A stretch of 64,000 nucleotides of DNA, taken from contig OZ251539.1 of NCBI GenBank assembly GCA_965243135.1, positions 1,920,001-1,984,000 on the forward strand. The letters run 5' to 3'. The position numbers and the translations under genes are program-made. Positions 1-64,000 of the stretch are shown piece by piece (the stretch's first letter is position 1; each line of letters starts with the position of its first letter). The notes beneath the pieces are model-generated. The model made no database searches, was not told where the DNA came from, and saw only the letters and a program-made list of their open reading frames with translations. Source of the stretch: Alphaproteobacteria bacterium. Its GTDB lineage: Bacteria; Pseudomonadota; Alphaproteobacteria; MPNO01; UBA830.

Positions 1-860
1 GCGAACGAAGTAGCGGGAAACCGCGGCCGTGACCAGCGGCAGCGAGACGGCCGCCCAGCCGGCTCCGCCCACGAGTCCGAACAGAAGGTAGTAGTGAAGC
101 GGTTCCGCGGCGAAGGCGGTGCCGCCGATGCCGGCAGCGAGGGCGATCAGTCCCGCGGCGAATATCGGCTGCGCCCCGTAGCGGTCCCTGCCCGCCACCG
201 GCGACCCGACGGCCATCATGACCAGAACCAGGGAGGCGCCCGCCGACGATTGCGCTCCCGTCCACCCGAGTTCCGACTGCCAGAACGGGAGAACCATGCT
301 CACGGACGACCGCGCGCCGAAAGTGAAGGCCAGCGCGACGAAGCAGACGACGGCCGGCGCGCGTCTCGTCGGTCACCGGAGTCGCGCTCCTGCGCCGCGT
401 CGCCCGGCGAAACGCCGGAAATCCGCCCCGGCGCCGGCCGCGAAGCGGCGCGCCGCCGAAAAGGGACGGCCGCAACTCCGGAAGAGCCGCGTCACCGCGC
501 AGCATGGCGACCAGCACTTTGTTGGCTGCCTCAACCACGCCTGACGGCGTAGCCTCCGACCTTCAGGATCGCGTAGCGCATGCGACGCCGGTCCTTCCGT
601 TCACGCGGCCTCCCCATTTCCGGCAGACGTAAAGCGGCCAGATGAAAATCGTCGGTGAGACGCGAAGGTGAACGGCGAAAGGCAGATCTCGTCGACGTCG
701 AGTTCCTCCCGAAGCTCCCGGGCCCGGCGTCCCTCCGCCGCCGGCCGCCGGGGAATTCCCCCGCTCCGCCCTCCGGCCGCCGCGACGGCGAAAACGACCG
801 GCTCTCCAGCCCTGCGGCGCGGAACCCGGAGACGCGCCCGGCCCGCGAAGCCTGCAGGGA
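1..860 (-). pseudogene. Eroded duplicate of the MFS 5' part and mutT
   Basis: Aligns by eye to 33975-34930 with many short deletions; no intact frame. Confidence 0.85.
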
Positions 861-918
861 GACGCCGCCGGCCCCGAAGCGGCGTTCTTTCGCGGAGGCG
901 GCCGTGACGGGAAGCCGT

Positions 919-2425
919 TCAGGCGGGCTCGCAGCCGACGACGTTGCGCTCCTCGCGGCTGAACTCCACCAGGTGGACCGAACGTCCGAGACGGCGGTAC
1001 TTGTCCGCGTAGCCCTTCTCCCGCAACTGCGCGAGCGCGACCCCCTCCCGTCCGCGCTCCACCACCTTGAACTCGAACAGGTAGACGCGCCCGCCGGCGC
1101 GGATCGCCATGTCGGCGCGCCCCCGGCTGCCGCTGTCCTCGGCCACCGGCTCGAAGCCCTCCATCAGGAAGCAGCTGTGGATGACGCTCGCGTAGTGGGC
1201 CTCGTACACCGGGCTGTTCATGTACCACTGGTGCGGGGCGAAGACGCCGCGGAACAGGGTCCCGATGCGTTCGAAGTCGTTCGCCTCCAGCAGTTCGCCC
1301 AGCCGCAGGCGCCCCGTCTTCTTGCGGGCCTCGACCGGGAGCAGTTCTCCCAGCAAGGCCTCGCCCAGGCTCTGGCGCACCTCGAGGTTCGGGTAGTCCA
1401 GCCGGTAGTGCCTGTCCTCCTCGCCGACGATGGTGAGGTAGCCGGTCTGGAACAGAAGCGCCTCGACCGAGATATTGTCCACGTCGAAGGTCGAGAGCAG
1501 GCTCTCGCTGCCGATCATGCCGTCCAGGTCGGGAGTGGGCAGGTCGCGGCGCGCCAGCGTCTCGACCAGGAAGGTCGGCGTGCCGCTATGGAACCAGTAG
1601 TTGCCGAACTTGCGTTTGTCGAACAGCAGCAGGAGGCCGAACGGGTTGTAGACCCTCTCCGGTCCGAGCCAGTTGTAGCCGTTGTACCAGCGCCGGATTT
1701 CGTCCCGGTCCAGGCCCTCGAGTTCCGGGGAGAAGACCGCGTCCAGTTCCGCGTCCGTGCAACCGCAGATGGCGCCGTAGCGCTCGTCCAGCGTGATGTC
1801 GTTCAGGTTGTTCAGGCCCGAGAACAGGCCCGCCTTCGAGAATTTGCTCACTCCCGTCAGGAAAACGAAACGGAGATGCTCGTCGCAGTCCTTGATAACC
1901 CCGTACAGGCTGCGCAGGAAGTCGCGGTTGGCCCGCGCCAGCTCCCGGTCGCCGAGCGCGTCCAGGATCGGCTTGTCGTATTCGTCCACCAGAACCACCG
2001 CCCGCTGCCCGGTGCGTTCGTGCAGGTCCGCGATCAGTTCCCGGAAGCGGACCGAAACTCTGGCGCCGCCCGGCGCCGGCCCGCCTCTCCGCCGCCCTCA
2101 GTTGCGATTCCGTTTCTTCCCGAACTCCGTCCGGGTCGCCGAAATCGCCCCCGCCGAAGCTGATCCGCACGACCGGATGGCGTATCGACCAGTCCCACCT
2201 GCCGTGCACGGCGAGGCCCCGGAACAACTCCTCGCTTCCCTCGAACAGCTTCTGCAGCGTGTCCACCAGGAGGGTCTTGCCGAACCGGCGCGGACGCGAC
2301 AGGAAATAGTACTTGCCCCTCTCGACGAGGCGGCGCACATGGTCCGTCTTGTCGACGTAGTAGCAGTTCATCCTCCGGATCTCCCGGAGGGAGGAAAAGC
2401 CGATCGGAAGCATGCGTTGCGTCAT
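919..2425 (-). pseudogene. AAA-ATPase/PD-(D/E)XK nuclease copy A, frameshifted
   Basis: YYVDKT, Walker A RPRRFGKT, Walker B VLVDEYDKP, C-terminal GRADM..FEFK..ALAQ..KGY. A 5-nt deletion (TCGAT) near 2073 shifts the frame; several 6-nt in-frame deletions. Confidence 0.9.
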
Positions 2426-3149
2426 TCGAAGAGGGTAGGCCGCCGCGCCGGAGCCGTCAAGAAGTCGGCGGCGGCAGGCCTGTCCGCGTCCCCTGGCGCG
2501 GCAAGCAGCCGGCAGTTTCCGCTGCGGCACGGCGGGGAAAAGCGCGGGGACGAGCGAACCTGTCGCTCCGCGGAAATCCTGCCCCGCTGAGACGAGCGCG
2601 TTCGACGCGCGGCCTGGAGGCAGCGGGCGGAAGCGAACGCCGACGGCTGGCGCCGCCAGCAAAGGCGACGCGCGTCGACAACGATCTCGGCACCGGATTC
2701 GCGAACCTCGACGGCAAGGTCGACGCCCTCGCCGCGGAAACCAGGGCCGACGCAACGCGACGGCAAGCGCCCTCGCCAGGGAAAGCCGCGCGCCTCGAAA
2801 CCACGACGATTGCCGCGGCAGGCCTCGCCGCCATACTTGCAGTTGGTCCGCCGCACCCGCGCGCGCGACGACATGCGAGTCCCGGCGGCTACATGCACAG
2901 GCATGGCAGCGCCGCACCCGCGCGCGCGACGACATGCGCCGCAAGCGGCGAAACGCCTGAACGTCAGGCAACGGTTCCGTCGAACGAGAGCGTCGTCCGG
3001 TCGAGCGAGCGGACTTCCGCCGCCGAAAACCATGGGCTCGTTCGAAACCGTCAACCGAAGCGGCTCGCGAAACCGGAAACGGTGACGGCAGGCGTTGGCC
3101 TCCGTTTTTGAACTCCTGACCTCTCCGCAACATCAAAACGGTCGGTCAG

Positions 3150-3321
3150 CAGCAATTCCCGCTAAGGCGGCCGCATGTCCGGAAGGTGCGCCGAGAAGGC
3201 GAAATCACCAAGGGACAAGCCGCCGCGACAAATCCCTCAGGCAAATCGCACTACCCGGAAAAATCTACGAAAAATTTTTCTGAAACCCCATATTTTCCAA
3301 GGGCCATAGCGGGAATTGCCG
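3150..3321. mobile_element. 172-bp MITE related to the IS at 49127-50763
   Basis: Ends CAGCAATTCCCGCTA / TAGCGGGAATTGCCG, flanked by 9-bp direct repeat GTCGGTCAG (3141-3149, 3322-3330). The right part matches the IS end near 50690-50763. Confidence 0.85.
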
Positions 3322-3367
3322 GTCGGTCAGCCACCATGCGCGTTGCGCTTCAAACTTGAAGGGGCGC

Positions 3368-3560
3368 TCCTCGACGTCGAGTTCCTCCCTGAGCTCCCGG
3401 GCCCGGCGTCTCTCCACCGCCGGCCATCGGGGAATTCCTTGCCCTGCGGCCGCAGCCACGACGAGAACGACCGGCTCTCCAGCCCTGCGGCGCGGAACCC
3501 GGAGACGCGCCCGACCCGCGAAGCCTGCCGGCGCGCGAGCGCCTGCAGGGAGACGCCGCC
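3368..3560 (-). pseudogene. mutT remnant
   Basis: Translates to RELREELDVE (Nudix box fragment); matches 34700-34930 with deletions. Confidence 0.75.
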
Positions 3561-3688
3561 GGCCCCGAGGCGGCCTCCTCGGCCGGGCGGCCCGTCAAGC
3601 CGTGCGACGAACCGGCGGAACCGGCTGCCGCCGCGGGCCGAACCCGCGTCGGCGTTCTTTCGCGGAGGCGGTCGTGACGGGAAGCCGT

Positions 3689-4187
3689 TCAGGCGGGCTC
3701 GCAGCCGACGACGTTGCGCTCCTCGCGGCTGAACTCCACCAGGTGGACCGAACGTCCGAGACGGCGGTACTTGTCCGCGTAGCCCTTCTCCCGCAGCTGC
3801 GCGAGCGCGCCCCCCTCCCGTCCGCGCTCCACCACCTTGAACTCGAACAGGTAGACGCGCCCGCCGGCGCGGACCGCCATGTCGGCGCGCCCCCGGCTGC
3901 CGCTGTCCTCGGCCACCGGCTCAAGGCCCTCCAAGCAGCTGGACGCTCGCGTAGTGGGCCTCGTACACCGGGCTGTTCATGTACCACTGGTGCGCGGCGA
4001 AGACGCCGCGGAAACAGGGTGCGTTCGAAGTCGTTCGCCGCCAGCAGTTCGCCCAGCCGCAGGCACCCCGTCTTCTTGCGAGCCTCGACCGGGAGCAGTT
4101 CTTCCAGCAAGGCCTCGCCCAGGCTCCGGCGCACCTCGAGGTTCGGGTAGCCCAGCCTGTAGCGTCCGTCCTCCTCGCCGGGGATGG
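3689..4187 (-). pseudogene. AAA/PD-(D/E)XK copy B, 3' fragment
   Basis: C-terminal nuclease motifs with deletions; begins exactly at the 3' end of the intron remnant. Confidence 0.85.
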
Positions 4188-4980
4188 GTAGAGTCGAGGA
4201 CTGGCGCGTTAGCTTTAGGGTCCGGGTTCCGTCGCTTTCGCTCCGGGCCTCAGTCCGGCTCCCGTGGCCATGTTTCCAGTCCCCGCTCTCCGAACCGGAC
4301 GTGCGGATTTCCCGCGCCTCCAGCCCTCGCCCACGGATGAATTGGTAGCGTTCCCAGAACGGCCGGTCTTCCGGACCCGGGAGTTGCACCGTCTCCCATT
4401 TCCGTCTGTTTTCCGCTGTCCAACCCGTCGCCGAGCCTGTTTACGCCTCGGCAACCCCAGCCTCTCGACCGGGTTCCTTCGCTTGTAACGCTTCCGGGAT
4501 CTCTGACATGTAGTCGGTTGTTAGGCATAGCCCCTTCTCCCTTGCGGCCCCTTTCCTCGCGCCCCTTTCCTCCGCCGGCGTTACCCGGCTTCTCCGGTAC
4601 TACGGGCCTCTCCGCCACCCGCCGGCCTGCCCCTCGCGGGGTTCCGGTTGACTCGTGCGCGTCACCGACAGGGCTTCCCGTGTTGCTGCTTCCTTCATTT
4701 TCCATGCGTGCCGACCCCCGGCGGAAACGGTCGGTGCTCTTGTCGTTCTCTTCCCGACCGTCGGCGGCTTTCCCCTAGGAGGGTCAGCTTCCGCGTTAAC
4801 CGTTTCGAGGCCTGGTTCACTCGCGTTTCGGCCCGCATGTTCGCTGAGCGGCCTTCGCCGCCCTTTTTGCCAGAGTGCTTCAGCCTACGCTCCGTAAACC
4901 GCCCTGGCCGCTACCAACCGGAACGACAGTTGTTGGGCGGGATTCACACCACCAGAAGAAAGCGCCTTTTCACGGTGCAC
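4188..4980 (-). mobile_element. ORF-less group II intron remnant, copy 1
   Basis: Minus strand starts GTGCAC, has domain V-like GCGGGAAATCCGCACGTCCGGTTCGGAGAGCGGGG and ends CTCGACTCTAC; no RT ORF; homologous to 14092-14958. Confidence 0.85.
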
Positions 4981-5109
4981 CAAAACATCGGTCTATAGAT
5001 TGTATTTTCCGACATTATGTCACGTCATCGCGCGCTTGAACAGCAAAAGGAGCAAGCAAGAAGCGACCGGTCCCGACCTTTCAGGCATGACCTGACCCGG
5101 CTGCTCGCC

Positions 5110-5368
5110 GAGGTTCGGCTTCGCGCGCGGCCGGCAAGGCTGTCGCCGAGCTGCGGCGGCCCGCGCTCTGCGCGTAGGCGCGGTCGGGCCACGCCGGTTC
5201 GCTGCGCAGGACAAACGGCGGACGTCGACCCGGCACCGGGGAAGAGGGGGATTTTTCGCTGCGGCGGGGGCGTTCGCCTCCGCCGCCCCGGCGCCTTGAC
5301 TCACCGGCCAACCCATCCCCATACTGCCTTGACGCTGCCGACCGTCGGCGTTGCGTTTCGGAGTTGAT
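5110..5368. repeat. Dispersed ~260-290-bp repeat, probable IS remnant; second copy ~22965-23255
   Basis: Shared blocks such as GACTCACCGGCCAACCCATCCCCATACTGCCTT and terminal TTCGGAGTTGAT. Confidence 0.6.
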
Positions 5369-5618
5369 TGGGGCTTCCGAAAGAAACCAAGGCGCACGAA
5401 AACCGCGGCAGCCGACTCCCGCCAACGCGCGCGAAATAGCGGCGCTGGGCCATCCGAGCGAACGCGGCTGACGGCGGGACTGAACGCGCGCGCGGGAGCG
5501 CTGGCCTGCAAGGCCGTCGCGGACGCGCCGAACTGCGCCTTCACCCAGGACGCCATCGGCGTCTGACGTCGCAATGCCGCATGCCTTGCAGGCGATCGCC
5601 GAAAACGGAGAACGGGAA

Positions 5619-6086
5619 ATGCTGACTCTTCGCAAATCGAACCAAATCGTCGACGCGATTCTTGCCAAAGCCCGAGAGATGGACCTCCGGCCCCTGTGCG
5701 TCGTGGTCACGGATATCGGCGCAAAGATCAAATCGGCGCAGCGCGAAGACGGGTGTTCCCAGGCGCGGATCGAAATGGCGCTGGGCAAGGCGGTGGCCGC
5801 GCTGGCGCTCGGACGCTCTTCGGCCCTGGTTCGAGAGCGCCGCGAGCGAAGGCCGGAATTCGTCGCGCAGGTCCAGCAGTTCGTGGGCGAGCAGAAGATG
5901 TTCATGGAAGGAGGAGGCGAACTTATTCGCGACGTGGCGGGCAATATTCTCGGCGCAGTCTCCGTGACCGGCGCGACGCAGGCCGACGACGAGGAACTGG
6001 CTCTCCACGGCATTCGCTTCGCCGGCTTCAGGACCGACCGCGACCTCGCCCATCTTGGATCGATAGTTCGAACCACCGACCCCTGA
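5619..6086 (+). CDS. GlcG/HbpS-family heme-binding protein
   Basis: LCVVVTDIG..REDG...IEMALGKA...GGGELIRD..G.ILGAVSVTGA...DEE pattern; GGAG upstream of ATG 5619 (ORF track start 5574). Confidence 0.8.
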   Translation: MLTLRKSNQIVDAILAKAREMDLRPLCVVVTDIGAKIKSAQREDGCSQARIEMALGKAVAALALGRSSALVRERRERRPEFVAQVQQFVGEQKMFMEGGGELIRDVAGNILGAVSVTGATQADDEELALHGIRFAGFRTDRDLAHLGSIVRTTDP

Positions 6087-6168
6087 CACCGCGCGCTTCG
6101 CCGGCGCGAGCCGCTGTCCGAACGGGCGGCCCTTCCGCCGCCGTCTCCGGCGGCCTTACGGAGCCCCC

Positions 6169-7389
6169 ATGATTCGAACCGTAACGAAGAATCCGTATTT
6201 CGCGCTGTTTTGCGCCATCGGCATCGTCTTCCTCGCCTACGGAAGCCGTCAGAGCTTCGGCATCTACCTGCGCCCGATCACGACGGAAATGGGGTGGGGA
6301 CGGGAAAGCCTGTCGCTGGTGTTCGGAACCCAGGCGCTGATATACGGCCTGTCCGCCCCGTTCGTCGGTGCGGTGGCCGACAAGTGGGGTTCCGTCCGGG
6401 TATTGACGGCGGCGGGCGCCATGTATTCGCTGGGAATCCTGTTGATGTCCCAGTCGGTCACGCCCACGGGCATGCTGTTGAGCGCGGGGCTGCTGGGCGG
6501 AATGGGATCGGCCGGTTGCGCGCTTTCCCTGGTGCTGGCCGTCGCGAGCCGGGTGGCGCCGGAGAACAAGCGCAGCCTGTGGCTCGGCATCATCACCTCC
6601 GGAGGAACCGGCGGCCAGCTCGTTCTGGTGCCAGCCGGCCAACTCGTGATGAACGAGCACGGCTGGGTCGTCGCGCTGATCGCGCTCGGACTGTTCGTGC
6701 TGACGATCGTGCCGCTCGGACTGCTGATGCGACTGTCGGCCGGCGAAGCGATGACCGGAAGGAAGGGCGGCCAAGGACTGATCGAGGCGCTGCGCGAAGC
6801 GAGCGGCCACCGGGGGTTCTGGCTTCTCGTGCTGGGCTTCTTCACCTGCGGGTTTCAGGTGCAGTACATCAACAACCATCTGCCGGCGTACCTGCAAGAC
6901 ATGAACCTCGACCCCATCGTCGGCGCGACCGCGATTTCCGTGATCGGCCTGTTCAACATGATCGGCACGTGGATTTCGGGATGGCTCGGCGACCGCTATC
7001 GCAAGAAATACCTGCTTGCGATGCTTTATTTCGGGCGGTCGCTGATATTCCTGATCTTCATTCTGGCGCCGATTTCGGAATGGTCGGTTTACCTCTTCGC
7101 GGCCGGCGTCGGCCTGCTCTGGCTCGCGACCGTTCCGCTGACCTCGGGCATCGTATTCGGCATGTTCGGGCCCCGATACATGGCAACGCTTTACGGCATC
7201 GTGTTCCTCAGTCACCAGATCGGCAGTTTCACCAGCGTCTGGTTGGGCGGCAGAATTTGGGACATGACGGGATCCTACGAGCTCGCGTGGTGGATCGTGA
7301 TCGTCGGCGGCGCCCTCGCCTCCCTGCTCCACTGGCCGATCGACGACCGCCCGGTTTCGGAAGTGCTCGCGGACCGTCGGGCGGCGTAG
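6169..7389 (+). CDS. MFS transporter
   Basis: 406 aa, about 12 hydrophobic segments, MFS motifs GAVADKWG and GWLGDRYRKK; GGAG RBS. Confidence 0.9.
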   Translation: MIRTVTKNPYFALFCAIGIVFLAYGSRQSFGIYLRPITTEMGWGRESLSLVFGTQALIYGLSAPFVGAVADKWGSVRVLTAAGAMYSLGILLMSQSVTPTGMLLSAGLLGGMGSAGCALSLVLAVASRVAPENKRSLWLGIITSGGTGGQLVLVPAGQLVMNEHGWVVALIALGLFVLTIVPLGLLMRLSAGEAMTGRKGGQGLIEALREASGHRGFWLLVLGFFTCGFQVQYINNHLPAYLQDMNLDPIVGATAISVIGLFNMIGTWISGWLGDRYRKKYLLAMLYFGRSLIFLIFILAPISEWSVYLFAAGVGLLWLATVPLTSGIVFGMFGPRYMATLYGIVFLSHQIGSFTSVWLGGRIWDMTGSYELAWWIVIVGGALASLLHWPIDDRPVSEVLADRRAA

Positions 7390-7465
7390 GCCCCGGAAGC
7401 CGGCCGACCCGGGGAAAGACCGGGCGCGCTCCGCTCAAAGGCCCGGGAGCCCAAGGCTGGGAGAA

Positions 7466-7985
7466 TCAGCGCAAGAGTTTCCACCACGGAACCGCCAGCA
7501 CGCCGGGCGCGAGCCATTCCAGCGACTCGCCGGAATGAAGCAACAATCCAGTCCGAACGGCGGCGCCGTATTCCTCGCGAAACGCCCGGAGATGGCGCGC
7601 GTCGCCCAGACGCGGGCGAGCGATCACCTTGACCTCGACGAGGCTGTCGTCGGTCTCGACCACGAAGTCCACTTCTTCCCCGACAGTTGTTGTCCAACGA
7701 AGAATTTCCGCTCTTTTCAACCGCGAATCGCGCCACGCGAGCAGATCGTGAAGCACGAGATTCTCGAGATGCGCGACGCCGGGCTCGTTCCGGCCGGATA
7801 GATGCAGCGCCAACCCGGTCAGTAAAGCTTTGGCGACTTGATCAAGCGCTTCGCGCGATTCACGGAGTGGCAGGCAGCCGCACCAGGAGATAAGAGGCTT
7901 TCAACAGATACCGACGCACCGTGGGCTGCGGCACGTCGCGCTCCAGCTCGGTCTGGTTGACGATTTGGCCCTTCGCAAGGACGCC
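7466..7985 (-). pseudogene. 3' remnant of an AAA_14/DUF4143-type ATPase gene
   Basis: Fragments PQPTVRRYL, KRLIKSPKLY, HLENLV, GEEVDFVVE..LVEVK; frameshifted; 5' part replaced by MFS remnant. Confidence 0.7.
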
Positions 7986-8004
7986 GCCCTCATCAGACGG
8001 CGAA

Positions 8005-8620
8005 AATCCGGGAGCGCCGCGCGAGCCCGAACAGAAGGCAGGCGGTTCCGCGGCGAAGGCGGCGCCGTCGGCAGCGAGGGCGCCCACGGCGACTCACGCC
8101 GCCGCCGCGGCGCGCCTTTCCGGCACCAGCAGGGCAAAGACCCCGGCGATCGCGGCAAGCGCGACCCACCACGGTCCGTCGTATCTCGCGGTCAGATCGA
8201 AGATCCCCGAGCAGGACCCCTGCCGCCGCGCCCAGGGAATGGCCGCCGAACAGCAGCCCGAGCGTGAGGCCCCGCAAGCCGCGTCGCGACGATGTTGGCG
8301 ATCACCGGGAAGGTGGCGAAGTTGAGAACGCCGAAGCGGGCCGCGAAGAGAAACAGGACGGAGGCCGCGACGAACGGCAGCGCGACGAAGGCCAGGGCGC
8401 GGCCGAAGAACATGCTCGCCAGCAGTCGCGGGCGATGGTCCGCCGAAAACAGGACGACGCCGGCCCGTGAACCCCGTAGGCGGCGAAGCCCTCGACGAGG
8501 GCCGCCGCGACGACGAGAACGGCCGGCTCTCCCGCCCTGCAGCGCGGCGCGGAACCCGAAGCGCCGCCCGGATCGAGAACACCGGGCGGAGCGCGAGCGC
8601 CTGCAGGGAGACGCCGCCGG
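8005..8620 (-). pseudogene. Eroded MFS/mutT duplicate
   Basis: Matches 33150-33620 and 34850-34940 with deletions. Confidence 0.8.
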
Positions 8621-8716
8621 ACGCGGCCTCCTCGGCCGGGCGGCCCGTCAAGCCGCGCGACGAACCGGCGTCGCGGGCGGCGTTCTTTCGCGGAGGCGGC
8701 CGTGACGGGAAGCCGT

Positions 8717-10252
8717 TCAGGCGGTCTCGCAGTCGAACCCGACGACGTTGCGCTCCTCGCGGCTGAACTCCACCCCGATCAGGTGCACCGAACGACCGAG
8801 ACGGCGGTACTTGTCCGCGTAGCCCTTCTCCCGCAATTGCGCGAGCGCGACCCCCTCCCGCCCGCGCTCCACCACCTTGAACTCGAACAGGTAGACGCGC
8901 CCGCCGGCGCGGATCGCCATGTCGGCGCGCCCCCGGCTGCCGCTGTCCTCGGCCACCGGCTCGAGGCCCTCCATCAGGAAGCAGCTGTGGATGACGCTCG
9001 CGTAGTGGGCCTCGTACTTCGCGACGGGACTGTTCATGTACCACTGGTGCGGGATGGCGGCGAAAATGCCGCGGAACAGGGTTTCGAGACACTTGAAGTC
9101 GTTCGCCTCCAGCAATTCGCCCAGCCGCAGGTTCTCCGTCTCCTCGCGGGCCTCGTCCGGGAGCAGTTCTTCCAGCAAGGCCTCGCCCAGGCTCTGGCGC
9201 ACCTCGAGGTTCGGGTAGCCCAGCCGGTAGCGCCCGCCCTCTTCGCCGACGATGGTGAGATAGCCGGTCTGGAACAGAAGCGCCTCGACCGAGATCCTGT
9301 CCACGTCGAAGGCCGAGAGCAGGCTCTCGCTGCCGATCATGCCGTCCAGGCGGGGAGTGGGCAGGTTGCGGCGCGCCAGCGTCTCGACCAGAAAGGTCGG
9401 CGTGCCGCTATGGAACCAGTAGTTGCCGAACTTGCGTTTGTCGAACAGCAGCAGAAGGCCGAACGGGTTGTAGACCCTCTCCGGTCCGAGCCAGTTGTAG
9501 CCGTTGTACCAGCGGCGGACCTTCTCCCGGTCCAGGCCCTCGAGTTCCGGGGCGAAGACCGCGTCCAGTTCCGCGTCCGTGCAGCCGCAGATGGTGCCGT
9601 AGCGCTCGTCCAGCGTGATGTCGTTCAGGTTGTTCAGGCCCGAGAACAGGCCCGCCTTCGAGAATTTGCTCACCCCCGTCAGGAAAACGAAACGGAGCTG
9701 CTCGTCGCACTCCTTGATCATCGCGTAGAAGCCGCGCAGGAAATCGCGGTTGGCCAGCGCCAGCTCCCGGTCGCCGAGCGCGTCCAGGATCGGCTTGTCG
9801 TACTCGTCCACCAGAACGACCGTTCGCTGCCCGGTGCGTTCGTGCAGCGTCCTTATCAGGCGCCGGAAACGGACTGCCGCCCCGGCGGGCCCCGGTTCGA
9901 GGCCGGCCAGCCGCTCCGTTTCCTCCAACTGGTCTTCCACGTTTTCCCGAACGAGGTCCGGGGAGTCGAAATTGCCGCCGCCGAAGCTGATCCGCACGAC
10001 AGGATGGCGCGTCGACCAGTCCCACTTGCCGTGCACGGCGAGGCCCCGGAACAGCTCCTCGCTTCCCTCGAACAGCTTCTGCAGCGTGTCCACCAGCAGG
10101 GTCTTGCCGAAACGCCGCGGACGCGACAGGAAATAGTAATCGCCCTCTTCGACGAGGCGGCGCACATGGTCCGTCTTGTCGACGTAGTAGCAGTTCCTCG
10201 TCCGGATTTTCCGGAGGGAGGTCATGCCGATCGGAAGCACGCGTTTCGCCAT
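8717..10252 (-). CDS. AAA-ATPase/PD-(D/E)XK nuclease copy C, 511 aa
   Basis: Intact ORF from MAKRVLPIG; Walker A RPRRFGKT, Walker B DEYDKP, LTGVSKFS, WYNGY, YNPF, LFQTGYLTI, PNLEV, C-terminal D..EFK nuclease. Confidence 0.93.
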   Translation of the reverse strand: MAKRVLPIGMTSLRKIRTRNCYYVDKTDHVRRLVEEGDYYFLSRPRRFGKTLLVDTLQKLFEGSEELFRGLAVHGKWDWSTRHPVVRISFGGGNFDSPDLVRENVEDQLEETERLAGLEPGPAGAAVRFRRLIRTLHERTGQRTVVLVDEYDKPILDALGDRELALANRDFLRGFYAMIKECDEQLRFVFLTGVSKFSKAGLFSGLNNLNDITLDERYGTICGCTDAELDAVFAPELEGLDREKVRRWYNGYNWLGPERVYNPFGLLLLFDKRKFGNYWFHSGTPTFLVETLARRNLPTPRLDGMIGSESLLSAFDVDRISVEALLFQTGYLTIVGEEGGRYRLGYPNLEVRQSLGEALLEELLPDEAREETENLRLGELLEANDFKCLETLFRGIFAAIPHQWYMNSPVAKYEAHYASVIHSCFLMEGLEPVAEDSGSRGRADMAIRAGGRVYLFEFKVVERGREGVALAQLREKGYADKYRRLGRSVHLIGVEFSREERNVVGFDCETA

Positions 10253-10258
10253 CGGAAG

Positions 10259-10287
10259 AGAGTAGGCCGCCCCGTCGAAGCCGTCAA
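10259..10287 (-). promoter_or_regulatory. Sigma70-like leaderless promoter of copy C; equivalents precede all full-length copies
   Basis: TTGACG-N17-TACTCT-N6-ATG with no Shine-Dalgarno. Confidence 0.7.
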
Positions 10288-10445
10288 GAAGTCGGCGGCG
10301 GGGGTGAGCAGGCCATGAGCGTTTGGTACCGGACATATCGTCTGTTACTGACAGGTCTGCTCGAAGCCGTTGACACCGGGCGGCGGTGTCCCTAACCTTA
10401 TGCTTGAATTCTCTGGGGATGGCCCGAACGACGGAGGTGCCGAAC

Positions 10446-10829
10446 ATGGCCCAAAAGCGCGTGTTCATCAGCTTCGACTTTGACCACGACAAAAGCCTTC
10501 GCGGCGATCTGGTCGCCCAATCGGAACGCCCCGACTCGCCGTTCTCGATCATCGATTGCTCGGTCAGGGCACCTTACGACGAGAAGTGGCGGCAAAAAGT
10601 CCGAAGCATCATCCACAACGTCGACCTTACCATCGTCATCTGCGGAGCCCATACCGACATGGCCAAGGGGGTGGCCGCCGAGATCACCATCACCCGGAAG
10701 GAAGGCAAGCCCTACTTTCTGTTGCGGGGTCATGCCAACTGCACCAAGCCGGCGCAGGCGCTCGCGTCGGATGAGATTCACGCCTGGAACTGGCCGAACC
10801 TTCAAAAACTGATTTACTCCCTGGGATGA
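10446..10829 (+). CDS. Stand-alone TIR protein (MTH538/DUF1863, ThsB-like)
   Basis: VFISFDFDHD, SPFSIIDCS, IVICG..T, GVAAEI (putative catalytic Glu), KPYFLL; GGAGG RBS. Confidence 0.85.
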   Translation: MAQKRVFISFDFDHDKSLRGDLVAQSERPDSPFSIIDCSVRAPYDEKWRQKVRSIIHNVDLTIVICGAHTDMAKGVAAEITITRKEGKPYFLLRGHANCTKPAQALASDEIHAWNWPNLQKLIYSLG

Positions 10830-10832
10830 CGT

Positions 10833-11339
10833 ATGGCCGACCGGCCCGGCGAAGGTGTCGTTCGGCGTTCGAGGGACGCCTACGGCGAGACCTTCACCGC
10901 CGACCTCCTCGAACAATACAAGCTCTATGTACAGTCGGCCGAGCGCGCCCGCCGCCTCGCCTCGAGCCGTTTGCTCCTCGCCCTTAACGCCGGACTCGCT
11001 GCCCTGTACGGCATCCAGCCCGAGGGATTCGGCCAGAGTTGGTGGGCGGTGGCCGTTCCGATCTTGGGTATCGCGGTCTCCTTGCTCTGGTCCCGGATCA
11101 TCCGGTCATACAAGGAGCTGAACCACATCAAGTTCGAGCTAATCCACGAGATCGAACGGCACTTTCCGGCGGCACCGTACACATGCGAATGGCGGCTGGC
11201 GAAGCAGGGCCGGGGCCGGTCGTATCGCGCTGTGACCCACATCGAGCGATGGCTCCCGCGGACATTCATTGCCCTGCACGTCATCTCGGGAATCGCACTG
11301 GTCGCAGGGGCGGATCTACCGGCACTCTCAGGACGATAG
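10833..11339 (+). CDS. Small membrane protein, RipA-like; candidate TIR-linked effector
   Basis: Starts 3 nt after the TIR stop; EQYKLYVQSAE, 2-3 hydrophobic helices, SYKELN..KF..I.EIE..P...EW. Confidence 0.7.
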   Translation: MADRPGEGVVRRSRDAYGETFTADLLEQYKLYVQSAERARRLASSRLLLALNAGLAALYGIQPEGFGQSWWAVAVPILGIAVSLLWSRIIRSYKELNHIKFELIHEIERHFPAAPYTCEWRLAKQGRGRSYRAVTHIERWLPRTFIALHVISGIALVAGADLPALSGR

Positions 11340-11829
11340 CCGCGGGCCCGGGGAGGTCCGCCGGAACCGCACCCGGCTTCCCCACTTCGGAACCAACCAC
11401 GCGGACGGTGCTCCTGCCGCCGGGCTTCGGCTATGACGTGATGTCGAGGCGCTCACCCCAAGGATCGCGCAGATACTCGGGGGCACCTGTCCACAATTGC
11501 ACCACAGCGCAGGGAACGGCGGCGGTACGGCAGGGTAGCGATATCCTACTCGCGTGTGTCCACCTGCACCCTGACGAGGACATCGGGCTTGAGCTCCTCG
11601 CTTTGAAGGCGTCGACAGCACGCTTGGCGAGGGGGTGCGGTCCGAATTTCCTTGACTGGACGCCCGAACCCGGAACGGTTATGTCGGCGAGCGCCGCAAG
11701 GACAGGAGAACTATACCCAAAGTTACACGGGCCGATATACTGCGGATGAGTGCTTCAACATACCCGCGCTTTTTCATTCCCAGGGAGTGGCTGGCGTTTG
11801 GTGGACCAGAAGCTGACAAAGCGCACTAC

Positions 11830-13430
11830 GCGCGCCTACCGGTCGGGCGACGCGCGAGCGGCAAGCGTTGCCGCCGGGCAGCGCGAGCGGCAAGCGTTGC
11901 CGCCGGGCAGCGCAACCGCAAGGCTGGCCGACGCGCGGCGGCGACTCACGCCGACGCCGCGGCGCGCCTTTCCAGCACCAGCAGGGCAAAGACCCCGGCG
12001 AGCGCGGCAACCACCACAGTCCGTCTCGCGGTCGAAGATCCCCCAGCAAGACCCCTGTCGCCGCGCCTAGGGAATGGCCGCCGAACAGCAGCCCGAGGCC
12101 CCGCAAGCCGCGTCGCGACGATGTTGGCGATCACCGGGAAGGCGGCAAAGTTGAGAACGCCGAAGAGGGCCGCGAAGAGAAACAGGACGGAGGCCGCGAC
12201 GAACAGCAGCACGACGAAGGCCAGAGCGCGGCCAAAGAACATGCTCGCCAGCAGTCGCGGACGATGGACATGGTCCGCCGAAAACAGGACGACGCCGGCC
12301 CGTGAACCCCGTAAGCGGCGGAGCCCTCGACGAGGGTGAAGCCGCAGGTCAGGGCGTAGGGAATGAAATACGCGTCGATTATCCCGGCCGTCGTGAAGCC
12401 GCACAGCGCGAAGGCGGCGAGCAGCAGCAGAAAAGTCCGTTCCCGGAACAGGGACTTCAGGCGGTCGGACAGGGAACCGTCGTCGGCCGCAGCGGCGGCA
12501 GGCGTCGGCAGGTTTTCCGGCGGCGGCCTGAAACAAAGGACGACCAGCAGGGAGAGCACCGCCGCGCCCAGGTAAGAAGTCCGCCAGCCGAGCGACGCGA
12601 CGCCCAGAAGCGACAGGACCGGAAGCTGTCGCCGCGCCCGAAACGGCGAGGCCGATCGCCAGTCCGCGCCCGCGAACGAAGTAGCGGGAAACCGCGGCCG
12701 TGACCAGCGGCAGCGAGACGGCCGCCCGCCCGCCCACGAGCCCGAACGGAAGGTAGGCGGTTCCGCGCGAAGGCGGTGCCGCCGGCAGCGAGCTGCGCTC
12801 CGTAGCGGTCCCTGCACAGCCACACCATCGGCGACCCGACGCCACCCAGGGCGGCGCCCGCCTGCGCTCCCGTCCACCCGAGTTCCGACTGCCAAGACGG
12901 GAGAACCATGCTCACGGACGACCGCGCGCCGAAAGTGAAGGCCAGCGCGGCGAAGCAGACGACGGCCGGCGCGCGTCTCGCCGGTCACCGGAGTCGCGCT
13001 CCTGCGCCGCGCCGCCCGGCGCGCCGCCGAAAACGGACGGCCGCAACTCCGGAAGAGCCGCGTCGGCAACCAGCGGCCGGTCGACGGGCGGCGTAGGCGT
13101 CGAGGCGCACCGGCTTCACCCACGCGACCTGCTGTCCTTCCGTTCACGCGCCCTCCCCATTTCCGGCAGACGTAAAGCGGCCAGGTGAAAATCGTCGGTG
13201 AGACGCGAAGGTGAACGGCGAAAGGCAGCTCTCGTCGACGTCGAGTTCCTCCCGAAGCTCCCGGGCCCGGCGTCTCCCCGCCGCCGGCCGCCGGGGAATT
13301 CCCCCGCCCTGCCCTGCGGCCGCCGCGCGACGCGCCCGTCGACGAGAGCCGCCGTGACGACGAGAACGACCGCTTCTCCCGCCCCGCGGTGCGGAACCCG
13401 GAGCGCCGCCCGGCCCGCGAAGCCTGCAGG
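11830..13430 (-). pseudogene. Near full-length eroded MFS plus mutT duplicate
   Basis: Collinear with 33075-34930 but with dozens of short deletions. Confidence 0.9.
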
Positions 13431-13569
13431 GAGACGCCGCCGGCCCCGAGGCGGCCTCCTCGGCCGGGCGGCCCGTCAAGCCGCGCGACGAACCGGCGGA
13501 ACCGGCTGCCGCCGCAGGCCGAACCGCGGGCGGCGTTCTTTCGCGGAGGCGGCCGTGACGGGAAGCCGT

Positions 13570-15949
13570 TCAGGCGGGCTCGCAGCCGACGACGTTGCGC
13601 TCCTCGCGGCTGAACTCCACCCCGACCAGGTGGACCGAACGTCCGAAATGGCGGTACTTGTCCGCGTAGCCCTTCTCCCGCAACTGCGCGAGCGCGATCC
13701 CCTCCCGTCCGCGCTCCACCACCTTGAACTCGAACAGGTAGACGCGCCCGCCGGAGCGGATCGCCATGTCGGCGCGCCCCCGGCTGCCGCTGTCCTCGGC
13801 CACCGGCTCGAGGCCCTCCATCAGGAAGCAGCTGTGGATGACGCTCGCGTAGTGGGCCTCGTACACCGGGCTGTTCATGTACCACTGGTGCGGGATGGCG
13901 GCGAAGACGCCGCGGAACAGGGTCTCGACGCGCTTGAAGTCGTTCGCCGCCAGCACCCAGCCGCAGGTTCTCCGTCTCCTCGCGGGCCTCGTCCGGGAGC
14001 AGTTCTTCCAGCAAGGCCTCGCCCAGGCTCTGGCGCACCTCGAGGTTCGGGTAGTCCAGCCGGTAGCGCCCGTCCTCCTCGCCGGCGATGGGTAGAGTCG
14101 AGGACTGGCGCGTTAGCTTTAGGGTCCGGTGGATGTTCCGTCGCTTTCGCTCCGGGCCTCAGTCCGGCTCCCGTGGCCACGTTTCCAGTCCCCGCTCTCC
14201 GAACCGGACGTGCGGATTTCCCGCGCCTCCAGCAGGATCATGCGTCTCGCCCACGGATGGATTGTCAGCGTTCCCAAAAAACGGCCGGTTTTCCGGACCC
14301 GGGAGTTGCACCGTCTCCCATATTTTCCGCCTGTTCTCGCTTTCCAACCCGTCGCCGAGCCTGTTTACGCCTCGACGACCCCGGCCTCTCGACCGGGTTC
14401 CTTCGCTTCTGCATGTGACGCTTCCGGGATCTCTGGCATGTAGTCGGTTGTTAGGCATAGCCAATCTCCGAGCCCTTCTCCCTTGCGGCGCCCTTCCTCG
14501 CCTGAGGCCCCTTTCCTCCGCCGGCGTTACCCGGCTTCTCCGGTACTACGGGCCTCTCCGCCACCCTGCCGGCCCGGCCTGCCCCTCGCGGGGTTCCGGT
14601 TGACTCGTGCGCGTCACCGACAGGGCTTCCCGTGTTGCTGCTTCCTTCATCTTCCATGCGTGCCGACATCACTACCCCGGCGGAAACGGTCGGTGCTTTT
14701 GTCGTTCTCTTCCCGACCGTCGGCGGCTTTCCCCTAACCTCAGGAGGGTCAGCTTCCGCATTGACCGTTTCGAGGCCTGCTCAATGTTCACTACTCGTTT
14801 CGGCCCGCGTGTTCGCTGAGCGGCCTTCGCCGCCCTTTCCCAGAGTGCTTCAGCCTACATCGTTACCTCCGTAAACCGCCCTGGCCGCTACCAACCGGAA
14901 CGACAGTTGTTGGGTGGGATTCGCACCCACCAGAAGAAAGCGCCTTTCCACGGCGCACTGAGGTAGCCGGTCTGGAACAGAAGCGCCTGGACCGACATCC
15001 TGTCCACGTCGAAGGTCGAGAGCAGGCTCTCGCTGCCGATCATGCCGTCCAGGCGGGGAGTGGGCAGGTTGCGGCGCGCCAGCGTCTCGATCAGGAAGGT
15101 CGGCGTGCCGCTCTCGAACCAGTAGTTGCCGAACTTGCGTTTGTCGAACAGCAGCAGGAGGCCGAACGGGTTGTAGACCCTCTCCGGTCCGAGCCAGTTG
15201 TAGCCGTTGTACCAGCGCCGGATCTCGTCCCGGTCCAGGCCCTCGAGTTCCGGGGCGAAGACCGCGTCCAGTTCCGCGTCCGTGCAGCCGCAGATGGCGC
15301 CGTAACGCTCGTCCAGCGTGATGTCGTTCAGGTTGTTCAGGCCCGAGAACAGGCCCGTTAACTTGCTCACCCCCGTCAGGAAAACGAAACGGAGATGCCT
15401 GTCGCAGTCCTTGATCATCGCGTAGAAGCCGCGCAGGAAGCTGCGGTTGGCCAACGCCAGTTCCCGGTCGCCGAGCGCGTCCAGGATCGGCTTGTCGTAT
15501 TCGTCCACCAGAACGACCGCCCGCCGCCCGGTGCGCTCGTGCAGCGTCCTTATCAGGCGCCGGAAACGGACCGCCGCCCCGGCGGGATCCGGTTCGAGGC
15601 CGGCCAGCCGCTCCGTTTCCTCCAACTGGTCTTCCACGTTTTCCCGAACGAGGTCCGGGGAGTCGAAATTGCCCCCGCCGAAGCTGATCCGCACGACAGG
15701 ATGGCGCGCCGACCAGTCCCACTTGCCGTGCACGGCGAGGCCCCGGAACAGCTCCTCGCTCCCCTCGAACAACTCCTGCAGCGTGTCCACCAGCAGGGTC
15801 TTGCCGAACCGGCGCGGACGCGACAGGAAATAGTACTTGCCCCTCTCGACGAGGCGGCGCGCATGCTCCGTCTTGTCGACGTAGTAGCAGTCCATCCCCC
15901 GGATCTCCCGGAGGGAGGAAAAGCCGATCGGAAGCATGCGTTTCGTCAT
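13570..15949 (-). pseudogene. AAA/PD-(D/E)XK copy D, interrupted by group II intron
   Basis: Removing 14092-14958 restores GGC TAC CTC ACC ATC GCC (GYLTIA); additional 5-nt deletion (ATTCG) near 13955. Confidence 0.9.
14092..14958 (-). mobile_element. ORF-less group II intron, 867 nt
   Basis: 5' GTGCGCC, domain V/VI-like 3' region ending CTCTAC, precise exon junctions without target duplication; only a degenerate start of the RT ORF remains. Confidence 0.9.
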
Positions 15950-16084
15950 TCGAAGAGAGTAGGCCGCCGCGCCGGAACCGTCAAGAAGTCGGCGGCGGCA
16001 TGCCTGTCCGGGTCCCCTGGCGCGGCAAGCAGCCGGCAGTTTCCGCGGCGGCACGGGCCGCCGACGGGGAAAAGCGCGGAGGCG

Positions 16085-17285
16085 CAGCTACGCTTCAGGC
16101 GCTTACCGGTCGGGCGACGCGCGGCAGCGACTCACGCCGCTGCCGCGGCGCGCCTCTCCGGCGCCAGCAGGGCAAAGACCCCGGCGAGCGCGGCAACCAC
16201 CAAAGTCCGTCTCGCGGTCGAAGATCCCCGAGCAAGACCCCTGTCGCCGCGCCCAGGGAATGGCCGCCGCCGACGCCGAGGTCGACCTCAAGGTCGATCT
16301 CCTCGCCCTTCATGTGGGCGGCGACCGGCGCTTCGTCGTAACCCGGAACCGCCCTCCCCTTGTCGGCCACCGGAACGCCGCCGATGCTGATGCGCAAACG
16401 GTCGCGATCGGCTTCCTCTCCCGCCTTGCCCACCGCCATGACGATCCGCCCCCAATTGGCGTCTTCTCCGGTGATCGCCGTCTTCATCAGCAGGGAGTTG
16501 GCGATCGAGAAGGCGACGTTGCGCGCCGCCCGGGGCGACGCCGCGCCGGTCACGGTGACGGCGACGAACTTGGTCGCGCCTTCGCCGTCGCGAACGATCT
16601 GGTGCGCGAGATCGAGGAGGATTTCGTCGAGGGCCGAGCGGAATCGCCGCAAGCGCGGATCCGAGGCGTCGACGACCGGGTCGTGCCCGGCCGCGCCGGT
16701 CGCGAACAGCAGAACCGCGTCGTTGGTCGAGGTGTCTCCGTCGACGGTGATCGAATTGAAGGACTTGTCGGCGCTCCGGGACAGAAGCCGCCGGAGCGCG
16801 GCGGCGCCGACCGCCGCGTCCGTGAAGACGAAGGCCAGCATCGTCGCCATGTCGGGCGCGATCATGCCGGATCCCTTGGCGATGCCGCAGACGACGACTT
16901 CGGCGTCTCCGACGCGGGTCTTTCTCCACGACCCCTTCGGAAAGGTGTCGGTGGTCATGATGGCCTCCGCGGCCTCTTTCCAGCCATGCGGGGCCAGGGA
17001 GTTCCGCAGGCTTTCCAGCGAGTCCCGGATGCGCTTGTCGGGAAGGGTCTCGCCGATCACGCCGGTCGAGGCGACGAGCACGTGGGATCCGGAGCACGAC
17101 AGCGCGGCCGCCGTCCGGGATTTGGTCAACACGCCGGCCGCCCTGGTTCCGGGCGCGAGCGACGCGAGAAACACGTCCAGCCGTCCGGCGTAACGCAGGC
17201 CGCAACAGGCGGCCGCGAGCGAAACGCCCGGGACGGGAGGCATGTCCGGAAAGCCGCCGGGGGCGAGCGGCGAGAGCTTCTTCAT
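16085..17285 (-). pseudogene. argJ: argJ duplicate with an internal deletion, 3' end fused to an MFS remnant
   Basis: Near-identical to 34952-36181 (KGSGMIAPDMATML), lacks ~44 codons and the C-terminus; joined to MFS DNA at GGCCGCCG near 16262. Confidence 0.9.
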
Positions 17286-17453
17286 GCGCCTGTCGACTCT
17301 CTCAAGCGGCCCGTAACGGCCGTATCGTTTATGCCCACCGAAACGAGGCTACTGCAACCTCTGCAAAAACAAGTCATTCAATACCGTCCGGGTCGTCGCG
17401 GCGGGCCGGCTTCGCGGGGGCTACTGCAACCTCCGCAAAAACCAGTCATTCAG

Positions 17454-17625
17454 CAGCAATTCCCGCTAAGGCGGCCGCACGTCCGGAAGGTGCGCCGAGA
17501 AGGCGAAATCACCAAGGGACAAGCCGCCGCGACAAATCCCTCAGGCAAATCGCACCACCCGGAAAAATCTACGACAAATTTTTCTGAAACCCCATATTTT
17601 CCAAGGGCCATAGCGGGAATTGCCG
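17454..17625. mobile_element. 172-bp MITE, second copy (a third, right end only, at ~23263-23294)
   Basis: Near-identical to 3150-3321; same right flank, different left flank. Confidence 0.85.
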
Positions 17626-17990
17626 GTCGGTCAGCCACCATGCGCGTTGCGCTTCAAACTTGAAGGGGCGCTCCTCGGCGTCGAGTTCCTCCCTGAGCTC
17701 CCGGGCCCGGCGTCTCTCCGCCGCCGGCCGTCGGGGAATTCCTTGCCCTGCGGCCGCCGCCACGACGAGAACGACCGGCTCTCCAGCCCTGCGGCGCGGA
17801 ACCCGGAGACGCGCCCGACCCGCGAAGCCTGCCGGCGCGCGAGCGCCTGCAGGGAACCGTCGTCGGCCGCGGCGGCCTCCTCGGCCGGGCGGCCCGTCGA
17901 GCCGCGCGACGAACCGGCGGAACCGGCCGCCGTCGCGGGCCGAACCGCGGGCGGCGTTCTTTCGCGGAGGCGGCCGTGACGGGAAGCCGT

Positions 17991-19529
17991 TCAGGCGGGC
18001 TCGCAATCGAACCCGACGACGTTGCGCTCCTCGCGGCTGAACTCCACCCCGACCAGGTGGACCGAACGCCCGAGACGGCGGTACTTGTCCGCATAGCCCT
18101 TCTCCCGCAACTGCGCGAGCGCGGTCCCCTCCCGCCCGCGCTCCACCACCTTGAACTCGAACAGGTAGACGCGCCCGCCGGCGCGGATCGCCATGTCGGC
18201 GCGCCCCCGGCTGCCGCTGTCCTCGGCCACCGGCTCGAGGCCCTCCATCAGGAAGCAGCTGTGGATGACGCTCGCGTAGTGGGCCTCGTACTTCGCGACG
18301 GGGCTGTTCATGTACCACTGGTGCGGGATGGCGGCGAAGACGCCGCGGAACAGGGTCTCGACGCGCTTGAAGTCGTTCGCCGCCAGCAATTCGCCCAGCC
18401 GCAGGTTCTCCGTCTCCTCGCGGGCCTCGTCCGGGAGCAGTTCTTCCAGCAAGGCCTCGCCCAGGCTCTGGCGCACCTCGAGGTTCGGGTAGTCCAGCCG
18501 GTAGCGCCCGTCCTCCTCGCCGGCGATGGTGAGGTAGCCGGTCTGGAACAGAAGCGCCTGGACCGACATCCTGTCCACGTCGAAGGTCGAGAGCAGGCTC
18601 TCGCTGCCGATCATGCCGTCCAGGCGGGGAGTGGGCAGGTTGCGGCGCGCCAGCGTCTCGATCAGGAAGGTCGGCGTGCCGCTCTCGAACCAGTAGTTGC
18701 CGAACCTGCGCTCGGCGAACAGCAGCAGGAGGCCGAACGGGTTGTAGAGCCTCTCCGGCCCGCGCCAGTTGTAGCCGTTGTACCAGCGGCGGATCTCGTC
18801 CCGGTCCAGGCCCTCGAGTTCCGGGGCGAAGACCGCGTCCAGCTCCGCGTCCGTGCAACCGCAGATGTCCGAGAACTCCGGCGCCAGCGTGATGTCGCGC
18901 AGGTTGTTCAGACCCGAGAACAGGCCCGCCTTCGAGAATTTGCTCACTCCCGTCAGGAAAACGAAACGGAGATGCCTGTCGCAGTCCTTGATAACCCCGT
19001 ACAGGCTGCGCAGGAAGTCCCGGTTGGCCCGCGCCAGTTCCCGGTCGCCGAGCGCGTCCAGGATCGGCTTGTCGTATTCGTCCACCAGCACGACCGCCTG
19101 CTGCCCGGTGCGTTCGTGCAGGTCCGCGATCAGTTCCCGGAAGCGGACCGAAACTCTGGCGCCGCCCGGCTCGATGCCGGCCCGCCTCTCCGCCGCCTTC
19201 AGTTGCGATTCCGTTTCTTCCCGAACTCCGTCCGGGTCGCCGAAATCGCCCCCGCCGAAGCTGATCCGCACGACCGGATGGCGCGTCGACCAGTCCCACT
19301 TGCCGTGCACGGCGAGGCCCCGGAACAGCTCCTCGCTTCCTTCGAACAGCTCCTGCAGCGTGTCCACCAGCAGGGTCTTGCCGAACCGGCGCGGACGCGA
19401 CAGGAAATAATATTGACCACCCTCGACAAGGCGGCGGACATGGTCCGTCTTGTCGACGTAGTAGCAGTCCATCTCTCCCCGGATTTTCCGGAGGGAGGTC
19501 AAGCCGATCGGAAGCATGCGTTTCGCCAT
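17991..19529 (-). CDS. AAA/PD-(D/E)XK copy E, 512 aa
   Basis: Intact ORF from MAKRMLPIG with all family motifs. Confidence 0.93.
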   Translation of the reverse strand: MAKRMLPIGLTSLRKIRGEMDCYYVDKTDHVRRLVEGGQYYFLSRPRRFGKTLLVDTLQELFEGSEELFRGLAVHGKWDWSTRHPVVRISFGGGDFGDPDGVREETESQLKAAERRAGIEPGGARVSVRFRELIADLHERTGQQAVVLVDEYDKPILDALGDRELARANRDFLRSLYGVIKDCDRHLRFVFLTGVSKFSKAGLFSGLNNLRDITLAPEFSDICGCTDAELDAVFAPELEGLDRDEIRRWYNGYNWRGPERLYNPFGLLLLFAERRFGNYWFESGTPTFLIETLARRNLPTPRLDGMIGSESLLSTFDVDRMSVQALLFQTGYLTIAGEEDGRYRLDYPNLEVRQSLGEALLEELLPDEAREETENLRLGELLAANDFKRVETLFRGVFAAIPHQWYMNSPVAKYEAHYASVIHSCFLMEGLEPVAEDSGSRGRADMAIRAGGRVYLFEFKVVERGREGTALAQLREKGYADKYRRLGRSVHLVGVEFSREERNVVGFDCEPA

Positions 19530-19699
19530 CGGAAGAGAGTAGGCCGCCGCGCCGGAGCCGTCAAGAAGTCGGCGGCGGCCAGCCTGTCCGGGTCCCCTGG
19601 CGCGGCAACCCGTTCGTCGCCGACAGCGCCCCGCAGAAGCGGCAGCGCTCCGCCCGCCGCAAGCGAAAGGCGTCGCCCGACCTGGAAGTCGCCTGCGGA

Positions 19700-20220
19700 G
19701 GGCCTTCCTAAAGACCCGTGGCGTCGACGCTGACGCTGCCGTCATCGCCGACCGTCCCGCGCCTCTCGTAGTCGGCGCCGGTCGAGCCCGCCTCGCCAGC
19801 CCGAACGGCGACGGCGTCGACGCCGCCGACCGCGCCCAATCTTTCCAGCGCATCGTCGACGCCCTGCTTCGTGAGGCGCCCATCGTCGGCGAGATCGGGA
19901 TCCTGGAGCACGGTCACTTGGGTCGCGGCGCCGTCGCCCCTGATCGCGAAGGGCGCCCCGTCGGCGTTCAAACGGCCCTTCGGACCGACGATGACGCTGC
20001 CGCCGCCGGTCAGCTTCACGGCCGCGCCCCCTCGGAATTGCCGCCGGTCACCTCGCCGTTGATGATGATCACCGACCGGACCGAAGAACCTCGGTTCGGG
20101 CATGAAGTTTCCCCGTTCACGGGGGAATCGCATTCGTTGTCCGCGTTCGCGCCCACCGGCGCCAGGGCAAGAAAGAAAGGCATCGCTGCGAAAACCGCGG
20201 CGCGTTTCAGAAATCGCATG
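19700..20220 (-). pseudogene. Collapsed autotransporter remnant
   Basis: Signal peptide MRFLKRAAVFAAMPFFLALAPVGANADNEC and GGGSVIVGPKGR..VLQDP..DGRLT fragments resemble the genes at 37.5-47.5 kb. Confidence 0.75.
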
Positions 20221-20656
20221 GGAACCCCGAAACCCCGGTTGCGGAGACGAACCGGCAATCTATAGACCACGTTGGCGGACAACGCTCAAGACCAAACCAA
20301 TCCTCCGCGCCGTTCTTCGAGTCTCCTCCTGTCGGCGCCAAAGCGTGCGGTCGGCAATCTCCGTCGCGAGGGCAGCCGGCATGCCGTCGGTCCCGTCAGG
20401 CGGCCGCCCCGGCCTCCGTCCACGAAGGAGCCGGATCGCGACGGCACCTTTCCGCCGGGCGAAGCCGCTTGGCGCGTCGAACCGCGCCGCACCGGGCCCG
20501 ACGAACGAACCGACGGCCAAGAAACGCTCGATCCTGCCGCTGCGAAACCGTCGGGCCGCTCCGGTCCCCGGGCGAGCGGAGCGGCCGCCCCGCCCGCCGC
20601 CGAGACCGCGTCCGACGCTACGGAGTCCGAAACCTGGGAGGCGCGCCGACGCGGTT

Positions 20657-20715
20657 TCAGAAGCGCACGGCGAAGCCGATCCCGCCGTTGAACTCGCCGT
20701 TGCCGCTGTCGCGCG
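20657..20715 (-). pseudogene. Autotransporter C-terminal fragment
   Basis: GNGEFNGGIGFAVRF-stop matches the beta-barrel ends at 37511 and 42579. Confidence 0.65.
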
Positions 20716-20961
20716 ACGCGCCCGTCGACGAGGGCCGCCGCGACGGCGAGAACGACCGGCTCTCCCGCCCTGCAGCGCGAAACCCGGAGACGCGCCCGGC
20801 CCGCGAAGCCTGTCGGCGAGCGAGCGCCTGCAGGGAGACGCCGCCGGGCGCGGCCTCCTCGGCCGGGCGGCCCGTCAAGCCGCGCGACGAACCGGCGGAA
20901 CCGGCTGCCGCCGCAGGCCGAGCGGCGTTCTTTCGCGGAGGCGGCTGTGACGGGAAGCCGT

Positions 20962-22497
20962 TCAGGCGGGCTCGCAATCGAAGCCGACGACGTTGCGCTC
21001 CTCGCGGCTGAACTCCACCCCGATCAGGTGGACCGAACGTCCGAGACGGCGGTACTTGTCCGCATAGCCCTTCTCCCGCAGTTGCGCGAGCGCGACCCCC
21101 TCCCGTCCGCGCTCCACCACCTTGAACTCGAACAGGTAGACGCGGTCGCCGGCGCGGATCGCCATGTCGGCGCGCCCCCGGCTGCCGCTGTCCTCGGCGA
21201 CCGGCTCGAGGCCCTCCATCAGGAAGCAGCTGTGGATGACGCTCGCGTAGTGGGCCTCGTACTTCGCGACCGGGCTGCTCGCGTACCACTGGTGCGGGAT
21301 GGCGGCGAAAATGCCGCGGAACAGGGTTTCGAGACGCTTGAAGTCGTTCGCCGCCAGCAATTCGCCCAGCCGCAGGTTCTCCGTCTCCTCGCGGGCCTCG
21401 GCCGGGAGCAGTTCTTCCAGCAGGGCCTCGCCCAGGCTTTGGCGCACCTCGAGGTTCGGGTAGTCCAGCCTGTAGCGCCTGCCCTCTTCGCCGACGATGG
21501 TGAGGTAGCCGGTCTGGAACAGAAGCGCCTCGACCGAAACCCTGTCCACGTCGAAGGTCGAGAGCAGGCTCTCGCTGCCGATCATGCCGTCCAGGCGGGG
21601 AGTGGGAAGGTTGCGGCGCGCCAGCGTCTCGACCAGGAAGGTCGGCGTGCCGCTCTCGAACCAGTACGGGCGGAACTCGCGCCGCCGAAACAGCAGCAGC
21701 AGGCCGAACGGATTGTAGACCCTCTCCGGCCCGCGCCAGTTGTAGCCGTTGTACCAGCGCCGGATCTCGTCCCGGTCCAGGCCATCGAGTTCCGGGGCGA
21801 AGACCGCGTCCAGCTCCGCGTCCGTGCAGCCGCAGATATCCGAGAATTCCGGCTCCAGCGTGACGTCGATCAGGTTGTTCAGGCCCGAGAACAGGCCCGC
21901 CTTCGAGAATTTGCTCACCCCCGTCAGGAAAACGAAACGGAGCTGCTCGTCGCACTCCTTGATCATCGCGTAGAAGCCGCGCAGGAAGTCGCGGTTGGCG
22001 AGCGCCAGTTCCCGGTCGCCGAGCGCGTCCAGGATCGGCTTGTCGTATTCGTCCACCAGAACGACCGCCCGCTGCCCGGCGCGCTCGTGCAGCGTCCTTA
22101 TCAGACGCCGGAAACGGACCGCCGCCCCGGCGGGGCCCGGTTCGAGGCCGGCCAGCCGCTCCGTTTCCTCCAACTGGTCTTCCACGTTTTCCCGAACGAG
22201 GTCCGGGGAGTCGAAATTGCCCCCGCCGAAGCTGATCCGCACGACAGGATGGCGTGTCGACCAGTCCCACTTGTCGTGCACGGCGAGGCCCCGGAACAGC
22301 TCCTCGCTTCCCTCGAACAGCTTCTGCAGCGTGTCCACCAGCAGGGTCTTGCCGAAACGCCGCGGACGCGACAGGAAATAGTACTTGCCCCCTTCGACGA
22401 GGCGGCGCACATGGTCCGTCTTGTCGACGTAGTAGCAGTTCATCCCCCGGATCTCCCGGAGGGATGAAAAGCCGATCGGAAGCATGCGTTTCGCCAT
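20962..22497 (-). CDS. AAA/PD-(D/E)XK copy F, 511 aa
   Basis: Intact ORF with all motifs. Confidence 0.93.
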   Translation of the reverse strand: MAKRMLPIGFSSLREIRGMNCYYVDKTDHVRRLVEGGKYYFLSRPRRFGKTLLVDTLQKLFEGSEELFRGLAVHDKWDWSTRHPVVRISFGGGNFDSPDLVRENVEDQLEETERLAGLEPGPAGAAVRFRRLIRTLHERAGQRAVVLVDEYDKPILDALGDRELALANRDFLRGFYAMIKECDEQLRFVFLTGVSKFSKAGLFSGLNNLIDVTLEPEFSDICGCTDAELDAVFAPELDGLDRDEIRRWYNGYNWRGPERVYNPFGLLLLFRRREFRPYWFESGTPTFLVETLARRNLPTPRLDGMIGSESLLSTFDVDRVSVEALLFQTGYLTIVGEEGRRYRLDYPNLEVRQSLGEALLEELLPAEAREETENLRLGELLAANDFKRLETLFRGIFAAIPHQWYASSPVAKYEAHYASVIHSCFLMEGLEPVAEDSGSRGRADMAIRAGDRVYLFEFKVVERGREGVALAQLREKGYADKYRRLGRSVHLIGVEFSREERNVVGFDCEPA

Positions 22498-22599
22498 CGG
22501 AAGAGAGTAGGCCGCCGCGCCGGAGCCGTCAAGAAGTCGGCGGCGGGGGTGAGCAGGCCATGAGCGTTTGGTACCGGACATATCGTCTGTTACTGACAG

Positions 22600-22963
22600 C
22601 CCTGAAGGCAACCCCAGATGCCGAGGACCTCAAGAACCGGACGGCCGTCTTCAGCGCGCCGCCGCCATCGTCATCGGCTGGCGGATTCGGACCCGTCTCG
22701 GACGGGAACTGCCCGACTTGCCGCCCGAGATCCTGTTCTCGGACGTCGAACTCCGGGTGCTGGCGCTGTTCGCCAAATCTTGCGGCGCCGCCGAAAAACC
22801 TCGGAGACGCCGTCTTCCTGGTCGCCCGCCTCGGAGGGTATTTCAAGCGCAAGCGGGACCCGCCAGGCGCGGAAGTGATGTGGAACGGCTACGCCCAACC
22901 CGCCGCCAAGGCGCATTTCCGGGAACTTGAGGACGATAGTTCAGCAAAATGGGGCACAGGCAG
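22600..22963 (+). mobile_element. 3' remnant of the DUF4338-IS4 element
   Basis: LGRELPDLPPEILFSDVEL and LGGYFKRKRDPPG plus end ATGGGGCACAGGCAG match 61020-61378. Confidence 0.75.
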
Positions 22964-23648
22964 CGCTCGGCTTCGCACGCGCGCCGACAAGGCTGTCGCC
23001 GGGCTGCAGCAGCCTGTGCGCCGGCCCGGCCACGCAGGTTCGCGGCGCGGGACAGGACAAACAGCGGTCGTCGGCCCGGCCACGGGGCAGAGGGGGATTT
23101 TTTCGCTGCGGCGGGGCGTTCGCCGCAGGGAGGGCGTAGCCCGACCGGAGGCGAACGCCCCGCCGCCCCGGCACCTCGACTCACCGGCCAACCCATCCCC
23201 ATACTGCCTTGGCGACAGGGATTGCCGACCGCCGGTATTGCGCTTCGGAGTTGATAGCGGGCCTATTTTCCAAGGGCCATAGCGGGAATTGCCGGTCGGT
23301 CAGCCACCATGCGCGTTGCGCTTCAAACTTGAAGGGGCGCTCCTCGGCGTCGAGTTCCTCCCTGAGCTCCCGGGCCCGGCGTCTCTCCGCCGCCGGCCGT
23401 CGGGGAATTCCTTGCCCTGCGGCCGCCGCGACGACGAGAACGACCGGCTCTCCAGCCCTGCGGCGCGGAACCCGGAGACGCGCCCGACCCGCGAAGCCTG
23501 CCGGCGCGCGAGCGCCTGCAAGGAGACGCCGTCGGCCACGGCCTCCTCGCCGGGCGGCCCGTCAAGCCGCGCGACGAACCGGCGGAACCGGCTGCCGCCG
23601 CAGGCCGAGCGGCGTTCTTTCGCGGAGGCGGCCGTGACGGGAAGCCGT

Positions 23649-25184
23649 TCAGGCGGCCTCGCAATCGAACCCGACGACGTTGCGCTCCGCCCGGCTGAAC
23701 TCCACCCCGATCAGGTGGACCGAACGCCCGAGACGGCGGTACTTGTCCGCATATCCCTTCTCCCGCAGTTGCGCGAGCGCGACCCCCTCCCGTCCGCGCT
23801 CCACCACCTTGAACTCGAACAGGTAGACGCGGTCGCCGGCGCGGATCGCCATGTCGGCGCGCCCCCGGCTGCCGCTGTCCTCCGCGACCGGCTCGAGGCC
23901 CTCCATCAGGAAGCAGCTGTGGATGACGCTCGCGTAGTGGGCCTCGTACTTCGCGACCGGGCTGCTCGCGTACCACTGGTGCGGGATGGCGGCGAAAATG
24001 CCGCGGAACAGGGTTTCGAGACGCTTGAAGTCGTTAGCCGCCAGCAATTCGCCCAGCCGCAGGTTCTCCGTCTCCTCGCGGGCCTCGGCCGGGAGCAGTT
24101 CTTCCAGCAGGGCCTCGCCCAGGCTTTGGCGCACCTCGAGGTTCGGGTAGTCCAGCCGGTAGCGCCTGCCCTCTTCGCCGACGATGGTGAGGTAGCCGGT
24201 CTGGAACAGAAGCGCCTCGACCGAAACCCTGTCCACGTCGAAGGTCGAGAGCAGGCTCTCGCTGCCGATCATGCCGTCCAGGCGGGGAGTGGGCAGGTTG
24301 CGGCGCGCCAGCGTCTCGACCAGGAAGGTCGGCGTGCCGCTCTCGAACCAGTACGGGCGGAACTCGCGCCGCCGAAACAGCAGCAGCAGGCCGAACGGAT
24401 TGTAGACCCTCTCCGGCCCGCGCCAGTTGTAGCCGTTGTACCAGCGGCGGACCTCGTCCCGGTCCAGGCCCTCGAGTTCCGGGGCGAAGACCGCGTCCAG
24501 TTCCGCGTCCGTGCAACCGCAGATGTCCGAGAACTCCGGCTCCAGCGTGACGTCGATCAGGTTGTTCAGGCCCGAGAACAGGCCCGCCTTCGAGAATTTG
24601 CTCACCCCCGTCAGGAAAACGAAACGGAGATGCCTGTCGCAGGCCTTGATCACCCCGTACAGGCTGCGCAGGAAGTCGCGGTTGGCCCGCGCCAGTTCCC
24701 GGTCGCCGAGCGCGTCCAGGATCGGCTTGTCGTACTCGTCCACCAGAACCACCGCCCGCTGCCCGGTGCGCTCGTGCAGGTCCGCGATCAGTTCCCGGAA
24801 GCGGACCGAAACTCTGGCGCTCCCCAGCTCGATGCCGGCCCGCCTCTCCGCCGCCTTCAGTTGCGATTCCGTTTCTTCCCGAACTCCGTCCGGGTCGCCG
24901 AAATCGCCCCCGCCGAAATCCAGCCGCACGACAGGATGACGTATCGACCAGTCCCACCTGCCGTGCACGGCGAGGCCCCGGAACAGCTCCTCGCTTCCCT
25001 CGAACAACTCCTGCAGCGTGTCCACCAGCAGGCTCTTGCCGAACCGGCGCGGACGCGACAGGAAATAGTACTTGCCTCTCTCGACGAGGCGGCGCGCATG
25101 GTCCGTCTTGTCGACGTAGTAGCAGTCCATCCCCCGGATCTCCCGGAGGGAAGAAAAGCCGATCGGAAGCATGCGTTTCGTCAT
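23649..25184 (-). CDS. AAA/PD-(D/E)XK copy G, 511 aa
   Basis: Intact from MTKRMLPIG; own promoter directly upstream. Confidence 0.93.
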   Translation of the reverse strand: MTKRMLPIGFSSLREIRGMDCYYVDKTDHARRLVERGKYYFLSRPRRFGKSLLVDTLQELFEGSEELFRGLAVHGRWDWSIRHPVVRLDFGGGDFGDPDGVREETESQLKAAERRAGIELGSARVSVRFRELIADLHERTGQRAVVLVDEYDKPILDALGDRELARANRDFLRSLYGVIKACDRHLRFVFLTGVSKFSKAGLFSGLNNLIDVTLEPEFSDICGCTDAELDAVFAPELEGLDRDEVRRWYNGYNWRGPERVYNPFGLLLLFRRREFRPYWFESGTPTFLVETLARRNLPTPRLDGMIGSESLLSTFDVDRVSVEALLFQTGYLTIVGEEGRRYRLDYPNLEVRQSLGEALLEELLPAEAREETENLRLGELLAANDFKRLETLFRGIFAAIPHQWYASSPVAKYEAHYASVIHSCFLMEGLEPVAEDSGSRGRADMAIRAGDRVYLFEFKVVERGREGVALAQLREKGYADKYRRLGRSVHLIGVEFSRAERNVVGFDCEAA

Positions 25185-25399
25185 CCGAAGAGAGTAGGCC
25201 GCCGCGCCGGAGCCGTCAAGAAGTCGGCGGCGGCAGGCCTGTCTGCGTCCCCTGGCGCGGCAAGTAGCCGGCAGTTTCCGCGGCGGCCCGGGCGGGCGGC
25301 GGGGAAAAGCGCGGAGGCGAGCGAACCTGTCGCTCCGCGGAAGCTCCGCTGAGGCGAGCGCGTTCGACGCGCTCAACGCACGGCCTGGAGGCCGCGGGC

Positions 25400-26400
25400 G
25401 GAAGCGAGCGCTGCCGCCGGGCAGCGCAAGGTTGGCGGACTTGCGGCGGCGACTCAAGCCGCCGCCACGGCGCGCCTTTCCGGCACCAGCAGGGCAAAAA
25501 CTCCGGCGACCGCGGCAAGCGCGACCCACCACAGTCCGTCTCGCGGTCGAAGATCCCCCAGCAAGACCCCGGTCGCCGCGTCCAGGGAATGGCCGCCGAA
25601 CAGCAGCCCGAGCGTGAGGCCCGCAAGCCGCGTCGCGACGATGTTGGCGATCACCGGGAAGGTGGCGAAGTTGAGAACCCCGAAGAGGGCCGCGAAGAGG
25701 AACAGGACGACGCCGGCGAGATTGCCCGTGAACCCCGTAGGCACCCTCGACGAGGGTGAAGCCCCAGGTCAGGGCGTAGGGAATGAAGTACACGTCGATT
25801 ATCCCGGCCGTCGTGAAGCCGCACAGCGCGAAGGCGGCGAGCAGCAGCGGAAAGGTCCGTTCCCGGAACAGGGATTTCAGGCGGTCGGGCAGGGAACCGT
25901 CGTCGGCCGCGGCGGCAGGCGTCGGCGGGTTGCGGCGGCCTGAAATGAAGGAGGACCAGCAGGGAGAGCGCCGCCGCGCCCAGGCAGGAAGTCCGCCAGC
26001 CGAGCGACGCGACGCCCGGAAGCGACAGGACCGGAAGCTGTCGCCGCGCCGGAAACGGCGACGCCAGTCCGCGCCTGCGCGCGAAGTAGCGGGAAACCGC
26101 GGCCGTGACCAGCGGCAGCGAAACGGCCGCCCGCCCGCCCACGAGCCCGAACGGAAGGTAGGCGGTTCCGCGGCGAAGACGGTGCCGCCGGCAGCGAGGG
26201 CGCCCGCCTGCGCTCCCGTCCACCTGCCGGGAGAACCATGCTCACGGACGACCGCGCGCCGAAAGTAAAGGCCAGCGCGACGAAGCAGGTTGCGACGACG
26301 GCCGGCGCGCGTCTCGCCGGTCACCGGAGTCGCGCGCCGAGCCGCCCGGCGCGGAACCCGGAGACGCGCCCGAGCCGCGAAGCCTGCCGGCGCGCGAGCG
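25400..26400 (-). pseudogene. Eroded MFS/mutT duplicate
   Basis: Matches 33100-34390 with deletions; near-identical to 28300-29270. Confidence 0.85.
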
Positions 26401-26545
26401 CCTGCAGGGAACCGTCGTCGGCCGCGGCGGCCTCCTCGGCCGGGCGGCCCGTCCAGCCGCGCGACGAACCGGCGGAACCGGCTGCCGTCGCGGGCCGAAC
26501 CGCGGGCTGCGTTCTTTCGCGGAGGCGGCCGTGACGGGAAGCCGT

Positions 26546-28081
26546 TCAGGCGGGCTCGCAATCGAAGCCGACGACGTTGCGCTCCTCGCGGCTGAACTCC
26601 ACCCCGATCAGGTGGACCGAACGCCCGAGACGGCGGTACTTGTCCGCATAGCCCTTCTCCCGCAGCTGCGCGAGCGCGGTCCCCTCCCGTCCGCGCTCCA
26701 CCACCTTGAACTCGAACAGGTAGACGCCGCCGCCGGCGCGGATCGCCATGTCGGCGCGCCCCCGGCTGCCGCTGTCCTCGGCCACCGGCTCGAAGCCCTC
26801 CATCAGGAAGCAGCTGTGGATGACGCTCGCGTAGTGGGCCTCGTACTTCGCGACGGGGCTGTTCATGTACCACTGGTGCGGGATGGCGGCGAAGACGCCG
26901 CGGAACAGGGTCTCGACGCGCTTGAAGTCGTTCGCCGCCAGCAATTCGCCCAGCCGCAGGTTCTCCGTCTCCTCGCGGGCCTCGTCCGGGAGCAGTTCTT
27001 CCAGCAAGGCCTCGCCCAGGCTCCGGCGCACCTCGAGGTTCGGGTAGTCCAGCCGGTAGCGCCCGTCCTCCTCGCCGGCGATGGTGAGGTAGCCGGTCTG
27101 GAACAGAAGCGCCTGGACCGACATCCTGTCCACGTCGAAGGTCGAGAGCAGGCTCTCGCTGCCGATCATGCCGTCCAGGCGGGGAGTGGGCAGGTTGCGG
27201 CGCGCCAGCGTCTCGATCAGGAAGGTCGGCGTGCCGCTCTCGAACCAGTAGTTGCCGAACCTGCGCTCGGCGAACAGCAGCAGGAGGCCGAACGGGTTGT
27301 AGAGCTTCTCCGGCCCGCGCCAGTTGTAGCCGTTGTACCAGCGGCGGATCTCGTCCCGGTCCAGGCCCTCGAGTTCCGGGGCGAAGACCGCGTCCAGCTC
27401 CGCGTCCGTGCAGCCGCAGATGTCCGAGAACTCCGGCGCCAGCGTGATGTCGCGCAGGTTGTTCAGGCCCGAGAACAGGCCCGCCTTCGAGAATTTGCTC
27501 ACTCCCGTCAGGAAAACGAAACGGAGATGCCTGTCGCACTCCTTGATCACCCCGTACAGGCTGCGCAGGAAGTCCCGGTTGGCCCGCGCCAGCTCCCGGT
27601 CGCCGAGCGCGTCCAGGATCGGCTTGTCGTATTCGTCCACCAGAACCACCGCCCGCTGCCCGGTGCGTTCGTGCAGGTCCGCGATCAGTTCCCGGAAGCG
27701 GACCGAAACTCTGGCGCCGCCCGGCTCGATGCCGGCCCGCCTCTCCGTCGCCTTCAGTTGCGATTCCGTTTCTTCCCGAACTCCGTCCGGGTCGCCGAAA
27801 TCGCCCCCGCCGAAGCCGATCCGCACGACCGGATAGCGCGTCGACCAGTCCCACTTGCCGTGCACGGCGAGGCCCCGGAACAACTCCTCGCTTCCCTCGA
27901 ACAACTCCTGCAGCGTGTCCACCAGCAGGGTCTTGCCGAACCGGCGCGGACGCGACAGGAAATAGTACTTGCCTCTCTCGACGAGGCGGCGCGCATGGTC
28001 CGTCTTGTCGACGTAGTAGCAGTCCATCCCCCGGATCTCCCGGAGGGAAGAAAAGCCGATCGGAAGCATGCGTTTCGCCAT
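26546..28081 (-). CDS. AAA/PD-(D/E)XK copy H, 511 aa
   Basis: Intact ORF with all motifs. Confidence 0.93.
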   Translation of the reverse strand: MAKRMLPIGFSSLREIRGMDCYYVDKTDHARRLVERGKYYFLSRPRRFGKTLLVDTLQELFEGSEELFRGLAVHGKWDWSTRYPVVRIGFGGGDFGDPDGVREETESQLKATERRAGIEPGGARVSVRFRELIADLHERTGQRAVVLVDEYDKPILDALGDRELARANRDFLRSLYGVIKECDRHLRFVFLTGVSKFSKAGLFSGLNNLRDITLAPEFSDICGCTDAELDAVFAPELEGLDRDEIRRWYNGYNWRGPEKLYNPFGLLLLFAERRFGNYWFESGTPTFLIETLARRNLPTPRLDGMIGSESLLSTFDVDRMSVQALLFQTGYLTIAGEEDGRYRLDYPNLEVRRSLGEALLEELLPDEAREETENLRLGELLAANDFKRVETLFRGVFAAIPHQWYMNSPVAKYEAHYASVIHSCFLMEGFEPVAEDSGSRGRADMAIRAGGGVYLFEFKVVERGREGTALAQLREKGYADKYRRLGRSVHLIGVEFSREERNVVGFDCEPA

Positions 28082-28299
28082 CGGAAGAGAGTAGGCCGCC
28101 GCGCCGGAGCCGTCAAGAAGTCGGCGGCGGCAGGCCTGTCCGCGTCCCCTGGCGCGGCAAGCAGCCGACAGTTTCCGCCGCGGCCCGGGCGGGCGGCGGG
28201 GAAAAGCGCGGAGGCGAGCGAACCTGTCGCTCCGCGGAAGCTCCGCTGAGGCGAGCGCGTTCGACGCGCTCAACGCACGGCCTGGAGGCCGCGGGCGGA

Positions 28300-29270
28300 A
28301 GCGAGCGCTGCCGCCGGGCAGCGCAAGGTTGGCGGACTTGCTGCGGCGACTCAAGCCGCCGCCACGGCGCGCCTTTCCGGCACCAGCAGGGCAAAAACTC
28401 CGGCGACCGCGGCAAGCGCGACCCACCACAGTCCGTCTCGCGGTCGAAGATCCCCCAGCAAGACCCCGGTCGCCGCGCCCAGGGAATGGCCGCCGAACAG
28501 CAGCCCGAGGCCCCGCAAGCCGCGTCGCGACGATGTTGGCGATCACCGGGAAGGTGGCGAAGTTGAGAACCCCGAAGAGGGCCGCGGAGAGGAACAGGAC
28601 GACGCCGGCGAGATTGCCCGTGAACCCCGTAGGCACCCTCGACGAGGGTGAAGCCCCAGGTCAGGGCGTAGGGAATGAAGTACACGTCGATTATCCCGGC
28701 CGTCGTGAAGCCGCACAGCGCGAAGGCGGCGAGCAGCAGCGGAAAGGTCCGTTCCCGGAACAGGGATTTCAGGCGGTCGGGCAGGGAACCGTCGTCGGCC
28801 GCGGCGGCAGGCGTCGGCGGGTTGCGGCGGCCTGAAATGAAGGAGGACCAGCAGGGAGAGCGCCGCCGCGCCCAGGCAGGAAGTCCGCCAGCCGAGCGAC
28901 GCGACGCCCGGAAGCGACAGGACCGGAAGCTGTCGCCGCGCCGGAAACGGCGACGCCAGTCCGCGCCTGCGCGCGAAGTAGCGGGAAACCGCGGCCGTGA
29001 CCAGCGGCAGCGAAACGGCCGCCCGCCCGCCCACGAGCCCGAACGGAAGGTAGGCGGTTCCGCGGCGAAGGCGGTGCCGCCGGCAGCGAGGGCGCCCGCG
29101 GCGAGCTGCGCTCCGTAGCGGTCCCTGCCCGCCGCCGGCGACCCGACGGCCACCCAGGGAGGCGCCCGCCTGCCTCCCGTCCACCTGCCGGGAGAACCAT
29201 GCTCACGGACGACCGCGCGCCGAAAGTAAAGGCCAGCGCGACGAAGCAGGTTGCGACGACGGCCGGCGCG
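28300..29270 (-). pseudogene. Eroded MFS duplicate
   Basis: Sister of 25400-26310. Confidence 0.85.
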
Positions 29271-29421
29271 CGAGCGCCTGCAGGGAACCGTCGTCGGCCG
29301 CGGCGGCCTCCTCGGCCGGGCGGCCCGTCCAGCCGCGCGACGAACCGGCGGAACCGGCTGCCGTCGCGGGCCGAACCGCGGGCTGCGTTCTTTCGCGGAG
29401 GCGGCCGTGACGGGAAGCCGT

Positions 29422-30957
29422 TCAGGCGGGCTCGCAATCGAAGCCGACGACGTTGCGCTCCTCGCGGCTGAACTCCACCCCGATCAGGTGGACCGAACGC
29501 CCGAGACGGCGGTACTTGTCCGCATAGCCCTTCTCCCGCAGCTGCGCGAGCGCGGTCCCCTCCCGTCCGCGCTCCACCACCTTGAACTCGAACAGGTAGA
29601 CGCCGCCGCCGGCGCGGATCGCCATGTCGGCGCGCCCCCGGCTGCCGCTGTCCTCGGCCACCGGCTCGAAGCCCTCCATCAGGAAGCAGCTGTGGATGAC
29701 GCTCGCGTAGTGGGCCTCGTACTTCGCGACGGGGCTGTTCATGTACCACTGGTGCGGGATGGCGGCGAAGACGCCGCGGAACAGGGTCTCGACGCGCTTG
29801 AAGTCGTTCGCCGCCAGCAATTCGCCCAGCCGCAGGTTCTCCGTCTCCTCGCGGGCCTCGGCCGGAAGCAGTTCTTCCAGCAAGGCCTCGCCCAGGCTCT
29901 GGCGCACCTCGAGGTTCGGGTAGTCCAGCCGGTAGCGCCCGTCCTCCTCGCCGGCGATGGTGAGGTAGCCGGTCTGGAACAGAAGCGCCTGGACCGACAT
30001 CCTGTCCACGTCGAAGGTCGAGAGCAGGCTCTCGCTGCCGATCATGCCGTCCAGGCGGGGAGTGGGCAGGTTGCGGCGCGCCAGCGTCTCGATCAGGAAG
30101 GTCGGCGTGCCGCTCTCGAACCAGTAGTTGCCGAACCTGCGCTCGGCGAACAGCAGCAGGAGGCCGAACGGGTTGTAGAGCCTCTCCGGCCCGCGCCAGT
30201 TGTAGCCGTTGTACCAGCGCCGGATCTCGTCCCGGTCCAGGCCCTCGAGTTCCGGGGCGAAGACCGCGTCCAGTTCCGCGTCCGTGCAGCCGCAGATGTC
30301 CGAGAACTCCGGCACAAGCGTGATGTCGCGCAGGTTGTTCAGGCCCGAGAACAGGCCCGCCTTCGAGAATTTGCTCACCCCCGTCAGAAAAACGAAACGG
30401 AGCTGCTCGTCGCAGTCCTTGATCACCCCGTACAGGTCGCGCAGGAAGCCGCGGTTGGCCAGCGCCAGTTCCCGGTCGCCGAGCGCGTCCAGGATCGGCT
30501 TGTCGTATTCGTCCACCAGCACGACCGCCCGCTGCCCGGTGCGCTCGTGCAGTTCGGAGATCAGATGGTGAAGGCGGTCGGAGGCGTCCGGGTAGCCGCA
30601 TTGGACGCCGGCGCGCTTTTCGGCGGCGTCGAGCTGCATCATCGCGTTCCTGTGCAGCCGGTCGGGGACGACGAAATTGCGCCCGCCGAAGCTGAGTCGC
30701 ACGACCGGATGGCGCATCGACCAGTCCCACCTGCCGTGCACGGCGAGGCCCCGGAACAGCTCCTCGCTTCCCTCGAACAGCTTCTGCAGCGTGTCCACGA
30801 GGAGGGTCTTGCCGAACCGGCGCGGACGCGACAGGAAATAGTACTTGCCCCCTTCGACGAGGCGGCGCACATGGTCCGTCTTGTCGACGTAGTAGCAGTT
30901 CATCCCCCGGATCTCCCGGAGGGAGGAAAAGCCGATCGGAAGCATGCGTTTCGTCAT
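29422..30957 (-). CDS. AAA/PD-(D/E)XK copy I, 511 aa
   Basis: Intact ORF; unique block RNFVVPDRLHRNAMMQLDAAEKRAGVQCGYPDASDRLHHLISEL. Confidence 0.93.
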   Translation of the reverse strand: MTKRMLPIGFSSLREIRGMNCYYVDKTDHVRRLVEGGKYYFLSRPRRFGKTLLVDTLQKLFEGSEELFRGLAVHGRWDWSMRHPVVRLSFGGRNFVVPDRLHRNAMMQLDAAEKRAGVQCGYPDASDRLHHLISELHERTGQRAVVLVDEYDKPILDALGDRELALANRGFLRDLYGVIKDCDEQLRFVFLTGVSKFSKAGLFSGLNNLRDITLVPEFSDICGCTDAELDAVFAPELEGLDRDEIRRWYNGYNWRGPERLYNPFGLLLLFAERRFGNYWFESGTPTFLIETLARRNLPTPRLDGMIGSESLLSTFDVDRMSVQALLFQTGYLTIAGEEDGRYRLDYPNLEVRQSLGEALLEELLPAEAREETENLRLGELLAANDFKRVETLFRGVFAAIPHQWYMNSPVAKYEAHYASVIHSCFLMEGFEPVAEDSGSRGRADMAIRAGGGVYLFEFKVVERGREGTALAQLREKGYADKYRRLGRSVHLIGVEFSREERNVVGFDCEPA

Positions 30958-31165
30958 TCGAAGAGAGTAGGCCGCCGCGCCGGAGCCGTCAAGAAGTCGG
31001 CGGCGGCAGGCCTGTCCGGGTCCCCTGGCGCGGCAAGCAGTCGGCAGTTTCCGCGGCGGCACGGGCGGCCCGTCAAGCCGCGCGACGAACCGGCGGAACC
31101 AGCTGCCGCCGCAGGCCGAACCCGCGTGGCGTTCTTTTGCGGAGGCGGCCGTGACGGGAAGCCGT

Positions 31166-32695
31166 TCAGGCGGCCTCGCAGTCGAAGCCGACGACGTTGC
31201 GCTCCTCGCGGCTGAACTCCACCCCGATCAGGTGGACCGAACGCCCGAGGTGGCGGTACTTGTCCGCATAGCCCTTCTCCCGCAACTGCGCGAGCGCGGT
31301 CCCCTCCCGTCCGCGCTCCACCACCTTGAACTCGAACAGGTAGACGCGCCCGCCGGCGCGGACCGCCATGTCGGCCCGCCCCCGGCTGCCGCTGTCCTCG
31401 GCCACCGGCTCGACGCCCTCCATCAGGAAGCAGCTGTGGATGACGCTCGCGTAGTGGGCCTCGTACTTCGCGACGGGGCTGTTCATGTACCATTGGTGCG
31501 GGGCGAAGACGCCGCGGAACAGGGTCTCGATGCGCTCGAAATCGTTCGCCTCCAGCAGTTCGCCCAGCCGCAGGCGCCCCGTCTTCTTGCGCGCCTCGAC
31601 CGGGAGCAGTTCTCCCAGCAAGGCCTCGCCCAGGCTCCGGCGCACCTCGAGGTTCGGGTAGTCCAGCCGGTAGTGCCCGTCCTCCTCGCCGGCGATGGTG
31701 AGGTAGCCGGTCTGGAACAGAAGCGCCTCGACCGAGATACTGTCCACGTCGAAGGTCGAGAGCAGGCTCTCGCTGCCGATCATGCCGTCCAGGTCGGGAG
31801 TGGGCAGGTCGCGGCGCGTCAGCGTCTCGACCAGGAAGGTCGGCGTGCCGCTCTGGAACCAGTACGGGCGGAACTCGCGCCGTTGAAACAGCAGCAGGAG
31901 GCCGAACGGGTTGTAGACCCTCTCCGGCCCGCGCCAGTTGTAGCCGTTGTACCAGCGGCGGATCTCGTCCCGGTCCAGGCCCTCGAGTTCCGGGGCGAAG
32001 ACCGCGTCCAGCTCCGCGTCCGTGCAGCCGCAAATGTCCGAGAACTCCGGCGCCAGCGTGATGTCGTTCAGGTTGTTCAGGCCAGAGAACAGGCCCGCTT
32101 TCGAGAATTTGCTCACCCCCGTCAGGAAAACGAAACGGAGCTGCCTGTCGCAGTCCTTGATCATCGCGTAGAAGCCGCGCAGGAAGTCGCGGTTGGCCGC
32201 CGCCAGTTCCCGGTTGCCGAGCACGTCCAGAATCGGCTTGTCGTATTCGTCCACCAGAACGACCGCCCGCTGTCCGGTGCGCTCGTGCAGCGTCCTTATC
32301 AGGTGCCGGAAACGGACCGCCGCCCCGGCGGGACCCGGTTCGAGGCCGGCCAGCCGCTCCGTCTCCTCCAACTGGTCTTCCACGTTTCCCCGAATGAGAT
32401 CCGGGGAGTCGAAATGGCCCCCGCCGAAGCTGATCCGCACGACAGGATGGCGCGCCGACCAGTCCCACTTGTCGTGCACGGCGAGGCCCCGGAACAGCTC
32501 CTCGCTTCCTTCGAACAACTCCTGCAGCGTGTCCACCAGCAGGGTCTTGCCGAACCGGCGCGGACGCGACAGGAAATAGTAATCGCCCTCTTCGACGAGG
32601 CGGCGCACATGGTCCGTCTTGTCGACGTAGTAGCAGTTCCTCGTCCGGATTTTCCGGAGGGAGGTCATGCCGATCGGAAGCATGCGTTTCGCCAT
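31166..32695 (-). CDS. AAA/PD-(D/E)XK copy J, 509 aa
   Basis: Intact ORF; 2-codon deletion (FAPHQ versus FAAIPHQ). Confidence 0.92.
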   Translation of the reverse strand: MAKRMLPIGMTSLRKIRTRNCYYVDKTDHVRRLVEEGDYYFLSRPRRFGKTLLVDTLQELFEGSEELFRGLAVHDKWDWSARHPVVRISFGGGHFDSPDLIRGNVEDQLEETERLAGLEPGPAGAAVRFRHLIRTLHERTGQRAVVLVDEYDKPILDVLGNRELAAANRDFLRGFYAMIKDCDRQLRFVFLTGVSKFSKAGLFSGLNNLNDITLAPEFSDICGCTDAELDAVFAPELEGLDRDEIRRWYNGYNWRGPERVYNPFGLLLLFQRREFRPYWFQSGTPTFLVETLTRRDLPTPDLDGMIGSESLLSTFDVDSISVEALLFQTGYLTIAGEEDGHYRLDYPNLEVRRSLGEALLGELLPVEARKKTGRLRLGELLEANDFERIETLFRGVFAPHQWYMNSPVAKYEAHYASVIHSCFLMEGVEPVAEDSGSRGRADMAVRAGGRVYLFEFKVVERGREGTALAQLREKGYADKYRHLGRSVHLIGVEFSREERNVVGFDCEAA

Positions 32696-32701
32696 CGGAA
32701 G

Positions 32702-32730
32702 AGATTAGGCCGCCGCGCCGGAGCCGTCAA
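32702..32730 (-). promoter_or_regulatory. Leaderless sigma70-like promoter of copy J
   Basis: TTGACG-N17-TAATCT-N6-ATG. Confidence 0.7.
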
Positions 32731-33158
32731 GAAGTCGGCGGCGGGGGTGAGCAGGCCATGAGCGTTTGGTACCGGACATATCGTCTGTTACTGACAGCCT
32801 AAAAAAGCCGAGCGCGCCCAAGAAATGACGTTAGCCAACCGGTCTCGGACCCTTGAACTCTTGCGGCGGCGGGCCGAGGCGAGCAAGGTTCCGAAATGAG
32901 ATCCCTGCGAAGCGCTACACAGACGCTCGGCAATCTCCGTCGCGAGGCGGGCTTCGCAGCGAGTCAAGCGTCCGCCCCCTCGTCCAAGGCCGCCGTGCGG
33001 CGTTCTTCGCAACGGCAGCGCGTTCCCGGATCTCTACGCTGACCCCAAAAGGCGCATTCCCGCTACGCTTCAGGCACCTACCGGTCGGCCGACGCGCGAG
33101 CGGCAAGCGCTGCCGCCGGGCAGCGCAACCGCAAGGCTGGCCGACGCGCGGCGGCGAC

Positions 33159-34370
33159 TCACGCCGCCGCGGCGGCGCGCCTTTCCGGCACCAGCAGGGC
33201 AAAGACCCCGGCGAGTGCGGCAAGCGCGACCGCGATCCACCAAAGTCCGTCGTATCTCGCGGTCAGATCGAAGATCCATCCGCCGAGCAAGACCCCTGTC
33301 GCCGCGCCCAGGGAATGGCCGCCGAACAGCAGCCCGAGCGTAAGGCCCATAACTCGCAAGCCGATATGCGTCGCGACGATATTGGCGATCACCGGGAAGG
33401 TGGCGAAGTTGAGAACGCCGAAGAGGGCCGCGAAGAGAAACAGGACGGAGATGTCGGCCGCGACGAACAGCAGCACGACGAAGGCCAGAGCGCGGCCGAA
33501 GAACATGCTCGCCAGCAGTCGCGGGCGATGGACATGGTCCGCCATCCACGAAAACAGGACGACGCCGGCGAGATTGCCGATCCCGTGAACCCCGTAGGCG
33601 GCGGAGCCCTCGACGAGGGTGAAGCCGCAGGTCAGGGCGTAGGGAATGAAGTACACGTCGATTATCCCGGCCGTCGTGAAGCCGCACAGCGCGAAGGCGG
33701 CGAGCAGCAGCAGAAAGGTCCGTTCCCGAAACAGGGACTTCAGGCGGTCGGACAGGGAACCGTCGCCTGCCGCCGCGGCGGCGGGCGGCGGCGGGTTTTC
33801 CGGCGGCGGCCTGAAACGAAGGACGACCAGCAGGGAGAGCGCCGCCATCGCGGCGCCCAGGATCAGGTAAGAAGTCCGCCAGCCGAGCGACGCGATCATG
33901 ACGCCCAGAAGCGACAGGACCGGAAGCTGTCCTCCGGACGCGCCCGAAACGGCGAGGCCGACCGCCAGTCCGCGCCCGCGAACGAAGTAGCGGGAAACCG
34001 CGGCCGTGACCAGCGGCAGCGAGACGGCCGCCCAGCCGGCTCCGCCCACGAGTCCGAACAGAAGGTAGTAGTGAAGCGGTTCCGCGGCGAAGGCGGTGCC
34101 GCCGATGCCGGCAGCGAGGGCGATCAGCCCCGCGGCGAATATCGGCTGCGCTCCGTAGCGGTCCATCAGGTTGCCCGCCACCGGCGACCCGACGGCCATC
34201 ATGACCAGAACCAGGGAGGCGCCCGCCGACGATTGCGCTCCCGTCCACCCGAGTTCCGACTGCCAGAACGGGAGAACCATGCTCACGGACGACCGCGCGC
34301 CGAAAGTGAAGGCCAGCGCGACGAAGCAGGTCGCGACGACGATCCAGCCGGTGCGCGTCTGGCCGCTCAC
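33159..34370 (-). CDS. MFS transporter, intact source of the eroded copies
   Basis: About 12 TM segments, GNLMDRYG and WMADHVHR motifs; start uncertain (GTG 34370 or up to 34469). Confidence 0.88.
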   Translation of the reverse strand: MSGQTRTGWIVVATCFVALAFTFGARSSVSMVLPFWQSELGWTGAQSSAGASLVLVMMAVGSPVAGNLMDRYGAQPIFAAGLIALAAGIGGTAFAAEPLHYYLLFGLVGGAGWAAVSLPLVTAAVSRYFVRGRGLAVGLAVSGASGGQLPVLSLLGVMIASLGWRTSYLILGAAMAALSLLVVLRFRPPPENPPPPAAAAAGDGSLSDRLKSLFRERTFLLLLAAFALCGFTTAGIIDVYFIPYALTCGFTLVEGSAAYGVHGIGNLAGVVLFSWMADHVHRPRLLASMFFGRALAFVVLLFVAADISVLFLFAALFGVLNFATFPVIANIVATHIGLRVMGLTLGLLFGGHSLGAATGVLLGGWIFDLTARYDGLWWIAVALAALAGVFALLVPERRAAAAA

Positions 34371-34479
34371 CGGAGTCGCGCTCCCGCGCCGCGCCGCCCG
34401 GCGAAACGCCGAAAACCCGCCCCGGCGCCGGCCGCGAAACGGCGCGCCGCCGAAAAGGGACGGCCGCAAAAGAGCCGCG

Positions 34480-34971
34480 TCACAGGAAATCGCGCAGCAT
34501 GGCGATCAGCGGGCGGTCGGCGGGCGGCATGGGGTAGGCGCCGAGGCGCGCCGGCTTCACCCACGCAACCTGCTGTCCTTCCATAGGGTTCACGCGGCCT
34601 CCCCATTTCCGGCAGACGTAAAGCGGCATCAGCAGATGAAAATCGTCGTAGCGGTGAGACGCGAAGGCGAACGGCGAAAGGCAGCTCTCCTCGACGTCGA
34701 CGTCGAGTTCCTCCCGAAGCTCCCGGATCAGCGCCCGTTCCGGCGTCTCCCCGCCGCCGATCTTGCCGCCGGGGAATTCCCACAATCCCGCCATGGACTT
34801 GCCCTCCGGCCGCCGCGCGATCAGAACGCGCCCGTCGACATCGAGGAGGGCCGCCGCGACGACGAGAACGACCGGTTCTCCCGCCCCGCGGCGCGGCGCG
34901 GAACCCGGAGGCGCGCCCGGCCCGCGAACGCCGGGCGGAGCGCTTCGCGCTTCAGGACCGGTAATCGGCAT
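34480..34971 (-). CDS. mutT: 8-oxo-dGTP diphosphatase MutT (Nudix)
   Basis: GLWEFPGGKIGGGETPERALIRELREELDV; overlaps the argJ stop. Confidence 0.92.
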   Translation of the reverse strand: MPITGPEARSAPPGVRGPGAPPGSAPRRGAGEPVVLVVAAALLDVDGRVLIARRPEGKSMAGLWEFPGGKIGGGETPERALIRELREELDVDVEESCLSPFAFASHRYDDFHLLMPLYVCRKWGGRVNPMEGQQVAWVKPARLGAYPMPPADRPLIAMLRDFL

Positions 34972-36181
34972 TGATGGAGATATAGTCGTGGGTCAGGTCG
35001 CAGGTCCATACGGTGGCGCGGCCGCCGCCGATGCCGAGGTCGACCTCGACGTCGATCTCCTCGCCCTTCATGTGGGCGGCGACCGGCGCTTCGTCGTAAC
35101 CCGGAACCGCCCTCCCCTTGTCGGCGACCGGAACGCCGCCGATGCTGATGCGCAAACGGTCGCGGTCGGCTTCCTCTCCCGCCTTGCCCACCGCCATGAC
35201 GATCCGCCCCCAATTGGCGTCTTCTCCGGCGATCGCCGTCTTCACCAGCGGGGAATTGGCGATCGAGAAGGCGACGTTGCGCGCCGCCCGGGGCGACGCC
35301 GCGCCGGTCACGGTGACGGCGACGAACTTGCTCGCGCCTTCGCCGTCGCGAACGATCTGGTGCGCGAGATCGAGGAGGATTTCGTCGAGGGCCGAGCGGA
35401 ATTGCCGCAGGCGCGGATCCGAGGCGTCGACGACCGGGTCGTGCCCGGCCGCGCCGGTCGCGAACAGCAGAACCGTGTCGCTGGTCGAGGTGTCTCCGTC
35501 GACGGTGATCGAATTGAAGGACTTGTCGGCGCTCCGGGACAGAAGCCGCCGGAGCGCGGCGGCGCCGACCGCCGCGTCCGTGAAGACGAAGGCCAGCATC
35601 GTCGCCATGTCGGGCGCGATCATGCCGGATCCCTTGGCGATGCCGCAGACGACGACTTCGGCGTCTCCGACGCGCGTCTTTCTCCACGACCCCTTCGGAA
35701 AGGTGTCGGTGGTCATGATGGCCTCCGCGGCCTCTTTCCAGCCGTGCGGGGCCAGGGAGTTCCGCAGGCTTTCCAGCGAGTCCCGGATGCGCTCGTCGGG
35801 AAGGGGCTCGCCGATCACGCCGGTCGAGGCGACGAGCACGTGGGATCCGGAGCACGACAGCACGTCCGCCGCCTTCTCGACGGTGCGTTCGACCGACTTG
35901 CGGCCCTCGAGTCCGGTGAAGGCGTTGGCGTTTCCGGCGTTCACGATCAGCGCCCGGGCCTCGCCGGCTTCGAGCGCCTGCCGGCACCAGTCGACCGGCG
36001 CGGCCGCCGTCCGGGATTTGGTCAACACGCCGGCCGCCCTGGTGCCGGGCGCGAGCGACGCGAGAAACACGTCCAGCCGTCCGGCGTAGCGCAGGCCGCA
36101 ACAGGCGGCCGCGAGCGAAACGCCCGGAACGGGCGGCATGTCCGGAAAGCCGCCGGGGGCGAGCGGCGAGAGCTTCTTCAT
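34952..36181 (-). CDS. argJ: Ornithine acetyltransferase/N-acetylglutamate synthase ArgJ
   Basis: NAGNANA, STGVIG, IMTTDT, KGSGMIAPDMATML, DGDTST, DGEGA, WTCDLT..YI.INADYRS. Confidence 0.97.
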   Translation of the reverse strand: MKKLSPLAPGGFPDMPPVPGVSLAAACCGLRYAGRLDVFLASLAPGTRAAGVLTKSRTAAAPVDWCRQALEAGEARALIVNAGNANAFTGLEGRKSVERTVEKAADVLSCSGSHVLVASTGVIGEPLPDERIRDSLESLRNSLAPHGWKEAAEAIMTTDTFPKGSWRKTRVGDAEVVVCGIAKGSGMIAPDMATMLAFVFTDAAVGAAALRRLLSRSADKSFNSITVDGDTSTSDTVLLFATGAAGHDPVVDASDPRLRQFRSALDEILLDLAHQIVRDGEGASKFVAVTVTGAASPRAARNVAFSIANSPLVKTAIAGEDANWGRIVMAVGKAGEEADRDRLRISIGGVPVADKGRAVPGYDEAPVAAHMKGEEIDVEVDLGIGGGRATVWTCDLTHDYISINADYRS

Positions 36182-36551
36182 GCGCCTGTCCGTTCTCTCA
36201 AGCGGCCCGCAACGGCCGTATCGTTCATGCGCACCCGTCCGGCGTAACGCAGGCCGCAACAGGCGGCCGCGAGCGAAACGCCGGGAACGGGAGGCATGTC
36301 CGGAAAGCCGCCGGGGGCGAGCGGCGAGAGCTTCTTCATGCGCCTGTCGACTCTCTCAAGCGGCCCGCAACGGCCGTATCGTTCATGCGCACCCGTCCGG
36401 CGTAACGCAGGCCGCAACAGGCGGCCGCGAGCGAAACGCCGGGAACGGGAGGCATGTCCGGAAAGCCGCCGGGGGCGAGCGGCGAGAGCTTCTTCATGCG
36501 CCTGTGGACTCTCTCAAGCGGCTCGTAACGGCCGTATTGTTTATGCGCACC
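36078..36551 (-). repeat. Three tandem 158-bp units covering the argJ upstream region and first ~34 codons
   Basis: Start codons at 36181, 36339 and 36497, spaced exactly 158 bp. Confidence 0.92.
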
Positions 36552-36601
36552 GAAACTAGGTTACTGCAACCTCCGCAAAAACAAATCATTCCATAGTGGC
36601 A

Positions 36602-37447
36602 TTATTGCGCGGTGCCGGTCGGCGCAGGGCGCAAACGCTGAAACAAGCCGTCGGGCTCGTAGCGCCTGATGCGGGCGCTTTCGATCAGCCTTTCGGCGAG
36701 ATCATCCGCGATTTCCCGCGACATGTTCTCGAACAACTCCTCGCGCGCCTCCTCGAAAGAGGGCGGCTTGAGTCGCCGCCTGTCCTCCAGCTTGATCACG
36801 TGCCAGCCGAAGGGAGACTGGACCGGCGCCTTCGTCGTCTCGCCTTTTCCGAGCGCGAACGCCGCCGCTTCGAACGAAGGCGCCATCTGGCCGCGTCCGA
36901 AGTAGCCCAGATCGCCGCCCTTGTCCCTGGACGGGCCGATCGAGTTCTCGGCCGCGAGTTTCGCGAAATCGGCGCCCTCTTCGAGGCTCTGGATGATCCG
37001 GGCGGCTTCCGCCTCCGATCCGACGAGGACGTGGCGGACGCGAATCTCTTCCGCGGCTTGCTCGACCGTCTTCTTGTAGCGGGCCCGCAGGGCTTCTTCG
37101 TCGATGCGGGCGGAGACTTCCTTTTCGAGGAGCATCTCGCCGAGCAGCCGGTCCGTCAGCACGGCCAGGCGCTGTCTGTATTCGACGCTTGCGTTAAGCC
37201 CTTGTGCCCGCGCCCGGCGCACGAAGAGCTTCGTCCGGATCAGCCGGGCGAGGAGGGATTGATAGACCTCCTCCAGCGGCAGATGCCGGTATCGTTCGGG
37301 GAGCAGCACCCGGGCGGCCTTGAGGTCCGACAGACGCAACTGGTGGCCGTTCACCTCGGCGACGACCGGGTCTCCGATCTGCGCCTGGGCCGGCAGGGCC
37401 AGGAACAGCGCCGCGGCGACAGCGACGACGGCGCGGGGAGGTTTCAA
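36602..37447 (-). CDS. Periplasmic parvulin-type peptidyl-prolyl isomerase (PrsA/PpiC-like)
   Basis: Signal peptide; RVRHVLV, DFAKLA..S, GGDLGYF, FEAAAFAL, PVQSPFGWHVIKLED. Confidence 0.93.
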   Translation of the reverse strand: MKPPRAVVAVAAALFLALPAQAQIGDPVVAEVNGHQLRLSDLKAARVLLPERYRHLPLEEVYQSLLARLIRTKLFVRRARAQGLNASVEYRQRLAVLTDRLLGEMLLEKEVSARIDEEALRARYKKTVEQAAEEIRVRHVLVGSEAEAARIIQSLEEGADFAKLAAENSIGPSRDKGGDLGYFGRGQMAPSFEAAAFALGKGETTKAPVQSPFGWHVIKLEDRRRLKPPSFEEAREELFENMSREIADDLAERLIESARIRRYEPDGLFQRLRPAPTGTAQ

Positions 37448-37510
37448 TCGGGGATCCTCCGGTTTCGGGGGCGGCGGGGAGGCGGGCCGGGGCGGCCCGC
37501 CTCCGCGGTT

Positions 37511-40500
37511 TCAGAAGCGCACGGCGAAGTTGACGCCGCCGTCGAACGCGCCGTTGCCGCTGCCGCGCGCCGCGTATCCGGCGGCGGCCCGCAGCGCGTA
37601 GCGCCCGTCATCCCAACTGCGCGAGCCGCCGATCCCGACGCGGGCTCCGGTCTTCCGCGCCTCGGTCGTCTTCAGCGTCGCGTCCGAGATCGTCGCCGTC
37701 CGCTCGTCCGAGAACTCGTGCGTCGCCTCGACCGAGCCGAACAGCTGCAGGCCGTCCTCCATCAGCGCCTCGACCCGCGCGCCGACGCGGCCCATGAGGC
37801 TCCGCGCGTCGTCCACCGACACCTGCTGCCGCGCCTCTCCGTTGATCGTTTCCGCGAAGTCGAGCGACACTTCCGACCACGCCAGGCCGACAGCGGGCGT
37901 CACCGTCAACCCGTCGCCCACGTCCGTCCGCCGGCCGACCTCGAGGCTCATGGCGAAGCCCCGGCCGTCCGCGCCGTCCGTCAGCACCCCCATCGTCCCG
38001 GAGGTGAGCTTGACGTCGTACCAGGTCGCCATCGCCTGCCCGTCCACGTGGAAGCCGTCGCCGAGGAACGCCGTGCCGTGCACGCCCGCGCCGACACCCG
38101 ACAGCTCCATCTCGCCGCCGGAACCCGACATCTCCGCCGAACCCTGCAGCCCGCGCAACGACACGCCGAACCGCCCGTCGCCGTCCATCGCGAGGTCCAT
38201 CCCCGCCTGCACGCCGTACCGGCGGTAGTCGAAGGCCGCGTTCGGCGAATTCTTCGCCTTCCACTCGCCGCCCGCGCCGTCGATCCGCGCCCAGCCGCCG
38301 TTGCCGTCACGCGCCGCCGACATGCGGTCGCCGTAGGTCGGCAACCCGTTCATCGCCAGCAGCGCCGACGGCAGCGCCTCGTAGAGGCGGCAGCGCTCCA
38401 TCCCGCAATCGGAATCGAAGGAAAGGCCCGGGCCGTCGCCGCGGTCAGGCATCATGTCGCCGTCGCCGTCGCCATCGCCATTCGGCAGGTCTTTCGTCGG
38501 CATCGCGCATTCGCCGCTCTCGTCAAGCTCCCGCCCCCTCGCGCATGCTTCCAAGTCTGCGAACGAGTCATTCAGCCTAGGGTTCGCCATGCCGCCGCCG
38601 TCAGGCACGGGCGCGGACAGATAGTAGCCGGTCTCGCGACCGCTGTCCCGATCCGTCTCGGCGACCCGGACAGCGACTCCTTGCGCGCCGCCAGGTTCGC
38701 TGACGACGTCGCCCCCGACGGCGCCCAGCCTCTCCGCCGCGTCGTCGGTGCCCTCCCGCGTGAGGCGGCCTTCGCTGTCGGCGAGGAGGGGATCCTGGCG
38801 CACGGTCACCATAGTCTCGCCATTGGCTCTGAGCGAAAGCGTCGCGCCGTTGGCCGCTATCCGGCCCTTCGGACCGACGGTGACGCTGCCGCCGCCGTCG
38901 AGATCGACCGCCGCCCGCGCGCCCGCGCCGCCCCTGACCTCGCCGTCGATGCGGATCTCCGCCCGGCCGGGATCGTTGACCAGGATCGCCCGGCCCGAAG
39001 ACCCGGCGTGCACCTTGCCCATCTCGCCGACCGTCAGCGTGCCGCCGCCCACGAGATGCACGGCCGCGTCCGTGCCGCCCGTCACCATGCCGTTCACGGT
39101 GACGGTCTGCTTCAGGATGCGCTCGGCGCCCGTTCCCGTGGCGCCCGCGTTGGCGACGTAGATGCCGGCCCTGTCGCCCTCAACGGTCGCGTCCGCGGCC
39201 ACGGTGACGTCGATGGCGCCGTTGTTGACGTGATGCGTCGCGTAGTAGGCGCGAATGCCGTCGCCGCGCGAGGCGATGGAGCCGCCGTTCATGGCGACGC
39301 GGATGCCGCCCGGGTTGTAGCGGCCGATCAGCGCCGTCACCTTGCTCCAATAGTCCTCGTCATCGGCTTCGTCGTCCGTGAAGCCCGCCGCCGTGAGCGC
39401 GTCCGCGAGGTCGTCCGCGTCGGCGCCCGTCGACAGCGCCGCCAGCACGTCCTTCTCCCCCTCCGAGAGGCCCAGCGCCAGGATGTTCCGCAGCAGGGCT
39501 CTCGTGGGCGCGTCGTTCGTCTGGAGATACGTCACGATCTCCTCGTCCGTCACGCCGGCCAGGCTCGTCGCGGTCGAGTCGATGGCCTCGAACACCGACG
39601 TCGCGATGTCGAACCGAGCGTCCCCCAGCACCGCCCTGAACTGCGCGACGTAGGCGTTGTTCGCGGCGGTGGCGCCCGTCGGCACGGCCGTCATTTGCGC
39701 CGTATTGTCCGCGAACGCGCCCGGGTCGTCGCCCAGCGCCACTTCCCTGATCACGTCGCGCCGGGACATGACCTGGGCCTCGACCCCCGCCGCCCCGCCG
39801 TAGACGCCCTCGGTGGCGTCGTCGCCCTCCAGGGTCTGCATGGAGAAGAGCATCGTGTTGGCGAACGTCCCGGAGAACCTGCCTGCGTCGCTCTGGGAGA
39901 CCACGTCCTTCTCCGCGTCCGTCACCCCATGCGAGAACGAGCCCGTCCACGTGACGTCGATCACGTCGGACTTCCCGTCGTCCCGCGTCGCGACCGTGTA
40001 GTCGGGCGCGTCGCTGAAGACGCTGTGGCCTCCCACCCTGGCGTAGAGGCCCGTGCGGCCCATGATCGCGCCGCCCTGGGAGATCTTCACCTGGTTGTCG
40101 GGCTCCAAGTCTTCGAACAGCGTGGCGTAGACGGCGTCCCCCGACTCGGAGATGAGGGTGGCGTCGGCACCGAAGGTATGGAGGACGTCGCCCGTGCCTC
40201 TGTTGAAGGCCTGGATGGCGTTGCCGGGGGAGCGCAGCGTCCCGCCCATGACGTCGACCGTCACGTCGCTCGAATCGCCGGACTTGTTCCGGGCGGAGAC
40301 GGCGCTGTACACCGTGCTCCGCACGGTTCCGCCGGTGTTGGTGACGGTGACGGCACCCTCGCCGTTCCTGGTGACGACGATGGGGCGCTGCGACGTGATG
40401 TCGCCGCCGTTGGAGATCGTGACGTCGCCCGTGTGGTCGTCGGTGTCCGTCACCCAGATGCCGTAGTCGTCCCCGAAGATCGAGCCGCCGGTGGTCGTGA

Positions 40501-42280
40501 TGGTGACGTCGCCCCCGGCCGCGCCCCTCTGCTTCTCGACCCGGATGCCCTTCTCGTGCATGTCGTCCGCCGTGCCGATGTTGCCGCTGTTGCGTACCGT
40601 GACGTCCCCCGTGCCGAGATCCTCGACCAGGATGCCGTCCCAGTCCGCCGCCGCCGTCTTCTTGATGTCGCCGCTGTTGGTGACCGAGATGGCCCCGGTC
40701 CCGGTGGGCGCGCTGCGCCGGACGAAGAGGCCGGTCTTCGGGGTGGTGATCGTTCCCGCGTTGTCGATGGTGATGTCGCCCACCCTGTTCGCCGACGGAA
40801 TGTTGGCGAAGATGCCGTGCTGGGCCGTGGAGGTCAGCGTGACGCCTTCGGAGACTTCGAATATGACGTCGCCGGCCTGGGAGTGCGACGCCTCCAGGAT
40901 CGTGTCGCGCGACTGGATCGATCCGCCCGTGACCATGATCCTGATGTCGCCCGTGTTGTTCGCGGCGACGTCGTCGTTGTCGGCGATGTTCGCTTTGATG
41001 CCGCCGGCGGCGGAGACCACGATGTCGCCGGCCGAATGGGTGATGGAGATGCCGACGGCGCTCCCGGCGATGTTCTTGTTCCTCACGTTGACGTTGATGC
41101 CCAAGCCGGTCGACGTGATGTCGCCGCTGTTGGTCACCGTGGCCACCTTGGTCGCGGGGGCGACGAGGCTTCCCTGTTCGAACAGGAAGATGCCGAACGA
41201 GCTGGCCGCGGTGGCGGTGAGGGCGCCGCTGTTGGTGATCGAGGTGGTGCCCCCCCTGCCTCCGTAATTGAGATAGATCGCGTGGCCCGCCGACGCGACG
41301 GCGGCGGTATTGGTGATCGTGGCGTCGCCCGTGGCGGTGCCGGCGCGATTATTGTAGTTGAGATAGATGCCGTACCCGCCGGTGGCGCCCGAGCCGTAGG
41401 TGATGGCGCCTCTGTTGGTGATCGTGGCGTCGCCATGCCCGCGATCGTAGTCCAGCTCGATGGCGCCCTGGTTCCCCGTTCCGGCGTTCTTCGTGAGGAC
41501 GCCGCTGTTGGTGATCGTGGCGTCGCCGGTGGTGGTCGACATGGTGTTGCCGCCGCTGCCGGTCGTGTCGCCGGCGAAGTAACGCAACTGGATGACCCGC
41601 GTTCCCGCCGTGATGGCGCCGGTGTTGGTGATGGTCGTGGCGGCAGTGGTGTCGGCGCTGTCTCCCCTGTTGACGTAGATGCCCGCGCTCACCGAATGGA
41701 TCGCGCCATGGTTGGTGAACGTGGCCGCGCCGGTGCCGAGCCATACGTTGGCGCGGATGCCGTGGCTGCGCATCGGGGCGCTCGACGTCCCGATGGTCAC
41801 GCCGGCGTTGACGGTCAGCGTCGTCGTGGACGCGCCCGTGCGCTGCTGGTTGACGTAGATGCCGTTGCCGGCGTCGCCGGTGTCCGTGTTGGTCGCGTGC
41901 CGAGCGATGGCCACCTGGTTGGCGGTGGCGCTGGCGCCGCCGACCGTGAGCGCGAGGCCGCCGGCGGCGGCGCCGTCGCTGTCCAGGGTGATGGCGTTCT
42001 TCCTTTCGTTGCCGGAGCCGGCCGCGGCGGTGACCGCCCACGGCGTCGAGCCGCCCGGCACGACGACCGTGGCGACGTTGTTCGCGCCGGGCGCCGCATT
42101 GACGTACAGGATGCCGCTGCCGAAGGTGCCGCTGCCGCCGCCGTGGGTCGCGGTGCAGGTGGCGGTCTGCGCCGTGCTGGAGATCGTCCCGCACTCGTTG
42201 TCCGCCCGCGCCGCCTCCGGCGCGAGGAGAAGAAGAAAAGGTACCGCCGCGCAGGCGGCGCGCATGACGAAGCGTTTCAT
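37511..42280 (-). CDS. Autotransporter adhesin 1, 1589 aa
   Basis: Signal peptide, T/G/N-rich ITNxG repeats, C-terminal beta-barrel ending in F; AGGGAG RBS. Confidence 0.88.
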   Translation of the reverse strand: MKRFVMRAACAAVPFLLLLAPEAARADNECGTISSTAQTATCTATHGGGSGTFGSGILYVNAAPGANNVATVVVPGGSTPWAVTAAAGSGNERKNAITLDSDGAAAGGLALTVGGASATANQVAIARHATNTDTGDAGNGIYVNQQRTGASTTTLTVNAGVTIGTSSAPMRSHGIRANVWLGTGAATFTNHGAIHSVSAGIYVNRGDSADTTAATTITNTGAITAGTRVIQLRYFAGDTTGSGGNTMSTTTGDATITNSGVLTKNAGTGNQGAIELDYDRGHGDATITNRGAITYGSGATGGYGIYLNYNNRAGTATGDATITNTAAVASAGHAIYLNYGGRGGTTSITNSGALTATAASSFGIFLFEQGSLVAPATKVATVTNSGDITSTGLGINVNVRNKNIAGSAVGISITHSAGDIVVSAAGGIKANIADNDDVAANNTGDIRIMVTGGSIQSRDTILEASHSQAGDVIFEVSEGVTLTSTAQHGIFANIPSANRVGDITIDNAGTITTPKTGLFVRRSAPTGTGAISVTNSGDIKKTAAADWDGILVEDLGTGDVTVRNSGNIGTADDMHEKGIRVEKQRGAAGGDVTITTTGGSIFGDDYGIWVTDTDDHTGDVTISNGGDITSQRPIVVTRNGEGAVTVTNTGGTVRSTVYSAVSARNKSGDSSDVTVDVMGGTLRSPGNAIQAFNRGTGDVLHTFGADATLISESGDAVYATLFEDLEPDNQVKISQGGAIMGRTGLYARVGGHSVFSDAPDYTVATRDDGKSDVIDVTWTGSFSHGVTDAEKDVVSQSDAGRFSGTFANTMLFSMQTLEGDDATEGVYGGAAGVEAQVMSRRDVIREVALGDDPGAFADNTAQMTAVPTGATAANNAYVAQFRAVLGDARFDIATSVFEAIDSTATSLAGVTDEEIVTYLQTNDAPTRALLRNILALGLSEGEKDVLAALSTGADADDLADALTAAGFTDDEADDEDYWSKVTALIGRYNPGGIRVAMNGGSIASRGDGIRAYYATHHVNNGAIDVTVAADATVEGDRAGIYVANAGATGTGAERILKQTVTVNGMVTGGTDAAVHLVGGGTLTVGEMGKVHAGSSGRAILVNDPGRAEIRIDGEVRGGAGARAAVDLDGGGSVTVGPKGRIAANGATLSLRANGETMVTVRQDPLLADSEGRLTREGTDDAAERLGAVGGDVVSEPGGAQGVAVRVAETDRDSGRETGYYLSAPVPDGGGMANPRLNDSFADLEACARGRELDESGECAMPTKDLPNGDGDGDGDMMPDRGDGPGLSFDSDCGMERCRLYEALPSALLAMNGLPTYGDRMSAARDGNGGWARIDGAGGEWKAKNSPNAAFDYRRYGVQAGMDLAMDGDGRFGVSLRGLQGSAEMSGSGGEMELSGVGAGVHGTAFLGDGFHVDGQAMATWYDVKLTSGTMGVLTDGADGRGFAMSLEVGRRTDVGDGLTVTPAVGLAWSEVSLDFAETINGEARQQVSVDDARSLMGRVGARVEALMEDGLQLFGSVEATHEFSDERTATISDATLKTTEARKTGARVGIGGSRSWDDGRYALRAAAGYAARGSGNGAFDGGVNFAVRF

Positions 42281-42578
42281 GGCAAAAACTCCCTGATTCG
42301 CCCCCGCCCCCAAGCGCGAAACGCAGGGAAGGCAAGGCAACTAGGCATGTTGACGGGCCGCAACATACACGCGTTCCCATGCCCGCGCAAGCCCAAATTT
42401 CCGACGCGCTTCCCGCCGCCGCCCCGAACGGATCCAGCGCTCCGCAGCGCCGCCTCGTGTGCGCCGAAAACCGCCCCCGCCCGGCCGCGAAAGCCGAACG
42501 CGACACGCCGCCGTCAACGCGGCGGGCGCGAAGGCCGCCGGACTGCGGGCCGGGGATTTCCGGCCCGCCGCGGCGGTT

Positions 42579-45500
42579 TCAGAAGCGCAACGCGAAGCTG
42601 ACGCCGCCATCGAACTCGCCGTTGCCGCTGCCGCGCGCCGCGTATCCGGCGGCGGCCCGCAGCGCGTAGCGCCCGTCCTCCCAGCTGCGCGAGCCGCCGA
42701 TCCCGAGGCGGGCCCCGGTCTTCCGCGCCTCGGTCGTCTTCAGCGTCGCGTCCGCGATCCTCGTCGCCCGCTCGTCCGAGAACTCGTGCGTCGCCTCCAC
42801 CGAGCCGGACAGCCGCAGGCCGTCCTCCATCCGCGCTTCGACCCGCGCGCCGACGCGGCCCATGAGGCTCCGCGCGTCGTCCAGCGACACCCGCTTCCGC
42901 GCGTCTCCGTTGATCGTTTCCGCGAAGTCGAGCGACACGTCCGACCACGCCAGGCCGACGGCGGGCGTCACCGCAAGCCCGTCGCCCACCTCCGTCCGCC
43001 GCCCGACCTCGAGGCCCATGGCGAAGCCCCGGCCGTCCGCGCTGTCCGTCAGCACTCTCCCGGAGGTCAGCTTGACGTCGTACCAGGTCGCCATCGCCTG
43101 CGCGTCCACGTGGAAGCCGTCGCCGAGGAACGCCGTGCCGTGCACGCCCGCGCCGACCCCCGACAGCTCCATCTCGCCGCCGGTCCCCGACATCTCCGCC
43201 GACCCCTGCAGCCCGCGCACCGACACGCCGAACCGCCCGTCGCCGTCCATCGCGAGGTCCATCCCCGCCTGCACGCCGTACCGGCGGTAGTCGAAGGCCG
43301 CGTCGGTCTTCGCCTTCCACTCGCCGGACGCGCCGTCGATCCGCGCCCAGCCGCCGTTGCCGTCCCGCGCCGCCGCCATGCGCTCCCCGTAGGTCGGCAG
43401 CCCGTTCATCGCAAGCAGCGCCGACGGCAGCGCCTCGTAGAGGCGGCAGCGCTCCATCCCGCAATCGGAATCGAAGGAAAGGGGCGGGCCGTCGCCGCGG
43501 ACAGGCATCACGTTCTCTTCTTTGGGAGGCGTCGCGCATTCGCCGCTCTCGTCAAGCTCCCGCCCTCGGCCGCAGGGTTCCAGGCTAGCGTACGACTCAT
43601 GCCGTTCGGGTTCCGCCACGCCGCTGGTTTCGTTGAGAGGCGCGGGCAGATAGTAACCGGTCTCGCGACCGCTGTCCCGATCCGTCTCGGCGACCCGGAC
43701 GGCGACTCCTTGCGCGCCGCCACGTTCGCTGACGACGTCGCCCCCGACGGCGCCCAGCCTCTCCGCCGCGTCGTCGGTGCCCTCCCGCGTGAGGCGGCCT
43801 TCGCCGTCGGCGAAGTCGGGATCCTGGCGCACGGTCACCACGGTCTCGCCGTTGGCTCTGAGCGAACGCGTCGCGCCGTTGGCCGCTATCCGGCCCTTCG
43901 GACCGACGGTGACGCTGCCGCCGCCGTCCAGATCGACCGCCGCCTCCGCGCCTTCACTGCCCGTCACCGTGCCGTCGATGCGGATCACCGACCGCCCGGG
44001 ATCGTTGACCAGAATCGCGGGCTGTCCGGCACCGGCGAACACCATGCCCGTCGCGCCGACCGTCAGCGTGCCGCCGCCCACGAGGTGCACGGCCGCGTCC
44101 GCGCCGCCCGTCACCATGCCGTTCACGGTGACGCTCTGCTTCAGGATTTCGTCGTCGCCCGTTCCCATGGCGCCGGCGTTGGCGACCCAGATGCCGGCCC
44201 TGTCGCCCTCAACGGTCGCGCCCGCGGCCACGGTGACGTCGATGGCGCCGTTGTTGACGTGATGCGTCGCGTAGTAGGCGCGAATGCCGTCGCCGCGCGA
44301 ATCGATGCTCCCCCCGGTCATGTTGACCCGGATGTCGCCGACGTTGTAGCGGTCGAGCAGAGCCCTCACCGCCGTCTTGTAATCGTCGGAAAAGCCCGCA
44401 TCCGCGTCATCGAGCGCGGTGGTAAGACCGGCGCGGTCGTCCATCGCCAGCGCCTTCAGCACCCTCTTCTCCTTGTCCGAGAGGCCCAATCTCATGACGT
44501 TGCGCAGCAGGGTTCTGGCTTCGTCGGTGCCCGCGCTCAGATACGCCGCGATCTCCTCCGCGCTGTACTCGTTGTCGTCGTTGTCGTCGATGTCGTCGAT
44601 GGCCGCGGCGAGCTCGCTCCTCTCTCCGACCGCGACGTCGTCGTTCTCGAGGACCGCCTTGAACTGCGCCACGACGGCGTCCGACCGCGCCTTGAGGGCC
44701 GCGTCGGTCGAACCGGTATCGAACGCCATGGCCCGCGCCGCGTCGTCCGCGAGCTCGCCCGGGTCGTCGCCCGCCGCCACTTTCCGCGTCATCTCGCCCC
44801 AAGACATGACCTGCGCCTCGATGCCCGCCGCCGAGCCGTAGCGGATGGTCTTTTCGGTCTCCACCTCCCGATGGGTGGTGAGCGCGCTGGCGGCGTTCTC
44901 CGCCACGAACCTGCCCTCGTCGGTCGGAGCGACCATGGCTGTCGTCCCGTGCGAGAACGTTCCGCTCCAGGTGACGTCGATCAGCGGCTGGGCCGACGCC
45001 GCCCGCGGCGTCACCGTCTCGGCGGTGGTCCCGTGCGCCACCCGAACGTAGACGCCCGTGCGGCCCATGATCGTCCCGCCCTGGTCGATATCGACCTGGT
45101 TGGCGGGCGCGTCGCCGAGGGGCGCGAAAAGCCCCGCGGCGTGCTTCGAGATCAGCGTCGCGCCCGCGGCGATGGCGACGGTGACGTCGCCCGTGCCCCG
45201 GTTCCACGCATGGATGGCGGGCTTGCTCTGGCCCATGGACTGGACCGTTCCGCCCTCCGCATTGACCGTCACGGTGCTGGCGTCGCCAGCCTTGTTCGCG
45301 GCGAAGATGCCGGGCTGGGTCATGCTCAGCACGGTCCCGCCGGTGTTGGCGACCGTGACGGCGCCCGAGCCCGACCTGTCGACGCGGATGGGGTGCTCCG
45401 CCGTGACGTCGCCGCCATTGGAGATCGTGACCTCGCCCGTGTGGTTGGCGTTGTCCCTCACCAAGATGCCGTTGTTTTCCGCGGTGATCGAGCCGCCGGT

Positions 45501-47480
45501 GGTCGTGATGGAGATGTCGCCCGAGTTCCCCGCGTGCGACGCCAAGATGCCGTAGTCTTCTCGAAAGTCTGTCACGGTGATCGAGCCGCCGGTGGTCGTG
45601 ATGGAGATGCTGCCCGAGTTCCCCGCGTGCGACGCCCAGATGCCGCGTCTGTTAGCGAAGATCGAGCTGTCGGTGGTCGTGATGGAAATGTCGCCCCCAT
45701 CCCCCGACTTGTCGACTCGGATGCCGCGCTCGTGCCGCTGGCCGGCCGGCCCGAACAACCCGCCCGCCTCGCCGATGTCGCCGCTGCTGGAGACCGTGAC
45801 GTTCCCGGTTCCGCTGTCGTCGACCAGGATGCCGTCTTGGTTGGCTGGGTTGTTGTTCCTCTTGATGTCGCCGCTGTTGACGATCGAGATGGCCCCGGTG
45901 CCGGTGGCCGCCTGGCGCCGGACCCAGATGCCAATCGCTGGGCCGGTGAGATCCGCCGCGTTGGTGATGGTGACGCCGCCCATCATGTTCGCCGACGGAA
46001 TGTTGGCGAAGATGACGTGCTGGGCCGTGGAGGTCAGCGTGACGCCTTCGGAGACTTCGAATATGACGTCGCCGGCCTGGGAGTGCGACGCCTCCAGGAC
46101 CGTGTCGCGCGACTGGACCGATCCGCCCGTGACCATGATCCTGATGTCGCCCTCGTTTCTGTCGGCGACGTCGTCGGCGTCGGCGATGTTCGCTTTGATG
46201 CCGCCGGCGGTGGAGACCACGATGTCGCCGGCCGAATGGGTGATGGAGATGCCGACGGCGCTCCCGGCGATGTTCTTGTTCCTCACGTTGACGTTGATGC
46301 CGAGGCCGGTCGACGTGATGTCGCCGCTGTTGTCCACCGTGACCACCTTGGTCGCGGGGTCGACGAGGGTTCCATGTTCGAACAGGTAGATGCCGAACGA
46401 GCTGGCCGCGGTGGCGGTGAGGGCGCCGCTGTTGGTGATCGAGGTGGTGCCCCCTCTGCCTCCGTAATTGAGATAGATCGCGTGGCCCGCCGACGCGACG
46501 GCGGCGGTATTGGTGATCGTGGCGTCGCCCGTGGCGGTGCCGGCGCGATTATTGTAGTTGAGATAGATGCCGTACCCGCCGGTGGCGCCCGAGCCGTAGG
46601 TGATGGCGCCTCTGTTGGTGATCGTGGCGTCGCCATGCCCGCGATCGTAGTCCAGCTCGATGGCGCCCTGGTTCCCCGTTCCGGCGTTCTTCGTGAGGAC
46701 GCCGCTGTTGGTGATCGCGGCGTCGCCGGTGGTGGTCGACGCGGTGTTGCCGCCGCTGCCGGTCGTGTCGCCGGCGAAGTAACGCAACTGGATGACCCGC
46801 GTTCCCGCCGTGATGGCGCCGGTGTTGGTGATGGTCGTGGCGGCAGTGGTGTCGGCGCTGTCTCCCCTGTTGACGTAGATGCCCGCGCTCACCGAATGGA
46901 TCGCGCCATGGTTGGTGAACGTGGCCGCGCCGGTGCCGAGCCATACGTTGGCGCGGATGCCGTGGCTGCGCATCGGGGCGCTCGACGTCCCGATGGTCAC
47001 GCCGGCGTTGACGGTCAGCGTCGTCGTGGACGCGCCCGTGCGCTGCTGGTTGACGTAGATGCCGTTGCCGGCGTCGCCGGTGTCCGTGTTGGTCGCGTGC
47101 CGAGCGATGGCCACCTGGTTGGCGGTGGCGCCGGCGCCGCCGACCGTGAGCGCGAGGCCGCCGGCGGCGGCGCCGTCGCTGTCCAGGGTGATGGCGTTCT
47201 TCCTTTCGTTGCCGGAGCCGGCCGCGGCGGTGACCGCCCACGGCGTCGAGCCGCCCGGCACGACGACCGTGGCGACGTTGTTCGCGCCGGGCGCCGCATT
47301 GACGTACAGGATGCCGCTGCCGAAGGTGCCGCTGCCGCCGCCGTGGGTCGCGGTGCAGGTGGCGGTCTGCGCCGTGCTGGAGATCGTCCCGCATTCGTTG
47401 TCCGCCCGCGCCGCCTCCGGCGCGAGGAGAAGAAGAAAAGGTACCGCCGCGCAGGCGGCGCGCTTGACGAAGCGTTTCAT
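42579..47480 (-). CDS. Autotransporter adhesin 2, 1633 aa
   Basis: Paralogue of the previous gene with the same architecture. Confidence 0.88.
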   Translation of the reverse strand: MKRFVKRAACAAVPFLLLLAPEAARADNECGTISSTAQTATCTATHGGGSGTFGSGILYVNAAPGANNVATVVVPGGSTPWAVTAAAGSGNERKNAITLDSDGAAAGGLALTVGGAGATANQVAIARHATNTDTGDAGNGIYVNQQRTGASTTTLTVNAGVTIGTSSAPMRSHGIRANVWLGTGAATFTNHGAIHSVSAGIYVNRGDSADTTAATTITNTGAITAGTRVIQLRYFAGDTTGSGGNTASTTTGDAAITNSGVLTKNAGTGNQGAIELDYDRGHGDATITNRGAITYGSGATGGYGIYLNYNNRAGTATGDATITNTAAVASAGHAIYLNYGGRGGTTSITNSGALTATAASSFGIYLFEHGTLVDPATKVVTVDNSGDITSTGLGINVNVRNKNIAGSAVGISITHSAGDIVVSTAGGIKANIADADDVADRNEGDIRIMVTGGSVQSRDTVLEASHSQAGDVIFEVSEGVTLTSTAQHVIFANIPSANMMGGVTITNAADLTGPAIGIWVRRQAATGTGAISIVNSGDIKRNNNPANQDGILVDDSGTGNVTVSSSGDIGEAGGLFGPAGQRHERGIRVDKSGDGGDISITTTDSSIFANRRGIWASHAGNSGSISITTTGGSITVTDFREDYGILASHAGNSGDISITTTGGSITAENNGILVRDNANHTGEVTISNGGDVTAEHPIRVDRSGSGAVTVANTGGTVLSMTQPGIFAANKAGDASTVTVNAEGGTVQSMGQSKPAIHAWNRGTGDVTVAIAAGATLISKHAAGLFAPLGDAPANQVDIDQGGTIMGRTGVYVRVAHGTTAETVTPRAASAQPLIDVTWSGTFSHGTTAMVAPTDEGRFVAENAASALTTHREVETEKTIRYGSAAGIEAQVMSWGEMTRKVAAGDDPGELADDAARAMAFDTGSTDAALKARSDAVVAQFKAVLENDDVAVGERSELAAAIDDIDDNDDNEYSAEEIAAYLSAGTDEARTLLRNVMRLGLSDKEKRVLKALAMDDRAGLTTALDDADAGFSDDYKTAVRALLDRYNVGDIRVNMTGGSIDSRGDGIRAYYATHHVNNGAIDVTVAAGATVEGDRAGIWVANAGAMGTGDDEILKQSVTVNGMVTGGADAAVHLVGGGTLTVGATGMVFAGAGQPAILVNDPGRSVIRIDGTVTGSEGAEAAVDLDGGGSVTVGPKGRIAANGATRSLRANGETVVTVRQDPDFADGEGRLTREGTDDAAERLGAVGGDVVSERGGAQGVAVRVAETDRDSGRETGYYLPAPLNETSGVAEPERHESYASLEPCGRGRELDESGECATPPKEENVMPVRGDGPPLSFDSDCGMERCRLYEALPSALLAMNGLPTYGERMAAARDGNGGWARIDGASGEWKAKTDAAFDYRRYGVQAGMDLAMDGDGRFGVSVRGLQGSAEMSGTGGEMELSGVGAGVHGTAFLGDGFHVDAQAMATWYDVKLTSGRVLTDSADGRGFAMGLEVGRRTEVGDGLAVTPAVGLAWSDVSLDFAETINGDARKRVSLDDARSLMGRVGARVEARMEDGLRLSGSVEATHEFSDERATRIADATLKTTEARKTGARLGIGGSRSWEDGRYALRAAAGYAARGSGNGEFDGGVSFALRF

Positions 47481-49126
47481 GGCAAAAACTCCCTGATTCG
47501 CCCCCATCCGCAAGCGCGAAACGCAGGGAAGGCAAGGCAATTAGGCACGTCGACGGGCCGCAACATACACGCGCTCCCATGCCCGCGCAAGCCCCAATTT
47601 CCAGCGCGCTTCCCGGCGGCGCCCCGGCCGCCTCGAACGAACCCGCCCGGGCGCTCCGCGCCGCCTCCCGGCGAGCGCCGAAAACCGGCGCCCGTCCTCC
47701 CGGCTGCGCGCGCCCCCGAATTTCGGTCCCCGGCTTTCCGCGCCTCGGCCGTCTCCAACGTCGCGTCCGTGCCCCTCGCCATCCGCTCGTCCGAAAAGTC
47801 GCGCGCAGGCGCGGCCACATGAGGCTCGGCGCGCCGCCCGCCGAAACCCGCTCCCGCGCCTGTCCGTTGATCGTTTCCGCGAAGTCGAGCGACGCCTCCG
47901 ACCGCGCCAGGCCGATGGCGGGTGTCGCCGCAAGCCCGCCGCCCGCCTCCGTCCGGCCTCGAGGCCCATGGCGAAGCCCCGGCCGTCCGCGCCGTCCGTC
48001 AAAGCCTCGTTCCGGCCGGAGGTCAGCTTGACGTCGTACCGGGTCGCCTGCGCGTCCATTATGGAAGTTGTCGCCGAGGAACGCCATCCCGTGCACGCCC
48101 GCGTCGACCCCCGACAGCTCCATCTCGCTGCCGGAACCCGACATCTCCGCCGAACCCTGCAGCCCGCGCGACGACACGCCGAACCGCCCGTCGCCGTTCG
48201 TCGCGAGATCCGTCCCCGCCCGTGCGCCATACTGGCGGTTTGCGCGTAGTGACGGCCAACCCCTACCGCTCCGTCCCCGCCCGCACGCCGTACCGGCGGT
48301 AGTCGAAGGCCGCGTCCGGTCTTCGCTTTCCGCCCGCCGCGCCCGGCCGCCGTTGCCGTCCCGCGCCACCGACATGCCCTCCCCGCAGGTCGGCAGCCCG
48401 TTCATCGTCGACAACGCCGACGGCAGCGCCTCGCAGAGGCGGCGGCGCTCCGTCCCCGCTTCGCAATCCTCGGAATCGAAGGAAAGGCCCGGGCCGTCGC
48501 CGCTGTGAGGCGTCGCGTCGTCGCCGCCATTCTCGCGCGGCGTCGCCGTTCTTGAGCGCCCGCCCCTCGCGGCAGGCTTCCAGGCTTGCATACGGGGCAT
48601 TCTGTCCGGGGTTCGCCGCGCCGGCGCCGGAAGGCGCGGGCGCGGACGGAAAACAGCCGATCTCGCGACCGCTGTCCCGTCTCGGAGACCCGGACGACGA
48701 CTCCTTGCGCGCCAAGTCCGCTGACGACGGCACCCCCGACGGCACCCAAGCTCTCCGCCGCGTCCGTCCCGCCCGTCGCTGTGCCGTTCACCGCCACGGC
48801 CTGCTGTCGTAGGCGGTCCCGCCCCGCTCCAGGGCTGCGTTCGCCGCGTAGACGCCGGCGCCGGTCGCGGGCGTCCCCGCGGCCTGACGGCCCCGTTGTT
48901 GGCGTCGCGTAGCAGGGCCGTCGTCGCGGGAGGAGCCTCCGGTCACGGCGATGTTGCCCGGGTTGTAGCGGTTCGGCAGCGCCCGCGCCGCTGTCTTGCA
49001 GTCGTCGGAGAACGCCGCGTCCGCGTCGTCCAGTGCGGCGTCGAGGCCGGCGTCGTCGCCCGTCGCCAGCGCCTTCAAAACCGCCTCCTCCGCCTCGGAG
49101 AAGGTGCTCGTCGGAATTTGCGGCAG

Positions 49127-50763
49127 CAGAAATTCCCGCTAACTCGTAGTGGTCCTGCTAAATCAGATGCAAAGGACTCTCTCGACAGGAGGCACGACCG
49201 TCAGGACAGACGTCTAACGTTCGGCTTTATGGCCGAGCTTTCGTTGGTTATGTTTCCCCCTGAAGAACCTGCTACACACTTCGAAAATTTATTATGTCAG
49301 GAAGTATCGTAAGGTTCCAAAATCGGTTTCTTATATCCGAACGCTATCGCACGATAAAGCGTTTCCCAGCTTGGTAGTGAAAAGTTGAAGAACATAGCCC
49401 TCAACTTCTCCCACAAGTAGATGGAACGCTCGGCTTTCTTCCGTGCTCTTTGAAACAGATTGCAACATCTCTGCTGAATCTGATCGATCAGGAAAGCCAG
49501 CATCATCAAGTTAGCAAAGACATTCGACAGATGCTTGTAACCATGACCGAAGTTGTGTTCGAAGTTGTAACCTTGGTTCTTCAGGGTGTTGAAGGTCTCG
49601 TTTTCGATACGCCAACGCGCACGTCCGGCGCGCATTATCTCCATCAGGTTGTGATCTCCTACTGGCAGATCCGTAACCCAAGAGAAGCGTTGCTTTCTGC
49701 CGTCGGGATGCTTTTCCCAGTATTCAACAAAGTTGACTTCAAGGTCGAAATTCGCATCGTTGAGTGGTGCCTTGTTAAGATATCTGAATTCGTGCATTAT
49801 ACCTTCTTTATCGGAGAATTCAGCACGTTTCACAGATCGTGACCTGTCCACTAAATCAAACAAAAATTTATGATCTCCCGGCTTCGCGCCCAGTATGAAG
49901 CGAAGGTTCAACTCCTTGAGATGCTTGACATGCGGGCCGTTCGAGGCAAGTCCGTCTTCTACCACTATCAATTTCAAAAACGGATGCTCCCGCCGCACAT
50001 CGCGCAACAGTCGTGTCGCTGCGTTGCGTTCGCAATCGTTTTTCTTCTTTCCATCTTTCTTGGTAATCGGCTCCGGTGCAAGAGGGAAAACTTCCTTTTG
50101 GCGCACGAGAACTGCCCCCAGCATCTGGTGGTAGTACGTGATTGTTCCGTTCCTGTGATGCTTTTCACAGCAGCTTTTACAGTGCACCTTGTGAGATGAA
50201 AAATATCCCGTTCCGTCAACGGATAAAAGATAATGCCCGCCTAGACAGGTGTAACCTTCCAGACCCTTTCCACGCTGAAGCAACTGGAACATCTTCGTGA
50301 AAGCGGGACGTAAACTACGGGGGTCCACGTCGTCCAGACGCTCGCGCAACCTGCTGTCGGAAGGCGCTCTCTCTATCCCGTACAACGTCGCAAGATTATT
50401 GCGAACCGTTTCATCAAAACGTGCGTCGCGATCAAACTTTAAAAGAGATTTGTACTTCAAACCAAATACCGCAATCCCCGACATCAGGCAGTCCGAAAGA
50501 GCGACGCCTCGACTCGCCGTCAGATCCTCAATGCCGTCAAAAACCTCCCGGAGCGCCTTCAGCAATCCCGGAGCGCTGAGCGTCTTGCGCATGCCTGGCA
50601 TTCTGGCCATTTTGGTACAATCCCGCCTCGCCTTCGGACCACTTTCCAGAGAAAGATGCTCCGCTCGAAGGCAAATAGCCCCGAATCACCTCGAAAAGTC
50701 TACGAAAAATTTTTTTCGGACTCCATATTTTCCACGGGTTTCGAGCCTTAGCGGGAATTGCTG
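49127..50763 (-). mobile_element. IS element (ISNCY/IS4-like), 1637 bp
   Basis: TIRs CAG(A/C)AATTCCCGCTAA; 9-bp TSD TTGCGGCAG (49118-49126, 50764-50772); visibly lower GC. Confidence 0.9.
49297..50610 (-). CDS. DDE transposase
   Basis: LSVDGTG, IVVEDGL and GRARWRIENETFNTLKNQGY motifs. Confidence 0.9.
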   Translation of the reverse strand: MARMPGMRKTLSAPGLLKALREVFDGIEDLTASRGVALSDCLMSGIAVFGLKYKSLLKFDRDARFDETVRNNLATLYGIERAPSDSRLRERLDDVDPRSLRPAFTKMFQLLQRGKGLEGYTCLGGHYLLSVDGTGYFSSHKVHCKSCCEKHHRNGTITYYHQMLGAVLVRQKEVFPLAPEPITKKDGKKKNDCERNAATRLLRDVRREHPFLKLIVVEDGLASNGPHVKHLKELNLRFILGAKPGDHKFLFDLVDRSRSVKRAEFSDKEGIMHEFRYLNKAPLNDANFDLEVNFVEYWEKHPDGRKQRFSWVTDLPVGDHNLMEIMRAGRARWRIENETFNTLKNQGYNFEHNFGHGYKHLSNVFANLMMLAFLIDQIQQRCCNLFQRARKKAERSIYLWEKLRAMFFNFSLPSWETLYRAIAFGYKKPILEPYDTS

Positions 50764-50991
50764 TTGCGGCAGCACGGCTCTGCAGGCGTTGTCGAGCGCG
50801 CTGCGCCTCGTCGCGGCTCGCCTTCCGTGCCGTCGGTGTCGGCGATGACGGCGATGACGGCGATGACCGCGCTCGCGGTCCTCGTCCTCCAGCGCCGCCC
50901 TGAATCGCGCCGCGAGGGCGTCCCCCTGCGCCTTGACGCTCGCAAGAGAGCCGTCGGCGAACGTGGCTGCTGACCCAACCTCTATGTAATT

Positions 50992-51490
50992 TTTGCTGTG
51001 TAACTACCCCCGAACTGCCGGCCGCGCGAGACCGTTCCGCGGGATTTTTTCGCGGCGGCGCTCGCCGTTCGAGAGGAGCGTGACGCTGAGGACTACCCCG
51101 TATAGCCCTGTTGTGAGCAGTCACGATAATCGGCAGTTTCAGGTGCAAAATAATCGAGGGCGTCTGATCCACGCCTGGAAGGATGGCGTTTCCGTTTCCT
51201 CTCACGCCTGAGGGAAATCGGGCCAGAAAATACTGTTTTCTTTCAGCATGGTTCTGCAGCACCATGGTTTGGCCCTGAAGGCAACCAGTGAACTCGCAGG
51301 ATGGCCGCTGCCAGAACCTATCGTATTTTGATCGAATTCTCCAAATGTTTCCATCGATTATCATGTCCGTGCACACCCTGTCTTCGCGCCGCGACGCCCG
51401 AACGCGGAACGGTTATGTCGGCGAGCGGCGCGAGGGCGGGAGAACCACCCTCGAAGTTACATGCTACGGGGCGAGCAGGCCATGAGCGTT
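50992..51490 (+). repeat. ~235-bp non-coding repeat split by a MITE; intact copy 53172-53410, partial copy ~11660-11730
   Basis: Shared TTTGCTGTGTAACTACCCCCGA ... CGGAACGGTTATGTCGGCGAGCG ... CATGAGCGTTT. Confidence 0.8.
51112..51375. mobile_element. 264-bp MITE with TGT...ACA ends
   Basis: 6-bp TSD CCCTGT; imperfect TIR TGTG...GATAATCG; empty site in the paralogous repeat near 53291. Confidence 0.85.
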
Positions 51491-51944
51491 TAACCGGGCA
51501 GCACTGCGCCCCGACGTCTTCGTCCGCGTTACGCGCCCGGTAGATGCTCGCGAAAGAGTCGCTCCACGCGCGTGCGCGGCTCAATGAAGCGGCGCGGGCG
51601 CGGTGGCCATGGTTCGACGACTTGTCCCATGGCGCGAACCGGGAGCCGCCGCCGCGCGATTGGAGAACTATTCGCAATTTTCGTCGATTATCTGAGAGAA
51701 CGATCTGCGCGGGCCGCGCTCCAGTCTTCGTAAGCGTTCGGTCGTGGGGTGGCGACATTGAAGCCCTGCCTTCAGGCAGGGGCTTCAGCCAGACCTCCTT
51801 GATCGGGAGAACGCGTTCGTTTCGGGTACTGCCGCGGTCTGCGCCGCCCCTCTGGTTGGCGGCCCGGTAGCAGGTTCCTCGCGAAATCTCGAAGAGTAAG
51901 CGTTCGGGCCGAGAAGCGGGCTGTCGAGCCTGGCGAATCGCCTA

Positions 51945-53153
51945 GTGCATTGTCGTAATAAAAAGATAGACATAGTCCACTATATTTTCTATTGAGTGTC
52001 TTGATACAGGCTACAGAAAGGCACTCCCATGTACAAGAAGTACATCGTCCGGCTGACGGCTGAGGAACGCGACACTTGCCACGAGACCATCCGCAGGCTG
52101 AAGGGGAGCAGCGAGAGGGTCCGCCGCGCCCAGATTCTGCTGAAGGCGGACGCCGACGGGCCGGCGTGGACGGACCGGAAGATCGCGGAGGCGTTTTCGT
52201 GCCGGACGAAGACGGTCGAGAATGTCCGCCAGAATTTCGTCGAGGGGGGTTTCGAGCGAGCCCTGGAACGGAAGCGGCGGGAGACGCCGCCGGTGCCGAA
52301 GATCCTCGACGGCGAGGCGGAGGCCAGGGTTATCGCTCTGTACCAGGGGCAGCCTCCGAAGGGGTACGCCAACTGGTCGTTGCGGTTGCTGGCAGGTGGT
52401 GGAACTGGGGATCGTGGACGCGATCAGCCACGAAACGGTGAGGCGGACGCTAAAAAAAACGGCTTCACCTGCAAGAGGAAAGTCCGGTACTGGGTAGCCC
52501 GACGCCGACGCGGAGTTCGTCGCGCGCCAAGTGCTTGAAATTTATGGAAAACCTTACGACCCCGAGCGTCCGGTGGTCTGCATGGACGAGCAACCCGTGC
52601 AGCTCATCAAGGAAACGCGCGTGCCGATTCCCGCCACCAAGGATCATCCGCGACGCGTCGACTACGAGTACGAACGGGCGGGCACCGCGTCGATCTTCAT
52701 GTTCTGCGAGGCCCTGTCCTCATGGCGCCGGGCGACGGCCCGCAAGCGCCGGACGAAAGTAGACTGGGCCGAGGAAGTTGCCGACCTTCTGGAGGGCCGT
52801 TACGCAGACTGCGAGAAGATCACCTGCGACAACCTCAACACCCACACGCAGGGGGCTTTCTACGAGGCGTTCGAACCCGCGCGGGCGCGGGAACTGGTCA
52901 AGCGAATCGAGTTCTGCTACACGCCGAAGCACGGGAGCTGGCTGAACATCGCGGAGAACGAACTCAGCTCCATGACCCGGCAGTGCCTGCGCCACCGTCG
53001 GCTCGGCGACATCGAAACCCTCCAGGCCGAAATCTCGGCGTGGGCCGTCGACGTCAACGAGCGGCAGCGGGGCGTGGACTGGCAAATGAAAGTCGACGAT
53101 GCCCGTTGCAAGTTGAAGTCGGTTTATCCTAAGATTGTATTGTGATGAAGCAC
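51945..53153 (+). mobile_element. IS630-family element with damaged transposase (ORFs 52029.. and ..53145)
   Basis: TA duplication in CTAG context, GTGC..AATA TIRs, HTH ORF, A8 slippery run at 52452-52459, motifs CMDE, CDNLNTH, TPKHGSWLNIAE; extra frameshift near 52395. Confidence 0.9.
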
Positions 53154-53409
53154 TAGGCTTGGACACTCTTCTTTGCTGTGTAACTACCCCCGAGCTGCCG
53201 GCCGCACAAAACCGTTCCGCGAATCGAAGGTTTTTCGCGGCGGCGCTCGCCGTTCGAGAGGAGCGTGACGCTGAGGGCTGCCCCGTATAGCCCTGTCTTC
53301 GCGTCGCGACGCCCGAACGCGGAACGGTTATGTCGGCGAGCGGCGCGAGGCCGGGAGAACCACCCCCAAGTTACATGCTACGGGGCGAGCGGGCTCCGAT
53401 CATGAGCGT

Positions 53410-55400
53410 TTGTTCTTGTATACGGCCGCCATGGCGGTCGAATCTGCACGCGCGCTTTCCGAGACCGAGCTGTCGGGCGACGGCCAAGCTCTGGCTGCGG
53501 CGTGCCGAACGAATGCGGCTCTCTGCCAGGCGCTGGAGAGCGCGAAAGCGGAGAAGTTTCGCCGCGACGCCGAGAGGTGGCAGGGAGCTTTCCACCGGGC
53601 GATGGCGCTGATCCTGAAAAAGAGACGCGAAGCACCGCCCCGAGAGACGGCAGAGAACGAGAGTCTGAAGTCCCGCAGCCGCAAGTTTGCCCGGGAGTTG
53701 TTCGGGCGCCGCAGCGAGCGGCAGCCTGCGGCAACTGGCCGACGCCGGGGGCGCAGTCAGGGAACGCTGTCGCACGGCCGCACGCCGCACCCCGAACTGC
53801 CCGTTCGCGAGGAGGAGTCGATTCCGGACGAGCGCACGTGCCCGGACTGCGGCAAGGCCTGGATCTCAAACGGTTGGAAGGACGCGGAGCTCGTCGAGGT
53901 CGAAGTCGCCGCCCATGTCCGGAGGACGGAAGCGGCTGCGCCCGACCTGTACCTGCCGACCGGAAAAGGAGGTTGTCGGCCCGGCTCCGGTGCGGCTGTT
54001 TCCGAACACTCGGTACGGAGTTTCCGTCTGGGCGTTCGTCCTGGCGGAGAGGTACGGCCTGCACCGTCCGCTGCGTTCGGTCTGCCGCGCGCTGGGCCAG
54101 CACGGGCTCGCTATTGCGCCCGGCACGTTGGCGGACGCCCAGCGACGGTTCCTACGCCTGGCAGCTCGACGAAGAGAGCTCCCGGCGCCTGTCGGAGGCG
54201 CCGATCGTTCACGGCGACGAGACAGGGTGGACGGGAGTTGGGCGAGGAAGACGGCGGCAACGCCCGCGCCTGGGCCGCCCGGGCGGCGGACGCGGTCCGC
54301 ATCGTTGCCGTCGCGCAGCGCGGAAGCCGCTCTTGAACTGTTCAGGGGTCTCGGCTCGCCCGAACAGGCGGCTCACCTGGTCTGCGACCGCTACTCCGCC
54401 TACCGGAAGCTGGCGCGAGTCATGGAGGGGTGCATCGTCCTTTCATATTGTTGGGTTTATGTTGTGGATCCAGTTATGTTGCGGAATGGTTGCAACGTAC
54501 TGAAAAACAATAAAATCAGATCCATTTCCGCAACATAATATTTTGCAGTGCATCAAGAAAGGCCGTAAACCTTTTGTTCTCTTTCCACGGGCGAACCGAC
54601 TCTGCGCAATGCCTGAGACAGTTCAGGCGTTCCTCAAGCAGCGGTGCGGCGCGAGGCTATGGCGCCGTGATCGACAAACAGATCCTCGAACATGGTCGTA
54701 TCTCCTTGTGGTCGGAGACATGACCATGGCAAACGAATGCGAATCCAAATATTATGTTGCGGAAATGCGTTTGGTTCCGTTGTTTTTCAAGTCGTTAGCG
54801 CTCCTCCGCAACATAACTGGATCCGCAACATAAGCCCAGTTATGTTGAATTCAACATAACTGGGTCCACGCCAGGCGCGACTTCGTCAACCTTGAGACCG
54901 GCTACCCGAACCTCGCGCGGTTCGCCCAAAAGTGGCTTCGTCACGCATTATACCGTCTCAACGCCAGGCGTCTGGCGCGCCCGGGCAACGCCGCCGCCCA
55001 GCGGCGGCTCGCGAGGTTTGCCGGAGCGTTCTTCGCGGCGGCGAAAAAGGCACGGGACGCGCTCCCGGAGAGCGCGGCGCAACGCGGCCCCCTGAACTCC
55101 CTGCTGCGCCACCGCGACGGCCTGACAGTGTTCGTCGACAATGCAGCCGTTCCCATGGACAACAACCCCGCCGAACGCGGTTTGCGCGGCCTCAGCCGGA
55201 AGCTCTCGTTCGGGTCGCGTGGACGGAGCGCGGTTGGCAGGCATGTCCATCTTTGGCACGCTGGCCGGCGTCTCGCCGCACCGCTGGCTGCTATGCCTGC
55301 GCCCGTCGTCCGCCGCCCGAAGGCCCTGCTGCCTGGCTGCCGTGGGGCGCGGGCGAGGAGCGTCTGCGTTCCTGGCCTCTCCCCCAAGGACCGTGAACGG
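53410..55400 (+). pseudogene. IS66-family transposase remnant
   Basis: LFGRRSE, CPDCG, HGDETGW, CDRYSAY, CWVHARRDF and DNNPAERGLR in shifting frames. Confidence 0.85.
54457..54860. mobile_element. ~400-bp non-coding insertion with long inverted ends built of TTATGTTG(CGGA) motifs
   Basis: Splits the IS66 CWVH codons; TGGGT repeated on both sides; ~90-bp imperfect IRs. Confidence 0.75.
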
Positions 55401-56221
55401 CGGCCCTTGCCGCTACTGCGGGCGCGACTTCTCCGAGGACGAGATCGACCCGCTCCCTGATCGCCAGGGGCGGCCTCCACCGCCGGGCGCTGTCGCGGGA
55501 GGTCTGTCGGCGCCTCGACTGGCGCAACGGCGGCCTAAAGGAGCGCGCGCGTCGCCATGTTGCGTATGCACCGCGACGGCCGTCCTGCCGCCGCCAAGGC
55601 GCGCGCCGGTCGTCCGCCGTCCGCTCGTGCCCGGTCCCGCGACCGACAGGGCCTTGTTCCCGACCCCCGAACGTCTCGCCGATGTCCAACCCGTCGCCGC
55701 GGAGCCTGTCCGGAACGCGGGCGAAGGCCGCCTCTGGAACGAGTTCATCGCACGCTATCTCGGCTACTCGACGCTGCCCGGCGCGGCGCTACTTTGCGCG
55801 CACAGCCGACGGCGAACCCCTCGCCGTCCTCGGCTTCGGCGCCGCAGCCTGGAAGATCGCGCCGCGGGACAAGCTCGTCGGATCCCGAGACCCGCCGCCG
55901 CACCGCTAGTGGTCAACAATGCCAGGGCCTTGCCTTGGATTCGGATCAAAAATCTCGCGTCCCCTCGCTCTGATCGAACGACGGCTGCCGGACGACTGGG
56001 AGCACCGCTACGCCTTGCGTCCGGTCCTGCTCGAGACCTTCTGCGAGAGCACGCGCTTCGAAGGAAGCTGCTACCGGGCCGCCAGCAGGGTCGGCAAAAC
56101 ACAGGGCCGCGGCAAGACCCGGAAAGAACGCGCTCTCCCGGTCAAGGACGCTGAAGCCCCTGCGGCGGGACTGGAGGCGAATCCTCAACGAATGAGCGTC
56201 ACCCCACGACCGAACGCTTAC
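55400..56221 (+). pseudogene. DUF4338 (DruA-like) gene remnant and IS66-type end
   Basis: RYCGRDF, WNEFIARY, GFGAAAWK, IKNLAS, RPVLLETF, GKTQGRGK; end CGAACGCTTAC is an inverted match to GTAAGCGTTCGGTCGTGGGGTG at 51730. Confidence 0.75.
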
Positions 56222-56369
56222 CGAGACGTTGGGTTCACAAAGGGATATGAACGCAGGTGGCGGTTACCGCGAACATGGAACGTCCAGAAAGATGTTCCAG
56301 CTGGAAAAGGATGCCCGCAAGCAACTCTGCATGCTTTCCGATAATAAGATCTGGAACTGCAAGACATTG

Positions 56370-57562
56370 AACGTAGACGAGATACCGGATCACGGGGAGT
56401 CTGTACGAGTATTTAAGTACGGTGCAGGACTTCCGAAGTCGTCGCGGTCAGCGCTTTGGCGACGGTTCTCGCGATAGCGGCGCAACTATGCGGTTTTTTC
56501 AGTCTGACCGCCATAGCGGACTTTTCCGGGAAGTTGAATCAATCGCAGCTGGCGGAGGTGCGCTCATGGATGAAAGACGATGGAATCCGGACGGCTCCGA
56601 GCTACCTTTCATCGTGTCCTTTCGAATGTCGATCCGGAAGCCCTTGACAAGGCTTTGCATGAATGGAGCGCGCAATACCAGAATCCCGACGGTATCCTCG
56701 ACGGGAAATCCGTGCGCGGAGCGTCGCGGCAGGGAGACGGATGTCGTCGGTGCCGTCGAGCACGAAACCGGTTGCGGTCAGGTGAAAGTCGCAGACAAGT
56801 CAAACGAGATTCCGGCTGCGCGAAAGCTGTTGCGGAGCATGCAATTGTCCGGGCGTATTGTGACCGCTGATGCCCTCAGGTCGAAACAACCCAGTTGATC
56901 TTGGACAAGGGAGCCGACTATGGTTGTCAAGGGCAACCAGAAAACAATACTCGACGAAAGCAATTGACTGGAACGGAGGTTGGTAAAAGCGAAACGATGG
57001 AAAAAACGCATGGTCGAATTGACACTCGCATTTGTCTGGTCGTCGAACTCGACAAAACTTGGGATGGGTACGTCGAACTGCCCGGACGACGGCAGGCGTT
57101 CCGTGCGCACACGGCAGAAACTCAGAAAGGGAAAGATCGTCGGGACAACTTCGGAGATCGTTTACGGAGTAACTTCCGTCCCGCCGTCGCGTGGAGGACC
57201 TGCCGAAATTCTTGCTCGCCGTCACTGGGAAATCGAGAACCGGGTGCACCATGTTCGCGACATGACTTACGACGAGGATCGCCGCCGCAACCACGTCGGC
57301 GGCAGTGCCCGTGCACTGGCCCGCAACGCCTCCATCGTTCGGTTGCGCGGACCTGCCGCAGGCTCACCGGCACTACGACCTGCGCCAGGCCGTTCGAGAG
57401 CTGACCACGGAGCTCTTCTGACGTCCGACCGGTGGCCTCGCCTCTCGCGCCGCCGCCTCCCGCCGTCTCTTCGCCCGCCGCCGTCTCGCCGATCTCGCGC
57501 CGCTGACGCCTCCTCTCGGGCAGTGCTTGGCAACGACCGCGCCATTCTTGAATTCGCCCTGG
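56370..57562 (+). pseudogene. ISAs1-family transposase remnant
   Basis: LDGKSVRG, DKSNEIPA, GRIVTADA, HGRID and RHWEIENRVHHVRD.TYDED; end GCCCTG. Confidence 0.82.
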
Positions 57563-57564
57563 CC

Positions 57565-58400
57565 AGAATGTTCTCCGGATTGACGGCGTTCTCGTGCCAT
57601 GCGGTAGTAGCCGGTCACCAGAGCGCCCCTCCCCTGCGCCGCGGCGAAAAAGGACGAACCGGGATGCTCCGCCTGGACCGCGGCGCTCGCCACCAGCCGC
57701 CGGGTCAGCCGCTTGTCTCCCAGCGGCGCATCTCCGAACTCGTTCTCCGCCCAACTCTCCCGGTCGAGACCGCCCGCCGGGCCGAGCGGCACGCTAACCG
57801 GCGACGGCACGCCGAGCAACCGCCGCCACTTCCGGTCCAGCGCGTACATGTAGATCGACTTCGCACCGACCGGCGTCGCGCCCGGCGCTCTTGCCGACAA
57901 GTTGCCAGTTGGCGGCCCGCAGGCTGGCGCCGTCGTGGCGCGACAGGTCGACGAAAGTCTCCACCAGAAGCGGACGGTGCCCGTACCGCTCTTGGAAGTC
58001 CCGACCGACCCTGCCCAGGCAAAGGCCGAGCGCCGTCGAGGCGAGGTTCTGGCAAGGTGCGCGGAAGCGGCTCAGGCCGAGAACGCGGTGCAGATGCCGC
58101 TCCCGCGTCTCCCTGTCCCACCCGGGCGTCCCGCGCCGCAAGACGCTGCGACGGAGGCGGCGCGCGTCAAACCCTCGTTCCGGGCCGCGTTCGCCGCCCG
58201 CCGACTGACCGTTCCCGGTTTCCGAACTCCCGAGCGTCGGCGAAGCCAGTCCGGACGTCGCGCCTGCACATCCCCAGGAGTCGGGGCCTGCCCGGGCCGG
58301 GCGAGGCCCATCGGCGCGGGGACTGCCTGCGGACGACCCACGCTCTGTCCCCCGTCTACGCTTTCTGCCCGGCCCTTCCGGCCAACCGCAACGGATTCCG
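57565..58400 (-). pseudogene. DUF4338-IS4 transposase remnant
   Basis: RYGHRPLLVETFVD, SLRAANW and WAENEFGDAPLGDKRL. Confidence 0.75.
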
Positions 58401-58613
58401 GGCCCCGGCTACGTCCCGCCGTCTTGGTCGCGCCCGCCCTCGACGAGGCCGGGCGCTTCTGCGACAGGCTCGACGAACGCCTCGACCGTGCGGCATGGAC
58501 GGAACTCGCCCCATGTTCGCCGGAATCGGCAAGAGCCGGGTGATCCGCGCAAGCCCCGGGGAGGAACCGCCGCCGGAATCCGGCGGCTTGTCGGCGTTAT
58601 GCCCGAAGGCCGG

Positions 58614-58721
58614 TCATTTCTTCTTGGGCGGGTTGTTGTCCCGGCCGCCGCCGGACGGCTTGCCCTTGGTTTTGGAGGGCCAACCGGCGCCCTGCTTCCC
58701 GCCGCCGCCTTGTTTCGCCAT
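58614..58721 (-). CDS. Putative 35-aa basic G/K-rich microprotein
   Basis: MAKQGGGGKQGAGWPSKTKGKPSGGGRDNNPPKKK, with AAGGAAG upstream of the ATG. Confidence 0.5.
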   Translation of the reverse strand: MAKQGGGGKQGAGWPSKTKGKPSGGGRDNNPPKKK

Positions 58722-58900
58722 GGCTGCTTCCTTTCCGAATCGGTCTCGTCGCGAGAGGACTCTCGCCATGAAACATATGCCCGGAACGCGATGCAACCCT
58801 CGCGAGCCGACCGCCGGACCCGAAACCATCCCCGGTCCAACGCCCTCTGGCCGCTCGCCGCCATCTTCCAGGTTCCGGCGTCCGCCGCCGGAACTTGGCG

Positions 58901-61700
58901 CCGCCTGTGCGCCGTAAAGGTTTTGCTGAACTCCGGCCGGCCGGTTCGTTACGGCGCCCGGCATGGAGTTCCGGAGTCCTGGTTCGGCAAAGCCTTCGGG
59001 ACGATTTCGCGCGCTTGCAGGGGTTGCTGGCGAAGAAGGTCTTCGCCTGCCGCAGCGAGGCCGTGCGTGCGCAGCGTTCGGGTTTCGGGACGGACTTGGC
59101 CGCCTGCAGCGAGCGGGCTGCCTGAAGGCGTCGGCGGAATTTCGAGGCGGCGGGCTGCGCTGCCGTCGCCGACGCGGGATGGCGTGCGGCGTCCGCGGCG
59201 CCTTGCGCTGCCTGTCCCCCACAAATCGATACTGAACTTCTGGGAGCCGATTCGCTACGGTGCCCGGCATGGAGTTCCAGAATCAAGTCAGTCTTCGGAG
59301 CGACGGCTGCGGGAGGTGCGTGGGGTCAGTCGCAACCAATTAGCTGGTTTGCGCGGCGTTCGGGTTCCGGGACGCCCGCGGTCGCTTGCAACGCATGACC
59401 TGCCTGAAGGCTTTGGCCGGAGGCGGAAGGGCACATTGCGTTGCCGCCGAGCCGCAGCGTTTGCCGACGGCAAAAGCGCGTCGCCGGTGGCGCCGGCGTG
59501 CGACGTGCCGGACGCAGTCGGCGCAGTCGAGGATCTGAAGCTGGTCCTGGTTGCGCGGCAGCGTGCGATCTGGAACGGACTGATGGCGCACGAGCACCCA
59601 CGTGGTGCCGGGCCGTTCGTGGGCTGTCAGCTCCGTTATCTCGTGGGGTCCGCGCATGGTTGGCTGGGGGCTGTCGGGTTCGCGGCCTCGGCACGCCGCT
59701 GTCGCGACCGCCGGCTGGAACGACGACCGACGGCGCGCTTGCCTGCACCGGGTCTTGTGCCTGTCGCGCTTCCGCCCCGGCATCGAGTGCCGCAATCTCG
59801 CCTCGCATGTGTTGAGACGGGTGGCGGGCGTGGCAGGGGACGATTTCGGGGTGCGCTACGGCTACCGCCCTGCTGGAGACCTTTGGATGGACAGCATACG
59901 GTGGATGGACAGCATACGGGAGCGAGTTTCCGGGCCGCGAACTGGCGATGGGTGGGGAAGACCAGCGGTCGCTCAGGGGGCGCGGCGAAGACACCGAAAG
60001 CGGTGTACATGTACGGCGCGGCGGGAGCACCTACGGGGTCCCGAACCGCGTTTTGCGCGGCTGGAGGCCGGGGCCGGCCTGGACCGGAAGAGCTGGGCGG
60101 AACAAGAGTTCGGCGGCGCGCCGCTGGGAGACGCACGCCTGAGCGCACGGCTGGTGACTTGCGCCCGGATCCAGGCGGACGCGCCGGCGTTCACGGGTGC
60201 CGCGAGGGGGGAAAGGCTTACTACCGTCTGCAAGCCGGACAACGAAGCGGTAACGGTGGAGAACATCCTGCAACCGCACCGGCGCTGCAAGCAGGGGGAG
60301 AAGACGGTGTTGTGCGTGCAGGACGGCAGCACGCTGAACTTCGCGAAGCGTGGCAATGGGTTGGGAATCAGGAACCAGACCGCCGCCGCCGCCCGAGGCC
60401 TGCACCTGCACGCCACGGTGAACACGGATGGGTTGCCGCTGGGGGTTCTGCGAGCCGCGTTCGACGCCCCGCAGCTGGGCGCGGAGAAGAACAAGCCTCG
60501 CGAGGAGAAGAAGCGCCGAGGGTCTTCGCGACAGTGCCGAGGCCGCCGCGGCTCTCGACGGCGTGCAAGTGGTCGGCGTCCCGGGAGGCGGACTTCGTCG
60601 ACCTGTTCGTCGAGCGGCGCGAGCGGACGCCGGGAGTGGAACTCTTGGTGCGGGCGAAGACCAACCGCGTCCTCGAAGAGGACGACAAGCTGTTCGACAA
60701 GGTGCGGAAGAGCCCGGCGCAGAGCAAGATGACGATCAAGCGTCTGAGCGCACGCGTCAAGGCCAGCAAGCAGGCCGCGAAGGCCACCTCACCGTCAGGC
60801 CATCGTCAAGCTGCGTTATCTCAAGGTGAAGTTGCCGGCGAAGGGCAAGGATCCCGTGACGATCCTGCATGTCCGCGAGGAAAACCCGCCAACCGAAGCC
60901 GCCCGGCGGTTCCTGTTGACGACGCTGCCGGTCGAGGGTGCAGCAGACGCCGAGCGCACGTGGTACGGTTTGCGCTGGAGAATCGAAGATTATTTCCGCG
61001 TCTTGAAGTCCGGCTGCCGAGGAACTTGAGAACCAAACGGCCGAGCGACTGCAACGCGCCGCTGCCATGGTCATCGCCTGGCGCATCCACGGCCCGCCTC
61101 GGACGGGAACTGCCCGACCTACCGCCCGAGCTTCTGTTCTCGGACGTCGAACTCAGGGTACTGGCGCTGTTCGCCGCGCAGCAAGGATGCGCCGAAAAGC
61201 CTCGCGGAAGCGGTTGCCTTGGTCGCAAACCTCGGCGGCTATTTCAAACGCAAGCGGGATCCGCCAGGCGCGGAGTTGATGTGGTTCGGCTACGCCCAAC
61301 TCGCCGCTATGGCTTTTTTTCGGGAACTTGAGGATGAATATCAATAATGTCCAAACGCCATTTATGGGGCACAGGCAGGCCTTGCGGGGCCGGTTCCTCC
61401 GCCAAAGAGCGCGCCGGAGGGAGCGGCCGAGGGTCTGGGGTTGGTGCCGGTGACGGGCATCGCCAGGAGTGGAACTCCTGGTGCGGGCAAAGACGAGCCG
61501 GGTTCTCGGCAAGGACGACGCCGACAAGCTGAAAATGCGGAAAAGCCCGGCGCAGGGCAAGCGGGTCGTCAAGCGTCTGAGCGCGTGCGTAAAGGCAAGC
61601 AAGCCGCGAGGGCCGTGCGACCGGAGCGCCAGACCACGGTCGAGCTAGCTGCCTCAAGGTCGACTTGTCGGCGAAAGGCGACGTCGAGTGCCGATCCATG
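58901..61700 (+). mobile_element. Outer DUF4338-IS4 element remnant, interrupted by a same-family copy
   Basis: Left end CCGCCTGTGCGCCGTAAA; 58901-59207 parallels 59208-59480; ELLVRAK and KRLSA fragments resume after 61386. Confidence 0.7.
59208..61378 (+). mobile_element. Inner DUF4338-IS4 (IS50-like) element, eroded
   Basis: TIR CTGCCTGT(C/G)CCC(C)A(C/T)AAAT; TSD GCCTTGCG; motifs QLRYLVGS, WAEQEFGGAPLGDARL, VQDGS.LNF, WYGLRWRIEDYFRVLKSGC. Confidence 0.85.
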
Positions 61701-62002
61701 GCCTGGGCGACGGCCTCCGAGCCGTAGACGCGGCGTGCGCGGCCTCCACCTCCCGGGCGGATAAGAGCGCCGGCGTTCGACCCGGCGAGGCGCCCAGCCG
61801 CATCGTGCCGCCGTGTCCGCCATCCCGTGCGAGAACGAGCCCGTCCACGCGGCGCCGCGTCCCGGCGGGCGGGCGGCGCGCAAGGCGGCGACCCGGCGGA
61901 AACAACGGCCGTTCCCGGCGAAGGGCACGGCGACCTGCGGCGCGGTCCGTCGACGCCTTTCGCGGAGTCGCCGGCTGCGTCCGAACGGAACGGCTCCCGG
62001 CT

Positions 62003-63550
62003 TCAGACGGTCTCGAACTCGAACCCGACGATGTTGCGTTCCTCCCGGCCGAACTCCACCCCGATCAGGTGGACCTGTACGCCCGGACGCCGGTACTTGT
62101 CCGCGTAGCCGCGCTCCCGAATCTGCGCCAGAGCCCGGCCTTCCGGCTTCCCGTCCGCGACCTTGAACTCGAACAGGTAGACGTTGCCGCCGTACAGGAC
62201 CGTCAGGTCCGAGCGGCCGCGCGCCGTGCTCTCCTCGGCACGGACGTCCATCCCCGCCGCCACGAAGTGCGAGTAGAACACGCTCGCGTAGTGCGCCTCG
62301 TAGCCCGCCATGCCCGTGTTCGCGTACCACTCGTTCGGGATGCTCGCCAGGAACGCCCGGAACTGCCGCTCAAGGCCCGCGAAGTCGTTCGTCCGCAACA
62401 GGCGGCGCAGCTCCCGGCTCTCCGCCGCGACCGCGACGTCCGGCACCATCGCGCGCAGCAGCCTCCTGTTCAGGCTGAGTTTCACCTCGTAGTTCGGGTA
62501 GTCCAGCCGGTAAAGAAGCGCGTCGTCGTCCAGCTCCTCGTCGGCGATGGTCAGGTAGCCGGTCTGGAACAAAAGCGCTTCGGTCGAGATGTCGTCGACG
62601 TCGAAGGTCGAGAGCAGCTCGTCGTCCGCGATCATGCCTTCCAGGGCCGGCGCCGCGACCCGGCGCCGCGCCAGAAGGTCGGCGAGGAAGGTCGGCGTGC
62701 CGGTCCGGAACCAGTGCGCCTCGAACTGGCGGCGCCGGAAAAGCAGCAGGACATCGTACGGGTTGTAGAGTTTCTCCGCGCCGCGCCAGTTGTAGCCGTT
62801 GTACCAGCGGCGGACCTCGTTCCGGTCCAGGCCCTCGAGTTCCGGGGCGAAGACCGCGTCCAGTTCCGCGTCCGTGTAGCCGCAGATGGACGAGAACTCC
62901 GGCTCCAGCGTGATGTCGATCAGGTTGTTCAGGCCCGAGAACAGGCCCGCCTGCGAAAACTTGCTCACCCCCGTCAGGAAAACGAAACGGAGCTGCTCGT
63001 CGCACGCCTTGATCACCCCGTACAGGCTGCGCAGGAAGTCGCGGTTGGCCCGCGCCAGTTCCCGGTCGCCGAGCGCGTCCAGGATCGGCTTGTCGTATTC
63101 GTCCACCAGAACGACCACCTGCCGCCCGGTGCGCTCGTGCAGGGCCTCGATCAATTCCCAGAAACGAACCGACGCTTCGACAAGGCACGGTTCGAGGCCG
63201 GCGCGTCTTTCCGCCGCCGCCAGTTGCCTTTCCACGGTTACGCGAACCCCGTCCGGGGCGCGGAAATCGCCCCCTCTGCTGAAATCCAGCCGCACGACCG
63301 GATGGCGCGCCGACCAGTCCCACTGGTCGTGCACGGCGAGGCCCCGGAACAACTCCTCGCTTCCCTCGAACAGCTTCTGCAGCGTGTCCACCAGCAGGGT
63401 CTTGCCGAACCGGCGCGGACGCGACAGGAAATAGTACTTGCCCCTCTCGACGAGGCGGCGCATATGGTCCGTCTTGTCGACGTAGTAGCAGTCCATCCCC
63501 CGGATCTCCCGGAGGGAGGTCATCCCGGTCGGCAGCATGCGTTTTTCCAT
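62003..63550 (-). CDS. AAA/PD-(D/E)XK copy K, 515 aa, divergent C-terminal half
   Basis: Same motifs; promoter TTGACC-N18-TATTCT-N6-ATG. Confidence 0.93.
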   Translation of the reverse strand: MEKRMLPTGMTSLREIRGMDCYYVDKTDHMRRLVERGKYYFLSRPRRFGKTLLVDTLQKLFEGSEELFRGLAVHDQWDWSARHPVVRLDFSRGGDFRAPDGVRVTVERQLAAAERRAGLEPCLVEASVRFWELIEALHERTGRQVVVLVDEYDKPILDALGDRELARANRDFLRSLYGVIKACDEQLRFVFLTGVSKFSQAGLFSGLNNLIDITLEPEFSSICGYTDAELDAVFAPELEGLDRNEVRRWYNGYNWRGAEKLYNPYDVLLLFRRRQFEAHWFRTGTPTFLADLLARRRVAAPALEGMIADDELLSTFDVDDISTEALLFQTGYLTIADEELDDDALLYRLDYPNYEVKLSLNRRLLRAMVPDVAVAAESRELRRLLRTNDFAGLERQFRAFLASIPNEWYANTGMAGYEAHYASVFYSHFVAAGMDVRAEESTARGRSDLTVLYGGNVYLFEFKVADGKPEGRALAQIRERGYADKYRRPGVQVHLIGVEFGREERNIVGFEFETV

Positions 63551-64000
63551 CCGGCTAGAATAGGCTGCCGCAACGGAAACGGTCAATTGGTTCGAGGCGT
63601 TTGCCACTGCGCCCTTTTTCGCGCCTGCTTCCGCTTTCCGGCTGCCTGAACGCGGGCCTGTCCAGCCGGGAGAGCGCCGGGGCGAGGCGCCGCTCGTGCA
63701 GCTCGGCGGCGCCTGTCGCGCGCGACGGCAACTATGAGGGTTTGTTTCGCCGTTTGGCGCCCCCTCAAGCTTGAAGCGCAACATGCATGGCGGCCGGCCG
63801 ACCTGCAGCGGAAAGGTCAGGCGGTCAATCTCCGTCGATGAACGGCAAGGAGACATGGCCAAAGGCTGCCGACCCGTCGCCCTGAAGGGCAGGCCGAACC
63901 GCGAAGAAGCCGCTCAAGAGCCCGTCCTCGACGCCGGAAACTGCGTCGCAGCCGACGGTCGCGGACGCCGGCGACCGCAATAGTCGCTCGACTTCGAGGT

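Follow-up and report, generated by a model that had tools for sequence, protein, structure and literature searches.

Site-anchored deletions of 5-6 nt erode repeated DNA in an alphaproteobacterial genome

The window analysed here, a 64,000-nt stretch of contig OZ251539.1 from an alphaproteobacterium, holds an intact unit formed by an MFS transporter gene and a NUDIX gene, beside which lies an intact ArgJ gene, together with a series of eroded remnants of that unit, a paralogue of ArgJ, two copies of a group II intron fragment and an IS copy (Table 1). In addition to its reference copy, a nuclease gene with AAA-ATPase_like and PDDEXK_9 domains is represented by 10 further copies or pieces.

Table 1. 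Features of the window, with positions counted from its first nucleotide
Feature	Position	Strand	Remarks
Remnant R1 (source 33978-34928)	1-849		19 deletions, 8 insertions, 36 mismatches
Remnant R2	3371-3536		9 deletions
Remnant R3, rearranged pieces	8022-8594		piece R3a: 8 deletions, all 5-13 nt
Remnant R4, eroded MFS and NUDIX genes	11881-13421		global alignment
Remnant R5a	16112-16269		4 deletions, all four common to R4
Remnant R6	17675-17840
Remnant R7	20716-20816
Remnant R8	23344-23509
Remnant R9	25404-26351		two pieces, 29 deletions
Remnant R10	28301-29272		two pieces, 35 deletions
MFS transporter gene, intact (source part 1)	33159-34469	-	Pfam MFS_1, E 1.6e-41
NUDIX (NUDIX_4) gene, intact (source part 2)	34480-34971	-
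ArgJ gene, intact, right of the duplicated unit	34952-36259	-	Pfam ArgJ, E 2.5e-145
ArgJ paralogue and upstream DNA	16262-17451	-	four BLAST segments, all gapless
AAA-ATPase_like and PDDEXK_9 (nuclease) gene, reference copy	31166-32695	-
Nuclease copies and pieces	918-2471, 3688-4187, 8712-10298, 13567-14091 with 14959-15995, 17970-19575, 20956-22543, 23644-25230, 26541-28127, 29417-31003, 61991-63577
Group II intron fragment copy 1, eroded	4180-5020	-	18 deletions relative to copy 2
Group II intron fragment copy 2, within a nuclease copy	14085-14965	-
IS copy, family F2	49127-50770	-	weak DDE_Tnp_1 match; one 6-nt deletion against intact family copies

Remnant R4 was aligned globally to the intact source (33094-34928), which gave 1473 matches, 57 substitutions, 44 deletions and 4 insertions. 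Fifteen of the deletions were of 5 nt, another 15 were of 6 nt and two were of 7 nt; seven measured 1-4 nt, two measured 13 nt and three were longer. The losses bore heavily on AT dinucleotides, 34 of the 52 in the source being wholly or partly removed as against 16.6% of all positions, and G+C stood at 0.715 in the remnant region and at 0.660 in the source. Nine deleted words listed in the initial annotation were all recovered on the source at 33075-36595 when equivalent gap placement was allowed, and the loss of TGGAT from intron copy 1 was likewise present. Of the two nuclease frameshifts that it described, the 5-nt TCGAT deletion was found, but ATTCG was not seen, a 6-nt deletion of ATTCGC occupying such a site instead. 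Over all remnants of the window, the deletions reduced to 81 unique events, of which 47 measured 5-7 nt.

Self-comparison of repeats revealed the same signature throughout the 6.1-Mb genome, in types as unrelated as DDE_Tnp_1 IS elements, an rve/AAA_22 element, the group II intron fragment and the tandem gene remnants, and also in the nuclease paralogues. Unique indel events with clean flanks numbered 5519, among which 3448 were of 5 nt (1292) or 6 nt (2156), with 335 of 7 nt, 62 of 4 nt and 704 of 1 nt, and the distinct size class that had been noted in the window as foreign to ordinary drift is thereby borne out by the genome-wide spectrum. Polarised deletions private to single copies (n=146) comprised 59 of 5 nt, 59 of 6 nt, 14 of 7 nt and 11 of 1 nt, with none of 4 nt. 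The 5-6-nt events are deletions, not insertions, and in six pooled pairs of source and eroded copies 170 deletions were counted against 17 insertions, with 117 of 460 AT sites lost. Deletion can far outpace base substitution: the intact copy of IS family F1 and the copy at genome position 417613 were separated by 15 deletions, with no mismatch and no insertion. With its sharp upper limit and its equal shares of 5 and 6 nt, the spectrum looks like that of a ruler and not like a decaying slippage spectrum. The deletion process is real, heritable and lineage-specific, takes out 5 or 6 nt and rarely 7, and raises the G+C of the DNA that it hits.

Ordinary deletional bias of pseudogenes combined with drift, or an artefact of assembly or polishing, could be envisaged as the origin of such gaps. 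Bacteria are deletion-biased, as Mira and colleagues reportedly described in 2001, and as Kuo and Ochman are said to have described in 2009 along with the indel spectra of bacterial pseudogenes; moreover, assembly of so repetitive an array is difficult. Against an artefact, the same words were correctly read in the source copy, and deleted forms were present in contigs of all four public runs used (two studies), with the junctions spanned ungapped; the whole stretch was spanned by no contig among the matches listed, and six further runs holding small shares of the words were left out of account. The copies also carry nested sets of deletions, one eroded IS being identical at two loci. Five single-copy repair genes matched their families without an internal stop. 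The deletions are not a consensus artefact, a concern raised at the outset and answered by the independent-study contigs that carry the junctions. As regards ordinary bias, bacterial pseudogene indels have been described as following power-law sizes, with 1 nt the commonest length and an excess of 3n lengths, and no motif is reported in the available portion of that source (Danneels et al. 2018, PMC6054270). The present pattern is like that decay in that deletions exceed insertions, in that Ku/LigD is often absent there and in that microhomology flanks some events, as far as the same portion goes (PMC6054270). It departs from it in the hump at 5-6 nt, the near absence of 4 nt, the (A)TC anchor and a rate that can exceed substitution, and a power law with 1 nt commonest described neither the genome-wide nor the private events of the host. 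With a spectrum off the power law and a motif far outside its null, we give ordinary bias or artefact hardly any credence.

The boundaries of the deletions in the window were compared with a permutation null of 5000 draws, matched for length and microhomology class. AT lay at the boundary of 29 of the 47 unique 5-7-nt deletions of the window, where the null gave 3.9 +/- 1.9 with a maximum of 12. Genome-wide, 48% of events had AT at a boundary, where a null gave 11-12%. This enrichment bears out the earlier proposal that the process is sequence-directed at GAT/ATC-like sites. The site is degenerate, with a core that can be written S|[A>T]TC S(N)R|R or, read along the opposite strand, Y|Y(N)SGA[T]|S. 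The same register was recovered from the AT and non-AT classes of events by expectation-maximisation, and recurrent sites bore independent deletions of differing length. The information content of the motif is low and individual hits at AT sites are poorly predicted, ATC/GAT context giving an odds ratio of 1.7 (p = 0.02) as a predictor of the AT sites hit and the distal R|R an odds ratio of 1.1, which was not significant.

Microhomology was absent from 34% of the 5-6-nt events genome-wide, amounted to 1 nt in 41% and reached at least 2 nt in 25%, the corresponding shares under random placement being 51%, 27% and 21%. The initial annotation had placed the deletions often at microhomologies of 1-4 nt; this stands for the 1-nt class, which is enriched, but leaves out the third or so of events that have none. 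Thus the process needs no microhomology, nor do the events lie mainly in tandem repeats or between direct repeats of at least 2 nt (25% against 21% by chance), as slipped strands would have it. The enrichment at 1 nt also fits polymerase realignment. Both strands and both replichores are hit alike. The ratio of AT-start to AT-end orientations was 432:456 in one replichore and 233:254 in the other, and private events gave 17:15 and 15:15; these near-equal ratios rule out a replication-strand bias and leave an origin in primers or on the lagging strand without support. Error-prone synthesis at the junctions was likewise rejected, since the mismatch rate at 1-15 nt was 0.03-0.075 against a background of 0.051, with no excess.

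The host genome (98.8% complete) was searched by Pfam profiles, and no match was obtained in it to Ku (PF02735; also none in any of four same-genus genomes), ATP-dependent ligase (PF01068), TopIB (PF01028), the Y1 transposase (PF01797) or TnpB (PF07282). The genes called for by Ku/LigD end joining, by a TopIB/ribonucleotide route and by IS200/IS605-TnpB cleavage were thus all wanting among the matches in this genome; classical end joining is therefore unlikely, and LigA is left as the sole known resealing agent. MutS, MutL and RNase HII are encoded, and NucS gave weak partial matches only. A loss of single-stranded DNA exonucleases or of the Pol I 5'-exonuclease was considered and rejected, as ExoVII, RecJ and 5_3_exonuc_N are present in the host and in the genus. 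No candidate enzyme for the deletions was found among the gene families searched in the host.

The reading that we prefer, and hold tentatively, is an enzyme-made excision of 5-6 nt, anchored at (A)TC, whose loop escapes mismatch repair. The enzyme would incise the DNA twice, at a spacing of about 5-6 nt and with one incision anchored beside (A)TC, either as a staggered cut or as the excision of a short oligonucleotide, and the ends would be resealed without fill-in. A loop of at least 5 nt would not be seen by MutS-MutL and would hence be fixed at the next replication, and in working genes the process would be masked by purifying selection. The clean junctions, with no excess of adjoining mismatches, count for enzymatic excision.

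The same blind spot of MutS-MutL could act on polymerase misalignment, in which a primer end would fray at the weak A-T pairs of GC-rich DNA and re-pair some bases further downstream, MutS-MutL removing loops of 1-4 nt and loops of at least 5 nt surviving. Loops longer than about 4 nt escape MutS, and in this host, where MutS and MutL are present, the 1-4-nt loops are depleted relative to those of at least 5 nt, as a mismatch-repair size filter would leave them; the 4-nt class is nearly empty (62/5519 genome-wide, 0/146 private and 0/234 in the same-genus genome G002), end-joining genes were not found and 1-nt microhomology is enriched. Furthermore, G002 shows a hump at 5-8 nt with a weak motif only, so that the site may be secondary to the size class. 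We nevertheless consider polymerase misalignment unlikely. The events without microhomology (34%) speak against it, the steep drop from 6 to 7 nt (59 to 14) contrasts with the slow decay that the spacing of identical bases predicts, asymmetry of leading and lagging strands is absent, and slippage as known outside repeats falls far short of 15 deletions per 0 substitutions.

That the process erodes all unselected DNA, as was originally claimed, is not borne out in that form, for the signature could be measured only in repeated DNA, the ArgJ paralogue is gapless and two-copy duplications carry few of the deletions. Over 16262-17113 the paralogue differed from ArgJ by 20 mismatches (6 synonymous, 13 non-synonymous) and, with 29 AT sites, had no gaps. 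At equal substitution divergence, such deletions numbered 0.75 per kb in two-copy duplications and 5.5-6.84 per kb in families with 5-40 copies. Given that these sequences escape, either selection is required or the process is not general. AT-poor windows (<20 AT per kb) made up 21-27% of repeated DNA against 2.4-2.6% of unique DNA. Unique DNA classed as non-coding was not AT-poor, according to a crude GC3 gene caller that called only 45% of the genome coding and is therefore unreliable, so that its result on unique DNA is weak evidence. Same-genus genomes matched the unique DNA in short patches of 65-80% identity, too diverged to assay deletions, and no multi-copy family usable as a control was found outside the genus.

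A repeat-targeted process, by analogy with fungal RIP, would have microdeletions disable IS elements, introns and redundant copies. It would fit the contrast in AT-poor windows between repeated and unique DNA, the climb of deletion density with copy number from 0.75 to 6.84 per kb at equal divergence, the many deletions alongside zero substitutions and the crude finding that non-coding unique DNA is not AT-depleted. However, intact identical IS copies coexist with eroded ones in the genome, two-copy repeats are spared, as is the ArgJ paralogue, and we know of no recognition machinery for such targeting. As self-comparison assays repeats only, ascertainment may account for the apparent restriction to them. 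RIP itself consists of C-to-T transitions, is premeiotic and belongs to eukaryotes. The present pattern resembles it in the many lesions in repeats, the little change in the background, the disabled mobile elements and the shifted base composition, and differs in consisting of 5-6-nt deletions in a bacterium, repeat targeting being here a candidate reading. We regard such targeting as improbable, and judge in the same way the repeat-directed genome defence that it would imply, in which 5-6-nt excisions at (A)TC sites would be a prokaryotic counterpart of RIP and would raise the G+C of junk DNA.

The histories of individual copies bear on the further proposal that deletions arise as a new copy is synthesised, by transposition or tandem duplication, while the template stays clean. 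Source copies are intact. The deletion set of the IS copy at 447453 (6/12 scored events) lies wholly within that of 417613, which has nine more 5-7-nt deletions, whereas 447453 has none absent from 417613. Yet no new 5-7-nt deletion lies between copies 417613 and 476866, which are separate insertions, each dead copy of family F4 has deletions missing from the other dead copies, and unrelated element types share the signature. Copy-associated mutagenesis is accordingly a quite improbable source of the deletions.

The suggestion that the expanded nucleases might be the cause found no support. The nuclease array was rejected as a local cause on the finding of the same spectrum in repeats >5 kb from any copy, and the relative G004 (21 nuclease-protein matches) had no hump in 7 loci, its 16 events being too few to judge, as are the 9 events of G030.

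No such signature was found described in the literature, which was covered at the level of listings and abstracts, and the mutation pattern seems undescribed in bacteria. Yeast topoisomerase-1 makes 2-5-bp deletions at ribonucleotides by two nearby same-strand incisions and religation, a route that needs short tandem repeats and a type IB topoisomerase. The deletions described here share with these a short fixed size class, and the route there is enzymatic with two incisions, but our sites are mostly non-repeat, TopIB was not found in the host genome and RNase HII is present. Colibactin ID-pks and COSMIC ID8 (deletions of at least 5 bp with 0-1 bp of microhomology) are motif-specific indel signatures, left by genotoxins or by defective repair and described in human cells. 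They are similarly tied to sequence context or break repair, with little microhomology, and differ from the present pattern in sizes, motifs and their human-cell origin.

Models of bacterial genome erosion usually assume a deletional bias that is smooth and free of motifs, whereas here one site-anchored process of fixed size dominates the decay of dead DNA, kills mobile elements and raises local G+C. An enzymatic process would point to a novel activity that handles DNA with a ruler of 5-6 nt, and a repeat-directed one would amount to a genome defence of a new kind. Were it general, it would represent a mutator phenotype not seen before, and junk DNA could become GC-rich by a new route. In such lineages, dating pseudogenes or tracing the history of elements from indels would lead badly astray.

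Modified DNA offers a further comparison, as dnd phosphorothioation leads to breakage at modified GpsA sites. The GA in the core of the motif resembles GpsA contexts, and the host has two ORFs with a DndE domain, with HNH_2 genes as neighbours, as well as a single weak match to DndB. However, the share of G before AT (0.34-0.40) shows no enrichment over its background (0.42), and the 22 ORFs scanned around the DndE genes, in two loci of 18 kb, included no dndC/dndD-like family. Moreover, G004 has DndE whereas none was found in G002, a distribution opposite to that of the deletion signature in this small sample. Phosphorothioation is a weak lead as the cause. Methylase matches in the host numbered 22 to N6_N4_Mtase and 2 to D12.

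The genome under study (G000), that of an alphaproteobacterium, is a single contig of 6.10 Mb with a G+C content of 65%, of which the window occupies bases 1920001-1984000, and a quarter of it is repeated DNA. Identity of its ArgJ to proteins from Pelagibius, Rhodovibrionaceae and Kiloniellaceae records does not exceed 67%. The genes of interest are encoded on the minus strand. To the left of an intact MFS-NUDIX-ArgJ block lies a tandem array of a 1.6-kb nuclease gene with AAA-ATPase_like (PF09820) and PDDEXK_9 (PF08011) domains, each unit of which is closed by an MFS-NUDIX remnant, MFS-NUDIX being intact only in the rightmost copy. The remnants share a right edge at about source position 34943, and the array therefore goes back to tandem duplication of the nuclease gene together with MFS and NUDIX. 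Genome-wide, the nuclease gene occupies 141 loci, at 123 of which the copy is close to complete; nucleotide identity with the reference copy ranges from 70 to 100%. A protein search across 31 genomes recovered its product in five of them, namely G000, three of its four congeners and G030.

Features of the window and related loci (window coordinates unless marked genome)
Feature	Position	Strand	Remarks
MFS transporter, intact	33159-34469	-	
NUDIX gene, intact	34480-34971	-	
ArgJ, intact	34952-36259	-	
Nuclease loci in the window	918-32741 and 61991-63577		
Nuclease copy with intron	13567-15995		interrupted by a group II intron fragment of ~870 nt (Rfam group-II-D1D4-4, 14793-14932)
Second group II intron fragment	4180-5020		eroded; intron copy 1
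158-nt tandem repeat	36074-36551		~3 copies, 92-96% identical, over the argJ start and upstream DNA
158-nt repeat region, partial copy	17102-17451		
Two large neighbouring autotransporter genes	37511-42340 and 42579-47540	-	1609 and 1653 aa; C-terminal beta-domains
IS family F1, intact copy	genome 5424277-5425908		
F1, eroded copies	genome 417613-419160 and 476866-478411		identical, in opposite orientation; 12-15 microdeletions
F1, intermediate form	genome 447453-449049		
Two-copy duplication, 28.9 kb	genome 483198-512109 and 5533877-5562740		
DndE-domain genes	genome 324636-324950 (L158) and 5428691-5429002 (L159)		in duplicated regions
Junction-spanning contig pieces	12113-12371		run X10
	12129-12313		run X11
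	12453-12598		run X7
	12453-12630		run X9
	12738-12889		runs X7 and X9

Aligned with its intact source (33094-34928), the main remnant (11881-13421) agrees at 1473 positions and differs by 57 mismatches, 4 insertions and 44 deletions. Of these deletions, 15 measure 5 nt, 15 measure 6 nt, two 7 nt, seven 1-4 nt and two 13 nt, and three are longer. While 16.6% of all source positions are deleted, 34 of the 52 source AT dinucleotides are deleted, 4 substituted and 14 kept, and the A of AT is usually the first base removed, or its T the last. Pooling ten remnants yielded 81 distinct deletions, among them 20 with a length of 5 nt, 22 with 6 nt, five with 7 nt, four with 4 nt and ten with 1 nt. The 47 events of 5-7 nt were compared with 5000 draws in which deletions of the same length and microhomology class were placed at random in the source. 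AT was found at a boundary in 29/47 against 3.9 +/- 1.9 (maximum 12) under this null, bearing out the enrichment that the initial annotation had proposed as a check; AT lay within the deleted word in 30/47 (null 6.0), and TC or GA one base inside a boundary in 28/47 (null 10.9, maximum 23). All nine words first read as lost from copies of the source were found deleted, equivalent gap placement being allowed, and TGGAT is missing from intron copy 1, which carries 18 deletions relative to copy 2 (14085-14965). As to the nuclease frameshifts, the 5-nt TCGAT was recovered in two copies, but the 5-nt ATTCG was not, a 6-nt ATTCGC being listed instead. Sites recur: one spot has lost 6 nt in three remnants and 7 nt in a fourth, another 6-nt deletion is common to two remnants and absent from the sister of one, and in the nuclease family 5-, 6- and 7-nt deletions have a common end at several alignment columns. 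The earlier inference of a sequence-directed process is supported; that it proceeds by break and rejoin is not established.

The mutational signature is genuine, unusual and genome-wide. Self-comparison of G000 provided 5519 unique, cleanly flanked indel events, with 704 of 1 nt, 160 of 2 nt, 186 of 3 nt, 62 of 4 nt, 1292 of 5 nt, 2156 of 6 nt, 335 of 7 nt and 59 of 8 nt. Repeats separated from every nuclease copy by over 5 kb gave the same picture (23 events of 4 nt, 571 of 5 nt and 652 of 6 nt), with AT in 652 of 1223 words of 5-6 nt. Among the 123 aligned nuclease copies, unique deletions numbered 14 of 5 nt, 35 of 6 nt and six of 1 nt, with only 11 small insertions; this excess of 6 nt over 5 nt fits reading-frame selection, the two lengths having equal shares in non-coding remnants and in private events. 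Bacterial pseudogene indels are reported to have power-law sizes, single-nucleotide events being the most frequent, with an excess of 3n lengths and microhomology at 43% of deletions (PMC6054270); the G000 spectrum differs on each of these points. No description of such a signature was found in the literature as covered by listings and abstracts, with subscription journals and supplements outside that coverage, and it deserves follow-up.

Polarity was assessed through private events, defined as a gap in one copy at a word present in at least 80% of at least three other copies. The 4-nt class was empty among the 146 private deletions, of which 59 measured 5 nt, another 59 measured 6 nt, 14 measured 7 nt and 11 were single-nucleotide losses. 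Apparent private insertions came to 24, 14 of them of 5-6 nt; the 13 of these inspected included no tandem duplication and had boundary AT in 11, and such insertions are best read as the sole copy retaining a word lost from the others. Six source/eroded pairs showed 170 deletions versus 17 insertions in the eroded copy, with 117 of 460 AT sites gone, while small deletions cover just 5-12% of all positions. Deletion can far outpace substitution: the intact F1 copy and the eroded copy starting at genome 417613 differ by 15 deletions and no mismatches, three more near-identical pairs carry 8-9 indels (7-8 of 5-7 nt) with 0-5 mismatches, and pairs below 0.1% mismatch, pooled pairwise and dominated by F1, have 0.385 gaps of 5-7 nt per kb against 0.11 mismatches per kb. 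The main remnant looks saturated, with 62-65% of its AT sites gone at 3.7% substitutions, which would explain its lower deletion:substitution ratio. The coding frame of the eroded F1 copy is almost certainly broken, and the element in this eroded state was still being mobilised, presumably in trans.

Drift or artefact is a very improbable source of these deletions. Contigs from four public runs (three samples of one study and one of a second) were compared with the remnant, and ungapped pieces cross the junctions with 0-2 other letters; the listed contigs cover them piecewise, none spanning the whole stretch. The best-matching runs may be the source sample itself; X11 belongs to the other study, and its contigs also cross junctions ungapped. 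Apart from the reads, the deleted words are found undamaged between identical flanks in the source copy, the deletion sets of different copies are nested, and alignment of the eroded F1 at its two oppositely oriented loci is limited to the element itself. MutS, MutL, ExoVII, RecJ and Pol I are family matches without internal stops.

Words of 5-6 nt contain AT in 51% of cases versus 16-20% by chance, and in almost all of these AT can be placed at a boundary (48% of events of that length versus 11-12%). Expectation-maximisation over strand and placement gave S|ATC S(N)R|R, which on the opposite strand reads Y|Y(N)SGAT|S. GA occupies the same register in the half of events that lack a boundary AT, and the core is therefore TC, or GA when read from the other strand, located one base inside one boundary and preferably preceded by A. 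Relative to all genome AT sites, C after AT is moderately enriched at deletion sites (0.57 vs 0.42) and G before AT is not (0.34-0.40 vs 0.42); purine|purine is favoured at the far boundary. The motif is one-sided and non-palindromic, with 84 both-strand matches against ~116 expected under independence (n=633). The choice of AT sites is hard to predict: the odds ratio was 1.7 for an ATC/GAT context (p = 0.02) and 1.1, not significant, for the distal R|R. No replichore bias of deletions and no mismatch excess beside their junctions were seen.

The initial annotation had all unselected DNA eroding, which is not established, given the gap-free ArgJ paralogue and two-copy duplications with few deletions. 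The paralogue (16262-17113) has 29 AT sites and shows 20 mismatches to its source (6 synonymous, 13 non-synonymous) and no gaps, all four BLAST segments of the ArgJ copy (16262-17451) being gap-free, and the 28.9-kb duplication has 301 mismatches (~1% divergence) and four gaps of 5-7 nt. Families matched for substitution divergence (34-41 mismatches per kb) differed in their 5-7-nt gaps according to family size, with 0.75 per kb for two copies, 2.77 for 3-4, 5.46 for 5-10 and 6.84 for 11-40, and with 2.71 for nuclease genes. Between 21 and 27% of repeated DNA, against 2.4-2.6% of unique DNA, falls in windows with an AT density below 20 per kb. These data fit either a general, fast process masked by purifying selection in working DNA or one aimed at repeats, and do not separate the two, deletions being measurable in repeats, while an assay of unique neutral DNA would take a closely related genome and those of the genus have diverged too far. 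As a cause of the deletions, a repeat-directed process seems unlikely.

Classical end joining is unlikely, since Ku was not found in any of the five genomes of the genus searched, nor an ATP-dependent ligase in G000. Microhomology of 0, 1 and at least 2 nt accompanies 34%, 41% and 25% of events, against 51%, 27% and 21% by chance. Loops above ~4 nt are not known to be recognised by MutS. Irrespective of the lesion source, this would account for the scarcity of events of 2-4 nt and for their abrupt appearance at 5 nt, and G000 has both MutS and MutL. Polymerase realignment filtered by mismatch repair is on balance a doubtful explanation, if less so than the repeat-directed one, and copy-associated mutagenesis appears a distinctly unlikely cause. 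We tentatively favour a protein that would measure 5-6 nt from a degenerate site, as suggested by the sharp upper limit, the parity of 5-nt and 6-nt events, the anchoring of the boundary, the one third of events without microhomology and a rate above that of substitution. The small weight left over is assigned to causes not thought of. Yeast topoisomerase-1-dependent deletions arise by two incisions and span 2-5 bp; the G000 deletions work most like these, yet fail that pathway's tests. TopIB, TnpB and Y1 transposase were not found in G000, and RNase HII, ExoVII, RecJ and the Pol I 5'-exonuclease are present. Fungal RIP has similar targets and consequences but a different lesion. Each of the two DndE-domain genes is followed by an HNH_2 endonuclease gene, and a scan of 22 ORFs in these two loci of 18 kb revealed neither dndC nor dndD; DndE was found in the congener G004 and not in the congener G002. 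DDE_Tnp_1 transposases with an N-terminal DruA (Druantia) domain occur at L114 (531571-533580) and L159 (1984-4146, -).

The size hump is common to at least one congener, in small samples. The 234 unique events collected at 30 loci of a related IS family in G002 included 32 of 1 nt, none of 4 nt, 27 of 5 nt, 73 of 6 nt, 36 of 7 nt, 23 of 8 nt and five of 9 nt, and their motif is weak (boundary AT 0.22 vs 0.12 by chance). Seven nuclease loci in G004 provided 13 events of 1 nt, two of 5 nt and one of 7 nt, and seven in G030 six of 1 nt, one of 3 nt and two of 6 nt. The G002 genome (loci L117-L146) has at least 58 matches to the related IS, with the indel hump displaced to 6-8 nt.
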